DNA from: Thiotrichaceae bacterium UBA973
GTDB taxonomy: Bacteria > Pseudomonadota > Gammaproteobacteria > Eutrophobiales > Eutrophobiaceae
DNA length: 64,000 bases
Direction: 5' to 3'
NCBI GenBank assembly: GCA_002292815.1
Contig: DBBX01000027.1
Coordinates: 64,372 to 128,371, forward strand
In this document: piece by piece, positions 1-64,000 of the stretch
How the letters are laid out: each line of letters starts with the position of its first letter
Position numbering within the stretch: position 1 is the stretch's first letter
Made by a program: the position numbers and the translations under genes
Notes under the pieces: generated by a model
The model's input: the letters and a program-made list of their open reading frames with translations, nothing else
Told to the model about the DNA's origin: nothing
The model's database searches: none

Positions 1-378
1 GATTAAACCTGCTCGATGATTCCAAAGTCCTTTACCAATAGAATAAACAATCGATACTGTAAAAACATCAACGATTATTTGAAATACATATAGAGAGAAC
101 AGATTTAGTCCTGTCGCCCATATAAAAAAACCTGATATATAACCATAAAGAGGATCCATGAATACATAGAGGTCACTCATTCCTAATTGGCCAGACACTA
201 CATCTTTTCCAAAATTGATATAATATGCCTCATCAGCTCCATGATGATACGTCATAGGATTGGCAACAGATGAACCAAGGTGAACAACTCTCAGAAATAA
301 TGCCAATATCAAAACCAAAAGAATTGACCGATTTTGAATATTTTTTTCTATCATTCGATTATTTTTTATGCTCATTTA
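1..378 (-). CDS. GT-C family membrane glycosyltransferase (PMT/ArnT-like), N-terminal fragment; the gene continues beyond the window start
   Basis: Manual translation of the reverse strand from ATG at 378-376: MSIKNNRMIEKNIQNRSILLVLILALFLRVVHLGSSVANPMTYHHGADEAYYINFGKD... This shows an N-terminal TM helix followed by an 'ADEAYYI' acidic motif typical of the first periplasmic loop of PMT/ArnT-type GT-C enzymes. The ORF is open to position 1. Confidence 0.5.
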
Positions 379-439
379 ATAATATTTGAAATAAGTATTT
401 TTGCTTTATTAACTTCTTATAGAATATTATTGATCATTT

Positions 440-2038
440 TTATTTAGTAATAACTTCATCTAGCTCAAGTAACACCGAAATAATTCCCCCCCCATGTTCA
501 GCAGGGAAAAATGTTTGACTTAAAATCCATGAATTATGTTTAACTCGATCAACAGGATACAAAGGCTCATGTTGATTATAAGGAGCGCCAACAATAAACA
601 TATAACGGCACTTCGTTAATTCTTTATTGAAATCCTTTTCCGTTACTTGCTGCGCCGGTGGCACGAAAACCTTTCTTTTACTATACAACATAACAAGTTC
701 TTGATGAGTGGAATAGACACATGACTTTTTTGGAACAATTTTTTGTATTGCAACAATTGATTCGACTAACCTTTTTTTAAATACTAATTGTTTATACATT
801 TTCTTAGTATCAGCTCCTGTCAACCATAGACGGTCATTACTATTTTTACTGTGATACTCTCCAGGGACAGTTGTATATCGATCTGTCATAAATATCAGTG
901 AGGGCAAAATAGTTATTAAAATCATGGCTGGAAGAAATGCATGAGATAATGATTTTATAGTTGTTCCACTCCCTTTAAATACTGAGTCAGTAGTTAGCTG
1001 AGCGTAAAATAAAATAATAGGGGTGATGACGTATATAAAACGCACATTATGATCAGGATAATTCCATACAAATATAATTACAAAATAAATAAATACATAC
1101 AGTGCGTCTAGTGAAAAATTATAAACCCTTTTAAACAAGGAAAAACATGCTGCTGTTAATATAATAATTACTGAAATAAAAGCAGCAGTATTTGTTGTGT
1201 TGTTAAATTGTAATTGAGTCCCCCACCATAATGTTTTCAGTTGCACCTGTATGATTTCATAAATTCCACTCGCAATATCATCATTTGCCATCAACATATT
1301 TTCATATCTTTCTATAAGATCATGCTTCAAATACATATTATTATACTCAAAGTTTCTACTTATATATGTCCAGATTAAATACGGAACAATAATAATTATT
1401 GCAGTAAAAACGATATTTTTTTTATCTCTGTTAAATACGACTATAAGTAAAGCAACAATCAAAGAAAGACCTACACTTCTTGTAATAAATGCTAAACCGC
1501 ACACAAACGCAGACATATAAATCCACTTTCTTTTGCCACTATTTAACCTATGAAAACTCCATAACGTGACAAATACTAAAAGCAGATATAAGTTTTCGCT
1601 CCATAGTTCAGTGGAAAATAATAAAGTAGATGGAAGAAATAAAAATAATATTGCATTAATTAAAGCACTGGATGTTGCCATCCCTTCTTTAACTTGCCAA
1701 TCAATGTAAAACAAACAAACAGGTAATAGTAAAATAGATGTTGCTACACTTGCTAGAACAATATTGTTACTGCCTGCGCCTAATATACTCAAATAATATG
1801 GATATAGTGGTGGGAAATTTCTGTACGTAATTGCTTGCTCTAGCACAGAAGAATATTCTGAATTAGTGCTTGAGAAATAATCTGCTTGTAATAAATATAT
1901 AAAGCCATCAGTCCAAAAGCCAGGCGTGCCTTGATAGGAGATAAGCAGATGAAATGCTATTGAAAGTAATAACAGAACCCAAAGAAAGGTAAGCCAAATA
2001 ATATGTATGTTTTTTCCCTTAATGTCATTCCACTTCAA
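440..2038 (-). CDS. GT-C fold polytopic membrane glycosyltransferase (ArnT/PMT_2-like), 532 aa, with a C-terminal soluble domain
   Basis: ORF track. About 11 predicted TM helices, including a stretch 'FHRLNSGKRKWIYMSAFVCGLAFITRSVG' typical of ArnT/PMT_2 proteins. Hydrophilic C-terminal ~150 aa. Confidence 0.5.
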   Translation of the reverse strand: MKWNDIKGKNIHIIWLTFLWVLLLLSIAFHLLISYQGTPGFWTDGFIYLLQADYFSSTNSEYSSVLEQAITYRNFPPLYPYYLSILGAGSNNIVLASVATSILLLPVCLFYIDWQVKEGMATSSALINAILFLFLPSTLLFSTELWSENLYLLLVFVTLWSFHRLNSGKRKWIYMSAFVCGLAFITRSVGLSLIVALLIVVFNRDKKNIVFTAIIIIVPYLIWTYISRNFEYNNMYLKHDLIERYENMLMANDDIASGIYEIIQVQLKTLWWGTQLQFNNTTNTAAFISVIIILTAACFSLFKRVYNFSLDALYVFIYFVIIFVWNYPDHNVRFIYVITPIILFYAQLTTDSVFKGSGTTIKSLSHAFLPAMILITILPSLIFMTDRYTTVPGEYHSKNSNDRLWLTGADTKKMYKQLVFKKRLVESIVAIQKIVPKKSCVYSTHQELVMLYSKRKVFVPPAQQVTEKDFNKELTKCRYMFIVGAPYNQHEPLYPVDRVKHNSWILSQTFFPAEHGGGIISVLLELDEVITK

Positions 2039-2542
2039 TTTAATTTCACCTATAAATCTATCTTATTAATATTTCTTACACTCTGATACTCAACCATCAT
2101 GTTCAAACACATTTTATAACCTGCCTATAGAAAGGTAGATAAATACAATTCAACCATCTAAATTGTTGGGATAGAAATTATCTCTAGATATTATCTTCTG
2201 GCAACCACTAAATAAATCACCCAAATGAATCTCATAACCGTTATGATTATTACCTTAATTAATAGCTTTTTAGATTGGCATTACTCAGTTGATATAGCCC
2301 ATATACTTGCTCAGGAATATTAACAATAATATTTCGCAAGCCATGTGATAATACAGTAATATAATTACTCTCGAACTATTTACTTCACCATTTACAATAA
2401 CTTATGGTGATTTAATTGTAACAAATCAAAGGATTTTCAGGCCTGTTTATTTAATTCTCAACGGGACAATAGTAATATAAATTTATATTTTATTTACTGT
2501 AAAGTAACATTATTATTATTTAATAGGGCTAGATTCATAAAC

Positions 2543-3490
2543 ATGAAAAATCGAATATTAGTTACTGGTGGTGCTGGATTTCTAGGATCTCATTTATGTA
2601 AAAGATTACTTGATGAAAACAACGAAGTCCTGTGTCTTGATAACTTCTACACGGGCTCTAAAGATAATATTATTGGACTAATAAATAATCCTTATTTTGA
2701 GATCATACGTCATGATATTACATTTCCGATCTACCTCGAAGTAGATCAAATTTATAATCTCGCCTGTCCTGCAAGTCCTGTTTTCTATCAAAAATATCCA
2801 ATCCAGACTACAAAAACCAATGTTTCTGGGTCAATCAATGTTCTTGGTCTTGCAAAACGTCTTAATATACCCGTACTTCAAGCATCAACCAGCGAGATAT
2901 ATGGTGATCCAACAATTCACCCACAAACTGAAGACTATTGGGGGAATGTAAACTGCATAGGCATTCGTTCATGTTACGATGAAGGGAAACGTTGTGCAGA
3001 AACGCTTTTTTTTGATTATCACCGTGAACTGGGACTTGATATAAAAGTTGCACGGATATTCAATACCTATGGTCCTAATATGGCCATAAATGATGGCAGG
3101 GTTATTAGTAACTTCATCGTACAAGCCTTGAATAATGAAAACATTACTATTTACGGTGAAGGAGTACAGACTCGTTCCTTATGCTACGTCGATGACCTCA
3201 TTGATGGGTTTATTAAATTTATGAACACTCCAGATTTACATGTACCAATTAATCTAGGCAATCCCGTTGAAATGACAATTATTGAAATTGCTGAATTAAT
3301 CATTAAATTAACACACAGTAAGTCTATATTATCATTCATGCCTCTCCCTCAGGATGACCCATTACAACGTTGCCCAGATATAAGCAAAGCAAATACTTTA
3401 CTGAATTGGGCGCCTAAAACAGATCAGAAGAGTGGACTTGAAAAAACCATCGACTATTTCAAAAATAAACTGCAAAACGAAGCATCATAG
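2543..3490 (+). CDS. UDP-glucuronate decarboxylase (UDP-xylose synthase / ArnA-decarboxylase-like SDR)
   Basis: [19 protein letters not shown]...[15 protein letters not shown]...[14 protein letters not shown]...[42 protein letters not shown] is near-identical in pattern to UXS1/bacterial Uxs. Rossmann GxxGxxG and YxxxK motifs present. Confidence 0.85.
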
Positions 3491-3505
3491 ATACCCTTAA
3501 ATATA

Positions 3506-4225
3506 ATGACTGAATCATTTTCAGATAATGTATATATCGGCAGGGATTTAGAAGCAATGTCCTATGCTGAAAATTACAACAAATGGATTATTGAACTATT
3601 TAGTCCTTATATTGGTGATAAAGTTGCTGAAATCGGAGCTGGCACTGGGAACTTGACGCGACTATTATTAGCGAACGATTTAATCTCTGAACTCACTGCT
3701 TTTGAACCTTCTAGTAAAATGTATAACTATCTTACTCAGAACATAGATAGCAATAAGAAAGTAACATTAATTAATAGCATATTTTCTGAAAGTTCTGATA
3801 TGCACCTCAATATGTTGGACAGTATTTTTTATATTAATGTATTAGAACATGTAAAGGATGACATAGCTGAAGTAAATTTAATGCACAATGCTTTAAATGT
3901 GGATGGTTATGCTTGCGTCTTTGTTCCAGCATTATCTTGGTTATATAGTGATTTTGATAAATCAATCGGGCACTTCAGGAGATATCATAAAGATCAACTC
4001 ATTCAGTTATTTGATTCAAATGGCTTTGAAGTGGTAACTGTAAAACATATTGATATGTTAGGAATATTACCCTGGTATATTAACTTTGTTTTAATGAAAA
4101 GGGTGTTGGATCAAAACACAACGAAAATATATGATCGTTTCATAATACCCATTATTAGAATTATCGATAAAATAGCGCCCAGCCCTATAGGAAAGAATTT
4201 GCTAATAGTTGCAAAGAAAAAATAA
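3506..4225 (+). CDS. class I SAM-dependent methyltransferase
   Basis: Motif I 'VAEIGAGTGNLTRLL' and downstream acidic residues. 16-nt gap after the uxs-like gene suggests co-transcription. Confidence 0.6.
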   Translation: MTESFSDNVYIGRDLEAMSYAENYNKWIIELFSPYIGDKVAEIGAGTGNLTRLLLANDLISELTAFEPSSKMYNYLTQNIDSNKKVTLINSIFSESSDMHLNMLDSIFYINVLEHVKDDIAEVNLMHNALNVDGYACVFVPALSWLYSDFDKSIGHFRRYHKDQLIQLFDSNGFEVVTVKHIDMLGILPWYINFVLMKRVLDQNTTKIYDRFIIPIIRIIDKIAPSPIGKNLLIVAKKK

Positions 4226-4335
4226 CCTTATTATTAGTGATTCAGACACGGCCATTTTTATCATGATAGACAATTAAAACTGTAGAAACCTTGCCTATTA
4301 ACATTCAATGCTAAATCAACTCCGCTTGAAAATAT

Positions 4336-5178
4336 ATGAATATAAATACTGTTAAAAACATAATAAAAAGAAGTGTTCAATATATAAAGCAATTAATAAT
4401 AAATATCAGAAGTTATCTAAGTTGGCGTCTTGGTTCAAACTCTAGTGATACTGTATATTTTTATACGTTTCATCGTTGTTCCAGCCATTTTTTTAGCAAA
4501 TATGTGCTTAAAAATATAAACGGTCTATATAATATTGATTATGCAAAAAAAATATACAGAGGAAAGAAGATTGACCACATTGTTTTTGATAATAAAGGTG
4601 TCATTTATGGTCCTATACGTCTTTCTGCTCCTCCCACGTCAAAGGAATACACATGCCTAGTCCAACCTCTTTCTGATCTTCATTTTATACAAAACAAGCT
4701 AGCTATTTTTTTGATTAGAGACCCCAGAGATATCGTTGTGTCATCCTATTATTCATTTGCACAGACACATGGCTTAAGTCCCGATAATGAAATTCGTAAA
4801 AAACAAAAACAGCATAGAAAAAAATTACAACTTCAAACTATTGATGAGTATGTTCTCGAATCAGCACCCATAGTACAAAGCCACTTTGTCATGCTTGATA
4901 CTATAAGTAATGCTTTCGGGGAAAGTGTCATAATTAAATATGAAGATATGATTGATAACTGGGACTACTTTATAAGCGGTCTAACGAAATTTATTAACAT
5001 AAAACAAACGATACTTAACGAAATTTATAAACAATCAAGACCGCTTGAAAATGAGGATAATAAATCACATCGCCGTTCTGGCAGACCAAACGCTTTTAAA
5101 GATAAATTAAAGATAGAAACAGTAAACTCTCTTAATATTACTTTTAAAGACACTCTTGAAAAATACAACTATATATAA
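4336..5178 (+). CDS. sulfotransferase family protein (PAPS-dependent)
   Basis: 'LIRDPRDIVVSSYYS' matches the 3'-phosphate-binding RDPRD-V-SxY motif of sulfotransferases. 'HRRSGRPNAFKD' resembles the C-terminal RKGxxGxWKxxF motif. N-terminal 'HRCSSHF' sits in the 5'-PSB position. Confidence 0.55.
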   Translation: MNINTVKNIIKRSVQYIKQLIINIRSYLSWRLGSNSSDTVYFYTFHRCSSHFFSKYVLKNINGLYNIDYAKKIYRGKKIDHIVFDNKGVIYGPIRLSAPPTSKEYTCLVQPLSDLHFIQNKLAIFLIRDPRDIVVSSYYSFAQTHGLSPDNEIRKKQKQHRKKLQLQTIDEYVLESAPIVQSHFVMLDTISNAFGESVIIKYEDMIDNWDYFISGLTKFINIKQTILNEIYKQSRPLENEDNKSHRRSGRPNAFKDKLKIETVNSLNITFKDTLEKYNYI

Positions 5179-5230
5179 ATAATTAGATTAATAAGCACCT
5201 AATTTAGTAGCCTAATTAACCGTTATACTT

Positions 5231-7012
5231 TTACCTTATAATTTTAAATGCTCTAGCAAATACATATTGCTTGTTTTTAATATCGACTTTTATTTCATAA
5301 AGCAATTTATAGTTGTCAGGAAATACATCAGAAAATATTAACTCTTTTGTAAGCCTGGAGTTAATTGAATCAACTTCTTTATCAGGCAGATTCATATAAA
5401 TATTATCTTCTCTAAATAAAAATAAATATTTTATATCTTCTTGATAAGAATACAGTTGTTGCGAATTCATATCTAATAATTGTTTGGTTTTTCTGAGAAA
5501 TTTAAAATCTTTTGGATCCATGATAAAACTATTAGCGATTATTGAGCAATTTGTAAAATAGCGTAAATAATGACCAACTTCTGCTGGGGCCAGAATTATT
5601 CCAGTGTCATTATCACACTGCTTTCTTAACTCTGATGATGCCCAGTAAGTAGCCTCAAATAACTGTGACTTCGGCTGTGCTTTGAACAATGTTTTTGCAG
5701 GCAACGAATATGCAAGTAATATCAATAACATAAAGATAAGAAATCGTATATTTTTCGCAGATACTAATCGTGATGAATTCTGAAAGAAAAGTGCAAGCGG
5801 AGTATATAAGATGAAACTACCAAAATAATGAAATCGCATTTGCTTCAATAAAAAGAAAATAGCCATTAATGAAAATAATATGAAATATATCTTACTTAAT
5901 TCAGTTTTATGACAAACCAGATACAGTAAATATCCAAGCGTAAATGGTAAAAGACAGATAAAAGCCGAATAATTACTTACCGCTTCAACAAGACTAATTC
6001 TTTGTGTTGAGTCAAACGACATGAATGATTTTACTTCTCCCATGGAATGCAAGAATTCAATATCGCCTGATATAAATTCATACCCTGATATTAAATTATT
6101 TACTAACGGAAAAGCGCATATAATCATTAACGAAACAATAAGACTAATGTTTTTTTTGCTTAATGGAATCCGAGATATGATTAATGCAAATATTGAAACG
6201 CAGAAAGAAATGTACAAATGAAAAAATGAATAGTGATAAAAGCTGAATGTGTATTCACGAAATGTTTCAGAAGTTATTAAAAATAGTAATGTGGAAAGTA
6301 ATAACGACAAAGAAAAATGCAATGTTGTTTTAGGCAAAGGCCTCGCAAGTAACCAATAAATTATCAAACTAGCAATTACAGGTGCTTGAAGGACGAACAT
6401 GCTATTGTGTATAGCCATCGACCCACCTAGTACCATACCTACTGAAATTGCATATAGCTTTGATTCAGTAAAACGGAACCACTGAAGAGACAATATAGTA
6501 CTTAAAAGCACCATTGTTAATTCCATATAATGATGGTCAATTCTACCTATAAGGTGTAACTGTTGATTAAGGGGTAGAAAAATAAAGCACGAAATAACCA
6601 GAATTCGATACGGGAATGCTAGTTCGAGTGTCCTACATAAACTGACCATTAAAGCTATGTTTACTATTCCCCACAACGGCGGAATATGGGCCATTATTTT
6701 TACTGGATTAATATCGGTGATAAACATAACTAATTCAATTATTCTTGCAATAAACCAATCATACCCCCAAGGCCAGACAATCCATGCGCCATCTGGTGCA
6801 TGAATCTTGGGATCGAACTGGAGTAATCCTCCATGTTCAATGCTGTCCAATATCCTTACTGCATGGTAAAAAGAATCAGGAAAAGCGGGAGTGTACTCAC
6901 CATTGATCATTGCAAATTCTATATGCCAAATCGAAATTTGGTAAAATAACAAACTTGCAATCAAACAAAGTAAAATATCAACAGCATGTGTAGTGAATAA
7001 GGTTTTAGTCAT
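5231..7012 (-). CDS. GT-C fold polytopic membrane glycosyltransferase (unassigned subfamily), 593 aa
   Basis: More than 10 TM helices. First-loop motif 'FPDSFYHAVRI' (acidic Asp), and a ~150 aa soluble C-terminal domain. No WWDYG motif, so not called as an STT3/PglB oligosaccharyltransferase. Confidence 0.45.
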   Translation of the reverse strand: MTKTLFTTHAVDILLCLIASLLFYQISIWHIEFAMINGEYTPAFPDSFYHAVRILDSIEHGGLLQFDPKIHAPDGAWIVWPWGYDWFIARIIELVMFITDINPVKIMAHIPPLWGIVNIALMVSLCRTLELAFPYRILVISCFIFLPLNQQLHLIGRIDHHYMELTMVLLSTILSLQWFRFTESKLYAISVGMVLGGSMAIHNSMFVLQAPVIASLIIYWLLARPLPKTTLHFSLSLLLSTLLFLITSETFREYTFSFYHYSFFHLYISFCVSIFALIISRIPLSKKNISLIVSLMIICAFPLVNNLISGYEFISGDIEFLHSMGEVKSFMSFDSTQRISLVEAVSNYSAFICLLPFTLGYLLYLVCHKTELSKIYFILFSLMAIFFLLKQMRFHYFGSFILYTPLALFFQNSSRLVSAKNIRFLIFMLLILLAYSLPAKTLFKAQPKSQLFEATYWASSELRKQCDNDTGIILAPAEVGHYLRYFTNCSIIANSFIMDPKDFKFLRKTKQLLDMNSQQLYSYQEDIKYLFLFREDNIYMNLPDKEVDSINSRLTKELIFSDVFPDNYKLLYEIKVDIKNKQYVFARAFKIIR

Positions 7013-7232
7013 TTGGGTACTGTAATATCATAATTACATTTTATAGGGTCTATTTTTAAGTATCGCTTTTGAGAAATATGTTTTTATTAAGTTCTTTATT
7101 CTCATAAATATATACACTAATCAACGGGGTGTTATTATTTGGTAGGCTGTATATCTAAGTTATTCTTGATAAATTTTATTAGAATATAGATATAAGATAA
7201 CTTTTATATCATTTTAAATTGGCAATTAAACA

Positions 7233-8669
7233 ATGAATAGTTATATCAATTCAGATAAAAATAAAACGATTCTCATTAATAATTACAGCACCGGGATATA
7301 TTGTGCAATAATTTTATTATTTATTATATTTAGAATACTTATTTATTTTGAAACAGAATATTTTGTAATCTGGTTTGACAGCGCTCAATTTGCAGCAACA
7401 TCATTTGCCTCGGTCTGGTCTAATTTATTCTGGTCAGATGGCATACCCCCATTATATCCCTTTTTTCTGAAGCACTTTACTACGCTTTCAAGCAATCCTA
7501 TTCCAATAGAAAACAGTTTTTTATCTTTATTTTCTTATAACCCAACCATTATTAAGGGAATTGAATTACTAGATAATTATCCCTATCTTCTAGTAAAAAA
7601 TAATTTTGATATAATTTCCGCCTCTTTGTTTCAATTTTTATTTTCTACTTTATCATGCGTCATATTTGCTTTGTCTTTTAGTTCCATCTTTAAAAATATA
7701 TACATCAAATTAGTTTCAACAACATTCATTCTTATGCTCGGCATGGAATCAAGCATCACTCTTTGGGATAAACATATATTAACTGAATCAATATCTATCT
7801 CTTTATTATTTATAACAATATCTTTCCTAATCCATATAAAATATGTCGCAAAAAATATTATTTTTCTTGTGCTTTTTCTATTAATATTAATTTCCCTATC
7901 TTTTATAAAAATTACAAATAACTATCTAATAGTTTTACTAATACCATTAGTTGTTTTTCACTTTATAAAAGGCAATTACAATTATAAAATAAACTATGCG
8001 CTATTATTTTCTACATTACTTTCGCTTTTTATTTTCAATCAATACATGTTGTTTAATGGGGACAGATCCAATGTGCCAATGAAAGATTTAATATCTTCTC
8101 GTATTAGTACTCAAGGATATGAAGACATATATTATTATTTCAGGAATTCCGGCATGCCTGAATTACCAAAAGATACGATTGGAAAGCTATGGACTGCACC
8201 GTTTGAGGATTACCCTGAATTAAATGACTGGTGGATAAACAAATCCTCTAAAACATATCAAACATATTTAATAACACATCCAGGCTATTTCTTTTTTAGA
8301 CCTTTCCAGTATACAAATGAGTTTAATAAACCAGTCTATAATTATCTAACGCCCGATTTGCATTTTCATGAACAAGTTGCTCCAACTAAATTAAAAATTA
8401 TATTTACCGACACATTCCTTTGGATATCTTTTTCGGTATTATCCTTGTTATTACTGTCAATATTTATAAAAAACAAAACTATTGATATTGACAACACTTT
8501 ATTGCCAATATTTTTATTAATTAGCGGAACAGCTTTATATTTAATAATATGGCATGCCGATTTGGGCGAATTAGATCGCCACTTAATTCAATGTGCAATA
8601 ATGCTTAGAATAGCAATACTGATGCTGCTAATGATTTTTGCAAGCTTCCTTGTTAAAAAAGATCATTAA
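7233..8669 (+). CDS. polytopic integral membrane protein, function unknown (candidate GT-C or glycan ligase/polymerase)
   Basis: 478 aa, extremely hydrophobic (Ile/Leu/Phe-rich), at least 10 TM segments with one larger hydrophilic loop (residues ~270-370). It is the only plus-strand gene embedded between minus-strand glycosylation genes. Confidence 0.35.
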   Translation: MNSYINSDKNKTILINNYSTGIYCAIILLFIIFRILIYFETEYFVIWFDSAQFAATSFASVWSNLFWSDGIPPLYPFFLKHFTTLSSNPIPIENSFLSLFSYNPTIIKGIELLDNYPYLLVKNNFDIISASLFQFLFSTLSCVIFALSFSSIFKNIYIKLVSTTFILMLGMESSITLWDKHILTESISISLLFITISFLIHIKYVAKNIIFLVLFLLILISLSFIKITNNYLIVLLIPLVVFHFIKGNYNYKINYALLFSTLLSLFIFNQYMLFNGDRSNVPMKDLISSRISTQGYEDIYYYFRNSGMPELPKDTIGKLWTAPFEDYPELNDWWINKSSKTYQTYLITHPGYFFFRPFQYTNEFNKPVYNYLTPDLHFHEQVAPTKLKIIFTDTFLWISFSVLSLLLLSIFIKNKTIDIDNTLLPIFLLISGTALYLIIWHADLGELDRHLIQCAIMLRIAILMLLMIFASFLVKKDH

Positions 8670-8736
8670 TAAATCAGCTCATGATTATATCTAATATGGC
8701 AAGACTAAAATAATCAGAGCAATGTATTTTTTAATA

Positions 8737-9771
8737 TTATATAAGAAGCTTGTCGTTTTTAACTCTATCGTAATCAGTCTTTGCCATTATATGTACTAAT
8801 TCTTCAAATGTGACTGTTGGCTTCCACTTCAGTACTTCATTTGCGTTTTTAGGATCGCCGACAATTCTATCTACATCTGTAAGCCTAAAATACTTTTCAT
8901 TTATTTTGATTATTTTTTTACCTGTGCTTTTTTCAATTGCAAATTCATCTGTACCTTCACCAGACCATTCCAATTTAAATCCTATTGTATCTGCAGCAAT
9001 TGAAATGAATTCTCTTAACGTATGTGATTTTCCTGTTGCGATTACAAACTCCCCAGGCACTTTTTGCTGCAACATTTTCCACATGGCACACACATAGTCT
9101 TTTGCATAACCCCAATCACGCTCAATATTTATATTACCAAGCTCAAGAACATCTAACTTGTTGTGCCATATCATGGCAAGCGAAGATGTTATTTTCCTTG
9201 TAACAAACTCAGTGCCTCTTAATTCTGATTCATGATTGAATAATATTCCAGCAGAGGCATGAAGATTATAAGCTTCGCGATAATTAATAGTGATCGAATG
9301 CGCAAATTGTTTCGCAACAGAATACGGGCTTCTTGGATAAAATCGCGTATTTTCTGTTTGAGGGGATTCCTGAGCTTTTCCATATAATTCAGAAGTAGAA
9401 GCTTGATAAAATTTAATATCTGAATTTACATTTCTAATAACTTCGAGCAACCTTAAAACTCCAATTGCATTTACTTCACTGGTATATATAGGTTGATCAA
9501 ATGAAGAGCTCACAAAACTCTGAGCACCTAGATTATATATTTCATCAGGCCTTACGGTATCAACAGTTTTGATAATATTAGAGTATTCAAATAACTCTAA
9601 AGGCACCATATGGACTTGTTCAAATACTCCCAATTCTTTTAAACGCCAATTTATCGGCGATGAATTTGGTCTACAGGTACCATAGACTTCATAGCCTTTT
9701 TCTAAAAGAAGTTTGGATAGGAAAGCACCATCTTGCCCTGTAATACCTGTTATCAATGCTCTTTTTGTCAT
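8737..9771 (-). CDS. gmd: GDP-mannose 4,6-dehydratase
   Basis: 'ALITGITGQDGAFLSKLLLEKGYEV', 'FYQASTSELYG', 'FYPRSPYSVAK', 'GILFNHESELRGTEFVTRKIT' and 'RDWGYAKDYV' are canonical Gmd signatures. Confidence 0.85.
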   Translation of the reverse strand: MTKRALITGITGQDGAFLSKLLLEKGYEVYGTCRPNSSPINWRLKELGVFEQVHMVPLELFEYSNIIKTVDTVRPDEIYNLGAQSFVSSSFDQPIYTSEVNAIGVLRLLEVIRNVNSDIKFYQASTSELYGKAQESPQTENTRFYPRSPYSVAKQFAHSITINYREAYNLHASAGILFNHESELRGTEFVTRKITSSLAMIWHNKLDVLELGNINIERDWGYAKDYVCAMWKMLQQKVPGEFVIATGKSHTLREFISIAADTIGFKLEWSGEGTDEFAIEKSTGKKIIKINEKYFRLTDVDRIVGDPKNANEVLKWKPTVTFEELVHIMAKTDYDRVKNDKLLI

Positions 9772-9778
9772 GATTTAT

Positions 9779-10759
9779 TTATAAAAGTGTTTTATATAGT
9801 TTAATATATTCATTAATCATATTCTCAATATTAAATTTACAAATTATTTTATCTCTAGCTTCTTCACCTAAACGCACACAGAGTCTATTATCTTCATATA
9901 ATTCCAAGATTGACTTAGAAAAAGATATAATGTCATCTTGTTCGCACAGCAAACCCGTTTTACTATTATCAATTAATTCTGGAACTGCTGTACAATTAGT
10001 TGATACAACTGGTTTTTCACATGCCATAGCCTCAGCTACCACATACCCAAACCCCTCGTATCTAGTCGGGAATAGTAAAGCATCGCAATTTTGATAATTC
10101 TTTATTAGTTCGTTTAAGTTCAATTTCCCTAGTTTATTAACATTAACATTTTTAATATTACCTTCCGTGTAATTTAACACTATGTTTTCAGGAAGCAGCT
10201 TCATTATTGGTAATAACAAATCAAACCCTTTCCTTTTGCTGCATGAACCAACAAATAGTAAATTAAATTTATCGTTTTTAGTCTTTTTATTTATTTTTGG
10301 TCTAAATAAATTAGTATCTATGCCTGTATTTATTATATTAATTTTTATATCTGGATAATTTCTACTTATGACATCTCCTGTATATTTGCTAATAGCTATA
10401 ACTTTAGATGCTGACTCAATGCTTAATTTTTCATAACGTCTAATTAAATTATTATGATATATTTTTTGTGCTTTTGATTTATATGGCGACAAAGCAAGAT
10501 CATGCACCCAATGATATACAGATATCACAGTCGGTATATTAACTTTTGAAAATGCAAATCCATACCAACTATTTGAATGTATAATATCTGTATTTTTTGG
10601 TGCTTTAATATACTTTAGTGGGTAAGGTAAAAGCTCTGCTAAATGTGGAATCCAGGTGATTTCTGCTTCAACACCATTTTCTCTTAAACCTTTTACCAGG
10701 TTAATAATGAAAATATCTGCTCCAGTACCTGCGCGGATAGTTGGAAACCATATTTTCAT
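9779..10759 (-). CDS. GT4 family glycosyltransferase (GT-B)
   Basis: C-terminal 'EGFGYVVAEAMACEKPVVSTNCTAVPELI' is the E-x7-E GT4 motif. 7-nt gap to gmd. Confidence 0.75.
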   Translation of the reverse strand: MKIWFPTIRAGTGADIFIINLVKGLRENGVEAEITWIPHLAELLPYPLKYIKAPKNTDIIHSNSWYGFAFSKVNIPTVISVYHWVHDLALSPYKSKAQKIYHNNLIRRYEKLSIESASKVIAISKYTGDVISRNYPDIKINIINTGIDTNLFRPKINKKTKNDKFNLLFVGSCSKRKGFDLLLPIMKLLPENIVLNYTEGNIKNVNVNKLGKLNLNELIKNYQNCDALLFPTRYEGFGYVVAEAMACEKPVVSTNCTAVPELIDNSKTGLLCEQDDIISFSKSILELYEDNRLCVRLGEEARDKIICKFNIENMINEYIKLYKTLL

Positions 10760-10902
10760 TTTATTTCACACATCTTTATTTTTTTAAAGCACTATTTAAA
10801 TATCTAGATTATAAAATATGCTTATTCTATATTTATGTTGACACTCTTTCTTCTAGTGAATCTTATACATGAACTTAAACTACACAGATCATCCAATAAT
10901 AT

Positions 10903-11670
10903 TTAAAAATATTCACATATTAAAAATTTAGTTTTTCTATATATAATATAAAAGTACCAATAAAAAGAATACAGCATTTCCCACAAAATGTTTTTACAAT
11001 ATTTGTCATGAACTCGTCTCTCTTCTAAGAAACGCTTTTTTAAACTAGGCCAGTCATTTCTAGAACTTACACCTATTATTCGCATGCATGAAACCACTAG
11101 CCCTATTGATTTTGACTTTATATCTTTTCTGTATATTCGCAAAAGAAAATCATAATCCAGAGCGACTTTAAACGTATCATCAAACAAGCCATGTTTCTGA
11201 AACAATTCTCTTGAAATAACATGCCCCTGATGACATGAACCCATTTTAAAATTTGTAAAAAAACCTAACCCCTTATTAAGTTTAACTATTCTGGTTTTGT
11301 CTGGGTAGATAAATAAAACTTTAAAGATGTATAAATCTAGTTGATCATTAACCAATAGAGAAATTTTATTTAACGTATCCTCCTCAAATAAATAATCGTC
11401 TGAATTAATAAAGAGTATATAATCGCCAGTCGCTTTTAATATCCCTTTATTCATAGCCTCGGCTATGCCATTGTCAGGCTCTGAAACCCAATATGTCACA
11501 CAACTATTATAGTTTCTAATAATATCAATGGTCGAATCGGTAGATCCGCCATCAATAATAATATGCTCAATATTTTTATACGTCTGCCTAGCAACACTCA
11601 ATATAGTGTGCTCAATATATTTTTCTGAATTGAGAGTTGCCGTAATAATAGAGAACTTAATATTATTCAT
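10903..11670 (-). CDS. GT2 family glycosyltransferase
   Basis: 'FSIITATLNSEKYIEHTILSVARQTY...IIDGGSTDST...NSDD' gives the GT2 DxD/DGGS signature. Confidence 0.75.
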   Translation of the reverse strand: MNNIKFSIITATLNSEKYIEHTILSVARQTYKNIEHIIIDGGSTDSTIDIIRNYNSCVTYWVSEPDNGIAEAMNKGILKATGDYILFINSDDYLFEEDTLNKISLLVNDQLDLYIFKVLFIYPDKTRIVKLNKGLGFFTNFKMGSCHQGHVISRELFQKHGLFDDTFKVALDYDFLLRIYRKDIKSKSIGLVVSCMRIIGVSSRNDWPSLKKRFLEERRVHDKYCKNILWEMLYSFYWYFYIIYRKTKFLICEYF

Positions 11671-11842
11671 TAAAATATCTAAATAATTAGAATTGCAATT
11701 TAAAACAAGGAGATATTATTTGTTATATTTTAGTAAGCAATAATTATTCACTAATAGAAAATTTCAGATAATAATTTATTCACATTATCCTTATGGAGAA
11801 AAGACTTACTAACATAAATAATAATATTTTTATGTTTAAAGT

Positions 11843-12562
11843 CTACAGCATTAAAATTTGTTGTACCCCATTAATATATTTAGAATATTTCGTCACTCTT
11901 AATGGGAAATGTTTAGTTATCGTATCCGCAACTGCCTCATCTTCCACATCGTACTTCAATTCCAGAATGGTAGATAACCTGTCAGATGATACGAATTTAA
12001 AAGAATTGAATCGTTCTCCTATTCGATAATTATAGAGCTGATTATCAATTGTAAGCCTGAATTTTTCACATTTAGAAAGATAATATTGGCGTGTGTAATT
12101 ATTTAGCAAGATGGGTAGAAGTAAGTCCAGATGTCGTTTTATGTTTTCTGGCAAGGCACTTTCTTTAATGTGGTTCCTAAAGTAGTCAGATGTAAAATCG
12201 CTATTTAGGGAAAAAGGCTCCAGAGAAAAATACTTTTTCCGCCCGGCAAAACCATTTTTTATTTTTAACTCCAGGACAGGGCTTGTAACTTTGCCAAAGG
12301 ATTCGCCATACCAACGAATTCGCGTTTTTAATCTTTTTGCAATACCTTCTATGTTTTCTATGACCGCATTTAGATTTCTAGTATCAAAATATATATTATT
12401 TATTATTCTTGTTGGAAACTGTCGGCAAAAACTTGCAGGATGAAGCCTGACAATGGATTCAATTTCGCTTACGGACAGTTCTCTAACTTGAAATTTTCGT
12501 TCATACCGATAGGTGTGATTACTGTCTATTTTAGTTGCTGCTTTTTCCATAAGACACACCAT
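11843..12562 (-). CDS. VTC-domain (polyphosphate-polymerase/CYTH-like) protein
   Basis: 239 aa, 'YRYERKFQV...IYFDT...' resembles bacterial VTC domain proteins (PF09359). Overlaps the upstream CotH-like gene by 32 nt, indicating translational coupling. Confidence 0.55.
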   Translation of the reverse strand: MVCLMEKAATKIDSNHTYRYERKFQVRELSVSEIESIVRLHPASFCRQFPTRIINNIYFDTRNLNAVIENIEGIAKRLKTRIRWYGESFGKVTSPVLELKIKNGFAGRKKYFSLEPFSLNSDFTSDYFRNHIKESALPENIKRHLDLLLPILLNNYTRQYYLSKCEKFRLTIDNQLYNYRIGERFNSFKFVSSDRLSTILELKYDVEDEAVADTITKHFPLRVTKYSKYINGVQQILML

Positions 12563-15188
12563 ACAGTATTTTTTCGATATTAAATTGGTCCCCTTCTATA
12601 ATATCTTCGTTAAGACTAAGCACCGATCCATATTCAATCAGACTTGTTTCCCCTTTGCCATCCGATGTAAAATTATTGATATTTATTTTCCCGGGTCCAA
12701 ATTCAGATTTTTTCTGAAAGGCAACAAAAGCCACACTACTCTTGGTTACACGTACATTATTTAGCTTAATTACAGAGTTATCTTTACTGGTAATAGCAAG
12801 CTCTGTATTACGTACATCAATATCACTGCCATTTACTATACTCGCTTCTCCCGCGCTTATACCCTTATCAGCAACACTATTCATTTGTATATGATGCATT
12901 GTGATATCAGTCCCGGATATATCAATGGCGTCATTACCAATATTCTCAAAAATTGCCTTGTAGATATTACCTTGACCAAAATCAATATCTAGCGCATCAG
13001 CTTTAATATCAGTGAACTTAAGGTGGTTCAGAGAAAACTTTGACCTAACGATATTAAGTGCATCCTCTGATTGAGTGCCGACAAAATTCACATAATCTAT
13101 CTTTGAGGGAGACTCATAAAAAGTAATCGTTCCTGATGTAGACCAGTTGTTTTGTGCAGGATGTAAAAGTGAATCAATATTAATATGCTGAAGTTGTGAT
13201 TCTCTATTGGACTTAAGCACTATCATCCCTTGTCCTGTTTTATCCGTTGTAGTTATTAATATAGGGTTATCTTTGGTACCTAGAAATCGTACCGGTGATC
13301 TTGATAAGATCACAGCATGATTATTTAGAATTAGTTCTGCCCCTGGTTGTGCTTCAAGAGTAAAGCCTTCAGGGACAATCAAATTTTCATTAATTATATG
13401 CCGCCCCTCAGGGATCGTCAGCATAATTTCGCTATTACGCTGTATAAATTTGAATAATTCGACATTTCCAACCTGCCGCATTAAATCCCCTTTAAGAGTT
13501 GCTATATCTTCATTTTTTTTCCAGGGATAAACACGAGCTGAATGAATCTTCAATAATCCAGGTCTATTATAGTTAAGGGAAAGACAGGCAGGAAAGTTAT
13601 CCAAACTTTCTAAACTAGGATCATAAGTGAAATTAATATTATGAACCATCGTAGTACTCAGTTCAGCTGGAGAAACTAGTAGTGATTGATTCTCTAGTGC
13701 AGAAAAAACGTAATCACCGCATGATAGATTTAAAATTTCTATAGGCAGCCTGTTATCGATTACCTCAACATAAATATCGAGACGATCTTCATGAGTATTA
13801 TTGAGGTATGCTTTTATTCTAACCTTGTTCAAATGTTTTGAAGCATAGTCTCGTTTTTTTATTAAAATAGTTTTGTCGAATATAAAGGCAGCCGGGCCGA
13901 AAGAAAAGACATGATCTTCTAAAGGGAACTCTGAATATATCAATCCGAGATTATGTTTGAGTTCTGCTTCTATGCTAAGTAAAAAATTTTCTAAATAATC
14001 TGGCGCGGCAAGTTTCTCTAACGCGCGAATGTATTCTCGGATGAATTCTTGATCCACTTTTCTTGGTGTGTTAAATAACTTATAAAAATATTCACGCCAA
14101 TCTTCATAGATAAAATTATTAGGAGTAATACCTCGTTCATAGGCAAAGATTGGTTTCTCCTTATTAAAGAAATTATGCCCATCAAAAGCTATCGGTTCGA
14201 GACGAGAAGTTATTGGATTATAATAATAACGGACACTTTTCGGTACCGCACCATGGTGGGTTCCCATAATGTCAGTAATCGCATAAAACATTGCAAGCTT
14301 CTTTGTGTCGAAAACTTCACCTACAGATAACCTATCATCCCTGTATCCCTCTAGAAGATTAATTGCTTTAGCTGTGACTGGCGAAAATTCAGATTTTGTC
14401 CATTTCTTTTCATTGAAAGGGGTAACTTGCATATCAGAAAAAAGATTCTCTCCTCGCGTGCTTTCATCAAAACGAATAATAGGACTATCTTTCAGTCCGT
14501 ATCTTTCTACCAGATATTTATCATAGTGTTCCTCCAGCGCGTATACTCCAAGATTCTTACCGTTTATAGAAAGATTTATAAAAATATAATTTGGGGAAAT
14601 CAATCCTTCTCTCTTGACGAGTTGCAGAAAAATCCATTCATAAATATAGTTTCGCGCCCTCGGTTTATGAAGCGAAAATGTTTTCATAGCATAAAGGGTA
14701 TTGTCTCCCTTTATTTCCACCCTAAAAGAAGCATTCGATAGACTTTCAAAATGGATCTTACGCTCACCCTTTAGTCTTATTTTTGCTTTCAATTGTTTGT
14801 TTCCTTGGGTAATCTTTACAGGCACATATTCAAATTTTTGATCCTCCGTAATGAGTGGAATAGCTTTTCTTCTCATATATTCGAGTTTTTGCATGTTAAT
14901 ATGCGATATGTCGATCGAGAGATTTTCCGCTTTATTAATTGAACCCCGAATCGCATTAATAATTGCTTCGGGATAGGTTTTAATGGATTTAGTTATCTGT
15001 AACGTTTTATTGATTTTATTCCACGCGGCATCGGATGATGTTGGATTTATATTTGCAAAAATTAATAACCCGGCGATAATAAAGAGGTTAATACAAATTA
15101 TCAGGCAGGAGAAAACATTCCAAATCTTCTGCGGTGTTCGCCCACTAACGCTTTTATTTATAAATAATGTTCCCCCCTTTAGAATCAA
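12531..15188 (-). CDS. CotH kinase-family protein with N-terminal TM anchor and C-terminal right-handed beta-helix domain
   Basis: 'IRLKGERKIHFESLSNASFRVEIKG...YAMKTFSLHKPRARNYIYEWIFLQLVKREGLISPNYIFINLSINGKNLGVYALEEHYDKYLVERYG' follows the CotH (PF08757) core pattern. N-terminal hydrophobic helix. C-terminal repetitive beta-helix-like region ('NNHAVILSRSPVRFLG...'). Confidence 0.65.
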   Translation of the reverse strand: MILKGGTLFINKSVSGRTPQKIWNVFSCLIICINLFIIAGLLIFANINPTSSDAAWNKINKTLQITKSIKTYPEAIINAIRGSINKAENLSIDISHINMQKLEYMRRKAIPLITEDQKFEYVPVKITQGNKQLKAKIRLKGERKIHFESLSNASFRVEIKGDNTLYAMKTFSLHKPRARNYIYEWIFLQLVKREGLISPNYIFINLSINGKNLGVYALEEHYDKYLVERYGLKDSPIIRFDESTRGENLFSDMQVTPFNEKKWTKSEFSPVTAKAINLLEGYRDDRLSVGEVFDTKKLAMFYAITDIMGTHHGAVPKSVRYYYNPITSRLEPIAFDGHNFFNKEKPIFAYERGITPNNFIYEDWREYFYKLFNTPRKVDQEFIREYIRALEKLAAPDYLENFLLSIEAELKHNLGLIYSEFPLEDHVFSFGPAAFIFDKTILIKKRDYASKHLNKVRIKAYLNNTHEDRLDIYVEVIDNRLPIEILNLSCGDYVFSALENQSLLVSPAELSTTMVHNINFTYDPSLESLDNFPACLSLNYNRPGLLKIHSARVYPWKKNEDIATLKGDLMRQVGNVELFKFIQRNSEIMLTIPEGRHIINENLIVPEGFTLEAQPGAELILNNHAVILSRSPVRFLGTKDNPILITTTDKTGQGMIVLKSNRESQLQHINIDSLLHPAQNNWSTSGTITFYESPSKIDYVNFVGTQSEDALNIVRSKFSLNHLKFTDIKADALDIDFGQGNIYKAIFENIGNDAIDISGTDITMHHIQMNSVADKGISAGEASIVNGSDIDVRNTELAITSKDNSVIKLNNVRVTKSSVAFVAFQKKSEFGPGKININNFTSDGKGETSLIEYGSVLSLNEDIIEGDQFNIEKILYGVSYGKSSN

Positions 15189-15877
15189 GCCAAAATCCCT
15201 TGTTGGTCAATGAATGTTATTTTGATGTTACTGTCTATATTGGTCAGTTTCTGAGTCAAGTTTTCCAAACTTTCCGTGTTATTGACTTGAGTATTAAAAG
15301 TAACCTCGATTAAGTCTGCACCGCTATCAAGCCGTCTTAAATCAACCCTGTCACAACTATTGTTAACGATGTTCACAATGGCATCAAGATTCACATTTTT
15401 TTTATCCTGGCTGCTAATTGTAATAAACATATTTGACTGAGAAAGTAATTCATCTCGGGTTATCTTCTTAAGGCCAATAATTACAAAAACAGTGAGAATG
15501 AACGATATGATGATAATTAATCTTTGATCAGCACCAAGCCCAAGCCCTATGGATATAGCAAGGAACAAATAAGTCAGCTCTTCAGGTTCTTTGATTGCCG
15601 CCCTGAAGCGAACGATAGATAGTGCGCCGACCAATCCCAATGAAAGTGCCAAGGATGACTTTACAATACTGATTACGGTCATCGTAATCATTGCTAATAG
15701 TACTAGGTTCTTGGAAAAGGATTCTCTATTTGAGAGAGAGTTCCCATAGAGTCGGTATATATGGCTAAGCACGTAAGCCAAAAAAGCAGCAAGCAAAAGG
15801 TTGACAGCAAAATTCAGAGGATCTACCTGGATACTCTGTGAGTTAAGAAAGTTTTCAAATGTGTTAGTTTTTTCCAT
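15185..15877 (-). CDS. DUF4956-like membrane protein
   Basis: 230 aa with ~4 TM helices and a soluble C-terminus. 4-nt overlap with the CotH gene. The VTC/CotH/DUF4956 trio is a recurrent gene neighbourhood. Confidence 0.45.
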   Translation of the reverse strand: MEKTNTFENFLNSQSIQVDPLNFAVNLLLAAFLAYVLSHIYRLYGNSLSNRESFSKNLVLLAMITMTVISIVKSSLALSLGLVGALSIVRFRAAIKEPEELTYLFLAISIGLGLGADQRLIIIISFILTVFVIIGLKKITRDELLSQSNMFITISSQDKKNVNLDAIVNIVNNSCDRVDLRRLDSGADLIEVTFNTQVNNTESLENLTQKLTNIDSNIKITFIDQQGILA

Positions 15878-16081
15878 CAGTTATATACCCTATTAATATC
15901 TGTCTTCGTATGTGGAGAAAAAATAAATACCTTGCTTAATTAATACAATTTAATAAACGTATTGTAATTCAGCTAATTATTAATAATTAGACCTCGAATC
16001 TGACTAAAATATAATACTGATTCTTAGCGAACCAATAATGACATAGTGTTTTGAGTAAAAATAATTTATCAACAAAAAACA

Positions 16082-18109
16082 TCACCTCATCGTACGTACA
16101 ATATATTGCGCAGACTTGAATATCCAATAAGGTGTCATGTGCCTGAGCAATGCATAGCTTAGAACCAAAATCTGTACTGGGGCTCGTAATTTTCTGCGAC
16201 CACCAATCAAAGGAAACTTGCTAGCAACTTGATTGGCATATTGCATACACCACAATATTGATGTTCGACCATAGTGTAGCTTAGACGCACGAATGCTCTC
16301 CTTTATTGACCGATCACGATAGTTACTTGTTTTATTCTCTGGGTACATGCGCGACGCAGCAAGTGTCACGGGCAAATAAAGAAATGGGGTATATCTTGAA
16401 TAGCGAAGCCAAAGCTCATAATCAAGTGCCATATCATAATTTATATTCAAATTGCCTGCTGTATCAAGTAATCGCCGATCAAAAAATACACTCGGTTGAC
16501 AAATACAACAGTGTTGCAACAAATTAAGCAAACTGTAGGTATCTGTTGGATATCGACCAGTGCGCCGACTTTTCTTATCTATATAGTCGGCTTCACCGTA
16601 AACTAACCAGCAACCACTCTGCCCTAATAAACCTGTCACCGCAGCTAGTATTGCACCGGGTCTATACAAATCATCGGAATTCAACCAGCCAATAATTTCA
16701 CCACTGCTGTGAGACAATCCCTTGTTTATAGCATCTGCTTGACCATCGTCAGATTCTGATATCCAGTAAATATCATTTCCGTAGGACTTTAATATTTCTA
16801 CACTGCCATCTGTTGAGCCACCATCAATGATAATAACTTCCATGCTTGGATAGTCTTGTTCAAGAATGCTATCAATGCATTCTCGGAGAAAACGCGACTG
16901 TTGGTATGACGGCACGATAATACTTACGAGTGGGAATTCATCAATTTTTTTCTCTAGTCTTTTACTTGACCAGTGATTCGGATTATCAAATACTGCAGGC
17001 GCTTTGCGTAATGCATCAGCCAATATAGGTATTACATTTGTCTTATTGAAATTTGACAACCTACTACGTCCCTTCTCTACTAACTCTTTACAAAGACTAT
17101 CGTCCTGCCAAAGTCGTTGCATCGCTGCCGCAATTTCTTCAGGGATTTCAGGATTAAAATATATTGCACTGTCGCCAGCAACCTCCGGCAAACTCGTTCG
17201 ATCAGAACAAGCAATAGGGCAATCACTGGCCATTGCTTCGATAAGCGGTATACCAAAGCCCTCAAAATAAGAAGGAAATACTAGGCCTCGGGCACGACGA
17301 TAAAGAATTGGCATATACTGTTCATCCACATAACCAAGCCATGTAACAGCACTTTCTAAATTTAAGTCCTTGATGGTTCTGATTAACTCTTTATGAGCCT
17401 TGTGCTCCCACCCTGTAAACACTAAATGTAGATCCGGCACAGTCTTTCGTACAATAGCTAAGGACTTCAACAATCCCAGATGATTTTTATGTGGCCACGT
17501 GTTTGCGGGATAAAGCAGATACCGTAAAGGCAACTTGTCCAATAATGCAACAGGCAAAGTTCCTCCTGTCGTGTTATTAAGAAACTGTTGTGACAAGATG
17601 GGCGGTGTCAAAATGATTTTATCACGAGGAATTCCCAAAAATGTTTCTGCCTCTTCAGCTACGAATTCCGAAATCACACAAAGCGTTTGTGCTGCTCTAG
17701 CAGGCCATTCCCAATACTGTGCGCGATTTCTTAATTCAATAAGATTAAAATTTTCTGGATAACTACGGTGCTGCAGATCAACCAAAAGAACAACCATAGG
17801 ACAGCAAGCCGTTTCTACACCCGGATTCATCAACGGTGCGAACAGCACATCAAACTCACCATGTCGATAGTGATTCTCTATTTCATTACTCTGCCAACGC
17901 GTAGACACAACACGTATCCTATGGCTAGAATCGTCAAACAGGTGCTTAATAGCGTTGTTTACGAAATAGGTAAATAACAGATCCGTTTCTCGGTTCAGTC
18001 CGTCCAAGAGGCTTAGGACCAAAGGCATAATGCCCCCAACACTACCTGGGTTAAGTGGTGTCAGATTAACGCCAACCCTAATAGGTTTTTTTTCTATTGG
18101 TAAGACCAT
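16082..18109 (-). CDS. bifunctional glycosyltransferase: N-terminal GT4 domain fused to C-terminal GT2 domain
   Basis: GT4 motif 'EGFGIPLIEAMASDCPIACSDRTSLPEVAGD' (residues ~280-310). GT2 signature 'IVPSYQQSRFLRECIDSILEQDYPSMEVIIIDGGSTDGS...NSDD' (residues ~395-480). Confidence 0.75.
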   Translation of the reverse strand: MVLPIEKKPIRVGVNLTPLNPGSVGGIMPLVLSLLDGLNRETDLLFTYFVNNAIKHLFDDSSHRIRVVSTRWQSNEIENHYRHGEFDVLFAPLMNPGVETACCPMVVLLVDLQHRSYPENFNLIELRNRAQYWEWPARAAQTLCVISEFVAEEAETFLGIPRDKIILTPPILSQQFLNNTTGGTLPVALLDKLPLRYLLYPANTWPHKNHLGLLKSLAIVRKTVPDLHLVFTGWEHKAHKELIRTIKDLNLESAVTWLGYVDEQYMPILYRRARGLVFPSYFEGFGIPLIEAMASDCPIACSDRTSLPEVAGDSAIYFNPEIPEEIAAAMQRLWQDDSLCKELVEKGRSRLSNFNKTNVIPILADALRKAPAVFDNPNHWSSKRLEKKIDEFPLVSIIVPSYQQSRFLRECIDSILEQDYPSMEVIIIDGGSTDGSVEILKSYGNDIYWISESDDGQADAINKGLSHSSGEIIGWLNSDDLYRPGAILAAVTGLLGQSGCWLVYGEADYIDKKSRRTGRYPTDTYSLLNLLQHCCICQPSVFFDRRLLDTAGNLNINYDMALDYELWLRYSRYTPFLYLPVTLAASRMYPENKTSNYRDRSIKESIRASKLHYGRTSILWCMQYANQVASKFPLIGGRRKLRAPVQILVLSYALLRHMTPYWIFKSAQYIVRTMR

Positions 18110-18126
18110 AAATATTTAGTATTACT

Positions 18127-20025
18127 CTATATTTTTCTAAATAAAATGATGCCGGTGGATATATAGATTGCAGTATACTTATCTACGTCTTTCCATTTAT
18201 CCAACTTAATTGTAGCGACTACATATTTTGGCAATGGGAGATTTGAGACCATTGAAGCATTACTAACACCCACATGTCTAAAACTTATATTTCTTTCACC
18301 ATTGTATCCCGCCTTTGAAAGCATCCATAAAGGGTATTCCCAACCTCCCTCATTACAATATATTCCTACAACCTTTTGCTTTTCTAATTGTAAGATACTT
18401 ATTACATTCATGAATTCTTGATAGACATCTTTTGTATTCTTGAAATAAAACTCAGCTCGATCTTTATAATACCAATCGAGAGATATTAAGGAGCGAGTTT
18501 TGTTAGCAAAAGTAAAAATCAAACCATAGCAAAACAAACATATAAGAATCACATAACTGAAGCGTTTTCCGATAGCCCTATATTCTGTTGTTGTAATTGC
18601 AATTGCAATTAATGGTGCGGCCATTGCGAATAATGGCGTGTGAAGCCTGCTTGCCCATGGTTGCCATTTTAATAAGAAGAAAAAGAGTAAAGCGCCTAGT
18701 ATTAGGCTAATAGCGTACCATGTCGTGCGATAATAATATCCCTTCAATAATAATAGTGGCAATAGAATCAGTGTGAGAAAAATAATTAGCATATGAATTA
18801 AATTCCCAGCAAAATCTTCATGCCAATTATACGGAATATAAAAAGTAGTGCCTTGCAAGGTTGTTCGAGGATTATTCAGTTGAGAACCTAGCACATCCTT
18901 CAAAGTTTTTTCCAAAACATTATTAATTAGGATTGAAGGTGTGCCTATGTGTAACGCACCATTTCTTACAGTATTCGCAAGCAAAGCGGCAGGAGACGCA
19001 TCCTCGTTATATAATTGTTTTACTTCGGTTGATAAAGGATGTCCGTACAGTTTAAAGTTGCGTGAAAAGTGTCCCGCATTCAGTACAAGAGCAATAAAGA
19101 CTATTAGCGAAAGTTTTACTACAACTTCTTGAATCCGAGCCCGATTAACGCCGCATTCTATAAATAGTGGGATAGCTAGTATTGTGCCTACGGCAGCACA
19201 ATATATATAGGCTGTACCTTTAGTCATAAGCGCTAACCCCAACGCAATGGTTCCAAAGAGAATATTTTCAAAACTAAAATTTCTTTGAATGCGAAGCATG
19301 AATAATGCAAAAGACATTATAAAACTAGATACAACCAAATCATTTTGTGTACTCGAAGCCTGTAGTACTCCCATCGGTAAAGTCGCAATAATAAATGCTG
19401 TTATTAGCTGCTGTCTTTTATCAAGACCTAGTTCAGCAGCAATAACAAAACCAAGGCAAACAATCACAAGAAAGCTGACCCACTGAACGAGATTTGCATA
19501 CCAGTCTGAACCTGTTAAAACCTGTAAATGCATAATTGCAAACTCTGCAAGCGGTGCTAAGTAATTCTGTCTCGTAATCGAGGTAGGATAAAATGATACA
19601 TCGTTGTTATTTATCCAATGTACCACTCGAGACATATGATAAGTCATTGAGTCCGAGGTATTAGGTGGATGCAAGATAGCGGTTAAAAATGTTGCTGCCA
19701 AAATCAAAACTATCGCTGCTGTAAGAAGATAGGTTTGAGAAGAATACTCATGCGCTTCCTGAATTTTTAATACTTCAGTGTTCCGAAACTTTGAAATGAT
19801 AGCTAACAAAGAAATGAAGAATAGAACCCACATTATTAATACACACGAAAAAGAAATACTATTAATTGCTGATAGAAATTCTGTCGAAATTAAAATGAAT
19901 GTAAAAACCACTAGATGTGCTTTGATTAATGCTTCTAAGATAGTTTCCACTTTCAGTTGTCGCGTGAAAACAATCATCAGTGCAATATATGAACTTACAG
20001 GTAAAAGTAACAGCGAGAAACTCAT
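18127..20025 (-). CDS. GT-C fold polytopic membrane glycosyltransferase (same unassigned subfamily as 5231-7012), 632 aa
   Basis: More than 11 TM helices. First-loop 'SDSMTYHMSRVVHW' parallels 'PDSFYHAVRI' of the 5231-7012 protein. Soluble C-terminal domain. Confidence 0.45.
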   Translation of the reverse strand: MSFSLLLLPVSSYIALMIVFTRQLKVETILEALIKAHLVVFTFILISTEFLSAINSISFSCVLIMWVLFFISLLAIISKFRNTEVLKIQEAHEYSSQTYLLTAAIVLILAATFLTAILHPPNTSDSMTYHMSRVVHWINNNDVSFYPTSITRQNYLAPLAEFAIMHLQVLTGSDWYANLVQWVSFLVIVCLGFVIAAELGLDKRQQLITAFIIATLPMGVLQASSTQNDLVVSSFIMSFALFMLRIQRNFSFENILFGTIALGLALMTKGTAYIYCAAVGTILAIPLFIECGVNRARIQEVVVKLSLIVFIALVLNAGHFSRNFKLYGHPLSTEVKQLYNEDASPAALLANTVRNGALHIGTPSILINNVLEKTLKDVLGSQLNNPRTTLQGTTFYIPYNWHEDFAGNLIHMLIIFLTLILLPLLLLKGYYYRTTWYAISLILGALLFFFLLKWQPWASRLHTPLFAMAAPLIAIAITTTEYRAIGKRFSYVILICLFCYGLIFTFANKTRSLISLDWYYKDRAEFYFKNTKDVYQEFMNVISILQLEKQKVVGIYCNEGGWEYPLWMLSKAGYNGERNISFRHVGVSNASMVSNLPLPKYVVATIKLDKWKDVDKYTAIYISTGIILFRKI

Positions 20026-20107
20026 CTTATACTTTAATGCTCTCTATTTTTAAGAATAGTTTATTTAAAGACATACGCGGAACTATTATTGACCACCATA
20101 TTTTTTT

Positions 20108-21364
20108 CTATAGAAGAGAATGATACAGATCAATATATTTTTTTGCTTGTAGATCAGATGAGAAATTTTTAATCGCAGTCTCTCTACATCTATCACGTAG
20201 GGAATATTCTGTTGCTGGTGTATTTAAAAAACTTTCAATCGCTTCTACTATTGCTTTTACCGTCAATTCTTTAACCAGATAACCTGATAACCCAGGTTTA
20301 ACCAAGTCACTTAAACCTCCTTGGTCAAATGCGACAACTGGTGTGCCGCAAGAAATTGATTCCAGCACTGTATTTGGTAAATTATCTTCACGGGAAGGCG
20401 CAATAAATAAATCAGCAGCACTATAAACCATAGGCATTCTCTCTTCTATATCAACATAACCGAGATGAATATGATTCTTCGATAATTCCTGCTGTGGGGC
20501 ACCACCACCTACCGTTAGCAAGAAGATATTTTTAGAACTAGCAATTGTTTTTAAAGCCTCTACAAGTATATCAAACCCTTTTCTGTGATTATCCAGCCCA
20601 TCAGCTACAAATAAGAGAACTTGTGTATCTTCTGGTATGCCAAGTAATTTTCTGGCTTTTAATCTATTTCGTGGCTTAAATATATTTATATCTAATCCAT
20701 TTGAAATACAATGAATCTCATAATTCATAAGTAGTTTACTACGCCTAGCTGTTTCGGCCAGCCAGCGACTTGGTGCTACGATGCACACGCGATCTCTAAA
20801 GTATTTATTATATGAATAAGATTTTGAAGAAAAACTTTTATTCGAAATATCATTGGCACTACGATTATCGAGTTGAGGACAGTTCCCACAATTATTGATA
20901 TAACCGTTACAATTATTAGAATAATGACATCCACCTGTAAAAGCATTCATATCATGCAATGTCCATACAATTGGTTTATTTTGAGGTATCGATGAGAAGA
21001 AATCGTTGTAATTAAACATATCAGAGATCCAGTGCAAATTAATAATGTCAGCATTGAAATCGATATCACTCAACCTTACGCCTTCGGAAAGCGTTGCCGT
21101 AGAAAATCTCTCAAATCCTTCTGGTCTGTTTTTTAAATATTTTTTATTTGCAGCTTCCTCTCGAAGAAATAAACGACGACGTCTTATTCGGGAAAATAAA
21201 TTACGTCTTTGCCATGTCCATTTTAAATAACCAGGTTTGTCAGTATCTCCTTCCCTATAAAGAAAACGGCTTTCAATGTTTTCTTTACACAACCCCATAT
21301 GCAATCGTTGTGCGGCAATAGCTGCACCACCGACCAACAGAGTATTAAGATGAAGAACGCGCAT
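20108..21364 (-). CDS. GT4 family glycosyltransferase
   Basis: 'MRVLHLNTLLVGGAA' N-terminus and C-terminal 'EDNLPNTVLESISCGTPVVAFDQGGLSDLV' (E-x7-E). Confidence 0.75.
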   Translation of the reverse strand: MRVLHLNTLLVGGAAIAAQRLHMGLCKENIESRFLYREGDTDKPGYLKWTWQRRNLFSRIRRRRLFLREEAANKKYLKNRPEGFERFSTATLSEGVRLSDIDFNADIINLHWISDMFNYNDFFSSIPQNKPIVWTLHDMNAFTGGCHYSNNCNGYINNCGNCPQLDNRSANDISNKSFSSKSYSYNKYFRDRVCIVAPSRWLAETARRSKLLMNYEIHCISNGLDINIFKPRNRLKARKLLGIPEDTQVLLFVADGLDNHRKGFDILVEALKTIASSKNIFLLTVGGGAPQQELSKNHIHLGYVDIEERMPMVYSAADLFIAPSREDNLPNTVLESISCGTPVVAFDQGGLSDLVKPGLSGYLVKELTVKAIVEAIESFLNTPATEYSLRDRCRETAIKNFSSDLQAKKYIDLYHSLL

Positions 21365-21502
21365 TAAGTTTATTTTTTAATAAATAAGAAATATTTTTAT
21401 TTGTCGCAATATATAATATTGTTAGATATATTTCTCGAACGTGTTTAATAATATTTTGGTGCAAAAATGAGACAGCATAAATCATTACGCACTTCTAATT
21501 AC

Positions 21503-23671
21503 TCAATGAATTAATGATAACTTATCATTAACCCTGTCTTCCCAACGACCACTTGTTAATGATTCAAACGTAATAAGATTGGATAATTTCCCAATATCAT
21601 TTAAATATGACCACACTTTCCCACCATTAGTATAATCAATTGCTAAATATGGAATATTTAATGTTTCAGAAAAGACTACGGAATGGTACCTTGTGCAGAT
21701 ATTCAGTTTACTACCTAACATATTTTTAATGATTGAATCTGCTGAATGTATTTTATTATCATTTATGACGTTGCTATCTTTAAAATACTTATCGCATAAC
21801 ATTCTATTGAATTGTCTATCATCACCCCCAACCACAAATGTATGCATTGGTAATAAATGAGGGGTTAAACCAGTTTTCTTGCTAATAGATTTAACAATTT
21901 CAGATAATTGATTTTCATACATACTTTTTACATTATCAACATCCACGTGTGATTCATCTAAAACATATTCATTTGGTAAATCCCTTAAAAAACAACAAAA
22001 TTTATTGCCATTTTCTTCTGCTATTAATGTATTTTTCCTTGTCCTTACATAGTTTATAGCTGGATCTTGAATTAATTGTGCATCTACTCTCTTCTCATTT
22101 TCATAGATCCAGTTCAATGAAGCTGCATCCCTAACCCGAACCACACTAGCTAAGCGAACAATTTCTTTAACTGCATCACTATATCTACTTCCTATGAGCG
22201 GCCCTATTCCGCAACCTTCCAGTACGGTTATAGATCCTGATTTTTGGCCTAAAATAAATGCCTGCATTATTACGCCGAGTGTTTCAATATGCATCAGCGG
22301 CCCACCACCCATCATAATCACATCGGCATCAACACACGCTTTACTATATTCCTCTGAATATGTATCAATGATTACTTCATTTACACATCCTAATTCCTGC
22401 AGTGTTTTTTTTGTTACAAATGGATATAAGCTGGCGATAGAAATAATTATTTTATTATTATGATTTTTAATATTTCTAATTATTTCTGCCAGAATTGCTT
22501 TGTCTCCTACTGTTTCAGTCCCATACCATCCTACTATTAATACTCGTTTTATATCCAACCAATCTATTGCACATGGAATAGCAGATACGCATGCAATAGA
22601 TTTAGGCATTAACACATCAATATTAAATTTATTAATATAACTGTTTTTTTGTTTAACCTGAACAAGAGAACTTAATTTTGGAAACGCATGATAATCATGT
22701 ACACAACTATCACAATTATCTTTAATGATATTATTTCGAATATCTATATTAGACTTATATAGATCGAGAGCTGAGTTTTCACTACATGAACCAATAACAG
22801 GAGATTTTGGTGAACAATATATTAAATCGCCTCTGCAATCCAATACGACTGCATTAATTTGGTAGGGACATCCTGACTGGCGTTTTTTCCCCTCAAATAT
22901 CATTTTCCTGATATTTGAGTATGTTTCTTTTACACTAATGTCTTTTTCATATGTATGTTCTAGTTTAAAGAAAAATAAAGCGATATTATATTTTTCATCA
23001 TCATCAAAATTTTTTATAGATGCATTAAGATCTTCGTTATAGAGCCTATCAATAAATTCCGCCACGCGGAATTTTGCATATATATCGTTCTGAATACAAA
23101 AATCTAAAACGTCATCTACATACCATACGTTTTCTTTAACTATAGTACAGCCTATACTCAGCGGTATATTTGCATTATTTTTAACATGATTAATGACCTG
23201 TAGGGCGCTCTCAAAATTACCTTCTCTAGACCTAACCTCATCATGAACATGACCTACGCCATCTAAAGACACCATTACATTAAAATTTACATTTTCTTTA
23301 GCACATACAGCTTCACAATCATCAATTTGCTTTATAACTTTCTGCGTCTGTATTGCATTTGTTATTATTCCAATTGACTCTGTCCCTTCTTTTTTAGCGA
23401 ACACTTGAACAATATCTGGCAAATCATCACGTAGCGTAGGCTCTCCACCAGATATTCCAACATTAGAAAGGTTCTTAAATAAATCATCGTTTAATATATT
23501 CTCTAGTTCTTCTGGTGTAAGCTCCTTATCTTTTTTTCTCTTCCAAATGTTACACATCTTACATTTTGAATTACATATATCATTAGCCATAAAATTCAGG
23601 GTTACTGGATATCTTAATATCTTCTTATCAAGATATTCTTTGATTGAATATTTAATTCGTCTATAAATCAT
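21503..23671 (-). CDS. radical SAM/SPASM-like domain fused to polysaccharide pyruvyl transferase (CsaB/WcaK-like) domain
   Basis: N-terminal CxxxCxxC 'CNSKCKMC' followed by 'GISGGEPTL'. Cys-rich auxiliary-cluster region ('SGCPYQ...LDCRGDLIYC...GSCS...DNCDSC') at residues ~270-330. C-terminal 'TRYHSVVFSETLNIPYLAIDYTNGGK' matches the pyruvyltransferase 'TRLH...YdpK' motif. Confidence 0.6.
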   Translation of the reverse strand: MIYRRIKYSIKEYLDKKILRYPVTLNFMANDICNSKCKMCNIWKRKKDKELTPEELENILNDDLFKNLSNVGISGGEPTLRDDLPDIVQVFAKKEGTESIGIITNAIQTQKVIKQIDDCEAVCAKENVNFNVMVSLDGVGHVHDEVRSREGNFESALQVINHVKNNANIPLSIGCTIVKENVWYVDDVLDFCIQNDIYAKFRVAEFIDRLYNEDLNASIKNFDDDEKYNIALFFFKLEHTYEKDISVKETYSNIRKMIFEGKKRQSGCPYQINAVVLDCRGDLIYCSPKSPVIGSCSENSALDLYKSNIDIRNNIIKDNCDSCVHDYHAFPKLSSLVQVKQKNSYINKFNIDVLMPKSIACVSAIPCAIDWLDIKRVLIVGWYGTETVGDKAILAEIIRNIKNHNNKIIISIASLYPFVTKKTLQELGCVNEVIIDTYSEEYSKACVDADVIMMGGGPLMHIETLGVIMQAFILGQKSGSITVLEGCGIGPLIGSRYSDAVKEIVRLASVVRVRDAASLNWIYENEKRVDAQLIQDPAINYVRTRKNTLIAEENGNKFCCFLRDLPNEYVLDESHVDVDNVKSMYENQLSEIVKSISKKTGLTPHLLPMHTFVVGGDDRQFNRMLCDKYFKDSNVINDNKIHSADSIIKNMLGSKLNICTRYHSVVFSETLNIPYLAIDYTNGGKVWSYLNDIGKLSNLITFESLTSGRWEDRVNDKLSLIH

Positions 23672-23764
23672 TGATTATTATTGTGAACTTATAAATATAT
23701 TTTTATTATAGTAATTCTATCTTGATCCTGAACAATTTAAGAAAAACATGAAAATTTTTCTTTA

Positions 23765-24958
23765 TTAATTCAAGCTCCATTCGCCATTTAACTGAACTGG
23801 AGCCATTCCAACAAAACATCCTTTAACCGATAATAATTTAGCTGCAAAATGTTGCGATAACACCTCTATTCTGGCTTCGTCCATTATTGATACTGACATG
23901 TAATAATTGCCAGGATTAAGATTCAAAGCAGGAAGTAAGATATTTATATCTATCTTTTTACCAATATTATTAATTTTCACTTTGTTAAACGATGAATCAC
24001 ATTGCGCAACTACTTCCATGAGGTGGTTTAAAATCAAGATGCAACAAACAGGGTTTAGTTTGGATTTATCTATAGAAACTTCAATATGTATATTGACATT
24101 ATCAAGATAATCAAACTCAACTGACGATTTCCCATTAACACTCACATCAATTCTATCAATAGTAGCCTTGCCATTTCCGGTAATAGATTTTTTTGTCTTA
24201 TCGAACAAGGATGTATATACATTGATTCCTTTTGGTATATCCTGACCATAAAAAACTATATTGCCTTTATCTAGCACACATAATTTATTTGCTACTCTGG
24301 CAATCTGAGGAATGGAATGAGAAACAAAAATTATGACTGTATTTTCATAAATCTCGCGTATTCTATTAAAACATTTTGCATTGAAACCAATATCGCCAAC
24401 AGCTAAAACTTCATCCACAATTAAAACATCTGGTTCCATCTGAACTGCTATAGAAAAGCCAAGTCTGGTTTTCATGCCTGAGCTATAACTCGCTACTGGT
24501 GTATCTAAAAATTCTCCGATTTCTGAAAACTCAACTATTGCGTCAAATTTATCCTGAATCTCCTTTTTACTCAGCCCTAGCATAGCGCCATTAATGAATA
24601 TATTTTCTCTCCCTGTAAGCACTGGATTAAAACCAGCCGCTAATTCAATCATGGCGCATACTCTACCTCTTATTTCTATTCTTCCTTGGTCTGGTTTAAT
24701 TAAACCGTTCAATAATTTCAATAACGTGCTTTTGCCCGCTCCGTTACAGCCAATTAACCCAAGACACTCTCCTCTTTTAAGATTAAATGAAATATTATTT
24801 ACTGCCCAAAACTCATCATCCCTTAGTCTATTATTCTCTGATGAATCTATTTTTAGTTCCTTGTAAATATCATTAAGCCCATACCACAATGATTTTTTTA
24901 AATCTTTGCAGAATTTTTTGGATACCCCGTCTACAACAACAAGCTCATCATTTTTCAT
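23765..24958 (-). CDS. wzt: O-polysaccharide ABC transporter ATP-binding protein Wzt with C-terminal carbohydrate-binding domain
   Basis: Walker A 'GCNGAGKST', signature 'YSSGMKTRLGFSI', Walker B 'LIVDE'. Extra ~150 aa C-terminal beta-rich domain, as in Wzt proteins that recognise a capped glycan terminus. Confidence 0.8.
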   Translation of the reverse strand: MKNDELVVVDGVSKKFCKDLKKSLWYGLNDIYKELKIDSSENNRLRDDEFWAVNNISFNLKRGECLGLIGCNGAGKSTLLKLLNGLIKPDQGRIEIRGRVCAMIELAAGFNPVLTGRENIFINGAMLGLSKKEIQDKFDAIVEFSEIGEFLDTPVASYSSGMKTRLGFSIAVQMEPDVLIVDEVLAVGDIGFNAKCFNRIREIYENTVIIFVSHSIPQIARVANKLCVLDKGNIVFYGQDIPKGINVYTSLFDKTKKSITGNGKATIDRIDVSVNGKSSVEFDYLDNVNIHIEVSIDKSKLNPVCCILILNHLMEVVAQCDSSFNKVKINNIGKKIDINILLPALNLNPGNYYMSVSIMDEARIEVLSQHFAAKLLSVKGCFVGMAPVQLNGEWSLN

Positions 24959-24961
24959 AAA

Positions 24962-25810
24962 TCATGACCCCATTCTAGATACCAAATGTGGTATTGCTAA
25001 TCTAAATAAAACCCAACCAGCGACCAAAAACAGAATTGAAATACATGTTACCAATATAAATTGATTGGTATAAATTTCATTACTACCAATTAAAAGACTT
25101 CTTGTGGTTGCCAGCAAAGGCGTGACTGGATTATATTTCACTAAATCAAATACATCTTGATTTGAACTTGAATAAATAACTGGGGTTATAAAAAACCAAA
25201 GTGTCGTTAACATGGTTAAACTTTTACCTACATCTCGATAAAGCAGGCCAAATGGCAACAACAAGACGCCTATAACTGTCCCAAACAATACAATGGACAT
25301 TACTCCGATTGGCACAAAAATGAATTGTAGCGTTATTTGAACATCGTAATAAATAAATGTAATTACCAAGAGAATACTTCTTATTAAAAAATTGAATAGA
25401 ACTTCACCAATACCCGCAACAATTAATGCTTCTCGGGTAAACATTATTTTTTTCAGCATTGTGATTGATTTGTCTGCTTGATTTAATGGTGAGTTAATTG
25501 AGTCCGTAAACACCTGCCATAAAACCATTCCTGAGATCACGTACAATACATAAGGGCCCTCTATGTTTTCGATGCTTAAGACTCTTTTGTTACTCAGGTA
25601 AACAAATATAGATGTCGTAAATATTGCTGGTAATACTGCCCAAAGGGAACCTAAATATGTTTGTCTATATTGGGATGAAATATTTCTAACCATTAGCACA
25701 ATAGACAATTCATATGATGTTTTAAGATCGTTAATCATTAACTGTATAAATGATCGGACATCTTTTAATTGTGGCTCTGAGTTATAAATTCTTGTTTTTA
25801 ACTTGGTCAT
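24962..25810 (-). CDS. wzm: O-polysaccharide ABC transporter permease Wzm (ABC-2 type)
   Basis: 282 aa, 6 TM helices, ABC-2 family pattern. 3-nt gap to wzt. Confidence 0.8.
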   Translation of the reverse strand: MTKLKTRIYNSEPQLKDVRSFIQLMINDLKTSYELSIVLMVRNISSQYRQTYLGSLWAVLPAIFTTSIFVYLSNKRVLSIENIEGPYVLYVISGMVLWQVFTDSINSPLNQADKSITMLKKIMFTREALIVAGIGEVLFNFLIRSILLVITFIYYDVQITLQFIFVPIGVMSIVLFGTVIGVLLLPFGLLYRDVGKSLTMLTTLWFFITPVIYSSSNQDVFDLVKYNPVTPLLATTRSLLIGSNEIYTNQFILVTCISILFLVAGWVLFRLAIPHLVSRMGS

Positions 25811-25975
25811 ATAAAACCATTAATTGAATTTCAATTTGTTTTCTTCATATTTAAAACACTAATATTTAGTGTGTCGAGGTTGTTATCATAATTTCCCACG
25901 CTACCGCCATACTATATTTATTACGATACAGTTTGTGTTTGCTTTTCTTATCTTTTAATTACTCTTTCTAGTTTT

Positions 25976-26521
25976 CTATTCCAACTCAGATTCCCACAAC
26001 AGCACTCTGGGTTTTTGCATAAATAACTTATCCATGTTTTTAAATTCATCTTCAGTTAATACCAACGTTCGTATTTTCCTAGCTATGTATTTTTCCGTCT
26101 TTTTAACAAGATCTTGGAGACTTTCAAGGTCGATATCGCCAACTAATAACAAATCCACCAGCCCCGTATCTTTACCTTGTGCATAATCATCAATTAAATA
26201 CGCCTGCTTTAGGTTGCCCAAACGTTCCAGAATACTTTCAAGGATCTGATCCATGCCTAAGGCTTTCTTGACCATCGAATGAAGCTCGGGGAATAAAGGA
26301 TGTTCAGTATTAGCACGATAATTAATTTGCCTGCCTGACTTGCTGCTGTTTAACAAACCTGCATCACTTAATTGCTGCAATTCACCTGAAACTTGACTGG
26401 GAGATACACTAAAATCATCAGATAATTCACGTAAATATGCCTGTTGATCCGGATTTAGAAACAAACGCATCAATATCTTAATACGTGTTTTTGAGGCAAT
26501 AAGTGAAGATAGAATCGACAT
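25976..26521 (-). CDS. winged-helix transcriptional regulator (ArsR/MarR-like N-terminus, extra C-terminal domain)
   Basis: N-terminal 'TRIKILMRLFLNPDQQAYLRELSDDFSVSPSQVSGELQQLSDAGLL' is a wHTH pattern. Sits inside the glycosylation array. Preceded by a perfect 17-bp inverted repeat. Confidence 0.5.
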   Translation of the reverse strand: MSILSSLIASKTRIKILMRLFLNPDQQAYLRELSDDFSVSPSQVSGELQQLSDAGLLNSSKSGRQINYRANTEHPLFPELHSMVKKALGMDQILESILERLGNLKQAYLIDDYAQGKDTGLVDLLLVGDIDLESLQDLVKKTEKYIARKIRTLVLTEDEFKNMDKLFMQKPRVLLWESELE

Positions 26522-26526
26522 ATAAC

Positions 26527-26567
26527 ATCCGCTATTATGTTCTATTAATTAGAACATAATAGCGGAT
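26527..26567. promoter_or_regulatory. perfect 17-bp inverted repeat (ATCCGCTATTATGTTCT-N7-AGAACATAATAGCGGAT) overlapping the RBS region just upstream of the regulator start codon
   Basis: Read directly: 26527-26543 is the exact reverse complement of 26551-26567. Located 6 nt from the ATG (26521-26519) of the wHTH regulator gene. Confidence 0.6.
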
Positions 26568-26679
26568 ATGTTTGATATTTCAAGAAGGAATGTTATGAAC
26601 AGCATCACAAATTTGGGCATATAGTCGAATATTTAAACCAACCAAATTTATTTAATATTAGCAATTAATTTCATACGAA

Positions 26680-27888
26680 TTATTCTTTCTCACTCATAGA
26701 CTCGATTATCTCTCTGTATTTATTAACGATGACTCCCCAGTCAAACTTATCTATTACACTTTGCCTGGCATTTGCAACAATCATATTTTTAGTTTCTTTA
26801 TTCACTAATATATTTTCAACTGCATTCGCGAGCTGCACTGAATCTCCAGGCTTTACTAAAACTCCATTTACACCATTCTCGATAATATCTTCCATTGCTG
26901 GTAATGATGGTGCGATGACAACACATCCGCAGCCCATGGCTTCAATTGCTACCAATCCTAGCCCTTCTCGTTTTGAGGTCATCACAGCTATTGTTGATGA
27001 TGAATATATTTCTGGTAATTGATTATGATTTATTGCCCCAATGAATTCGACAGCATGCTCAATACTCAATTCTTTACACAGTGCTTCTAATTGACATCTT
27101 TCAGGACCATCACCTACGATGAATAATTTTAATTTTGGATATTTCTGGATAAGACTATGCATTGCTTCCAGTAAAATATTTACATTCTTTTCTTCAACTA
27201 GCCTTCCAACAAACAATATTTTATTATTGTCTTGTTTTATATTTGCTAATGGCATAAATGTATTTACTAAATCAACACCCATTGAGCAGACATGTATTTT
27301 TTCTTTAATGTTTGTGATCTGTAAACAATTTTCCCGCATATGCTCACTTACAACGGTTATTCCATCAGAATAGTTCAAAACCCACTTTTTAATACTTTTA
27401 AACAAAAATGACTGGAAAGAAAATAAATCACTCCCGTGTGATGTACATAATATTTTAGGGCAGTCTTTATATAGATACTTTGAGATGAATACAGCTATTA
27501 AGCCTTGTGGTATTAACCAATGGGCATGAATGAGATCATATTTATTTTTTTTTAATAACGTTAATAGTGACCATGTCTGTGAAAATATAAATATTGGAAC
27601 TAATAGGTAAAGTAACTTATTTTTTTTAAGATTTGCAATAATTCCACCATCATATGCAAGCAATTGCCATTTACTAAAGAAGTATTGATATCGATATACA
27701 TTGATGCCGTCCAGTACTTCTTTTTTTTCAGACCCAAATGCATGTGGAGCCAAAACATCGACCTCGATACCTTTGTTGACCAAGCGTTTACTTAATTCAT
27801 TTACAAATGGCGGATCAGTATCATCAAGCCAACGTGGAAACGTAGAGCTTACTACAAGGATATGTTTTTTATGTTCAGGACTGTACAT
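26680..27888 (-). CDS. GT4 family glycosyltransferase
   Basis: 'HILVVSSTFPRW' and C-terminal 'SKREGLGLVAIEAMGCGCVVIAPSLPAMEDIIENGVNG' (E-x7-E). Confidence 0.75.
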   Translation of the reverse strand: MYSPEHKKHILVVSSTFPRWLDDTDPPFVNELSKRLVNKGIEVDVLAPHAFGSEKKEVLDGINVYRYQYFFSKWQLLAYDGGIIANLKKNKLLYLLVPIFIFSQTWSLLTLLKKNKYDLIHAHWLIPQGLIAVFISKYLYKDCPKILCTSHGSDLFSFQSFLFKSIKKWVLNYSDGITVVSEHMRENCLQITNIKEKIHVCSMGVDLVNTFMPLANIKQDNNKILFVGRLVEEKNVNILLEAMHSLIQKYPKLKLFIVGDGPERCQLEALCKELSIEHAVEFIGAINHNQLPEIYSSSTIAVMTSKREGLGLVAIEAMGCGCVVIAPSLPAMEDIIENGVNGVLVKPGDSVQLANAVENILVNKETKNMIVANARQSVIDKFDWGVIVNKYREIIESMSEKE

Positions 27889-27932
27889 AAATAGACAAAA
27901 TTTATAATTCTAAACAGTGTAATAATAACTGT

Positions 27933-28802
27933 TCAATCATCCTTTTTTTGATTTTGACTATAAATAAGAAATGTTATTTGCTCTGACAATAAACCTATGA
28001 GGAAAATAATTACTGATGTTAAAAATATGAATATACCCATATTAGTAAAACGCCCATGATAAAAATAAGTATATCCATAATAGGATAAACCTATAATAAA
28101 AAGACTTAAGCTAGCTGGAAAAAATATTTTTAATGGTGAATATAGTGCAGTAACTCTAAAAATGATTAATAAAAACTTAAACCCGTCTTTAATTAATTTA
28201 ATATGACTATTACCTGTTCTTTGCTCGCAAGATATTGGAACATATTTGATACTGTAGCCGGATCTAAACAAGGCCATAGTGATGGTAGTTGGATAAGAGA
28301 ATCCATTTGGCAACAGATATAAAAACTGTTTAAATACATCTGCTTTTACTGCTCTAAAACCCGAGGTCAAGTCATCTATTTTATGTCCTGACATATAGCT
28401 AGCTAGTTTATTATAAAATACATTAGCGACATACCTTGGAATGCTGGCGTGTGTTATTCGTTCCCGAGCACCAATAACCATATCGTGATTTTCATCAATG
28501 CCGTTGAGTAAACTTTTTATATCATCTGGTCTGTGCTGGCCATCAGCATCCATGAAAACTAGTATTTCACCTGTTGCAAACCGCGCGCCTGATTTTATTG
28601 ATGCGCCATTACCCTTCGAGTATGGATGATTAATAACTTTCACAGCATACTTATTACATATACTTAATGTATCGTCATCAGACCCATCATTAACAATGAT
28701 AATTTCGGCATCAGCATATAAGGATGTTAATTCAGGCAACAATATTTTCAAAGAAGCCGATTCATTCTTTGCTGGTAATATAATACTTAGGCTTTTATTC
28801 AT
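27933..28802 (-). CDS. polyprenyl-phosphate hexosyltransferase (GtrB/ArnC/DPM1-like GT2) with C-terminal TM helices
   Basis: 'LSIILPAKNESASLKILLPEL...IIIVNDGSDDDT...FMDADGQHRP' is the DPM1/GtrB signature. Two C-terminal TM helices, as in GtrB. Confidence 0.75.
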   Translation of the reverse strand: MNKSLSIILPAKNESASLKILLPELTSLYADAEIIIVNDGSDDDTLSICNKYAVKVINHPYSKGNGASIKSGARFATGEILVFMDADGQHRPDDIKSLLNGIDENHDMVIGARERITHASIPRYVANVFYNKLASYMSGHKIDDLTSGFRAVKADVFKQFLYLLPNGFSYPTTITMALFRSGYSIKYVPISCEQRTGNSHIKLIKDGFKFLLIIFRVTALYSPLKIFFPASLSLFIIGLSYYGYTYFYHGRFTNMGIFIFLTSVIIFLIGLLSEQITFLIYSQNQKKDD

Positions 28803-28818
28803 AATGTTTTAAATAAAT

Positions 28819-30693
28819 TTAAGGAACATTTAGCAGTTTGAGCTGCTGCTCAGCGTTTTTATATAGAATAGCGTCATTATGTAACTTCAACAAAACGTAT
28901 TCAAAATCTTTTTTTGCTTGTGGTTGATTTCCAATATTTAAGTGAGAAAGACCACGATAATATATAGAGTCAATATGACCTGGATTAGCAAGATTAACCT
29001 TTGTCAATAATTTAATCGCCATATTAAATTCATTTAATGAAAAATAACTTATGCCAAGATAGTAATTTGCTTTTTCATGTTCTGGATAATCTTTAATAAT
29101 TGCCTGAAAATCATTTTTTGCCATATCCACGTTGCCAAGATTATTATTAGCAACCCCTCTATTTAACAAGACTTCAATATTATTAGGTGCCTTGAGCAAC
29201 GCAGAATTTAAATCCTCGATTGCGCCATTTAAATCTCCCAAATAAATTCTAGCTGACGCTCTTCCATTTAAAGCATAGGCATTATTCTCGTCTAGTTGTA
29301 GAACTGAAGAATAATCCTCAATGGCTTTGTTGTACCATTTTTTCTTCATTCTGTAATCGGCTCTGTTGCTAAGAGCTCTGTAATTTGATTTATCAACATT
29401 TATTGCATGTGACCACAATGTTTCCTCATTTTCCCATATTAAGATTTGTCTTTTCGTACTGTTTACTAATGCACATAATATAATTACGTATACTAGTAGC
29501 ATAGAAAACAGTAGCATTATTTTTTTATTTTTTTCTTGTTTAAAACTTATTCTCAATCCTTTTAAGGTCATATAGCTCAAAACAAAATAAAACGGCATTA
29601 AAGCAATGTAGGCATACCGATCTGCCATTATCTGTGGGCCACTTTGGGAAAAACCGAGAACCGGAAAGATAATCACTAAATAAATTAGCAAAAAATATAA
29701 TGGCCAATGATATTTTTTTCTTATCAGAAATGCAGTTACAAATACGAATATAAAAACAAAGAAATGCGCATAAAACTTAATATCATAAAAATTCGTTTTC
29801 CCTAACAAATATAATGGCGATAAATTTGAAGGATATAATGTATTCAATAAATACATATTAAAACCGTAACTTGCCTGCAGAATTCTATCTACCAGAGTTA
29901 ATTTTTCCCAAGAAACCATCGCTCCTGATGTATTCGCCGCAAAGACACCTATCAATGCAAATAAGAAAGATATAATGATAAATGGGATCTTGGTTTTTAT
30001 ACTATTCATCATAAAGGCAACTGTGGGCTTCGTGGAATTAAGAATTGCTATATCTACTAGAACTAACACCACAGGAAAAGTAATTGCCCATGCCTTACAT
30101 AACAATGACAGGAAAAAAGAACAAAAAGAAATAATATATAATTTCTTCTTAAATATATTACTTGATGCGAGTACTTCTTTATGAAACCTGAAATGTAGAT
30201 ATGCAAGAAAACTTATTAACAAAAATAATGCACTGAAGACATCTCTTCTTTCAGTCACCCATACGACAGACTCTACTCTTAATGGGTGTAATGAAAAAAT
30301 TGATGCCCCAACTAGAGATGATATTATTAAATTTAAATTATTCGAAGATAATTTATTAAACAATCTTAAAGCCGAATAGATCACCAGCATTAACAGCACA
30401 GCATTAATACTGTGCAGTAATATATTAGTTAACCTGTAACCATAACTTTCCAGACCCCAGACATGGTAATTCATGATGAAAGACAACCATGTTAATGGTT
30501 GATAATGACCACCCAGAGTGTTCGTAAATGCCCAAAGCATGCTATTAAAGCTAAACGACCTGATATGCTCGTTATTAACAATAATTTCTCGATCATCCCA
30601 TACAAAATCGTACCCTAATGACGACTTAAAAATAAAAAACGCCAAACAAAATAAAATAGTGCTAGAGAGAAGAGTAATGGATTTTGTTTTCAC
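28819..30693 (-). CDS. GT-C glycosyltransferase with C-terminal TPR repeats (TMTC/TfpW-like), paralog 2
   Basis: 624 aa. ~11 TM helices with first-loop 'GYDFVWDDREII' (DD acidic motif). C-terminal ~200 aa of TPR-like repeats ('AYALNGRASARIYLGDLNGAIEDLNSALLKAPNN...'). Confidence 0.6.
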   Translation of the reverse strand: MKTKSITLLSSTILFCLAFFIFKSSLGYDFVWDDREIIVNNEHIRSFSFNSMLWAFTNTLGGHYQPLTWLSFIMNYHVWGLESYGYRLTNILLHSINAVLLMLVIYSALRLFNKLSSNNLNLIISSLVGASIFSLHPLRVESVVWVTERRDVFSALFLLISFLAYLHFRFHKEVLASSNIFKKKLYIISFCSFFLSLLCKAWAITFPVVLVLVDIAILNSTKPTVAFMMNSIKTKIPFIIISFLFALIGVFAANTSGAMVSWEKLTLVDRILQASYGFNMYLLNTLYPSNLSPLYLLGKTNFYDIKFYAHFFVFIFVFVTAFLIRKKYHWPLYFLLIYLVIIFPVLGFSQSGPQIMADRYAYIALMPFYFVLSYMTLKGLRISFKQEKNKKIMLLFSMLLVYVIILCALVNSTKRQILIWENEETLWSHAINVDKSNYRALSNRADYRMKKKWYNKAIEDYSSVLQLDENNAYALNGRASARIYLGDLNGAIEDLNSALLKAPNNIEVLLNRGVANNNLGNVDMAKNDFQAIIKDYPEHEKANYYLGISYFSLNEFNMAIKLLTKVNLANPGHIDSIYYRGLSHLNIGNQPQAKKDFEYVLLKLHNDAILYKNAEQQLKLLNVP

Positions 30694-30825
30694 ATTAATT
30701 TCTTATTATATTAATTTTTATGACGCCAGAATCTAATAAATTTTTAACAACATAAATAATTGTTTTCATTTGGTCTGGCTTAATTATAATTTCTTCAAAT
30801 AGAACTGAAAACGCCTAATAGCATG

Positions 30826-40334: not shown

Positions 40335-41206
40335 TGGCAATTTTAATCGACAAAAACACTAAAGTAATTGTGCAAGGTTTTACCGGTCGTCAAGGTACAT
40401 TCCATTCAGAACAAGCCATTGAATACGGAACACAACTAGTTGGTGGCGTTACTCCTGGGAAGGGTGGTGAAAAACATCTGAACAAGCCTGTGTTTGATAC
40501 GGTTACAGACGCAGTAAATGAAACTGGGGCTAATGCAAGCATGATTATGGTACCGCCTGCATTCGCAGCAGAAGCGATAACAGAAGCTGCAGAAGCCGGA
40601 ATTAATATCATCGTCTGTATCACTGAAGGCATACCAGTATTAGACATGGTTAAGGCAAGAGCTTATGTTGACCAATTTCCAGAGATAAGACTTGTTGGGC
40701 CTAACTGTCCCGGCGTCATTACGCCTGGCCAATGCAAGATAGGCATAATGCCAGGCAGTATTCATAAAGTTGGCAGTATCGGCGTAGTTTCACGCTCAGG
40801 AACACTGACCTACGAAGCGGTTCATCAAACCACAATGAACGGACTTGGACAAAGTACTTGTGTGGGTATTGGCGGCGATCCTATTAATGGCACGAACTTC
40901 ATTGATTGCTTGGCGTTATTTCAAGAAGATCCTGATACGAAAGGTATCATAATGGTTGGTGAGATAGGTGGCACAGCAGAAGAAGAAGCAGCACAGTTTA
41001 TTAAGGATAATGTTACTAAACCTGTCGTTGGCTACATCGCTGGCGTCACTGCCCCGCCCGGAAAAAGAATGGGCCATGCTGGCGCTATTATTTCAGGAGG
41101 GAAAGGGACTGCCGATGATAAATTTGCCGCTCTTGATGAAGCAAATGTTAAAACTGTTCGCTCACCAAGTGAACTAGGAACTGCCATTGCATCCATAATG
41201 CCCTAG
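40334..41206 (+). CDS. sucD: succinyl-CoA ligase alpha subunit
   Basis: '[18 protein letters not shown]...GGVTPGKGG'. Overlaps the sucC stop. Confidence 0.9.
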
Positions 41207-41255
41207 CCTTTTATCAAGGATTAATATATCTACCCTAAACTTGAACACATCTTTT

Positions 41256-41282
41256 ATCTGCTTGTTATTTTAACAAGCAGAT
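41256..41282 (+). terminator. hairpin downstream of sucD (11-bp stem ATCTGCTTGTT/AACAAGCAGAT, TTTT loop), weak T-tract
   Basis: Perfect inverted repeat read directly. The following T-run is interrupted, so it is only a moderate intrinsic-terminator candidate. Confidence 0.4.
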
Positions 41283-41320
41283 AAAATCAGTTTCTAGGCT
41301 TTTAGTTAGATCATGAAAAC

Positions 41321-42955
41321 ATGTCTGCAAATCAACTGCATATTATACTAGCTCAATTAAACCTTACCGTTGGCGATCTTGAGGGTAATACAAAAAAAAT
41401 AATTGCGTCTATAGATACTGCTTGTTCAACTTATAACGCTGACATAATTATTTTCCCAGAACTCACTATTAGTTCTTACCCGCCAGAAGATTTACTATTA
41501 AGACCTGCTTTCCTAGACACTACGAGAAAAGCACTAGATGAAATTATAACTGCTACAAATAACATTCATGTACTAATCGGTTATCCCTGTTTACATGAAG
41601 GTGAGCTATACAATGCTTGCAGCCTTATTAAAAACAAAAAAATATTACAAACCTATTTCAAACAAAACTTGCCGAACTACGGTGTGTTCGATGAAAAACG
41701 TTATTTCAAGAAAGGAACCGAACATTGCTTGTTTGACATTAATGGTATTAAAGCAGCAATAAGTATCTGCGAAGATGTCTGGGTACCAGAGTTCACTCAA
41801 GAGATTGCAGCCGCAGGAGCGCAACTTTTATTTAATATGAATGCATCGCCCTATCATAAAAACAAGTTATCACAACGAGAAGAAATAATTTCAAAACAAG
41901 CTTTGAACTCAGGTTTGTATATCGTCTATACCAACCTAGTAGGCGGCCAAGACGAACTCGTGTTTGATGGCAACTCAATGATTATTGATAATCATGGCAA
42001 ACGTATTTTCCATGCACCACAATTTATAGAAGGCTTATACAGTACTACATTAGATTTAGAGTGCCCGAATAATCATAAACTAAATAATGTATATACTGCG
42101 CCATCAAACGAGGAAGAGAATATATACAACGCACTTGTCCTTGGCGTAAAAGATTACGTAAGAAAGAATAACTTTAAAGGAGCGCTTATTGGTCTATCAG
42201 GCGGAATCGATTCAGCACTCACTCTCAGCATTGCTGTCGATGCTTTAGGATCTAAAAATGTTGAAGTATTGATTATGCCTTCGCGCTATACCGCAGACAT
42301 GAGTAATGAAGATGCCTGTCTACAAGCAAAAATGCTTAATGTTGATTATGAAATAATTTCTATTGAACAACCTTTTGAAGCTTTGCTAAAAGCACTAGAA
42401 CCTCGTTTTAAAGATTTACCTACCGACACTACAGAAGAAAATATTCAGGCCCGTTGTAGAGGCATTTTACTCATGGCGGTTTCCAATAAAAGTGGAAAGA
42501 TAGTTTTAACAACCGGAAACAAAAGTGAAATGGCTGTTGGTTATGCCACGCTCTATGGTGATATGGCGGGCGGCTATGCGCCACTCAAAGACGTATGGAA
42601 AACGCTGGTCTACCGACTCGCAAAATGGCGTAATACGCAACAAGCTGTAATACCAGAAAGAGTCATCGATAGACCCCCTACAGCCGAGCTACGTCATGAT
42701 CAACTGGATCAAGACTCACTGCCTGATTATGAGATTCTGGATCCTATTCTTGAGCAATATATAGAGCTTGATAGGCATCCGAAAAAAATTATTGCCGCAG
42801 GCTATGATGCAGACGCTGTATATAAACTTATTGCTCTGGTAGATAGAAATGAATATAAGCGTAGACAAGCAGCGCCAGGAGTCAGAATAACTGAAAGGGC
42901 TTTTGGCAGAGATCGCCGTTATCCTATTAGTTCGGGTTATACAGAAAATAAATGA
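41321..42955 (+). CDS. nadE: glutamine-dependent NAD+ synthetase
   Basis: 544 aa. N-terminal CN-hydrolase (nitrilase) domain + C-terminal NAD synthetase with 'GLSGGIDSAL' PP-loop motif. Confidence 0.85.
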   Translation: MSANQLHIILAQLNLTVGDLEGNTKKIIASIDTACSTYNADIIIFPELTISSYPPEDLLLRPAFLDTTRKALDEIITATNNIHVLIGYPCLHEGELYNACSLIKNKKILQTYFKQNLPNYGVFDEKRYFKKGTEHCLFDINGIKAAISICEDVWVPEFTQEIAAAGAQLLFNMNASPYHKNKLSQREEIISKQALNSGLYIVYTNLVGGQDELVFDGNSMIIDNHGKRIFHAPQFIEGLYSTTLDLECPNNHKLNNVYTAPSNEEENIYNALVLGVKDYVRKNNFKGALIGLSGGIDSALTLSIAVDALGSKNVEVLIMPSRYTADMSNEDACLQAKMLNVDYEIISIEQPFEALLKALEPRFKDLPTDTTEENIQARCRGILLMAVSNKSGKIVLTTGNKSEMAVGYATLYGDMAGGYAPLKDVWKTLVYRLAKWRNTQQAVIPERVIDRPPTAELRHDQLDQDSLPDYEILDPILEQYIELDRHPKKIIAAGYDADAVYKLIALVDRNEYKRRQAAPGVRITERAFGRDRRYPISSGYTENK

Positions 42956-43729
42956 TTATTTAACGACTTCTATTTCCTTCACTTCATAAAGCCCGGGATG
43001 ATTAGGGTAATTCAGTTCTAGCACACGTAACGCATCATTGGAAAGATCATCCATCTCCAGTACTCGGTAGGCCTTGGCCATAACAACTAAGGCATCAGGA
43101 ACAGATGGTGTCTTGGGGTAATTTTCTATCACATACCTGCCCCTGTTAACAGCTGCGACGAATGCCCCTCGACGCATATAATAATTAGCGACATGCACCT
43201 CATTTTTTGCCAGGATATTTCGTAAATAACGCATCCGCTTTGCTGAATCTGCTACATACTGGCTTTCGGGAAACCGTTTAACAAGCTCAGAAAATTCCTG
43301 GAAGGCACTAAAAGCTGCACCCGGGTCACGTTGAGATTCATCTGTAGGCATATAACGCTGCATCATGCCCTTGCCTCGATTAAAGTGCGTCAAACCTTTT
43401 AGGTAATAGGTATAATCGACGTGTGCATTTTGAGGGTATAATTTAATAAATCGATTACATGCTGCAATTGCAGCATCCGGTTCTTCATTCTTGTAATGAG
43501 CAAAAGCTAAATCCATTAATGCTTGTTGCGCATGGACACCGAATGGGAATCTGGTCTCTAATTTTTGATAATACTCGACTGCCTTATCAAATGAGCCAGA
43601 GTCCAGTTCTCCCCTTGCCTCAGTATAGAGTCGATCAGCATCCCAAGCAGCAGTATCATCGCCCTTATCTTTGAAATGAGAACAGCCTGAAATTATAAAA
43701 ATCAGTAAAAATATTATTGAATGTCGCAT
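42956..43729 (-). CDS. bamD: outer membrane protein assembly factor BamD (YfiO lipoprotein)
   Basis: Lipoprotein signal 'LIFIISGCSHF'. TPR-like repeats. Conserved bamD-rluD-pgeF neighbourhood. Confidence 0.8.
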   Translation of the reverse strand: MRHSIIFLLIFIISGCSHFKDKGDDTAAWDADRLYTEARGELDSGSFDKAVEYYQKLETRFPFGVHAQQALMDLAFAHYKNEEPDAAIAACNRFIKLYPQNAHVDYTYYLKGLTHFNRGKGMMQRYMPTDESQRDPGAAFSAFQEFSELVKRFPESQYVADSAKRMRYLRNILAKNEVHVANYYMRRGAFVAAVNRGRYVIENYPKTPSVPDALVVMAKAYRVLEMDDLSNDALRVLELNYPNHPGLYEVKEIEVVK

Positions 43730-43768
43730 AGACTGTAGGTTAGCTCAAACCCATCTTGAGGGCAAAGC

Positions 43769-44722
43769 TTGAAACATATGCCTAAACTTCAATTACAAAT
43801 AATCATACCGGAAGAACTCGCAGGCAGACGTCTGGATCAAGCGCTTTCTCAACTAGTCCCCGAACATTCACGTTCAAGGATCCAATCATGGATTAGGGCT
43901 GGAGATGTGAGCGTCAATAAATCAACCTATAAACAACGGACTGAAGTACACAACGGTGACATTATTGAAATAAATACTGAAATTAACAACATCGATAAGC
44001 ACCAGGCCGAAGCAATCAATTTAACTATTCTGCATGAAGACGAGTCTTTAATTATTATTAACAAACCTGCTGGACTGATCGTCCATCCTGGCGCAGGAAA
44101 TCCTAACCACACATTAGTTAATGCCTTGTTGAATTTTGACGAAAACCTTGACGCTATTCCACGAGCGGGGATCATTCATCGTCTTGATAAAGACACCACG
44201 GGGGTGTTAGTTGTTGCACGAACACTTGAAGCGCATACGAGTTTAGTCGATCAACTTCAAAAACGAGATATAAAGCGTCAATACCAAGCGATAGTCTGTG
44301 GTCAACTCACCTCCGGTGGCTCTATTGAAAACAAGATGGGGCGCCACCCGAAACAACGGATTAAAATGGCTGTGACGAATAACGGGAAAATAGCGACTAC
44401 GCACTATAGGATACTCAAGAAATATCAACATTACACGCACCTACATGTGCAACTGGAAACAGGGCGTACACATCAAATACGCGTTCACATGTCTCATATT
44501 AAACACCCAATAGTTGGTGACCCGGTGTATGGAAATAATAAATCTATTCGAAAGGGGGTAGATTCATCACTTCGTGATTTCATCCTTAATTTTAATCGCC
44601 AAGCTTTGCATGCCTTTTCACTTGAACTAACTCATCCTGAAAGCAAGCAAGAAATGAAGTTTATTGCGGAATTACCCAACGATATAAAATCGTTAATCGA
44701 TGCTTTAAATAGTTATGACTAA
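43769..44722 (+). CDS. rluD: 23S rRNA pseudouridine synthase RluD
   Basis: S4 domain N-terminus. 'HRLDKDTTGVLVVA' catalytic Asp motif. 317 aa. Confidence 0.85.
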   Translation: MKHMPKLQLQIIIPEELAGRRLDQALSQLVPEHSRSRIQSWIRAGDVSVNKSTYKQRTEVHNGDIIEINTEINNIDKHQAEAINLTILHEDESLIIINKPAGLIVHPGAGNPNHTLVNALLNFDENLDAIPRAGIIHRLDKDTTGVLVVARTLEAHTSLVDQLQKRDIKRQYQAIVCGQLTSGGSIENKMGRHPKQRIKMAVTNNGKIATTHYRILKKYQHYTHLHVQLETGRTHQIRVHMSHIKHPIVGDPVYGNNKSIRKGVDSSLRDFILNFNRQALHAFSLELTHPESKQEMKFIAELPNDIKSLIDALNSYD

Positions 44723-45458
44723 ACCGTCAGATGATCGATGGCTGTGGGCAAATTGGCCTGCACCAGGAAATGTACATGCCGGCACGTCTCTCAGAAATGG
44801 GGGTATTAGCCTCTCTCCTTTTAACGATCTCAATCTCGGGCTGCATGTGGGAGATGATGAGAAAGACGTCTTGAATAATCGGAAAATATTATCCCAACAT
44901 CTAAAGTTAGTTTCAGAACCCGTTTGGTTGGAACAAACGCACAGCTCCAACATTATATCTTTAGACAATCATCACAAAAACATCTCTGCTGATGGCAGCT
45001 ATACAACGAAGCAATATAATGTGTGCACTATCATGACAGCAGACTGTGTACCTATATTATTTTGTAATACCGCTGGCTCAAAAGTCGCCGCTATTCATGC
45101 TGGTTGGAGAGGTATCTGTAACGGAATAATTGAAAAAGCTGTTAATGTATACTCAAATCCAGACGCAGTATTAGCATGGATAGGCCCATGCATCAGCAGT
45201 AACCACTATGAAGTAGGCAAAGAGGTTTATGAACGATGCATAGCGCACAAAACTTCACTCAAGGGTGCTTTCATCCAGATAAACGAAAATCATTGGCGAT
45301 GCGGGTTAGTTAATATGGTAAAAATAATTCTTAAAAACTCCGGCATTAGAATGATTTATGACTGTGAATTATGTACCTATACGATGAACGAACTCTTATA
45401 TTCATATCGGCGCGAAGGAGTTACAGGACGTACAGCTTCTATGATTTGGATGGAATAG
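44715..45458 (+). CDS. pgeF: peptidoglycan editing factor PgeF (YfiH/laccase-domain protein)
   Basis: 'AAIHAGWRG' and a Cys-His pattern ('CGPCIS', 'HYEVG'). Overlaps the rluD stop by 8 nt. Confidence 0.8.
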   Translation: MTKPSDDRWLWANWPAPGNVHAGTSLRNGGISLSPFNDLNLGLHVGDDEKDVLNNRKILSQHLKLVSEPVWLEQTHSSNIISLDNHHKNISADGSYTTKQYNVCTIMTADCVPILFCNTAGSKVAAIHAGWRGICNGIIEKAVNVYSNPDAVLAWIGPCISSNHYEVGKEVYERCIAHKTSLKGAFIQINENHWRCGLVNMVKIILKNSGIRMIYDCELCTYTMNELLYSYRREGVTGRTASMIWME

Positions 45459-45522
45459 TAGAAATATTAGACTAAGCTTTATTTAATATATAAGAACTGA
45501 ATTAATCATCAGGGGAAGAAAA

Positions 45523-46950
45523 ATGGGGCAAAAGAAGAATAATAAATCACTAAGTTTCAGCGAGAGCGTCAACTTCATGGTTGATCGTGCATTATCCGTT
45601 CTTGAGATTGACTCTGGCATTTCAGCCGCTCTCAAAGCTTGTAATTCAACCATAAAAATAAATTTCCCAGTAGAAATCAACGGCAAAATAGAAGTCTTCA
45701 CTGGGTGGCGTTCTGTGCATAGTGACCATAGATTGCCTTCAAAGGGTGGTATTCGATTCGCTCCTATCGTTAATGAAGATGAAGTCGAGGCCTTGGCGTC
45801 ACTAATGACATATAAATGTGCCATCGTTGACGTGCCTTTTGGTGGTTCAAAAGGTGGTCTATTAATTGATCCTTCCAAATATAAGCGAGATGACTTACAA
45901 AAAATTACTCGAAGATTTGCTCGAGAGCTTGTTAGAAAAGGCTTTCTTAGCCCCGCAAAAAATGTCCCTGCACCCGACATGGGAACAGGAGAAAGGGAGA
46001 TGGCCTGGATAGCCGACACCTATAAGCACCTTCATCCTGAGGATATAAATTATGCCGCGTGCGTCACGGGAAAACCCATTGCCCATGGTGGCATTGTCGG
46101 TAGAACCGAAGCAACCGGCCGTGGAGTGGTTTATGCGATACGTGAATTCTTTCGCAATGCCGATGATGTTCAGGCAGCGAGACTTAAACCGGGGCTTGGT
46201 GGAAAACGCATCGTCATTCAAGGGCTGGGAAACGTGGGCTACTACGCTGCGAAACTTCTGGATGAGGAAGATGAGAGCAACATCATAGCCATCGTTGAAC
46301 GAGATGGCGTACTAATGAATGAGAAAGGCCTTTGTGTCGAAGATGTAAGGATGCACATAAACGAACATAAAACTATAAAAGGATTTCCTGATGCCACCTT
46401 CTCAGAGGATGGTGCAACAGGCTTAGAAATTGAGTGTGACATCTTAATCCCTGCCGCAATGGAAGCTCAAATAACTAGAAAGAATGCTGAAAATATAAAA
46501 ACCAAATTAATTGTTGAAGCAGCGAACGGACCAGTCACTTTTGAGGCTGATGATATTTTACGCCAAAGTGGCGTAACTATATTGCCCGATGCCTATGTCA
46601 ATGCAGGTGGCGTTACTGTTTCATACTTCGAATGGGTGCGTAATCTTGCCCATATTCGATTTGGCAGAATGGAAAGGCGTCATGATGAAATGCGTGGCGC
46701 GCACATGTTACAAATACTTGAAACGATGACAGGAAAACAATCCGAAGAATGGATGCAAAAAGAATTAGTTCAAGGTGCTAACGAACTGGATCTGGTTAGA
46801 TCTGGACTTGATGATACGATGCGTAATAGTTATCAGCAGTTAAAAGAGGCCTATAACTCGGACGATAACATCAACGATTTTAGAACAGCGTCATATGTAG
46901 TCGCAATTCAGAAACTAGTCCGTTCATATATTGATATAGGTGTTTTCTAA
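45523..46950 (+). CDS. gdh: Glu/Leu/Phe/Val-family amino-acid dehydrogenase (glutamate dehydrogenase-like)
   Basis: 'KGGIRF...DVPFGGSKGG' catalytic-region signature. Rossmann 'GLGNVGYYAAKLL'. Confidence 0.8.
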   Translation: MGQKKNNKSLSFSESVNFMVDRALSVLEIDSGISAALKACNSTIKINFPVEINGKIEVFTGWRSVHSDHRLPSKGGIRFAPIVNEDEVEALASLMTYKCAIVDVPFGGSKGGLLIDPSKYKRDDLQKITRRFARELVRKGFLSPAKNVPAPDMGTGEREMAWIADTYKHLHPEDINYAACVTGKPIAHGGIVGRTEATGRGVVYAIREFFRNADDVQAARLKPGLGGKRIVIQGLGNVGYYAAKLLDEEDESNIIAIVERDGVLMNEKGLCVEDVRMHINEHKTIKGFPDATFSEDGATGLEIECDILIPAAMEAQITRKNAENIKTKLIVEAANGPVTFEADDILRQSGVTILPDAYVNAGGVTVSYFEWVRNLAHIRFGRMERRHDEMRGAHMLQILETMTGKQSEEWMQKELVQGANELDLVRSGLDDTMRNSYQQLKEAYNSDDNINDFRTASYVVAIQKLVRSYIDIGVF

Positions 46951-46971
46951 ATTAAGTCATTATGTTTTTTC

Positions 46972-47003
46972 CAATTGCAATAACAAGCTTGTTATTGCAA
47001 TTG
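46972..47003 (+). terminator. 32-nt perfect palindrome CAATTGCAATAACAAGCTTGTTATTGCAATTG followed by TTCTCTT; intrinsic terminator of gdh
   Basis: Perfect inverted repeat centred on AAGCTT, 22 nt after the gdh stop, followed by a T-rich tract. Confidence 0.65.
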
Positions 47004-47029
47004 TTCTCTTAGCGATATCCTCAATAACA

Positions 47030-47058
47030 CTTGAATCTCTATCAATTGGCCATACTTA
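47030..47058 (+). promoter_or_regulatory. candidate sigma-32 heat-shock promoter of clpB (CTTGAA-N14-CCATACTTA)
   Basis: Matches sigma-32 consensus CTTGAA-N13-15-CCCCATnT at -35 (6/6) and partially at -10. Lies 35 nt upstream of the clpB ATG. Confidence 0.4.
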
Positions 47059-47092
47059 ATAGTTCAATTACTACAAAATTAAGGTTACGTAA

Positions 47093-49690
47093 ATGAGACA
47101 CGATAAATTGACGACAAAGTTGCAAATGGCTCTGGCAGAGGCACAAAGTTTAGCCGTTGGTCGTGAACATCAGTATATTGAACCCGTACATTTAGCCCAT
47201 AGCCTATTAAATCAGGATGGGGGAACTCTTTCTCACATACTCTCCAGTTCAGATATCAACCTGAATAAACTTGGAGCCGAACTGAGTAAATTGCTAGACA
47301 CGATGCCTACGGTTAGTGGCAGTGGTTCAGCGGGTGATGTCCATATCAGCAGAGATCTTGAACGATTATTGAATGTAATGGATAAAACTGCTCAGGATAG
47401 AAATGATGACTATATCGCCAGTGAACTCTTCGCCATAGCTGCGCTAGAAGATAAAGGTAGACTGGGAGAGATTTTTCGTCAATCTGGTGCAGATAAAAAT
47501 AAATTAAATAACACGATAGATAAGCTGCGCGGTGGCGAAAAAGTTAGCGATTCAAATGCAGAAGAAAACCGACAGGCACTGGAAAAATATACCACTGACC
47601 TCACAGCTCGTGCGGAAAACGGAAAACTTGATCCGGTAATTGGTCGTGATGAAGAGATCCGACGCACTATTCAGGTATTACAACGCCGCACTAAAAATAA
47701 TCCTGTCCTGATTGGAGAACCCGGTGTAGGTAAAACCGCAATTGTAGAGGGTTTGGCACAGCGTATTGTCAATGGAGAAGTCCCTGAATCTTTAAAACAC
47801 AAAAGAGTATTATCGCTTGATATGGGGGCATTAATTGCTGGCGCAAAATTTCGTGGTGAATTCGAAGAACGCTTAAAAGCAGTATTGAATGATTTGTCAA
47901 AGCAGGAAGGCCAAATAATCTTATTCATAGATGAAGTGCATACCATGGTCGGTGCCGGAAAGGCCGAAGGCGCAATGGATGCAGGAAATATGCTTAAACC
48001 TGCTCTGGCAAGGGGTGAGCTTCACTGTGTCGGCGCGACAACCCTGAATGAATATCGTGAAAATATTGAAAAAGACGCTGCCTTGGAACGACGTTTCCAA
48101 AAGGTATTGGTCAATGAACCGACTGTTGAAGACACCATAGCAATTCTGCGCGGCCTCAAAGAGCGCTACGAAGTACATCACAACGTGCAGATAACAGATC
48201 CCGCCATCGTCGCTGCAGCAACATTATCTAATCGCTATATCACAGACAGGCAGCTACCTGATAAAGCCATTGACTTAATTGATGAATCTGCAAGTCGAAT
48301 CAGTATTGAGATTGACTCAAAACCAGAATCCATGGACCGTCTCGAACGCAGATTAATCCAGATGAAGATCGAACGTGAAGCATTAAAAAAAGAAACCGAT
48401 GCAGCCTCTAAAAAACGTCTTGAATTGCTCGACGAAGAAATTAAAAAGATTGAACGTGAATTCACTGATTTGGAAGAAATATGGGTATCAGAAAAAGCGG
48501 CCTTACAAGGCTCGCATAACATTAAAGAAAAACTGGAACAGGCAAGAATCGATTTTGAAGCTGCTAAACGTACTGGCGATTTAAATCGCATGTCGGAACT
48601 TCAGTACGGTGTTATTCCTGGACTTGAAAAGCAACTGGATCTGGAGAGTCAGGCAGATATGCCAGAGATGACGTTACTTCGAAACAAAGTGACTGAGAAT
48701 GAAATTGCAGAAGTTGTTGCAAATTGGACCGGAATCCCTGTTAGTAAAATGCTCGAAGGCGAACGTGAGAAGCTGTTGTCTATGGAAGACATATTACATA
48801 ATCGGGTCATTGGACAGGAACAAGCCATTACAGCAGTTTCCAATGCCATTCGTCGCTCACGTGCTGGGCTTTCCGATCCAGACAAGCCTAATGGCAGTTT
48901 CCTGTTTCTCGGACCAACGGGGGTTGGTAAGACGGAGCTTTGTAAAAGCCTGTCAGAATTTTTATTCGATAGTGAAGATGCGATTATTCGCATAGATATG
49001 TCCGAATACATGGAAAAACACGCTGTCGCTAGATTAATCGGTGCTCCGCCAGGTTATGTCGGTTACGAACAAGGCGGTTATTTAACTGAAGCCGTCCGCC
49101 GTCGCCCATATAGCCTGATATTACTGGATGAAATCGAGAAGGCTCACGCCGATGTATTCAACATTCTGTTACAAGTGCTTGATGATGGTCGCTTAACAGA
49201 CGGGCATGGCCGTACTGTTGATTTTAGAAATACGGTTATCGTGATGACCTCTAATTTAGGTTCTGACCTGATACAAGAAATGTCCGCTGATTCAGAATAT
49301 GACAATATGAAAGAAGTGGTGCTGCATGAAGTCAGCAATCATTTCAGACCCGAGTTCCTCAACCGCATTGATGAAGTTGTTGTTTTCCATGCCTTAATAC
49401 AGAGACAAATTATGGCGATTGCAGAAATTCAGGTCGATCGTTTACGTAAGCGTTTACATGATCAGGATATCTCTCTTGAATTGAGCTCAGAAGCTATAAA
49501 TAATCTAGGCTTGGCAGGGTTTGATCCTGTCTATGGTGCACGACCTCTAAAACGTGTCATTCAGGATAAACTTGAGACGCCAATAGCGGAAAGAATACTA
49601 TCAGGCCAATATTGTGCTGGCGCTGTGATAAAAATTGATGTCGCCAATGAGAAATTAATTTTCACTGCATTAGAAACAGATGCATCCTGA
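47093..49690 (+). CDS. clpB: chaperone ClpB (AAA+ disaggregase)
   Basis: 865 aa. Two Walker A sites ('GEPGVGKT', 'GPTGVGKT'). Coiled-coil middle domain. Confidence 0.92.
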
Positions 49691-49842
49691 GCAGATTTTT
49701 GACCAATTATTAACAAATAGTCCGGATTTATATATTTTGAGGTGATTAGACCCTATTTATGAGCTAAAACAGTTGGTTATTTACGTCATATAATCTAATA
49801 TTTAACATAAATACTTGATAACAATAGGTCAAGAATACAGTA

Positions 49843-51558
49843 ATGGCTGCTCCAACAAAAAAAATAAATCTCAGTGGGTTAGCGCGCAAACTCGTGCTCG
49901 ATGGCTTACTTGATGAAGAAAAGGCTCAAAGTGCATTCGAAGAGTCTCTGAAGAAGAAAAAACCCTTTGTTAGTCTTATAGTTGAAAACAAGCTTGTCCC
50001 CAGCAGCAGTATTGCACTAGCCGCCGCACACGAGTTTGGCGCACCTTTGGTTGATATTGATCTACTGGAAATAGATCCCGATATAATCAAACTGGTCAAA
50101 GAAGAGCTGATTAAAAAACATCATGCCCTCCCTCTTTTCAAACGAGGCAAACGCTTGGCTGTTGCAGTTTCTGACCCCACAAATATTCAAGCTCTGGATG
50201 AAATTAAATTCGCAACCGGTTTAACAACGGATGCCATCATCGTTGAGGAAGATAAATTAACTAAGAATATTGAAAAGGCTATTGAAGCTGCTGAAGGTGG
50301 TCTGGGAGATATGGACGATGAAGACTTCGATGATCTAGATGATCTGGAAGTTGCTGAAGATGGTCCTCAGGAACAAGATGATACTGAAGTTGATGATGCC
50401 CCCGTTGTGCGTTTTGTCAATAAATGTTTGTTGGATGCTATCAAAAAAGGCGCCTCTGACCTTCATTTTGAACCCTATGAAAAGACATACCGTGTTCGAT
50501 TTCGTATAGACGGGGTTTTAATGGAAGTAGCAAAACCACCGATGAGCCTATCAAGCAAAATAGCAGCCCGTATTAAAGTCATGTCCAGACTGGACGTGTC
50601 TGAACGTCGAGTACCACAGGATGGGCGCATTAAACTAAAACTGTCTAAAACAAAATCAATCGATTTTCGCGTCAGTACATGCCCAACACTATTTGGCGAA
50701 AAGTCTTGTATGCGTATTCTCGATTCAGATGCGGCCGCTCTACAGATTGACCAATTAGGATATGAAGACCACCAGAAAGAAATGTTTCTCACCAACTTGC
50801 ATAAACCTTATGGCATGTTTCTGGTAACAGGCCCAACTGGTTCGGGTAAAACCGTTTCACTGTATACAGGTATCAATATATTAAACACCGAAGATATTAA
50901 TATTTCTACAGCAGAAGACCCGGTTGAAATAAACCTCCCAGGTGTTAATCAGGTTCAGGTAGACGAACGAACTGGAATGACTTTTGAAAAAGCATTAAAA
51001 GCTTTCTTACGTCAAGATCCAGATATTATTTTAGTGGGTGAGGTTCGTGACTTGGGTACGGCATCAATTGCGGTTAAAGCTGCACAAACAGGTCATATGG
51101 TAATGTCTACCCTACATACCAATGACGGTCCACAAACTCTAACGCGTTTACAAGACATGGGCATCCAGGCGTTTGCTGTTGCAACGGCTATCAACCTGAT
51201 TACCGCGCAAAGACTACTACGCCGCCTGAGCCCAAACAATCGAGTACCATTTGAGATGCCTGATGATGCATTAAGAGATGAAGGCTATCCTGAAGACTTA
51301 ATTGCAAAGGGCATTAACTTATTTGAGCCTGGCGAAATAACTGATGATAACCCAGGCTACAAGGGGCGTGCGGGGATATATCAAGTCATGCCTATTTCCG
51401 ATGATATGAAACGCTTAATTATCGAAGGCGCTAATGCGATACAGTTGGCAGATCAATCTGCTGCTGAAGGTATTTGGGATATTCGAAAGTCGGGATTGAT
51501 GAAGGCTGCATCTGGCGTGACCAGTCTTACTGAAGTTAACCGAGTAACCGTAGAGTAA
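49843..51558 (+). CDS. pilB: type IV pilus assembly ATPase PilB
   Basis: N-terminal GSPII_E_N domain. Walker A 'GPTGSGKT'. 571 aa. Followed by pilC-pilD. Confidence 0.88.
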   Translation: MAAPTKKINLSGLARKLVLDGLLDEEKAQSAFEESLKKKKPFVSLIVENKLVPSSSIALAAAHEFGAPLVDIDLLEIDPDIIKLVKEELIKKHHALPLFKRGKRLAVAVSDPTNIQALDEIKFATGLTTDAIIVEEDKLTKNIEKAIEAAEGGLGDMDDEDFDDLDDLEVAEDGPQEQDDTEVDDAPVVRFVNKCLLDAIKKGASDLHFEPYEKTYRVRFRIDGVLMEVAKPPMSLSSKIAARIKVMSRLDVSERRVPQDGRIKLKLSKTKSIDFRVSTCPTLFGEKSCMRILDSDAAALQIDQLGYEDHQKEMFLTNLHKPYGMFLVTGPTGSGKTVSLYTGINILNTEDINISTAEDPVEINLPGVNQVQVDERTGMTFEKALKAFLRQDPDIILVGEVRDLGTASIAVKAAQTGHMVMSTLHTNDGPQTLTRLQDMGIQAFAVATAINLITAQRLLRRLSPNNRVPFEMPDDALRDEGYPEDLIAKGINLFEPGEITDDNPGYKGRAGIYQVMPISDDMKRLIIEGANAIQLADQSAAEGIWDIRKSGLMKAASGVTSLTEVNRVTVE

Positions 51559-51563
51559 CTATT

Positions 51564-52784
51564 ATGGCTGAAGCAAAGAAAGCAGACATGTATGCCTGGG
51601 AAGGCATGGATAAATCGGGTAAGCGTGTAAAAGGGGAAACCAGTGGCCAGAGTGAAGCACTGGTCAAAGCTGGGCTTAGACGTTCAGGCATAAAACCTAT
51701 AAAGGTTAAAAAGAAATCTAAACCTCTACTAGGTGGCGGCGGTAAAGCTAAAATAACACCAAAAGATATCACCGTCTTTAGCCGCCAATTAGCAACCATG
51801 ATGTCTTCTGGCGTGCCACTGGTTCAGGCCTTTGAAATTGTCGGTCGTGGACATGAAAATGCAGGAATGCAGGAATTAATTTTAACTATCAAAAGTGATG
51901 TAGAAGCAGGGAATAATCTGACTGAAGCTTTAAAGAAACATCCTCTTCAGTTTAATGCTCTTTATTGCAATCTAGTTGAGGCTGGTGAGCATGCTGGTAT
52001 TTTAGAAGCTATTCTACATAAGCTCGCCTCTTATATGGAAAAAACTGAGGCTTTAAAATCAAAGATCAAATCGGCATTATTTTACCCAGCTGCAGTTATT
52101 GTTGCTGCTGTTATCGTTGTCTCGATTTTAATGATCTTTGTCATCCCTCAATTTTCTGAACTATTTTCAGACTTTGGAGCTGACTTACCCGCACTGACCC
52201 AATTTTTGGTCGATACCTCCGACTTTTTTGTGTCTTATTGGTACATTATTTTTGCAGTTATGGGTGGTACCGTCTTTGGCTTAATGGAGATTAAGCAGAG
52301 ATCTATTGCAGTCCAGCATTTTCTGGACCGTGCGATTTTAAAACTTCCTGTCCTCGGTGAAATTATGGAGAAAGCGGCAATTGCACGTTTTGCTAGAACT
52401 CTTGAAACGATGTTTGCAGCAGGTACGCCATTAGTTGAAGCTATGGTGTCAGTAGCCGGGTCATGTGGCAATATCGTTTTTTACGATGCCACAATGAAGA
52501 TGAAAGATGATATTGCGACGGGAACACAACTTCAATCATCGATGAGAGACACCGGGTTATTCCCAAATATGGTTGTCCAGATGGTAGCCATCGGAGAGGA
52601 ATCAGGTGCAATCGATACCATGCTTGGCAAGGTTGCTGATTGGTATGAACAAGAGGTTGATGATGCTGTTGAAGCCTTAACGAGTCTACTTGAACCCGCA
52701 ATTATGGGATTTCTAGGTGTTGTCATCGGCGGCATCGTCATTGGCATGTATCTCCCGATCTTTAAAATGGGTTCTGTGGTTTAA
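51564..52784 (+). CDS. pilC: type IV pilus platform protein PilC
   Basis: 406 aa GspF/PilC family with duplicated T2SSF domains and 3 TM helices. Confidence 0.88.
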   Translation: MAEAKKADMYAWEGMDKSGKRVKGETSGQSEALVKAGLRRSGIKPIKVKKKSKPLLGGGGKAKITPKDITVFSRQLATMMSSGVPLVQAFEIVGRGHENAGMQELILTIKSDVEAGNNLTEALKKHPLQFNALYCNLVEAGEHAGILEAILHKLASYMEKTEALKSKIKSALFYPAAVIVAAVIVVSILMIFVIPQFSELFSDFGADLPALTQFLVDTSDFFVSYWYIIFAVMGGTVFGLMEIKQRSIAVQHFLDRAILKLPVLGEIMEKAAIARFARTLETMFAAGTPLVEAMVSVAGSCGNIVFYDATMKMKDDIATGTQLQSSMRDTGLFPNMVVQMVAIGEESGAIDTMLGKVADWYEQEVDDAVEALTSLLEPAIMGFLGVVIGGIVIGMYLPIFKMGSVV

Positions 52785-52869
52785 TCACAAACAACTCTAA
52801 AAACACCGAATTCTGTTTCACTAATCCACTAATTACTATTGTTGGATTATCAACTTACTGAGACTATTC

Positions 52870-53748
52870 GTGTCACATATTATTGAACTCTTAACTAATC
52901 ACCCTTATTTCTACCTATCTACTATTTTCGTTTTAGGACTATTGATTGGTAGTTTTCTGAACGTTGTCATACTGAGATTACCAGTAATGATGGAAAGAGA
53001 TTGGAAACAACAATGCTGTGAATTACTTGATCTTGATGACGCTAAATTCAATAAAGATCAAGCAAATATTAATTTAGTGACTCCTCGTTCTCACTGTCCG
53101 AAATGCAAACATCAAATCAGTGCATTCCAGAACATTCCAGTTATTAGCTACCTTTTCTTAAAGGGGAAATGCAATAACTGCAAAAATAAAATTTCTATTC
53201 GATATCCACTAATAGAAATAGTCAGTGGTATATCTGTAGTTATTGTTGCTTACTATTTCGGTGTTTCCACTCAGACATTATTCGCACTATTTTTAACTTG
53301 GTCACTTATTGCTTTAAGCATGATAGATTTTGATACTCAATACTTGCCTGATGACATTACCTTACCGCTGCTTTGGCTTGGTATCATAATAAACCTTTTT
53401 GGCGTATTTACGGATATTGAATCAAGCGTTCTTGGTGCAATATTTGGTTACGGAACACTTTGGTCGGTCTATATCATATTTAAATTGGTCACTGGAAAAG
53501 AAGGTATGGGCCACGGTGATTTCAAATTATTGGCTGTACTAGGTGCATGGTTTGGCTGGCAGTCGCTTCCACTAATAATAATTTTATCTTCTCTAGTTGG
53601 AGCGGTTATTGGTATTTCATTAATAATTTTTAAATCACATGACAGAAATACAGCTATACCATTCGGTCCATACTTGGCTATCGCCGGATGGATTTCAATG
53701 TTATGGGGACCTTACATAATGTCAGCTTATCTGAATACCGTAATTTAA
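52870..53748 (+). CDS. pilD: prepilin peptidase / N-methyltransferase PilD
   Basis: Tetra-Cys zinc motif ('CPKC...CNNC'). Catalytic-Asp-containing TM core. 292 aa. Confidence 0.88.
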   Translation: MSHIIELLTNHPYFYLSTIFVLGLLIGSFLNVVILRLPVMMERDWKQQCCELLDLDDAKFNKDQANINLVTPRSHCPKCKHQISAFQNIPVISYLFLKGKCNNCKNKISIRYPLIEIVSGISVVIVAYYFGVSTQTLFALFLTWSLIALSMIDFDTQYLPDDITLPLLWLGIIINLFGVFTDIESSVLGAIFGYGTLWSVYIIFKLVTGKEGMGHGDFKLLAVLGAWFGWQSLPLIIILSSLVGAVIGISLIIFKSHDRNTAIPFGPYLAIAGWISMLWGPYIMSAYLNTVI

Positions 53749-54357
53749 ATGTCGAAAACCTTACATGTTGCGTTAACTGGCGGTATTGGTAGTGGTAAAT
53801 CGACTGTATCATCGATATTTCAATCACTTGGAGTACCGGTTATCGATTCAGATGTTATATCGAGAACTATAGTAATGCCTGGAAAACCTTGTTTAAAAAA
53901 TATTATTGACGAGTTTGGCAGTACGCTATTAAACGATAAAGGTGAACTTGATCGTCATAAACTTCGTAACATCATATTCAATGATTCAGAAGCCAAAACG
54001 AAATTGGAAGAATTACTACATCCTGTTATCTATCAGGAAATAGAAAGAGCGGCATCTAGTATAGATTACCCGTATTGTCTGATCGCTATTCCTTTACTTA
54101 TCGAGACTCAGGCAACAGAAAAATTTGATCGTATTCTACTGGTTGATCTTCCAGAGGCGGTACAGCTTGCCCGAGCTTCTGACAGAGATAATACATCGAT
54201 AGATTTGATATCGGAAATTATTAAAAATCAGGCAAGTAGAGAACAACGACTAAAATATGCAGATGATATTATTGACAATAGCGTCAAAATTGAAGAACTT
54301 ACAAACGCCGTACAAAAGCTACATAATAAGTACCTGAAATTAGCTGAAGCAAATTGA
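53749..54357 (+). CDS. coaE: dephospho-CoA kinase
   Basis: P-loop 'LTGGIGSGKSTV'. Directly abuts the pilD stop. Confidence 0.85.
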   Translation: MSKTLHVALTGGIGSGKSTVSSIFQSLGVPVIDSDVISRTIVMPGKPCLKNIIDEFGSTLLNDKGELDRHKLRNIIFNDSEAKTKLEELLHPVIYQEIERAASSIDYPYCLIAIPLLIETQATEKFDRILLVDLPEAVQLARASDRDNTSIDLISEIIKNQASREQRLKYADDIIDNSVKIEELTNAVQKLHNKYLKLAEAN

Positions 54358-54406
54358 GCTATATGATTAACACTAATATTGAGAATGAAGATTTGTATAC
54401 CTAGTT

Positions 54407-55177
54407 ATGCAAAATACAATAATATACGAACAACCACTAAACGAAAGAATGAGAAATTTCTTACGTTTAGAACATCTTTTTAATCACATAGAGTTTCGTT
54501 CGCAGGACACCCTTGAATGGGATTGCAGAAGCACTCTTGAATCACTTCTTGAAATAAACGATTTATTAAGTCGATCTGACCTAAAAGGTGAACTCATTAA
54601 AGAATTGGAACGACATTCTTTGATGCTCACATCATTAAAAGATAACCCAGCTGTAGATGAGAATAGATTAAATAGCATCAATAACGATATATGCGATTTA
54701 TTAATAAAACTACGTGATAATGGTTACCAACCTGGAACTCAATTAAAAAATGATGAGTTAGTCACTAGCATCAAACAACGTATCAGCATTCCAGGAGGGA
54801 CTTGTAGTTTTGATCTTCCACGATTTCATTACTGGTTAAATCAGCCCGGTATTACTCGTAAGCAAGATTTCATTAAATGGTCAACTGATCTGGAACCCAT
54901 TAAAAAGTCGATCTACATAGCATTAGACATGGTCAGGAACAGTGCGCATCCTACTAAGGAAAAAGCTGAGACTGGATTTTATCAAAAACCCATAGAATCA
55001 ACTTTATCCTGTCAATTAATTAGAGTATTTTTACCATCGGTTAGTCGTTATTATCCTGAAATTAGTGGCGGGAAACACCGATTTACAATACGTTTTATGG
55101 AAGAATCAACAACAGATAGCAGGCCGACTCAGGCTGAAAATGATGTCGATTTTAAACTACAGTGCTGCAGCTTATGA
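54407..55177 (+). CDS. zapD: cell division protein ZapD (YacF)
   Basis: 256 aa DUF1342-type sequence in the conserved coaE-zapD-yacG position. Confidence 0.7.
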   Translation: MQNTIIYEQPLNERMRNFLRLEHLFNHIEFRSQDTLEWDCRSTLESLLEINDLLSRSDLKGELIKELERHSLMLTSLKDNPAVDENRLNSINNDICDLLIKLRDNGYQPGTQLKNDELVTSIKQRISIPGGTCSFDLPRFHYWLNQPGITRKQDFIKWSTDLEPIKKSIYIALDMVRNSAHPTKEKAETGFYQKPIESTLSCQLIRVFLPSVSRYYPEISGGKHRFTIRFMEESTTDSRPTQAENDVDFKLQCCSL

Positions 55178-55359
55178 ATAAGTCAATTTCTTGTCCTATG
55201 TGTAACAAAGCGACTAAACTAGATATTTCAAATCTAAACCGTCCTTTTTGTTCTGAACGATGTCGATTAATAGATTTGGGTAAATGGGCCAATGAAAAAT
55301 ATGGTATTACTGATGGTTCCCCGGTTGATGATGTACAAATCTACCCTGAAACACACTAA
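55162..55359 (+). CDS. yacG: DNA gyrase inhibitor YacG (zinc-ribbon)
   Basis: 65 aa, 'CPMCNK...CSERCRLIDLGKW' zinc ribbon. Overlaps zapD by 16 nt. Confidence 0.75.
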   Translation: MLQLMNKSISCPMCNKATKLDISNLNRPFCSERCRLIDLGKWANEKYGITDGSPVDDVQIYPETH

Positions 55360-56339
55360 CTTTTATTAAATTTTATTTTTTTACCTGGTGTATCTGTATT
55401 CCATACTGCTCCCAGCATAGCAATGCCATAGGCACCATAAGAGTTTGCGGTTTTTAGATCGGTCGGCATTATTCCACCTAGTGCATATATTGGAAAGTTG
55501 ACCGTATTGATAAGACTACTAAATCTTTTCCAGCCAATCGCATTGGCTTCAGGGTGACTAGCTGTTGCCAGAACAGGTGATAAGAAAGCATAGTTAACAT
55601 TTATCTTAGCTGCTCTAATCAATTCCTCTTCAGTATGACATGAGGCACCTAATAGATATTCTTCACTTATAGGTCTACTCTCGTGTCTTTTTAACTCACT
55701 AGAATTGAGATGAATGCCATCAATTGGATATTTGTCTATATCTGAAGCTGTACTATTTAGTATTAGTTTTGAATTATATCTTTTTGCTATTTCACTTTGT
55801 TTTTTTATAACTTCTTGAAAAATATTATTCTTTTCTATTTTTAATCTTAATTGAAATATTCCTAAGCCTGCTGCAAAACACTCCTCACTAACTGAGTATA
55901 AGTGCGAATAATCTTTATATGATTCTTGACTAATTACATACATAGGACTCAACAAAATTGATTGAATAATATGTTTATTTGCGTCGGGAAATTCATAATT
56001 ATTGAGTTCACTTATTCTTACCCAGCATATTTCCTGTTTTTCTCTACTTTCGGGATTCCCATACCATTCAGATACTTTCCAAACATCTAGTAATACTTTT
56101 TTATCCGAATAATCATGACTAATCGATGTAAATGCCTCTGCCTTGGTTACTGTTATTCCTAACTCTTCAAACAACTCACGCTTTAATGCAGAACTAGCAT
56201 CTTCGTTATATTCAACTTTACCACCCGGGAACTCCCAACATCCTGCTAGATGCTGACCGCCTGAACGTTTTGAAATTAAAACTTTATCTTTTGTTGCGTT
56301 ATAAATAACACCAACGGCAACATGTATTCTTTGACTCAT
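55356..56339 (-). CDS. mutT: NUDIX 8-oxo-dGTP diphosphatase (MutT) fused to a thiamine-phosphate-synthase-like (TMP-TENI) domain
   Basis: Nudix box 'GGKVEYNEDASSALKRELFEELGI' at the N-terminus. C-terminal ~200 aa TIM-barrel ThiE-like region ('IDGIHLNSSEL...YAFLSPV'). Confidence 0.7.
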   Translation of the reverse strand: MSQRIHVAVGVIYNATKDKVLISKRSGGQHLAGCWEFPGGKVEYNEDASSALKRELFEELGITVTKAEAFTSISHDYSDKKVLLDVWKVSEWYGNPESREKQEICWVRISELNNYEFPDANKHIIQSILLSPMYVISQESYKDYSHLYSVSEECFAAGLGIFQLRLKIEKNNIFQEVIKKQSEIAKRYNSKLILNSTASDIDKYPIDGIHLNSSELKRHESRPISEEYLLGASCHTEEELIRAAKINVNYAFLSPVLATASHPEANAIGWKRFSSLINTVNFPIYALGGIMPTDLKTANSYGAYGIAMLGAVWNTDTPGKKIKFNKS

Positions 56340-56385
56340 TAATTTACAAATTTTTATTGCAGCTAAAGGAATAAATACTTAGCTT

Positions 56386-57615
56386 CTAGGTTCTATATTC
56401 TGCATTAATTTTAATATACTCATGTGACAGATCAGTTGTCCATATTACTTCCTGATGTTCACCCCTTTTAAGATTCACTGTTAATTTTATTTCATCTTGA
56501 AGCATGACCATGCTTCCTTTTTCTTCTGTATAACTTGCTGCTCGTTGACCATTTTCAACAATACATATGTTGTCCAAGAAAACTTCAATGTTATTTATAT
56601 CTAGATCATTAATTCCTGAATTTCCTATTGCCGATAAGATTCGGCCCCAATTTGCATCTGATGCGGTAAATGCTGTTTTTACTAATGGTGATTCAGCAAT
56701 CTTATAGGCGACATCAATACATTCAGATTGCTGCTTGCCTCCGGTAACCTTTATCGTTAGAAATTTACTTGCTCCTTCCCCATCTCTAATGACTGCTTGA
56801 GACAATTCACAGAAAACACTTGTTAAAGCGTTTTCTAATATCGCATATTCCTCACTACTTTGATCATCAATACATTTATGCCTTGCTTTGCCTGTGGCAA
56901 TTAAAACACAAGAGTCATTTGTAGACGTATCACCATCAACAGTAATCCGATTAAAACTTTTATTAACTGCATGCAATAATATTTTTTCAAGCATATCTTT
57001 TCTTATGTTTGCATCAGTAGCAATAAACGCCAGCATAGTCGCCATATTGGGACGTATCATGCCGGAACCTTTTACAACCCCGGTTATACTTATAGCAGAT
57101 TCACCTAGTGATATAGTTTTAGATACCGCTTTAGGAATCGTATCCGTGGTCATAATGGCTTTAGCTGCATCAAGCCAACTATTAGCAGACAAATTTTCAA
57201 CTAATTCAGGTAGCACAGTATTTATTTTATCTACTGGTAATACTTCCCCGATCACGCCTGTAGAAAAAGGCAAAACTTCACCTTCTTTACATCCCGTAGC
57301 ATTGGCTAAAGCCTTACAAGTAATGCTTGAATCTAATAAACCTTGTTCACCAGTTCCAGCATTTGCATTGCCCGCGTTTATCAAACAATAACGTGGCTTA
57401 TACTCAGTTAAATGCTGTTTTGCTATTTGTACGGGTGCAGCACAAAATAGATTCTTGGTGAATACTGCAGCAACATTACTACCTTCAGCAAATTCTATTA
57501 AAGTTAGATCTGTTCTCTTTTTTTTATATAGATTTGCGCAACAGGTAGATAGCCGGATTCCATTTATAGGCAATATAGATGTGGGGAGTTTTAAACCAAC
57601 AGACATGACTTTCAA
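56386..57615 (-). CDS. argJ: bifunctional ornithine acetyltransferase / N-acetylglutamate synthase ArgJ
   Basis: 'PNMATMLAFIATDA' self-cleavage ATML motif. 409 aa. Confidence 0.88.
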   Translation of the reverse strand: MKVMSVGLKLPTSILPINGIRLSTCCANLYKKKRTDLTLIEFAEGSNVAAVFTKNLFCAAPVQIAKQHLTEYKPRYCLINAGNANAGTGEQGLLDSSITCKALANATGCKEGEVLPFSTGVIGEVLPVDKINTVLPELVENLSANSWLDAAKAIMTTDTIPKAVSKTISLGESAISITGVVKGSGMIRPNMATMLAFIATDANIRKDMLEKILLHAVNKSFNRITVDGDTSTNDSCVLIATGKARHKCIDDQSSEEYAILENALTSVFCELSQAVIRDGEGASKFLTIKVTGGKQQSECIDVAYKIAESPLVKTAFTASDANWGRILSAIGNSGINDLDINNIEVFLDNICIVENGQRAASYTEEKGSMVMLQDEIKLTVNLKRGEHQEVIWTTDLSHEYIKINAEYRT

Positions 57616-57655
57616 CCTATAGATAAGGAGTGAAAATTAATAGAATCCTGATCTA

Positions 57656-60355
57656 TTAAGATAGTTTTCCATGGCATTGCTTATACTTTTTACCTGAACC
57701 ACAAGGACAAGGTTCATTTCGTCCAACTTTAGGTGTATTTCTAACAAAAGGTTTTTCTGTACGTACTTCATTTACCGGTGATTCATCAGTCAAGCTATTA
57801 GGTGCAGTGGGATGATTAAAATTCATATCTTGTTTTTTCTCTTTCTGCTCTGCTGCTTCTATATCTTCTTCGGCTCTAATATTAACTTTATACAAAAAGA
57901 CGACGACATCATGTTTAATATTTTCAAGCATTTGTAAAAACAAATCAAAAGCTTCACGCTTATATTCTTGTTTTGGATTTTTAGCGGCAAAACTTCTAAG
58001 GTGTATACCTTGTCTTAGATGATCCATATTTACGAGATGCTCTTTCCAATGTCTGTCTAACACGTCGAGCATGATTTGTTTTTCTATTCGCCTCATTAAA
58101 TCAGGCGTAATGACTTTCTCTTTTTCTTCAACGACCTTTTCTAAGGTTTCATGAAGTTTTTTACGTAATGTTTCTTCATATAGGGATTTATCTTGTTCTA
58201 GCCATTTTTGAATATCTACAGACACATCAAACTCATGCTGAAGAGCTCCCTCCAATCCATGAACATCCCACATTTCATCCATACTTCCATGGGGAATATA
58301 TTCTTCGATCACATTTTCAATGACTTCATATCGCATGTCATTTACTTCTTCAGAGACCGTTTCACCTTCAAGCAGATCATTTCGTTGTTGATAAATAACT
58401 TTTCTTTGATCATTGGCAACGTCATCAAAATCCAGTAAGTTTTTGCGTATATCGAAATTGTGAGCTTCTACTTTACGTTGCGCGTTTTCTATTGCGCGTG
58501 ACACCAGCTTTGATTCAATTGCTTCGCCATCTTCCATGCCTAGCTTTTGCATAATTGCAGAAACTCGTTCTGAGGCGAATATTCTCATCAGGTTATCTTC
58601 TAACGATAAATAAAAGCGACTTGAACCGGGATCACCTTGTCGTCCAGAACGTCCGCGAAGCTGATTATCAATACGTCTTGACTCATGCCGTTCTGTACCA
58701 ATTATATGCAGGCCTCCGCTCTCAAGAACTTTTTGGTGCCTACTATCCCACTTCTCTTTAAGATCATTTATTTCCTTTTGACCTGCATCACCCAATTCTT
58801 TAATTTCAACTTCATGGTTTCCACCAAGCACGATATCGGTACCCCGCCCCGCCATATTTGTAGCGATGGTAACAATACCCGGACTACCCGCTTGGGCAAT
58901 AATTTCTGCTTCTTTTTGATGAAACTTTGCATTTAAAACCTGATGTTTAATATTTTCTTTATCTAATAATTTAGATAAATATTCAGAAACTTCTATAGAT
59001 GCTGTACCAACAAGAACAGGTTGACCATTAGCTTGGCATATTTTTACATCTTCAATTATAGAATCATATTTTTCTTTAGCTGTAAGAAAAATAACATCAC
59101 TTTGGTCATCTCTAACCATTGGCATATGTGTTGGTATAATAATAACCTCAAGCCCGTATATCGTCTGAAATTCATAAGCCTCAGTATCTGCAGTACCTGT
59201 CATACCGGACAATTTTGAATATAAACGAAAATAATTTTGATACGTAATAGATGCTAGTGTCTGATTTTCATTTTGAATCGTCACACCTTCTTTTGCTTCT
59301 ATTGCTTGATGCAAACCTTCAGACCAACGTCGACCTTGCATGGTGCGTCCAGTAAATTCATCGACGATTACAACCTCATCATCTTTAACTATGTAATCAA
59401 TATCATTTTGAAACAAATGATGTGCTCTCAGTGCAGCATTCAGATGGTGTAGAATGCCGATATTAACGGGATCATATAAGCCTTGTCCCTCAGCAATAAT
59501 CCCTTCCTCTCTTAACAAGAGTTCAAAGTGATCATGTCCATCTTCAGTAAGATATGCCTGTTTTGATTTTTCATCTAAGGTGAAGTCACCGGGACCATCT
59601 TCATTTTTTTGAGCAACTAATTTGGGTATTAATTTATTTATAGTGAGGTATAAATCTGATTTGTCATCAACCATCCCGGATATAATTAACGGTGTTCTGG
59701 CTTCATCGATCAGGATTGAATCGACCTCATCTACGATAGCAAAATTTAAATCCCTTTGAACTCGGCCTTCTTTACTAAATGCCATATTATCGCGTAGATA
59801 ATCAAAGCCAAATTCATTATTTGTTCCATAGGTAATATCGCAAGCATATGCAGCTTTTCTATCTTCCATTGATAGGCCAGACACGATGACACCTGTGCTT
59901 AAACCAAGAAAGCCATAGATCTGTCCCATCCACTCAGCATCGCGTTTTGCTAAATAATCATTAACTGTAATGACATGCACGCCTATACCAGACAGGGCAT
60001 TTAGACTAGCGGCTAATGTAGCTACAAGTGTTTTACCTTCACCTGTTCGCATTTCTGCAATATTGCCATTATGCAACACCATGCCACCAATCATTTGCAC
60101 ATCAAAATGTCGCATATCCAGTACACGGCGACCGGCTTCTCTTACTAAAGCAAATGCCTCAGGCAAGATATCATCTAGGCTTTCACCTTGCTTGACCCTT
60201 TCTTTTAACTGATTGGTCTTATCTGGAAAATCCGTATCACTCAATAACTTCAACTCATCTTCAAGCACATTGATTTGCTTAATCTTCTTACTGAGTTTTT
60301 TGATTACCCGATCATTTCGCGTACCAAATATTTTTTTTGCAGCATCTATAATCAT
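57656..60355 (-). CDS. secA: preprotein translocase ATPase SecA
   Basis: 899 aa. '[13 protein letters not shown]' Walker A. C-terminal zinc-binding '[14 protein letters not shown]'. Confidence 0.95.
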
Positions 60356-60453
60356 AGTATTTAGTCTTAATTTAATATCGCGTGATGTTTCACGGACTCT
60401 AGAAAAGATTGTTTATAATCGGATGGCAACGGTAACTTAGCGGGAGACTTAGT

Positions 60454-61380
60454 TCAGTGAAATATTCTTTTGGGATTGACTGCTTTACCATTATTGACTA
60501 CTTCAAAATGAACATGTGTACCCGTTGATCTACCCGAAGAACCCATGAGAGCAATTATCTGACCTTTATCAACTTTTTCACCAACAACAACAATATTTTT
60601 CTTATTGTGAGCATAGCGTGTTTGATAACCATTACCATGATTGATCTCAACTATATTGCCATAACCATGACGAACGCCTGACCAAGTCACAATTCCAGAA
60701 GCAACCGCAAGTATTGGTGAACCAGACTTACCTGCATAATCTATCCCGTCATGATACTCAACCCTGCCGGTCATTGGATCAGTTCGCTTGCCAAACAATG
60801 ATGAAACCCAGCCATCTAGCGTAGGACTACCTGTTGGAATTGTTTGACTTTGCAATGTACTATCAATCAACATTGATTCCATTGCTGACAATTTTTCAGA
60901 ACGATCTTGAATTTTGGAACTTAAACCTTGTAAGGCACTGAGAAAGTCCGTTACTTCCATCGAACTGCGATTTTGCTCAGGTTGAGGACCGCCTAAGCCA
61001 GGTGTAGATGAGATATCAAAATCAATCTCATGCAGATCAGCCATGCTAGCCAAACGTGAACCAAGGGCGTCCAGACGCATAACGTGTGATTGTAATTTAC
61101 TTAATCGTGTTGCTAGTGCATCAAGATTCTTTGTTGCATTATCTTGAACATCTTCAAGCATTTTTTGTTGAATTTCTAACTCTTGATTCCAGATAGGCGT
61201 TGTTTGTGTATACAAGTTCTTAATTGAACCGCGGGTCAAATTCAATGCATATTGACTACCCGCGTGAAAAACCAATAAACCACAGACTAGACTTAATACT
61301 ACACACACACATATAGATACTGGCCCTAGAGTAAGGGACAGACTCTTTTTTCTCGTTTTCGATATTAAAAATAATTGCAT
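60454..61380 (-). CDS. M23-family metallopeptidase (murein DD-endopeptidase-like) with N-terminal TM and coiled coil
   Basis: C-terminal 'HDGIDYAGKSGSPILAVASGIV...HGNGYQTRYAH...GSSGRSTGTHVHFEV' contains the HxxxD/HxH zinc motifs. Confidence 0.8.
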   Translation of the reverse strand: MQLFLISKTRKKSLSLTLGPVSICVCVVLSLVCGLLVFHAGSQYALNLTRGSIKNLYTQTTPIWNQELEIQQKMLEDVQDNATKNLDALATRLSKLQSHVMRLDALGSRLASMADLHEIDFDISSTPGLGGPQPEQNRSSMEVTDFLSALQGLSSKIQDRSEKLSAMESMLIDSTLQSQTIPTGSPTLDGWVSSLFGKRTDPMTGRVEYHDGIDYAGKSGSPILAVASGIVTWSGVRHGYGNIVEINHGNGYQTRYAHNKKNIVVVGEKVDKGQIIALMGSSGRSTGTHVHFEVVNNGKAVNPKRIFH

Positions 61381-61419
61381 ATAATTGTGACAAATTTAAA
61401 TCTATAATTGTAAATACTA

Positions 61420-61878
61420 ATGAACACTGACAATAAAAATAAAACTCTGTCTATCAGTAGTTTATTAAATGACGATCATTGTTCATTTGCTACTTTGTTT
61501 AAAAAAGCAAATTCTATCCGGGAAATTGATCGAAATTTAAAAAAACTACTCGATCCATCCTTAAAAGATAAATTTGAATTAGCTAATATAAACGAAGGTG
61601 TTGCGGTTTTTCTGGTTAGCTCTTCAGCCTGGGCAACCCGCCTTCGTTATAATATTCCAATCATCCTTGATGCTTTTAATAACCAACTAAACTTTACTTC
61701 TATTAAAACTGTCAGAATTAAGATTAAAAAATCTTTGCCCGAAAATTCTGTTGTAACTAAAAAACCAATTTATTTGTCGAATAATTCAGCGCAATTTCTT
61801 AATGATATTGCTAATAACTTCAACGATCCTGAAATACGCAAATGTATTTTAAATATTTCTAAAAACCGTCTTAAATAA
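61420..61878 (+). CDS. DUF721 (DciA-like) protein
   Basis: 'GVAVFLVSSSAWATRLRYNIPIILDAFNNQL' matches the DUF721 core. Lies in the conserved position between the M23 peptidase and lpxC. Confidence 0.6.
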   Translation: MNTDNKNKTLSISSLLNDDHCSFATLFKKANSIREIDRNLKKLLDPSLKDKFELANINEGVAVFLVSSSAWATRLRYNIPIILDAFNNQLNFTSIKTVRIKIKKSLPENSVVTKKPIYLSNNSAQFLNDIANNFNDPEIRKCILNISKNRLK

Positions 61879-61880
61879 GA

Positions 61881-62792
61881 TTAATTTGCAGGCATTGCCT
61901 GCATAAATGAAATCGGTGCCTTATGTTCATCTTCAAAGGTTACCAGTTCCCATGAGTCTTCATTCGCCATTAATTCACGTAATAGTGCATTATTTAGAGC
62001 ATGTCCGGATTTATATCCCTCAAAAGATCCGATCAAGCTATGTCCTAGTAAATACAAATCACCAATAGCATCAAGTATTTTGTGTTTTACACATTCGTCT
62101 TCATACCTCAAGCCATCCTCATTAAGGATTCTATAATCATCAACAACAACGGCGTTATCAAGACTGCCACCTAATGCCAGATTATTCTCGCGTAACAATT
62201 CAACATCGCGCATAAAACCAAAGGTACGAGCACGACTAACTTCCTTAACAAAAGAAGTTGTAGAAAAATCAATTTCTGCATGACAATTTTTATCATTGAA
62301 AACTGGATGATCGAACTCTATTGTAAAGCCTACTTTAAATCCATCAAATGGCTCGAACATAGCCCATTTTCCTTCATGCTCAACACGCACCTTTTGTTTT
62401 ATTTTCAAGAATTTTTTTGCCGTATTTTGTTCTTCGATTCCAGCAGACTGAATTAAAAACACAAATGGACCGGCACTGCCATCCATTATAGGAACTTCAC
62501 CAGCACTAAGATCGATATAAGCATTATCAATGCCAAAACCTGCCAAGGCAGACAGCAAATGTTCAACGGTTGAGATGCGCACATTATCTTTAACTAATGT
62601 GGTTGAAAGACTGGTATCACCCACAAACTCAGGGCTAGCGGGAATTTCTATAGCTGGGTCCAGATCGACACGACGGAAATTAATACCTGCGTTTACAGCT
62701 GCGGGCCTCAAGGTTAAAAATACCTTTTTACCCGTGTGTAGACCTACTCCGGTAGCTCGAATTACGTTTTTTAATGTCCGTTGCCTTATCAT
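61881..62792 (-). CDS. lpxC: UDP-3-O-acyl-N-acetylglucosamine deacetylase
   Basis: '[24 protein letters not shown]'. Zinc ligands HKxxD. 303 aa. Confidence 0.92.
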
Positions 62793-62929
62793 CTTAGCTA
62801 TTGCAAACTTACTCTCTATAGGAGCTATTATTCTTAAGTACTTGTTTTATAGGCAATTATGGCGCCAACAGTATGTGCTAACCCGGAATTCCCCAATCCC
62901 GGGGTCATTATACCACGTACAAACTAAAT

Positions 62930-64000
62930 TTAGTCCGCTTGTCTCCTCAAAAATGCTGGGATATCAAGATAGTCGGTATCTTCCGAGACCACTTCTTCAT
63001 CTGCCTCTGGAACTTGATTTCTCATTACCGTGGGACGCTCATAATCCTTATAATTAACATTTATGCTGTCATCTTGAACCAATTTTATCCGAGATGCATC
63101 TTCTTTGATTATATTTCCTAGCCCGGTTGCAACAATCGTGACTCGAATATCGCCAGACATTTCAGGATCAATAACAGTTCCAACAACGACTGTTGCGTTA
63201 TCAGAAGCAAATTCCTTGACTGTTCTACCTACTTCATCAAATTCACCAATAGATAGATCCATGCCAGCAGTAATGTTAACCAAGATGCCTCTCGCACCCG
63301 ACAGATTGACATCTTCTAACAATGGACTGGAAATTGCTGCCTCAGCCGCGACTTTTGCACGTTCTTCACCTTGAGCCTTTCCGGACCCCATCATAGCCAT
63401 ACCCATCTCAGACATTACTGTTCTAACATCAGCAAAATCCACATTGATTAGACCAGGGCAAGTTATTAGTTCAGCGATACCTTGCACAGCACCTAACAAC
63501 ACATCATTTGCTGCACCAAAAGCATTAAGCAGACTCACATCTCTACCAAGAACACTTAGTAATTTTTCATTCGGTATTGTGATCAATGAATCAACAAACT
63601 GACTTAATTCAATAATACCTTCTTCTGCAATTGCAGCACGTTTTTTACCTTCAAATGCAAATGGACGTGTCACAACAGCAACTGTCAAGATACCCATTTC
63701 TTTTGCAACTTGAGCTACTATTGGTGCTGCGCCTGTACCGGTACCACCACCCATGCCTGCAGTTATAAAAACCATGTCCGAACCTTCGAGGACATCCATC
63801 AAGCGATCACGATCTTCTAATGCTGCTTGCCGCCCAACCTCTGGATCGGCACCTGCACCCAATCCTTTGGTCATATTTGTACCCAATTGCAAAACAGTTT
63901 TTGCGTTTGAATTTCTAAGTGCTTGTGAATCAGTATTCGCACAAATAAATTCAACACCTTCAATATTGGCACCCAGCATATGTTGTAACGCATTGCCACC
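62930..64000 (-). CDS. ftsZ: cell division GTPase FtsZ (C-terminal ~357 aa; N-terminus lies beyond the window end)
   Basis: '[10 protein letters not shown]' tubulin signature and 'NTDSQAL'. C-terminal '[11 protein letters not shown]' conserved tail. The ORF is open at position 64000. Confidence 0.92.

Follow-up and report, generated by a model that had tools for sequence, protein, structure and literature searches.

A portable cassette of DUF4956, CotH-fold and VTC-domain genes associated with surface-glycan clusters

What would a DUF4956 membrane protein, a CotH-fold protein and a triphosphate-tunnel protein do together within a surface-glycan gene cluster? The question is raised by three successive, overlapping genes on the minus strand of a 64,000-nucleotide stretch of DNA from Thiotrichaceae bacterium UBA973; this whole stretch is referred to here as the window. 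The ORF list places the gene for a 230-aa DUF4956 membrane protein at 15185..15877, that for an 885-aa, membrane-anchored CotH-fold/beta-helix protein with a TTG start at 12531..15188, and that for a soluble VTC-domain protein of 239 aa at 11843..12562. The 4-nt and 32-nt overlaps given in a preliminary description of the locus match this list exactly, and the operon-like packing proposed there is borne out by the junctions. Indeed, the DUF4956/CotH junction (15185..15188) reads gcTTGAttc, so that the CotH TTG start shares bases with the DUF4956 TGA stop, while the CotH/VTC overlap (12531..12562) would shorten to 20 nt if the VTC protein started at Met5 (nt 12550; 235 aa). Profile searches upheld all three domain calls, with Pfam matches above the gathering cut-offs for CotH (E=6.2e-11, aa 138-411), VTC (PF09359, E=4.3e-26) and DUF4956 (E=2.5e-16).

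The VTC profile matches the structures of Vtc2 and Vtc4. In Vtc4, nine residues coordinate triphosphate and are required for polyphosphate (polyP) synthesis (bioRxiv 10.1101/2023.01.27.525886), and eight of the nine align to identical residues in the window protein: K23, R81, R83 and K100 correspond to Vtc4 K200, R264, R266 and K281, and Y156, R158, S227 and K228 to Y359, R361, S457 and K458. All eight are invariant across 54 homologues, and K228 occupies a position at which the inactive Vtc2 and Vtc3 carry Ile or Leu. The ninth residue, Vtc4 E426, is matched through motif only, by the invariant E201-x-K203. None of the 54 family members has a transmembrane (TM) segment. Taken together, these alignments point to a Vtc4-type triphosphate-tunnel enzyme with a complete Vtc4-like catalytic residue set, which most likely polymerises polyP from ATP in the cytoplasm.

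Pfam, hydropathy, AlphaFold2 and Foldseek confirmed the architecture described previously for the 885-aa protein, namely an N-terminal TM helix, a CotH domain and a C-terminal beta-helix, and homologues of approximately 880 aa with identical architecture are present in many phyla. The AlphaFold2 model (mean pLDDT 89.7) resolves a CotH domain (aa 88-455; 13824..14927), a beta-sandwich linker identified from its secondary structure (aa 458-555; 13524..13817) and a right-handed parallel beta-helix (aa 589-865; 12594..13424). The signal-anchor helix (aa 25-43; 15060..15116) has a hydropathy peak of 2.85 and spans residues 18-47 in the model. The 22 residues that precede it include four K/R and no D/E, and by the positive-inside rule the N-terminus is predicted to lie inside and the bulk of the protein, with its catalytic domains, outside the cytoplasmic membrane. 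In the family, 49 of 56 members have a single N-terminal TM segment only, with K+R values of 3.86 before and 1.92 after it.

The CotH domain aligns with the 5JD9 profile (E=1.5e-5), and Foldseek matched it to B. cereus CotH (5JDA/5JD9) at E=7.5e-12, with TM-scores normalised to the target of 0.63-0.67. It holds 14 invariant and 38 near-invariant residues; K140, R156, E219, E220 and R320 are invariant, and H312 and D336 are among those kept. D336 lies at the position of the metal-binding Asp of CotH (B. subtilis D251). H312, however, occupies the catalytic-Asp position of the B. subtilis and B. cereus spore-coat proteins, and this His is near-invariant in the clade of the window protein, which makes kinase chemistry uncertain; the earlier designation of the protein as a CotH kinase is not supported in its strict sense. 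Other module-linked CotH proteins, from Verrucomicrobia, have no beta-helix and retain Asp at the canonical site. The linker is poorly conserved, with no invariant residue, and the beta-helix is the best-conserved part of the protein: 15 of its 21 invariant residues are charged, and they form a ladder that runs from D709 through D731/D734/D736, N752/D753/D756 and D774/K775/E781 to K802/D803, K826/K827/E829 and E852. Foldseek relates this region to PL6 alginate lyases, the AlgG epimerase, polygalacturonases, tailspikes and NosD, and homologues of the protein carry Pfam Beta_helix/Pectate_lyase_3 matches. The beta-helix probably gives the protein a second site, for binding or for catalysis, that takes an anionic polymer.

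The DUF4956 protein consists of four to five hydrophobic helices, a conserved basic juxtamembrane loop and a C-terminal ACT/ferredoxin-like domain (beta-alpha-beta-beta-alpha-beta, aa 150-224). Its N-terminus faces out, since it is fused to a signal peptide and LamG-like domains in two loci (L061 and L071). In structure, the membrane domain resembles neither the eukaryotic VTC channel nor any transporter that has been solved. DUF4956 is remotely related to MgtC/SapB/YhiD, the closest of which, MgtC, is known as a regulator and not as a channel. However, it forms a separate Pfam family, is far more conserved (~50% identity across phyla) and is paired with a VTC gene in 44 of 48 loci surveyed, and the likeness is too weak for a transfer of function.

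Upstream of the trio, on the same strand (16082..25810), lie genes for Wzm (24962..25810), Wzt with a Wzt_C domain (23765..24958), a radical-SAM/pyruvyltransferase fusion (21503..23671), a GT4 (20108..21364), a PMT_2-like GT-C membrane protein (18127..20025) and a GT4-GT2 fusion (16082..18109). Downstream (8737..11670), also on the same strand, are a GT2 (10903..11670), a GT4 (9779..10759) and a GDP-mannose 4,6-dehydratase (gmd; 8737..9771; above the TIGR01472 cut-off). The co-orientation of the trio with GT2, GT4 and gmd genes and its embedding in an ABC-transporter-dependent (Wzm/Wzt with Wzt_C) glycan cluster were thus correctly described before. The cluster also codes for GT-C and STT3-like enzymes that act at the periplasmic face. 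A 315-aa SDR (2543..3490), taken earlier for a UDP-xylose synthase, reached no NCBIfam equivalog cut-off and scored 92 bits with the model for UDP-xylose synthase, whose cut-off is 294; its best match is a dTDP-glucose dehydratase, it can be called only a generic SDR, and the link to xylose is not supported.

The arrangement is not particular to the window. We fetched from other genomes the 80 DUF4956 loci closest to that of the window (at least 40% identity); among the 48 with enough flank, VTC is present in 44, CotH in 41 and both in 39, rates that apply to this DUF4956 subfamily only, since the loci were chosen by similarity. Of the 80, 29 share both the gene order and the tight junctions, which is beyond chance. 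Between DUF4956 and CotH the median gap is 1 nt (29 other loci), and the CotH-to-VTC median of -18.5 nt (26 other loci) overestimates the overlap, because ORF calls take the longest frame. The loci come from Planctomycetota, Bacteroidota, Verrucomicrobiota, Pseudomonadota, Omnitrophota, Gemmatimonadota, Methanosarcina and Woesearchaeota, and the trio is a conserved, portable cassette, widespread in bacteria and archaea. No VTC-DUF4956 or DUF4956-CotH fusion was seen among the homologues and loci surveyed. In 39 other genomes the flanks are rich in GT4, GT2, sugar dehydratase, Bac_transf, Wzz, Wzy_C and Poly_export genes; 185 flanking genes gave 13 matches to GT4 and 10 to GT2, and also include GMD/epimerases, Bac_transf, Polysacc_synt_2, Wzz/GNVR, Wzy_C, Poly_export and a polysaccharide lyase. 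This supports the general idea, put forward in the preliminary description, that the trio is a phosphate-related module, so far uncharacterised, with a link to a surface glycan. The cassette occurs in Wzm/Wzt, Wzx-dependent and MsbA-like-exporter clusters and, according to the literature, beside Pel synthase clusters, and is hence not tied to Wzt.

The trio has already been described, though it is uncharacterised, beside Gram-positive Pel loci: CotH, polyphosphate-polymerase and DUF4956 genes flank pel in Streptococcus, Clostridium and Bifidobacterium (bioRxiv 10.1101/768473; PMC12345266). In S. intermedius, where the genes are SIR_1594/1593/1592 (Whitfield et al., bioRxiv 10.1101/768473; mBio 2025, PMC12345266), deletion of the DUF4956 or CotH gene alters Pel levels and cuts aggregation by more than 50%, while deletion of the VTC gene had no clear phenotype and the authors suggested that polyP remains cytoplasmic (PMC12345266). 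The streptococcal CotH homologue was described as secreted and reported to retain its catalytic residues, and the ACT domain of the DUF4956 protein was described as intracellular. Both trios comprise the same three contiguous families adjoining a surface-polysaccharide locus, with an extracytoplasmic CotH protein, a cytoplasmic VTC protein and a membrane-bound DUF4956 protein with an ACT-like domain. The mBio study (PMC12345266) reports no such synteny away from Pel loci, whereas it is widespread in our survey. The window host, moreover, is a Gram-negative-type marine bacterium with a Wzm/Wzt-dependent and not a Pel cluster; Pel loci carry dedicated hydrolases, and the DUF4832 hydrolase is absent from the window cluster; the window CotH protein is anchored by a TM helix, ends in a beta-helix where the Pel-linked one has FN3, and has His in place of the catalytic Asp. 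What is new is the Gram-negative ABC-transporter context, the beta-helix architecture and this His.

A further related system is the eukaryotic VTC complex (Vtc4/Vtc3 or Vtc2/Vtc1; PDB 3G3Q, 8I6V), a polyP polymerase coupled to a membrane channel. The tunnel domain has an identical catalytic residue set, and coupling between polymerase and membrane component is physical in yeast and genetic in the window; synthesis on one side and delivery on the other would be common to both. The window VTC protein, however, has neither an SPX domain nor a TM domain fused to the tunnel domain, DUF4956, within the comparisons made, shares no fold with the Vtc TM domain, delivery would be to the periplasm or the surface of the cell instead of a vacuole, and the CotH-fold partner is additional. 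With Bacillus CotH (PDB 5JD9/5JDA) the window domain shares fold, Pfam family and the acidic metal-binding position, and differs at the catalytic Asp (B. subtilis D228), in its predicted extracytoplasmic, membrane-anchored location, in its fusion to a beta-sandwich and beta-helix and in having no sporulation context.

Our preferred reading, to which we give a probability of about 40%, is tentative: the trio would form one membrane-spanning envelope module that modifies an exported glycan. The VTC protein would make polyP from ATP in the cytoplasm, and DUF4956, its obligate membrane partner, would take over the growing chain and convey either the chain or its phosphoryl groups to the other side of the membrane, being analogous in function, not homologous, to the channel of the eukaryotic complex. 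On the outer, ATP-free face of the cytoplasmic membrane, the CotH-fold/beta-helix protein would use the delivered polyP as donor or substrate to phosphorylate, polyphosphorylate or tether the glycan, with the beta-helix holding the polymer. The analysis establishes the domain identities, the conserved VTC catalytic residues, the predicted topology, the tight cross-phyla synteny of the three genes and their association with glycan clusters; polyP synthesis, any translocation, polyP as donor and glycan as acceptor are our inferences.

The S. intermedius deletion phenotypes also favour this module, and the similarity of the beta-helix to polysaccharide-active enzymes speaks for the glycan link, as do the periplasmic-face GT-C and STT3-like enzymes of the window cluster. 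On the other side stand a DUF4956 domain that does not resemble the VTC channel, the lack of VTC-DUF4956 and DUF4956-CotH fusions, the regulatory role of MgtC, the streptococcal VTC deletion and the His in CotH.

The same VTC residues, topology and synteny count equally for a somewhat unlikely alternative in which polyP itself is the product, made and exported to the periplasm or surface by VTC and DUF4956, and the CotH/beta-helix protein is not a glycan kinase but binds, anchors, trims or attaches the chain, the Asp/Lys ladder together with divalent cations being one conceivable means. The rung-by-rung charges of that ladder suit a linear polyanion, and the His-for-Asp change speaks against ordinary kinase chemistry; however, the repeated, strong embedding in glycan clusters and the Pel phenotypes suggest glycan involvement, and the Verrucomicrobia proteins, with Asp and without beta-helix, also speak against it.

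It is rather unlikely that CotH is an extracytoplasmic protein kinase that regulates glycan production by phosphorylating envelope or biosynthetic proteins, as in spore coats, while VTC and DUF4956 supply no donor and tune phosphate or Mg2+/ATP homeostasis in MgtC-like fashion. To our knowledge there is no ATP outside the membrane, and such a kinase would thus have no ATP source; the His, and a C-terminal domain that resembles carbohydrate enzymes and not a protein-interaction domain, also argue against it, and the near-obligate linkage with sub-operonic spacing across phyla suggests one machine over loose co-regulation. In its favour are the remote MgtC likeness of DUF4956, the altered amount of Pel in the streptococcal deletions, the earlier proposal of this hypothesis for the Pel-linked genes, and the Ser kinase activity of those CotH enzymes that have been characterised (PMC7821199).

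Quite improbable is a division into separate functions, with the beta-helix as a glycan lyase, epimerase or hydrolase, CotH as a pseudokinase scaffold and VTC as a CYTH-type triphosphatase or other non-polyP tunnel enzyme. CYTH enzymes do have diverse activities, PL6 lyases, AlgG and polygalacturonases are similar to the beta-helix, Pel loci have their own hydrolases and the canonical CotH Asp is lost; but the conservation within CotH is unlike that of a degenerate site, VTC retains the Vtc4-specific Lys absent from inactive paralogues, and the three genes are nearly always together.

Finally, the earlier proposal has the trio add phosphate or polyphosphate to a sugar, for instance xylose, at the non-reducing terminus of an O-polysaccharide in the cytoplasm, as a WbdD-like cap read by Wzt. 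The Wzt_C domain and the co-oriented GT genes speak for it, and WbdD is likewise a kinase-fold protein from an ABC-transporter-dependent cluster whose Wzt has a C-terminal domain. The proposal is highly improbable, because WbdD-type capping and recognition by the Wzt carbohydrate-binding domain take place in the cytoplasm, where a predicted extracytoplasmic protein cannot act, the cassette also accompanies Wzx, MsbA-like and Pel synthase export without Wzt, the evidence does not establish a UDP-xylose synthase, and the features of WbdD (eukaryotic-like kinase, methyltransferase, coiled coil) are absent from the Pfam results.

Of that proposal, the domains, packing, cluster and general idea of a phosphate module are supported; the Wzt-read cap, the xylose and the strict CotH kinase are not. 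The cassette may illustrate a way of bringing phosphate chemistry to the cell surface that dispenses with ATP.

The DUF4956, CotH and VTC genes lie on the minus strand, and the ORF list matches exactly the overlapping arrangement, with overlaps of 4 and 32 nt, that the preliminary description had reported. The DUF4956 gene (15877..15185, 230 aa; Pfam E=2.5e-16) is followed by the CotH gene (15188..12531, 885 aa, TTG start; Pfam CotH E=6.2e-11 over aa 138-411) and the VTC gene (12562..11843, 239 aa; PF09359 E=4.3e-26), and the profile searches that had been named as a check were significant for all three products, each of which exceeds the Pfam gathering score. At the DUF4956/CotH junction (gcTTGAttc) the TTG start shares 4 nt with the TGA stop, while the 32-nt CotH/VTC overlap becomes 20 nt if the VTC start is placed at the fifth codon (compare database entry P0121). 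Promoter and terminator scans between 8.5 and 26.6 kb gave counts at chance level (103 versus 85±11 and 9 versus 8.2±3.4, respectively), and transcription units are therefore not claimed; Rfam detected no RNA families in the window.

Every gene in the 8.7-25.8 kb interval shares the strand of the trio, in the order Wzm, Wzt, radical-SAM/pyruvyltransferase fusion, GT4, PMT_2-like GT-C, GT4-GT2 fusion, trio, GT2, GT4 and GDP-mannose 4,6-dehydratase, and the Wzt ORF (23765..24958) carries a Wzt_C domain (PF14524, E=2.2e-10). Strand and domain calls thus bear out the continuity of the trio with co-oriented GT2, GT4 and gmd genes, the latter being bona fide, and the surroundings are an ABC-transporter-dependent glycan cluster; its earlier designation as an O-polysaccharide cluster is plausible only. 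Pfam scans of the ORFs flanking the trio detected neither Pel nor DUF4832 genes, and an identical locus is present on several marine-metagenome contigs. The co-located UDP-xylose synthase invoked in the preliminary description is a generic SDR (2543..3490, plus strand). Its score with the UDP-xylose synthase model was 92 bits where 294 are required, it matched best to dTDP-glucose dehydratase and it reached no NCBIfam equivalog cut-off, so that the xylose idea was rejected.

GC content is mosaic between positions 8000 and 20000 (35-36% in the trio, 29% in the GT2 and GT4 genes just downstream and 41% in the upstream GT4-GT2 gene), which is consistent with a cluster put together from modules. 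The fusion of radical-SAM and CsaB-like polysaccharide pyruvyltransferase domains just downstream of wzt (21503..23671, minus strand, 722 aa) is kept in a relative with 62% identity (locus L085), where a sulfotransferase gene (13495..14322 of that locus) directly follows the VTC gene. The window cluster, too, has a sulfotransferase gene (4336..5178, plus strand), and the same glycan may carry sulfate as a further anionic group. A perfect palindrome with an 18-bp stem (26527..26567; ATCCGCTATTATGTTCTA...TAGAACATAATAGCGGAT) is located between a GT4 gene and the start of an ArsR/EarA-like HTH gene (25976..26521); operator and bidirectional terminator are both possible roles. A type IV pilin gene (32925..33398) stands between two glycan-gene blocks in the region 28819..38928 (minus strand), next to genes for a 634-aa protein without Pfam matches and a 624-aa TPR protein. 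Farther along, a methyltransferase-GT2 fusion is encoded, as is a PilR-like sigma-54 activator; the arrangement may represent pilin glycosylation.

Searches of PDB sequences with each of the three trio proteins as single sequences returned nothing usable, and profiles were required. A VTC profile built from 54 homologues matched the solved tunnel domains of yeast Vtc2/Vtc4 (3G3O, E=3.5e-6; 3G3Q, E=4.2e-5). The 3G3Q chain was numbered as full-length Vtc4 with an offset of +185, obtained by comparing one and the same profile range between 3g3q_A and 8i6v_E; with it, K, R, R, K, Y, R, S and K coincide with their published numbers. In Vtc4, the triphosphate-coordinating residues needed for polyphosphate synthesis are K200, R264, R266, K281, Y359, R361, S457 and K458, with E426 as Mn2+ ligand (bioRxiv 10.1101/2023.01.27.525886). 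The eight coordinating residues align to K23, R81, R83, K100, Y156, R158, S227 and K228 of the window protein, and all are invariant in the 54 homologues. K458 of Vtc4 is replaced by Ile/Leu in the inactive Vtc2/Vtc3 (bioRxiv 10.1101/2023.01.27.525886); in the window protein the Lys is kept, since K228 in 'YSKY' aligns to 'FSKF' of Vtc4. E426 falls outside the HMMER alignment and, by the E-x-K motif alone, may correspond to the invariant E201-x-K203. No TM segment was detected in the VTC protein or in any of the 54 homologues (0/54), and Pfam finds the VTC domain alone, whereas eukaryotic Vtc4 carries an SPX domain and a fused Vtc-type TM domain. Because the aligned residues are invariant and a TM segment is lacking, the protein is predicted to be a cytoplasmic enzyme, soluble and with its Vtc4-like active site intact. 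The family is large: clustered at 50% identity, it comprises 3,414 clusters when E<=1e-3 is required and 2,200 when E<=1e-10 is.

The CotH protein scores 42.8 bits against PF08757 (cut-off 23.8, E=6.2e-11), and its family profile matches B. cereus CotH (5JD9, E=1.5e-5). In its AlphaFold2 model (pLDDT 89.7, pTM 0.73), the TM helix spans aa 18-47, the CotH domain 88-455, a beta-sandwich 458-555 and a right-handed beta-helix 589-865. Foldseek matched the model to 5JDA (E=7.5e-12) and 5JD9 (E=1.6e-11), with TM-scores normalised to the target of 0.63-0.67, and the C-terminus to PL6 alginate lyases, AlgG epimerase, polygalacturonases, phage tailspikes and NosD. AlphaFold2, Foldseek and Pfam therefore agree with the description of this 885-aa protein as a TM anchor, a CotH core and a beta-helix. 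Hydropathy reveals a single hydrophobic segment (aa 25-43), preceded by four K/R and no D/E; exactly one N-terminal TM helix was found in 49/56 family members, with on average more K+R before it (3.86) than after it (1.92). The positive-inside rule predicts a location outside the cytoplasmic membrane for CotH domain and beta-helix alike.

In B. subtilis CotH, D228 is the catalytic and D251 the metal-binding Asp (PMC7821199). When the B. cereus CotH sequence was aligned to the window CotH family HMM, an alignment held firmly in register by the neighbouring motifs A-x-x-[ND]-L-x-G and Y-x-N-P...E-P-I, the catalytic Asp ('NFDG' in B. cereus) fell on H312, a position occupied by His in 54/56 and 55/61 family sequences. 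The metal-binding Asp ('PWD') fell on D336 (D in 54/56, D/E in 58/61), and K140, R156, E219, E220 and R320 are invariant. K152 and N318, considered as degenerate positions of the window protein, were rejected, both being variable across the family. The kinase assignment thus stands for family, fold and metal-binding Asp, and fails at the catalytic Asp; with His in that place and the other residues kept, the active site appears conserved but non-canonical. Spore-coat CotH shares the fold and the metal-binding Asp with the window protein, from which it differs at H312. The beta-helix (aa 589-865; 12594..13424) contains 21 invariant residues, 15 of them charged, which is more than in the kinase-fold domain. 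They form a ladder with a spacing of about 22 residues (D709, D731/734/736, N752/D753/D756, D774/K775/E781, K802/D803, K826/K827/E829), and this invariant Asp/Lys ladder points to a putative second site, at which a linear charged polymer would be bound or acted upon. None of the known lyase or epimerase motifs was recognised in the beta-helix.

The highly conserved DUF4956 protein combines a polytopic membrane domain with a C-terminal ACT-like domain, an architecture shared with the MgtC/SapB/YhiD family, whose profile thresholds it nevertheless misses: with PF02308 the best E-value was 0.0037 and the gathering score was not reached, and NF007431 gave 17 bits where 214 are required. Fold searches with the DUF4956 model matched the ACT-like domain alone, with no match for the membrane domain and no transporter-like fold, and neither profile nor fold searches matched the protein to Vtc TM chains. 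No VTC-DUF4956 or DUF4956-CotH fusions were present in the homologue lists and surveyed loci, where long 'DUF4956' ORFs are N-terminal LamG-like fusions or ORF-calling artefacts. In an Acidimicrobiia/Anaerolineae pair of loci, a signal peptide and a LamG-like domain (3-keto-disaccharide-hydrolase) precede DUF4956 (L061, 9266..10663; L071, 9299..10642), and a CotH gene was detected in neither locus.

A gene-neighbourhood survey, as the preliminary description had proposed, was based on a DUF4956 profile scan with one genome per species, from which the best 80 of more than 579 matches were taken; trio genes were found with HMMs from our own alignments, and Pfam and a second HMM were added for canonical-type CotH. 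These best 80 came from Planctomycetota, Bacteroidota, Verrucomicrobiota, Pseudomonadota, Spirochaetales, Omnitrophota, Gemmatimonadota, Nitrospinota, Marinamargulisbacteria, Methanosarcina, Woesearchaeota and others. They are the loci most similar to the query, with crude gene calls (naive ORF calls), and among the 48 of them with enough flank a VTC gene was found on the same strand in 44, a CotH gene in 41 and both in 39. The commonest order, as in the window, was DUF4956-CotH-VTC (29 of the best 80); the median gap between DUF4956 and CotH genes was 1 nt, and CotH and VTC genes mostly overlapped. The three genes are thus in near-obligate, operon-tight linkage across phyla. Two CotH architectures recur: the usual one, that of the window, in which a TM helix, a CotH domain with the His and a beta-helix succeed one another, and that of five Verrucomicrobiota loci (L021, L024, L028, L038, L062), with a signal anchor, a Lamin-tail domain (LTD), CHB_HEX_C/Fn3_assoc and CotH, in which the canonical catalytic Asp is kept and the gene follows VTC (order DUF4956-VTC-CotH). 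The full cassette with the window-type CotH architecture also occurs in archaea (L017, Methanosarcina sp. Mfa9; L081, Woesearchaeota; L046, an archaeon MAG), which are not known to have a periplasm or an outer membrane. Besides the Methanosarcina strain, culturable carriers of the cassette in the window's gene order include Roseimarinus sediminis DSM 28824 (L049) and Maribellus mangrovi FJH33 (L063). A Kordiimonadaceae MAG (L077, 9228..20659) carries two to three tandem copies of the module within 12 kb, in both orientations.

The 185 genes flanking the 39 full cassettes include 13 GT4 and 10 GT2 and are also rich in methyltransferases, GMD/epimerases, Polysacc_synt_2, Bac_transf, Wzz/GNVR, Wzy_C, Poly_export and polysaccharide lyase. 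L085 has the same Wzm/Wzt cluster with an inserted sulfotransferase, while the cassette lies in a cluster with rmlBDAC and an MsbA-like exporter in L086 (43% identity) and in a Wzx cluster in L087 (Sedimenticola). These contexts indicate that the trio travels as a cassette among glycan clusters whose export routes differ.

This kind of module is already known from Pel loci, though uncharacterised: our literature search found no paper with biochemistry on any bacterial member. In C. perfringens NELoc-2, VTC and CotH genes lie beside a chitin-synthase-like GT. The 'tubulin/FtsZ' genes between them (~225 aa) are presumably DUF4956, judging from the Pfam description. In streptococci, clostridia and bifidobacteria, cotH, 'poly-phosphate polymerase' and DUF4956 genes, together with DUF4832, are contiguous with pelDEADAFG (Whitfield et al. 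2020, bioRxiv 10.1101/768473); the window has the same three families contiguous and co-oriented, but lacks the pelDEADAFG genes and the DUF4832 hydrolase. In S. intermedius, deletion of DUF4956 raises and deletion of CotH lowers Pel, each cuts aggregation by >50% in artificial sputum medium, and deletion of VTC has no clear phenotype; the authors suggested that polyphosphate may remain cytoplasmic, and found no trio synteny outside Pel loci (PMC12345266). Our survey corrects the latter report, as the synteny extends beyond Pel loci, widely in bacteria and archaea. This breadth is new relative to the literature consulted, as are, in the window, the Gram-negative Wzm/Wzt context, the TM-CotH-beta-helix protein, the His at the catalytic position and the charged beta-helix ladder.

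ATP is not known to be present in the periplasm or at the cell surface. Given this and the tight linkage of the trio, the simplest reading is a hand-over of polyphosphate: the VTC enzyme would make the polymer in the cytoplasm and pass it, via DUF4956 or together with it, to the CotH-fold protein outside, for which it would serve as phosphoryl donor or as substrate in a reaction on the exported glycan. We give this model, the best available, a probability of roughly 0.4. It fits with the presence of a putative STT3-like oligosaccharyltransferase (5231..7012; TIGR04154 E=4e-13, below the cut-off) and two PMT_2-like GT-C membrane proteins (440..2038 and 18127..20025), all on the minus strand; such enzymes work on the periplasmic face, where the glycan would thus be further processed. 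A parallel logic exists in the eukaryotic VTC complex, which couples polyphosphate synthesis to membrane transit (bioRxiv 10.1101/2023.01.27.525886), but its membrane component is unrelated to DUF4956. Against the model stand the lack of a transporter-like fold and of gene fusions, the streptococcal VTC mutant without phenotype, and the His-for-Asp replacement in CotH. More tentatively, the VTC-like synthase and the MgtC-like protein may carry polyphosphate or phosphoryl groups across the membrane as an ATP-independent source for an external CotH-fold transferase that decorates surface glycans, with the His of this clade possibly forming a phospho-His intermediate.

Polyphosphate could itself be the exported product, handled by the CotH/beta-helix protein; the Asp/Lys ladder would suit a charged polymer, the embedding of the cassettes in glycan clusters speaks against it, and we regard this reading as possible though rather doubtful. 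It is unlikely that CotH is a regulatory protein kinase, although the S. intermedius mutants do shift Pel levels. Less likely still are unlinked functions with CotH as a pseudokinase, for which one may cite H312, and against which the near-obligate linkage can be set. The idea that the trio makes a chain cap read by the Wzt C-terminal domain is highly improbable and was rejected, since, although WbdD/Wzt systems share with the window a Wzt bearing a C-terminal carbohydrate-binding domain, WbdD is a cytoplasmic kinase/methyltransferase, the window CotH is predicted to have an N-in signal anchor and an external catalytic bulk, Pfam found neither protein-kinase nor methyltransferase domains in it, and the cassette also occurs with non-Wzt exporters.

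Prokaryotic polyphosphate synthesis is credited to PPK1 and PPK2. The full Vtc4 catalytic set in such a widespread family would give bacteria and archaea a eukaryote-type polymerase. If the more tentative reading with an ATP-independent transferase is true, the cassette would add a third prokaryotic route and would explain in general terms how enzymes with a kinase fold can act beyond the cell membrane. How phosphoryl groups come to be used in the envelope is a question on which the linked cytoplasmic polymerase, membrane partner and external kinase-fold protein offer a directly testable hypothesis. The cassette is found in O-antigen-like, capsule-like and Pel clusters, including those of pathogens (streptococci, C. 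perfringens NELoc-2). It could produce a so far overlooked anionic modification of surface glycans, with effects on aggregation, immunity and phage recognition.

Follow-up and report, generated by a model that had tools for sequence, protein, structure and literature searches.

Gene locus and domain organization

We analyzed a window of 64,000 nucleotides from Thiotrichaceae bacterium UBA973 (contig DBBX01000027.1); all coordinates are positions in this window. A single open reading frame on the minus strand, starting with ATG, encodes a protein of 722 amino acids that joins an N-terminal radical SAM (rSAM) half to a C-terminal polysaccharide pyruvyltransferase (PvT) half (Table 1). This architecture had been proposed in an earlier sequence-only reading and was confirmed, since both Pfam domains scored above their cut-offs, well outside the range of chance, and the translation placed the motifs CNSKCKMC, GISGGEPTL, TRYH, and PYLAIDYTNGGK at residues 33–40, 72–80, 660–663, and 674–685, respectively. 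The AlphaFold (AF2) model of the whole protein was compact and displayed two domains with high confidence, as had been anticipated; its pLDDT of 90.7 and pTM of 0.90 imply a fixed inter-domain arrangement. The helical linker between the halves is the point where a split form of the protein (L091) divides into two genes: this locus has the order wzm–wzt–rSAM–PvT–GT4, and an ATGA overlap joins its genes for rSAM (381 aa) and PvT (359 aa). The existence of hundreds of independent full-length homologues speaks against frameshift or misassembly as the origin of the fusion, and we rejected this explanation.

The fusion gene lies next to genes for a Wzm-like permease and a Wzt ATPase with a C-terminal carbohydrate-binding domain. 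Its adjacency to wzt/wzm had been noted correctly, but not its placement directly upstream: as all three genes are located on the minus strand, the fusion gene lies downstream, directly 3′ and 93 nt past the wzt stop codon. The permease matched its family model below threshold, showed about five hydrophobic segments in the hydropathy profile, and has homologues at related loci that carry PF01061. On the other side, the fusion gene is followed by the gene of a family 4 glycosyltransferase (GT4). A four-cysteine motif in this GT4 was considered as a redox partner and rejected; only about 53% of the orthologues carry it, and it is therefore not a family feature. Further along, a 675-aa GT4-GT2 protein, which is also kept in the closest relative (L004), is a candidate for the polymerizing glycosyltransferase of the cluster, a role that we infer. 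A scan for promoters and terminators yielded no better signal than shuffled sequence.

Table 1 Features of the rSAM-PvT locus (positions in the window)
Feature	Position	Strand	Evidence
rSAM-PvT fusion gene, 722 aa	21503..23671	(-)	ORF list and translation; PF04055 and PF04230; AF2
Radical SAM core, residues 22-260	22892..23608	(-)	Pfam Radical_SAM; invariant columns; Foldseek
Twitch-type auxiliary-cluster domain, residues 264-330	22682..22882	(-)	Invariant Cys in 32 homologues; AF2 topology
Helical linker, residues 331-374	22550..22681	(-)	DSSP helices 333-348 and 351-360
PvT domain, residues 375-700	21572..22549	(-)	PS_pyruv_trans; Foldseek; motifs of WbbZ, Pvg1p, CsaB
Wzm-like ABC-2 permease, 282 aa	24962..25810	(-)	NCBIfam galactan_ABC_perm Wzm/RfbD, 41 bits, sub-threshold; hydropathy
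Wzt ABC-transporter ATPase, 397 aa	23765..24958	(-)	Pfam ABC_tran, 86.5 bits
Wzt_C carbohydrate-binding domain, Wzt residues 246-397	23768-24223	(-)	41.1 bits vs cut-off 30.4
Partner GT4, 418 aa, 138 nt 3′ of fusion	20108..21364	(-)	Pfam Glycos_transf_1
Dual-module GT4-GT2, 675 aa	16082..18109	(-)	Glycos_transf_1, 196-349; Glycos_transf_2, 396-519

The radical SAM half and its auxiliary domain

Residues 31–192 matched the Pfam model Radical_SAM (PF04055) with 65.2 bits (cut-off 29.5), and profile analysis thus bore out the SAM-binding motifs at the places where they had been claimed. Invariant residues were defined in an alignment of 32 homologues with 41–65% overall identity to the fusion, to which all statements on invariance refer. 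The cysteines of the CX3CX2C motif (C33, C37, C40; nt 23552–23575) were invariant, as were G75-G76-E77-P78-T79 within the GGE motif (nt 23432–23458), a further cysteine in the core (C175), and the arginines R147, R202, R209, R264, and R312. The AF2 model of this half exhibited a partial TIM-barrel fold, and Foldseek returned SkfB, BlsE, CteB, SuiB, viperin, anSME, and MoaA as its nearest neighbors, with a probability of 1.00 for SkfB, BlsE, anSME, MoaA, and viperin, all at 15–18% identity. SkfB and BlsE were the best matches in both sequence and structure. None of the NCBIfam radical SAM models scored above its cut-off, the top model being the PTO1314 family (78 vs 306). Judged by sequence and model, the N-terminal half has all that an active radical SAM enzyme should possess.

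The cysteine-rich stretch that follows had been described as a SPASM/twitch-type region with seven cysteines within about 60 residues. We counted six in the densest stretch of this length (residues 264–323), namely C268, C279, C286, C296, C320, and C323, among which C268, C286, C320, and C323 alone were invariant. The SPASM motif comprises seven cysteines that serve two auxiliary clusters (CX9-15GX4C-gap-CX2CX5CX3C-gap-C), while the twitch domain is a truncated SPASM with one auxiliary cluster (CX9-15GX4C, then CX2C); its cysteines, as seen in BtrN and SkfB, lie one on each side of a β-hairpin and two past the next helix (PMC6231123). The invariant pattern of the fusion family reads C268-X12-G281-X4-C286 … C320-X2-C323-HDYH, and no further conserved cysteine follows the HDYH. 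The second-cluster part of the seven-cysteine motif (CX5CX3C…C) was absent from all 32 aligned members, and the Pfam model SPASM (PF13186) remained below threshold, though in register (13.1 bits, E 0.13, cut-off 21.5). In the AF2 model, C268 precedes a β-hairpin (residues 274–285; DSSP strands 274–277 and 282–285), C286 sits just behind it, and C320 and C323 are found at the end of helix 309–322, in agreement with the twitch layout. Cysteine pattern and topology are thus those of a twitch domain, whereas motif and profile do not match SPASM. The claim of an auxiliary Fe–S-type fold therefore stood in its twitch-like form and had to be abandoned for a full SPASM domain. Because only four cysteines are invariant, we assign a one-cluster twitch, and these four residues should fully ligate the one predicted auxiliary Fe–S cluster.

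The pyruvyltransferase half

The C-terminal half matched the Pfam model PS_pyruv_trans (PF04230) with 74.8 bits (cut-off 25.3) over residues 389–681, corresponding to model positions 3–279 of 280, and its assignment as a pyruvyltransferase was upheld. Foldseek identified Pvg1p (5ax7, E 1.2e-6) and the GT-B enzyme 1v4v, pointing to a GT-B-like fold of two Rossmann domains. The NCBIfam model CsaB (TIGR03609) scored 90.9 bits, below its equivalog cut-off of 213.1; hence the protein is not a CsaB orthologue, although CsaB is still the closest named pyruvyltransferase. WbbZ, Pvg1p, and CsaB share the motifs NxGD and Rxxx(S/T) and a histidine, and R148, H308, and K328 are critical in CsaB. Their equivalents in the fusion are T387-x-G389-D390, R514xxxS518, H663, and K685, all of which were invariant, the asparagine of NxGD being replaced by an invariant threonine (T387). 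The invariant segments of the domain comprised GWYGTETxGDKA (381–392), GGGPLM, GCGxGP, R514xxxS518, R661xH663S, and DYTxGGK685. Since a sequence search of this half against the PDB returned noise only, the register of the catalytic motifs was set by profile matches and by motif order and spacing rather than by structural superposition. Sequence and model identify this half as a PEP-dependent pyruvyltransferase of GT-B-like fold, in which the residues known from WbbZ, Pvg1p, and CsaB for PEP binding and catalysis are preserved.

A widespread family in a conserved module

The fusion had been regarded as unusual. This view did not hold: the rSAM-PvT architecture was found in 1241 clusters at 90% identity among 8000 candidates scored. 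At 50% identity, the family has 419 cluster representatives (E ≤ 1e-30), and its carriers comprise at least 135 species genomes from at least nine phyla. They include culturable cyanobacteria, Bacteroidota, Alteromonas, and Paenibacillus, with Synechocystis sp. PCC 6714, Alteromonas abrolhosensis PEL67E, and Pedobacter helvus among the culturable carriers, and many are aerobes or oxygenic phototrophs. In automatic annotation the family members appear as 'radical SAM protein' or as 'pyruvyl transferase'; one is labeled 'SkfB'. Our literature search found no paper on the fusion; two Xanthomonas papers were discarded as mere word matches, the radical SAM genes there being unrelated to the wzm/wzt cluster. 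Giant natural fusions of the type rSAM-PvT-GT4-TPR-(MT)-GT2 carry rSAM-PvT-GT4 at one end and TPRs between the GT4 and several GT2 modules; GT4 is fused to rSAM-PvT in P0121, P0153, P0195, P0197, P0175, P0207, P0208, and L011. Proteins of about 455 aa (P0188, P0219, P0237, P0242, P0248) that would combine a twitch domain with PvT were rejected as an alternative architecture because their start at the near-invariant Met257 (slightly downstream in P0242) is the one that a gene caller would choose on a truncated contig.

The genes follow a conserved order: Wzm comes first, then a Wzt that bears a carbohydrate-binding extension at its C-terminus, then rSAM-PvT, and finally one specific GT4. Of 73 loci, 55 had the GT4 orthologue (≥140 bits) directly next to the fusion gene and 12 others had it no more than 3 kb away (67 of 73 in total), on the downstream side. 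Wzt was encoded upstream, at a distance of up to 3.5 kb, in 53 of the 71 loci considered for it. Approximately 80% of the loci encode a Wzm/Wzt exporter alongside the fusion. A census of neighboring genes at 84 loci revealed neither a third universal partner, for instance a sugar-nucleotide enzyme or a reductant, nor a conserved initiating phosphoglycosyltransferase next to the fusion–GT4 pair; beyond GT4, Wzt, and Wzm, every neighbor family occurred in at most 20 of the 84 loci. The other glycosyltransferases differ across loci, which leaves the fusion and the GT4 as the sole conserved enzymes. The GT4 co-evolves with the fusion: Mantel correlations of distances amounted to r = 0.72 for fusion and GT4 and 0.45 for fusion and Wzt, and the partial r was 0.66. 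Comparative sequence data indicate that the fusion forms a functional unit with a single specific GT4 of the retaining type, encoded alongside.

Proposed function and alternative explanations

The family travels with one GT4 and usually with an export pump; its product is thus probably a decoration on a cell-surface polysaccharide. That the fusion represents an active two-domain enzyme of a glycan pathway, operating together with the GT4, appears highly probable to us. We give an even chance to the more specific proposal of a bifunctional glycan-tailoring enzyme whose modified residue would plausibly form a chain-end cap read by Wzt. According to this proposal, the GT4 would add a sugar to an undecaprenyl-diphosphate-linked glycan at the cytoplasmic face of the membrane, and the PvT domain would use PEP to convert a diol of this sugar to a pyruvate ketal. 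The rSAM domain would cleave SAM to the 5′-deoxyadenosyl radical and abstract hydrogen from the same residue, leading to a second modification. That radical chemistry and pyruvylation are coupled on a single sugar, as the sequence-only reading had suggested, is plausible and would fit the conserved module and the inter-domain packing. Both the type of the radical reaction and its place in the sequence of steps are argued by analogy: a BtrN- or anSME-type oxidation or a thiol-assisted epimerization would fit best, given the fully cysteine-ligated auxiliary cluster predicted and the extra invariant C175, and we offer oxidation or epimerization of the sugar as a tentative assignment that may well prove wrong. 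WbbZ caps an ABC-exported O antigen with pyruvate at its non-reducing end and terminated polymerization in vitro; by analogy to this terminal pyruvate, the modified residue would most plausibly reside at the non-reducing end and stop elongation, and the carbohydrate-binding domain of Wzt would recognize the modified end before export. The prospects of this placement as a terminal cap or export tag fall slightly short of even.

The same enzyme and GT4 might instead modify an internal or side-branch sugar of every repeat unit, an ordinary decoration similar to the ketals of capsules and exopolysaccharides. Most known pyruvylations indeed target repeat units, and the lipid-PP-linked disaccharide mimic accepted by CsaB represents a repeat-unit precursor. 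Furthermore, Wzt is missing from the vicinity in about 20% of the loci that span 12 kb or more, and at one locus a Wzx flippase directly upstream takes its place; the module is thus not bound to a single export route, and we counted the missing Wzt against the cap. So we did with a crude scan in which the fusion, the GT4, and the other soluble proteins of the cluster showed no long heptad-like segment free of Pro and Gly, as would be expected for the coiled-coil 'molecular ruler' typical of classical polymerase–terminator systems (PMC11231755). The transporter of WbbZ itself points in the same direction, as it has no carbohydrate-binding module and does not need the cap (PMC11231755). The C-terminal domains of Wzt are ambiguous: an extension of 144–225 aa, the size of a carbohydrate-binding module, was present in 60 of the 61 Wzt proteins from related loci, which speaks for a cap, and one single-linkage cluster held 56 of the 61 domains, yet similarity is sparse, with a median of about 13 matches per domain among the other 60, and this divergence weakens the assumption of a shared ligand. 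Two further points argue against repeat-unit decoration. A fusion and GT4 that are the only conserved enzymes would rather be expected of a common cap or primer, and the giant fusions separate rSAM-PvT-GT4 from the GT2 modules by TPRs in the manner of terminator–polymerase proteins (PMC11231755). We regard repeat-unit decoration as possible but rather unlikely. If the fusion and the GT4 produced a conserved reducing-end primer or adaptor on the lipid-linked glycan for variable polymerases, the conservation of the pair amid varying glycosyltransferases would be explained as well, and CsaB pyruvylates its lipid-PP-linked disaccharide near the lipid. A ketal, though, ties up two acceptor hydroxyls, which is awkward for extension, an initiating phosphoglycosyltransferase is not conserved beside the pair, and the near-universal carbohydrate-binding module of Wzt would be left unexplained, because in the systems studied such Wzt proteins read terminal epitopes at the non-reducing terminus (PMC11231755). 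A primer or adaptor is thus very unlikely in our view.

Other alternatives concern the radical step. The rSAM half could leave the sugar ring alone and act on the pyruvate-derived group or an enolpyruvyl intermediate. Radical ring-opening, for example, would give a 1-carboxyethyl (lactyl) ether; a decarboxylated acetal and an adenosylated adduct are other conceivable products. The covalent fusion and the fixed packing (pTM 0.90) would suit the hand-over of an intermediate, the second-best structural neighbor BlsE decarboxylates a sugar carboxylate by radical chemistry, and HpnH, which transfers 5′-deoxyadenosyl onto a C=C bond, was among the profile matches. The five invariant arginines would suit an anionic substrate, but they could equally bind undecaprenyl diphosphate. 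We know of no genes for the lactyl-ether sugars in polysaccharides of cyanobacteria and marine bacteria, and both groups carry the rSAM-PvT family. As the argument is one of chemical analogy with structural neighbors of such low identity, we consider action on the pyruvate group improbable, and a shade more so its extended form, in which the rSAM half would rewrite the adduct of its own PvT (hydrogen abstraction by the ketal oxygen leading to a lactyl ether, or decarboxylation or adenosylation) to give a common chain-end tag read by Wzt across at least nine phyla. Finally, the rSAM half might be non-catalytic, a redox- or oxygen-sensing or structural Fe–S module regulating an ordinary pyruvyltransferase. 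P0264 and P0265 contain a degenerate rSAM half without the cysteine motifs next to an intact PvT half, which we counted against the bifunctional enzyme and which suggests that a few lineages can do without the radical step for some of their glycans. The aerobic or phototrophic lifestyle of many carriers would also be in line with a sensor but poses no obstacle to catalysis, as radical SAM enzymes such as BioB, LipA, and MoaA are routine in aerobes. GGE, CX3CX2C, the four twitch cysteines, and many barrel residues are invariant at 41–65% identity across at least nine phyla; this pattern argues for a conserved active site rather than a sensor, and we deem a non-catalytic role extremely unlikely.

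Radical SAM enzymes are familiar from the chemistry of cofactors, RNA, peptides, and antibiotics. Our literature search found no described role for such enzymes in the assembly of bacterial surface polysaccharides. The family offers a testable entry point, being a compact two-domain enzyme with an obvious GT4 partner and an exporter. Once solved, the reaction would reveal a new way in which sugars of polymers resembling O antigen or capsule are modified and put right the automatic labels of the family. If the chain-end cap proved true, it would represent a new chain-termination and export signal in ABC-transporter-dependent glycan synthesis; if the pyruvate group were rewritten, a substituent with so far unassigned biosynthetic genes would be explained.

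Comparison with known systems

The C-terminal half resembles the PF04230 enzymes CsaB from Paenibacillus alvei, WbbZ from Klebsiella pneumoniae O1, Pvg1p from S. pombe, WcaK, and WcfO in fold and motifs. The characterized pyruvyltransferases, however, are single-domain proteins of approximately 300–400 aa without a radical SAM domain, and a 2019 review of pyruvylation makes no mention of a pyruvyltransferase that bears one. The fusion gene belongs to a polysaccharide locus, and WbbZ, which caps chain ends, is likewise part of an ABC-transporter-dependent pathway. We also compared the fusion with the terminators WbdD, the kinase-methyltransferase of E. coli O9a and K. pneumoniae O3, WbbB, and those of K. 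pneumoniae O4 and O7. It is terminator-like in its position directly after wzm-wzt, in its two catalytic domains, and in the carbohydrate-binding domain of Wzt, a feature of WbdD/WbbB-type systems that is present in the window. Its relatives also include giant single chains that combine a helical-repeat spacer with several glycosyltransferase modules. Unlike these terminators, the fusion shows no detectable coiled-coil ruler and would install a PEP-derived ketal and a radical modification instead of phosphate/methyl or Kdo.

Within the radical SAM superfamily, anSME, PqqE, CteB, and SuiB belong to the same branch and carry SPASM domains, whereas the fusion retains only the first four of the seven cysteines. 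The twitch-domain enzymes BtrN (an aminocyclitol dehydrogenase), SkfB, and MoaA, to which the sugar-acting BlsE is related, share both the CX3CX2C motif and the twitch pattern with it. The auxiliary cluster of BtrN is fully ligated, and the fusion likewise offers four cysteines. Known twitch enzymes accept peptide, nucleotide, and aminocyclitol substrates; the fusion differs in that it presumably acts on a lipid-linked glycan and possesses a transferase domain in addition.

Domain architecture of the fusion protein

ORF listing and translation recovered the open frame described in the sequence-only reading, a 722-aa protein encoded on the minus strand, together with all motifs that had been quoted from it (CNSKCKMC, residues 33-40; GISGGEPTL, 72-80; TRYH…PYLAIDYTNGGK, 660-685). 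Its domain annotation held as well, since Radical_SAM (65.2 bits, cut-off 29.5; residues 31-192) and PS_pyruv_trans (74.8 bits, cut-off 25.3; residues 389-681) both exceeded their Pfam cut-offs. We classify the fusion as a glycan pyruvyltransferase (PvT) with a built-in radical SAM (rSAM) partner. No equivalog cut-off was reached among the NCBIfam models; the best radical SAM model scored 78 (cut-off 306) and the CsaB equivalog model 90.9 (cut-off 213).

All statements on invariant residues refer to an alignment of 32 full-length homologues (41-65% identity). In the rSAM half, C33, C37 and C40, the GGEPT motif and C175 were invariant, as were four further Cys residues in the arrangement C268-X12-G281-X4-C286 … C320-X2-C323-HDYH. 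The Cys-rich stretch, for which seven Cys had been counted, contains six. SPASM domains carry the seven-Cys motif CX9-15GX4C-gap-CX2CX5CX3C-gap-C, and the twitch domain is a truncated SPASM with one cluster (PMC6231123). Only the first four of the seven Cys are present in the fusion family, and the Pfam SPASM model matched the isolated Cys segment in register at 13.1 bits, below its cut-off of 21.5. In the AlphaFold2 model, C268 precedes a beta-hairpin (274-285) that is directly followed by C286, C320 and C323 sit where helix 309-322 ends, and C175 is found at a barrel-strand end; the modelled topology of the four clustered Cys agrees with published descriptions of the twitch domain in BtrN and SkfB (PMC6231123). 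The earlier assignment of rSAM, auxiliary Fe-S-type and PvT domains stands, with twitch in place of SPASM. A Foldseek search placed the N-terminal half nearest to SkfB, BlsE, CteB, SuiB, viperin, anSME, MoaA and EpeE (15-18% identity).

The C-terminal half was nearest to GT-B folds, among them the yeast pyruvyltransferase Pvg1p, and carries the invariant motifs GWYGTETxGDKA, GGGPLM, GCGxGP, R514xxxS518, R661xH663S and DYTxGGK685. Pyruvyltransferase signatures in WbbZ are NxGD, Rxxx(S/T) and a His, while R148, H308 and K328 of CsaB are critical for PEP binding. Their counterparts in the fusion (T387xG389D390, R514xxxS518, H663 and K685) are all invariant, the sole change being the replacement of the Asn of NxGD by an invariant Thr; judged from the alignment, the PEP-site residues are intact. 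The two-domain fold that the sequence-only reading had proposed to check was modelled with a pLDDT of 90.7 and a pTM of 0.90. The latter implies a fixed domain interface in the model, a hint that both active sites may serve one substrate.

Distribution and variants

The fusion had been regarded as unusual, but it proved to belong to a large, patchily distributed and uncharacterised family and is not rare. A word-indexed search yielded 1241 homologous clusters (E<=1e-3), of which the best 120 all showed ~96% query coverage and both Pfam domains; an exhaustive search gave 419 representatives at 50% identity (E<=1e-30), and nearly all of the best 150 matched over both halves. Scanning one genome per species for the pattern confirmed the fusion in 135 species, a lower bound that amounts to <0.1% of the collection's 185,579 species. 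Carriers, numerous aerobes among them, belong to Thermodesulfobacteriota, Chloroflexota, Bacteroidota, Verrucomicrobiota, Planctomycetota, Cyanobacteriota, Acidobacteriota, Pseudomonadota (alpha, gamma, zeta) and Bacillota. Exact copies occur in marine metagenome contigs, and uncultured marine Gammaproteobacteria have proteins 82-94% identical to the ClpB of the window. In databases, family members are named 'radical SAM protein' or 'polysaccharide pyruvyl transferase family protein', with a single entry as 'SkfB'; no rSAM-PvT fusion was described in the literature searched, including a 2019 review of glycan pyruvylation. Taken together, the initial observation was confirmed and its interpretation partly supported.

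The degree of fusion varies. Locus L011 encodes rSAM-PvT-GT4-TPR-GT2-GT2-GT2 in a single open frame of at least 1861 aa (1095-6678), which continues across a short N-gap near residue 885. The rSAM, PvT and GT4 domains are also joined in P0121, P0153, P0195, P0197, P0207, P0208 and P0175 (3783 aa), with TPR repeats after them in most cases and further transferase domains in P0175 and P0207. The giant proteins L011, P0175, P0207, P0208, P0197 and P0121 combine TPR repeats, a methyltransferase and several GT2/GT4 modules with rSAM-PvT-GT4, and look like all-in-one polysaccharide synthases. Conversely, the split locus L091 reads wzm-wzt-rSAM (381 aa)-PvT (359 aa)-GT4, its rSAM and PvT genes (5001-7222) overlapping by an ATGA stop/start. 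In a few members the PvT half is kept and the rSAM half has decayed with loss of all Cys motifs, one member is internally deleted, and in one genome the gene is broken into pieces of 170 and 359 aa (variant-state proteins P0264, P0265, P0194 and P0270/P0272).

A conserved gene module

The fusion lies directly downstream of wzm and wzt, not upstream as previously stated, because the entire cluster is on the minus strand. In seven Pfam-annotated loci from six lineages, a GT4 of ~400-418 aa always follows the fusion and Wzm/Wzt usually precede it. Among loci fetched from reference genomes, an orthologue of the window GT4 directly adjoins the fusion in 55 of 73 (non-redundant, each with at least 3 kb downstream) and lies within 3 kb in 12 more; these orthologues scored 140 bits or more, against at most 60 for other GT4s of the same loci. 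Where 3 kb or more of upstream sequence was available (71 loci), Wzt was found within 3.5 kb upstream on the same strand in 53, and 60 of 61 Wzt proteins bear a C-terminal extension of 144-225 aa, which in the window passes Pfam Wzt_C. An unbiased neighbour census of 84 loci revealed no other family that recurs; the counts for RmlB-like enzymes, sulfotransferases, methyltransferases and acetyltransferases did not exceed 20 loci each. Pairwise distances of the fusion correlated with those of GT4 (r=0.72, Mantel p<=0.0005; partial r=0.66 with Wzt controlled) and of the Wzt ATPase domain (r=0.45).

The partner GT4 contains C146-X5-C152-X6-C159-X2-C162 (residues 146-162) after HDMN. This motif occurs in ~53% of 64 orthologues and is probably an optional structural metal site.

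Features of the glycan cluster in the window
Feature	Position	Strand	Remarks
CotH kinase-like (885 aa), DUF4956 membrane protein (230 aa), 239-aa protein	11843-15877	minus	trio
Third GT-C-like membrane protein	18127-20025	minus	632 aa, ~11 hydrophobic segments
Partner GT4	20108-21364	minus	418 aa, 138 nt downstream of fusion
Fusion	21503-23671	minus	722 aa
wzt	23765-24958	minus	directly upstream of fusion
wzm	24962-25810	minus	upstream of fusion
ArsR/HTH_5-type regulator	25976-26521	minus	181 aa
Inverted repeat	26527-26567		perfect; 18-bp arms, 5-nt loop
Promoter-like site	26583->26556	minus	best on this strand
GT-C/TMTC-like protein	28819-30693	minus	634 aa, after pilin gene
GT-C/TMTC-like protein	30826-32730	minus	624 aa, after pilin gene
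Type IV pilin gene	32925-33398		within glycan cluster
Methyltransferase-GT2 fusion	33666-35105	minus	479 aa, between pilR and pilin gene
Methyltransferase	35197-35943	minus	between pilR and pilin gene
PilS/PilR	35996-38928

The surrounding glycan cluster

The G+C content is 29-36% in the glycan cluster (~8000-36000) and 38-43% in the flanking housekeeping region (38000-52000; ClpB and others), as is typical for surface-polysaccharide islands that are exchanged horizontally. The inverted repeat, 6 nt upstream of the regulator start and overlapping the promoter-like site, is probably the operator of this regulator and heads the wzm-wzt-fusion-GT4 block; in metagenome copies L001 and L002, too, this regulator gene precedes wzm. 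The 634- and 624-aa proteins each have 7-9 hydrophobic segments, an N-terminal loop motif (FIYDDYF and FVWDDRE, respectively) and a C-terminal TPR or helical domain, and the former had no match in Pfam or NCBIfam. Their GT-C/TMTC-like architecture suggests periplasmic protein, possibly pilin, glycosylation. The closest relative, L004 (65% identity), has a similar pilin/GT-C-like arrangement without the TPR gene, and keeps both methyltransferase genes as well as the trio, its homologue of the 239-aa protein carrying a VTC (polyphosphate polymerase-type) domain. The 632-aa protein, situated between the partner GT4 and a GT4-GT2 protein, matched PMT_2 weakly and below threshold; in other phyla, PMT_2 proteins are likewise encoded near the fusion (L008, L010).

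Proposed function and comparison with known systems

On the cytoplasmic side, pyruvyltransferases use PEP to pyruvylate a sugar diol. CsaB acts in this way on a lipid-PP-linked disaccharide mimic, WbbZ adds a terminal 3,4-pyruvate to an O antigen exported by an ABC transporter and halted polymerisation prematurely in vitro, and in terminated systems the terminal epitope is read by the carbohydrate-binding domain (CBM) of Wzt. From these precedents, the domains, the obligate pairing with one GT4 and the frequent presence of an ABC exporter that bears a CBM, we infer a mechanism in which GT4 would add a sugar to a lipid-linked glycan, the PvT half would ketalise this sugar and the rSAM half would abstract a hydrogen from the same residue, leading to a second change. 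The product would most plausibly be a non-reducing-end cap read by Wzt.

Decoration of every repeat by the modified sugar is nevertheless a serious rival to a chain-end cap, because four points speak against capping: a crude scan found no coiled-coil ruler, the hallmark of polymerase-terminator systems (PMC11231755); the Wzt C-terminal domains of related loci are only loosely alike; 12 of 65 loci (at least 12 kb) lack both Wzt and a recognised flippase, and another carries Wzx; and the WbbZ system itself needs neither CBM nor cap. Three further readings are less likely: that fusion and GT4 make a reducing-end primer, that the radical reaction takes place at the pyruvyl group itself, and that the Fe-S domain has no catalytic role.

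What the analysis adds is the conserved Wzm-Wzt(CBM)-[rSAM-PvT]-GT4 module. No radical SAM role in surface-polysaccharide assembly was found in the literature searched; the fusion family offers a clean system to test such chemistry. Radical epimerases such as NeoN and EpeE employ a Cys as hydrogen donor, and by analogy the invariant C175 could act likewise. In BtrN and anSME the auxiliary cluster is ligated entirely by Cys, and it has been proposed to accept an electron during oxidation (PMC6231123). Because the fusion would combine a cluster of this type with C175, oxidation or epimerisation is favoured as the radical step, purely by analogy with these enzymes.
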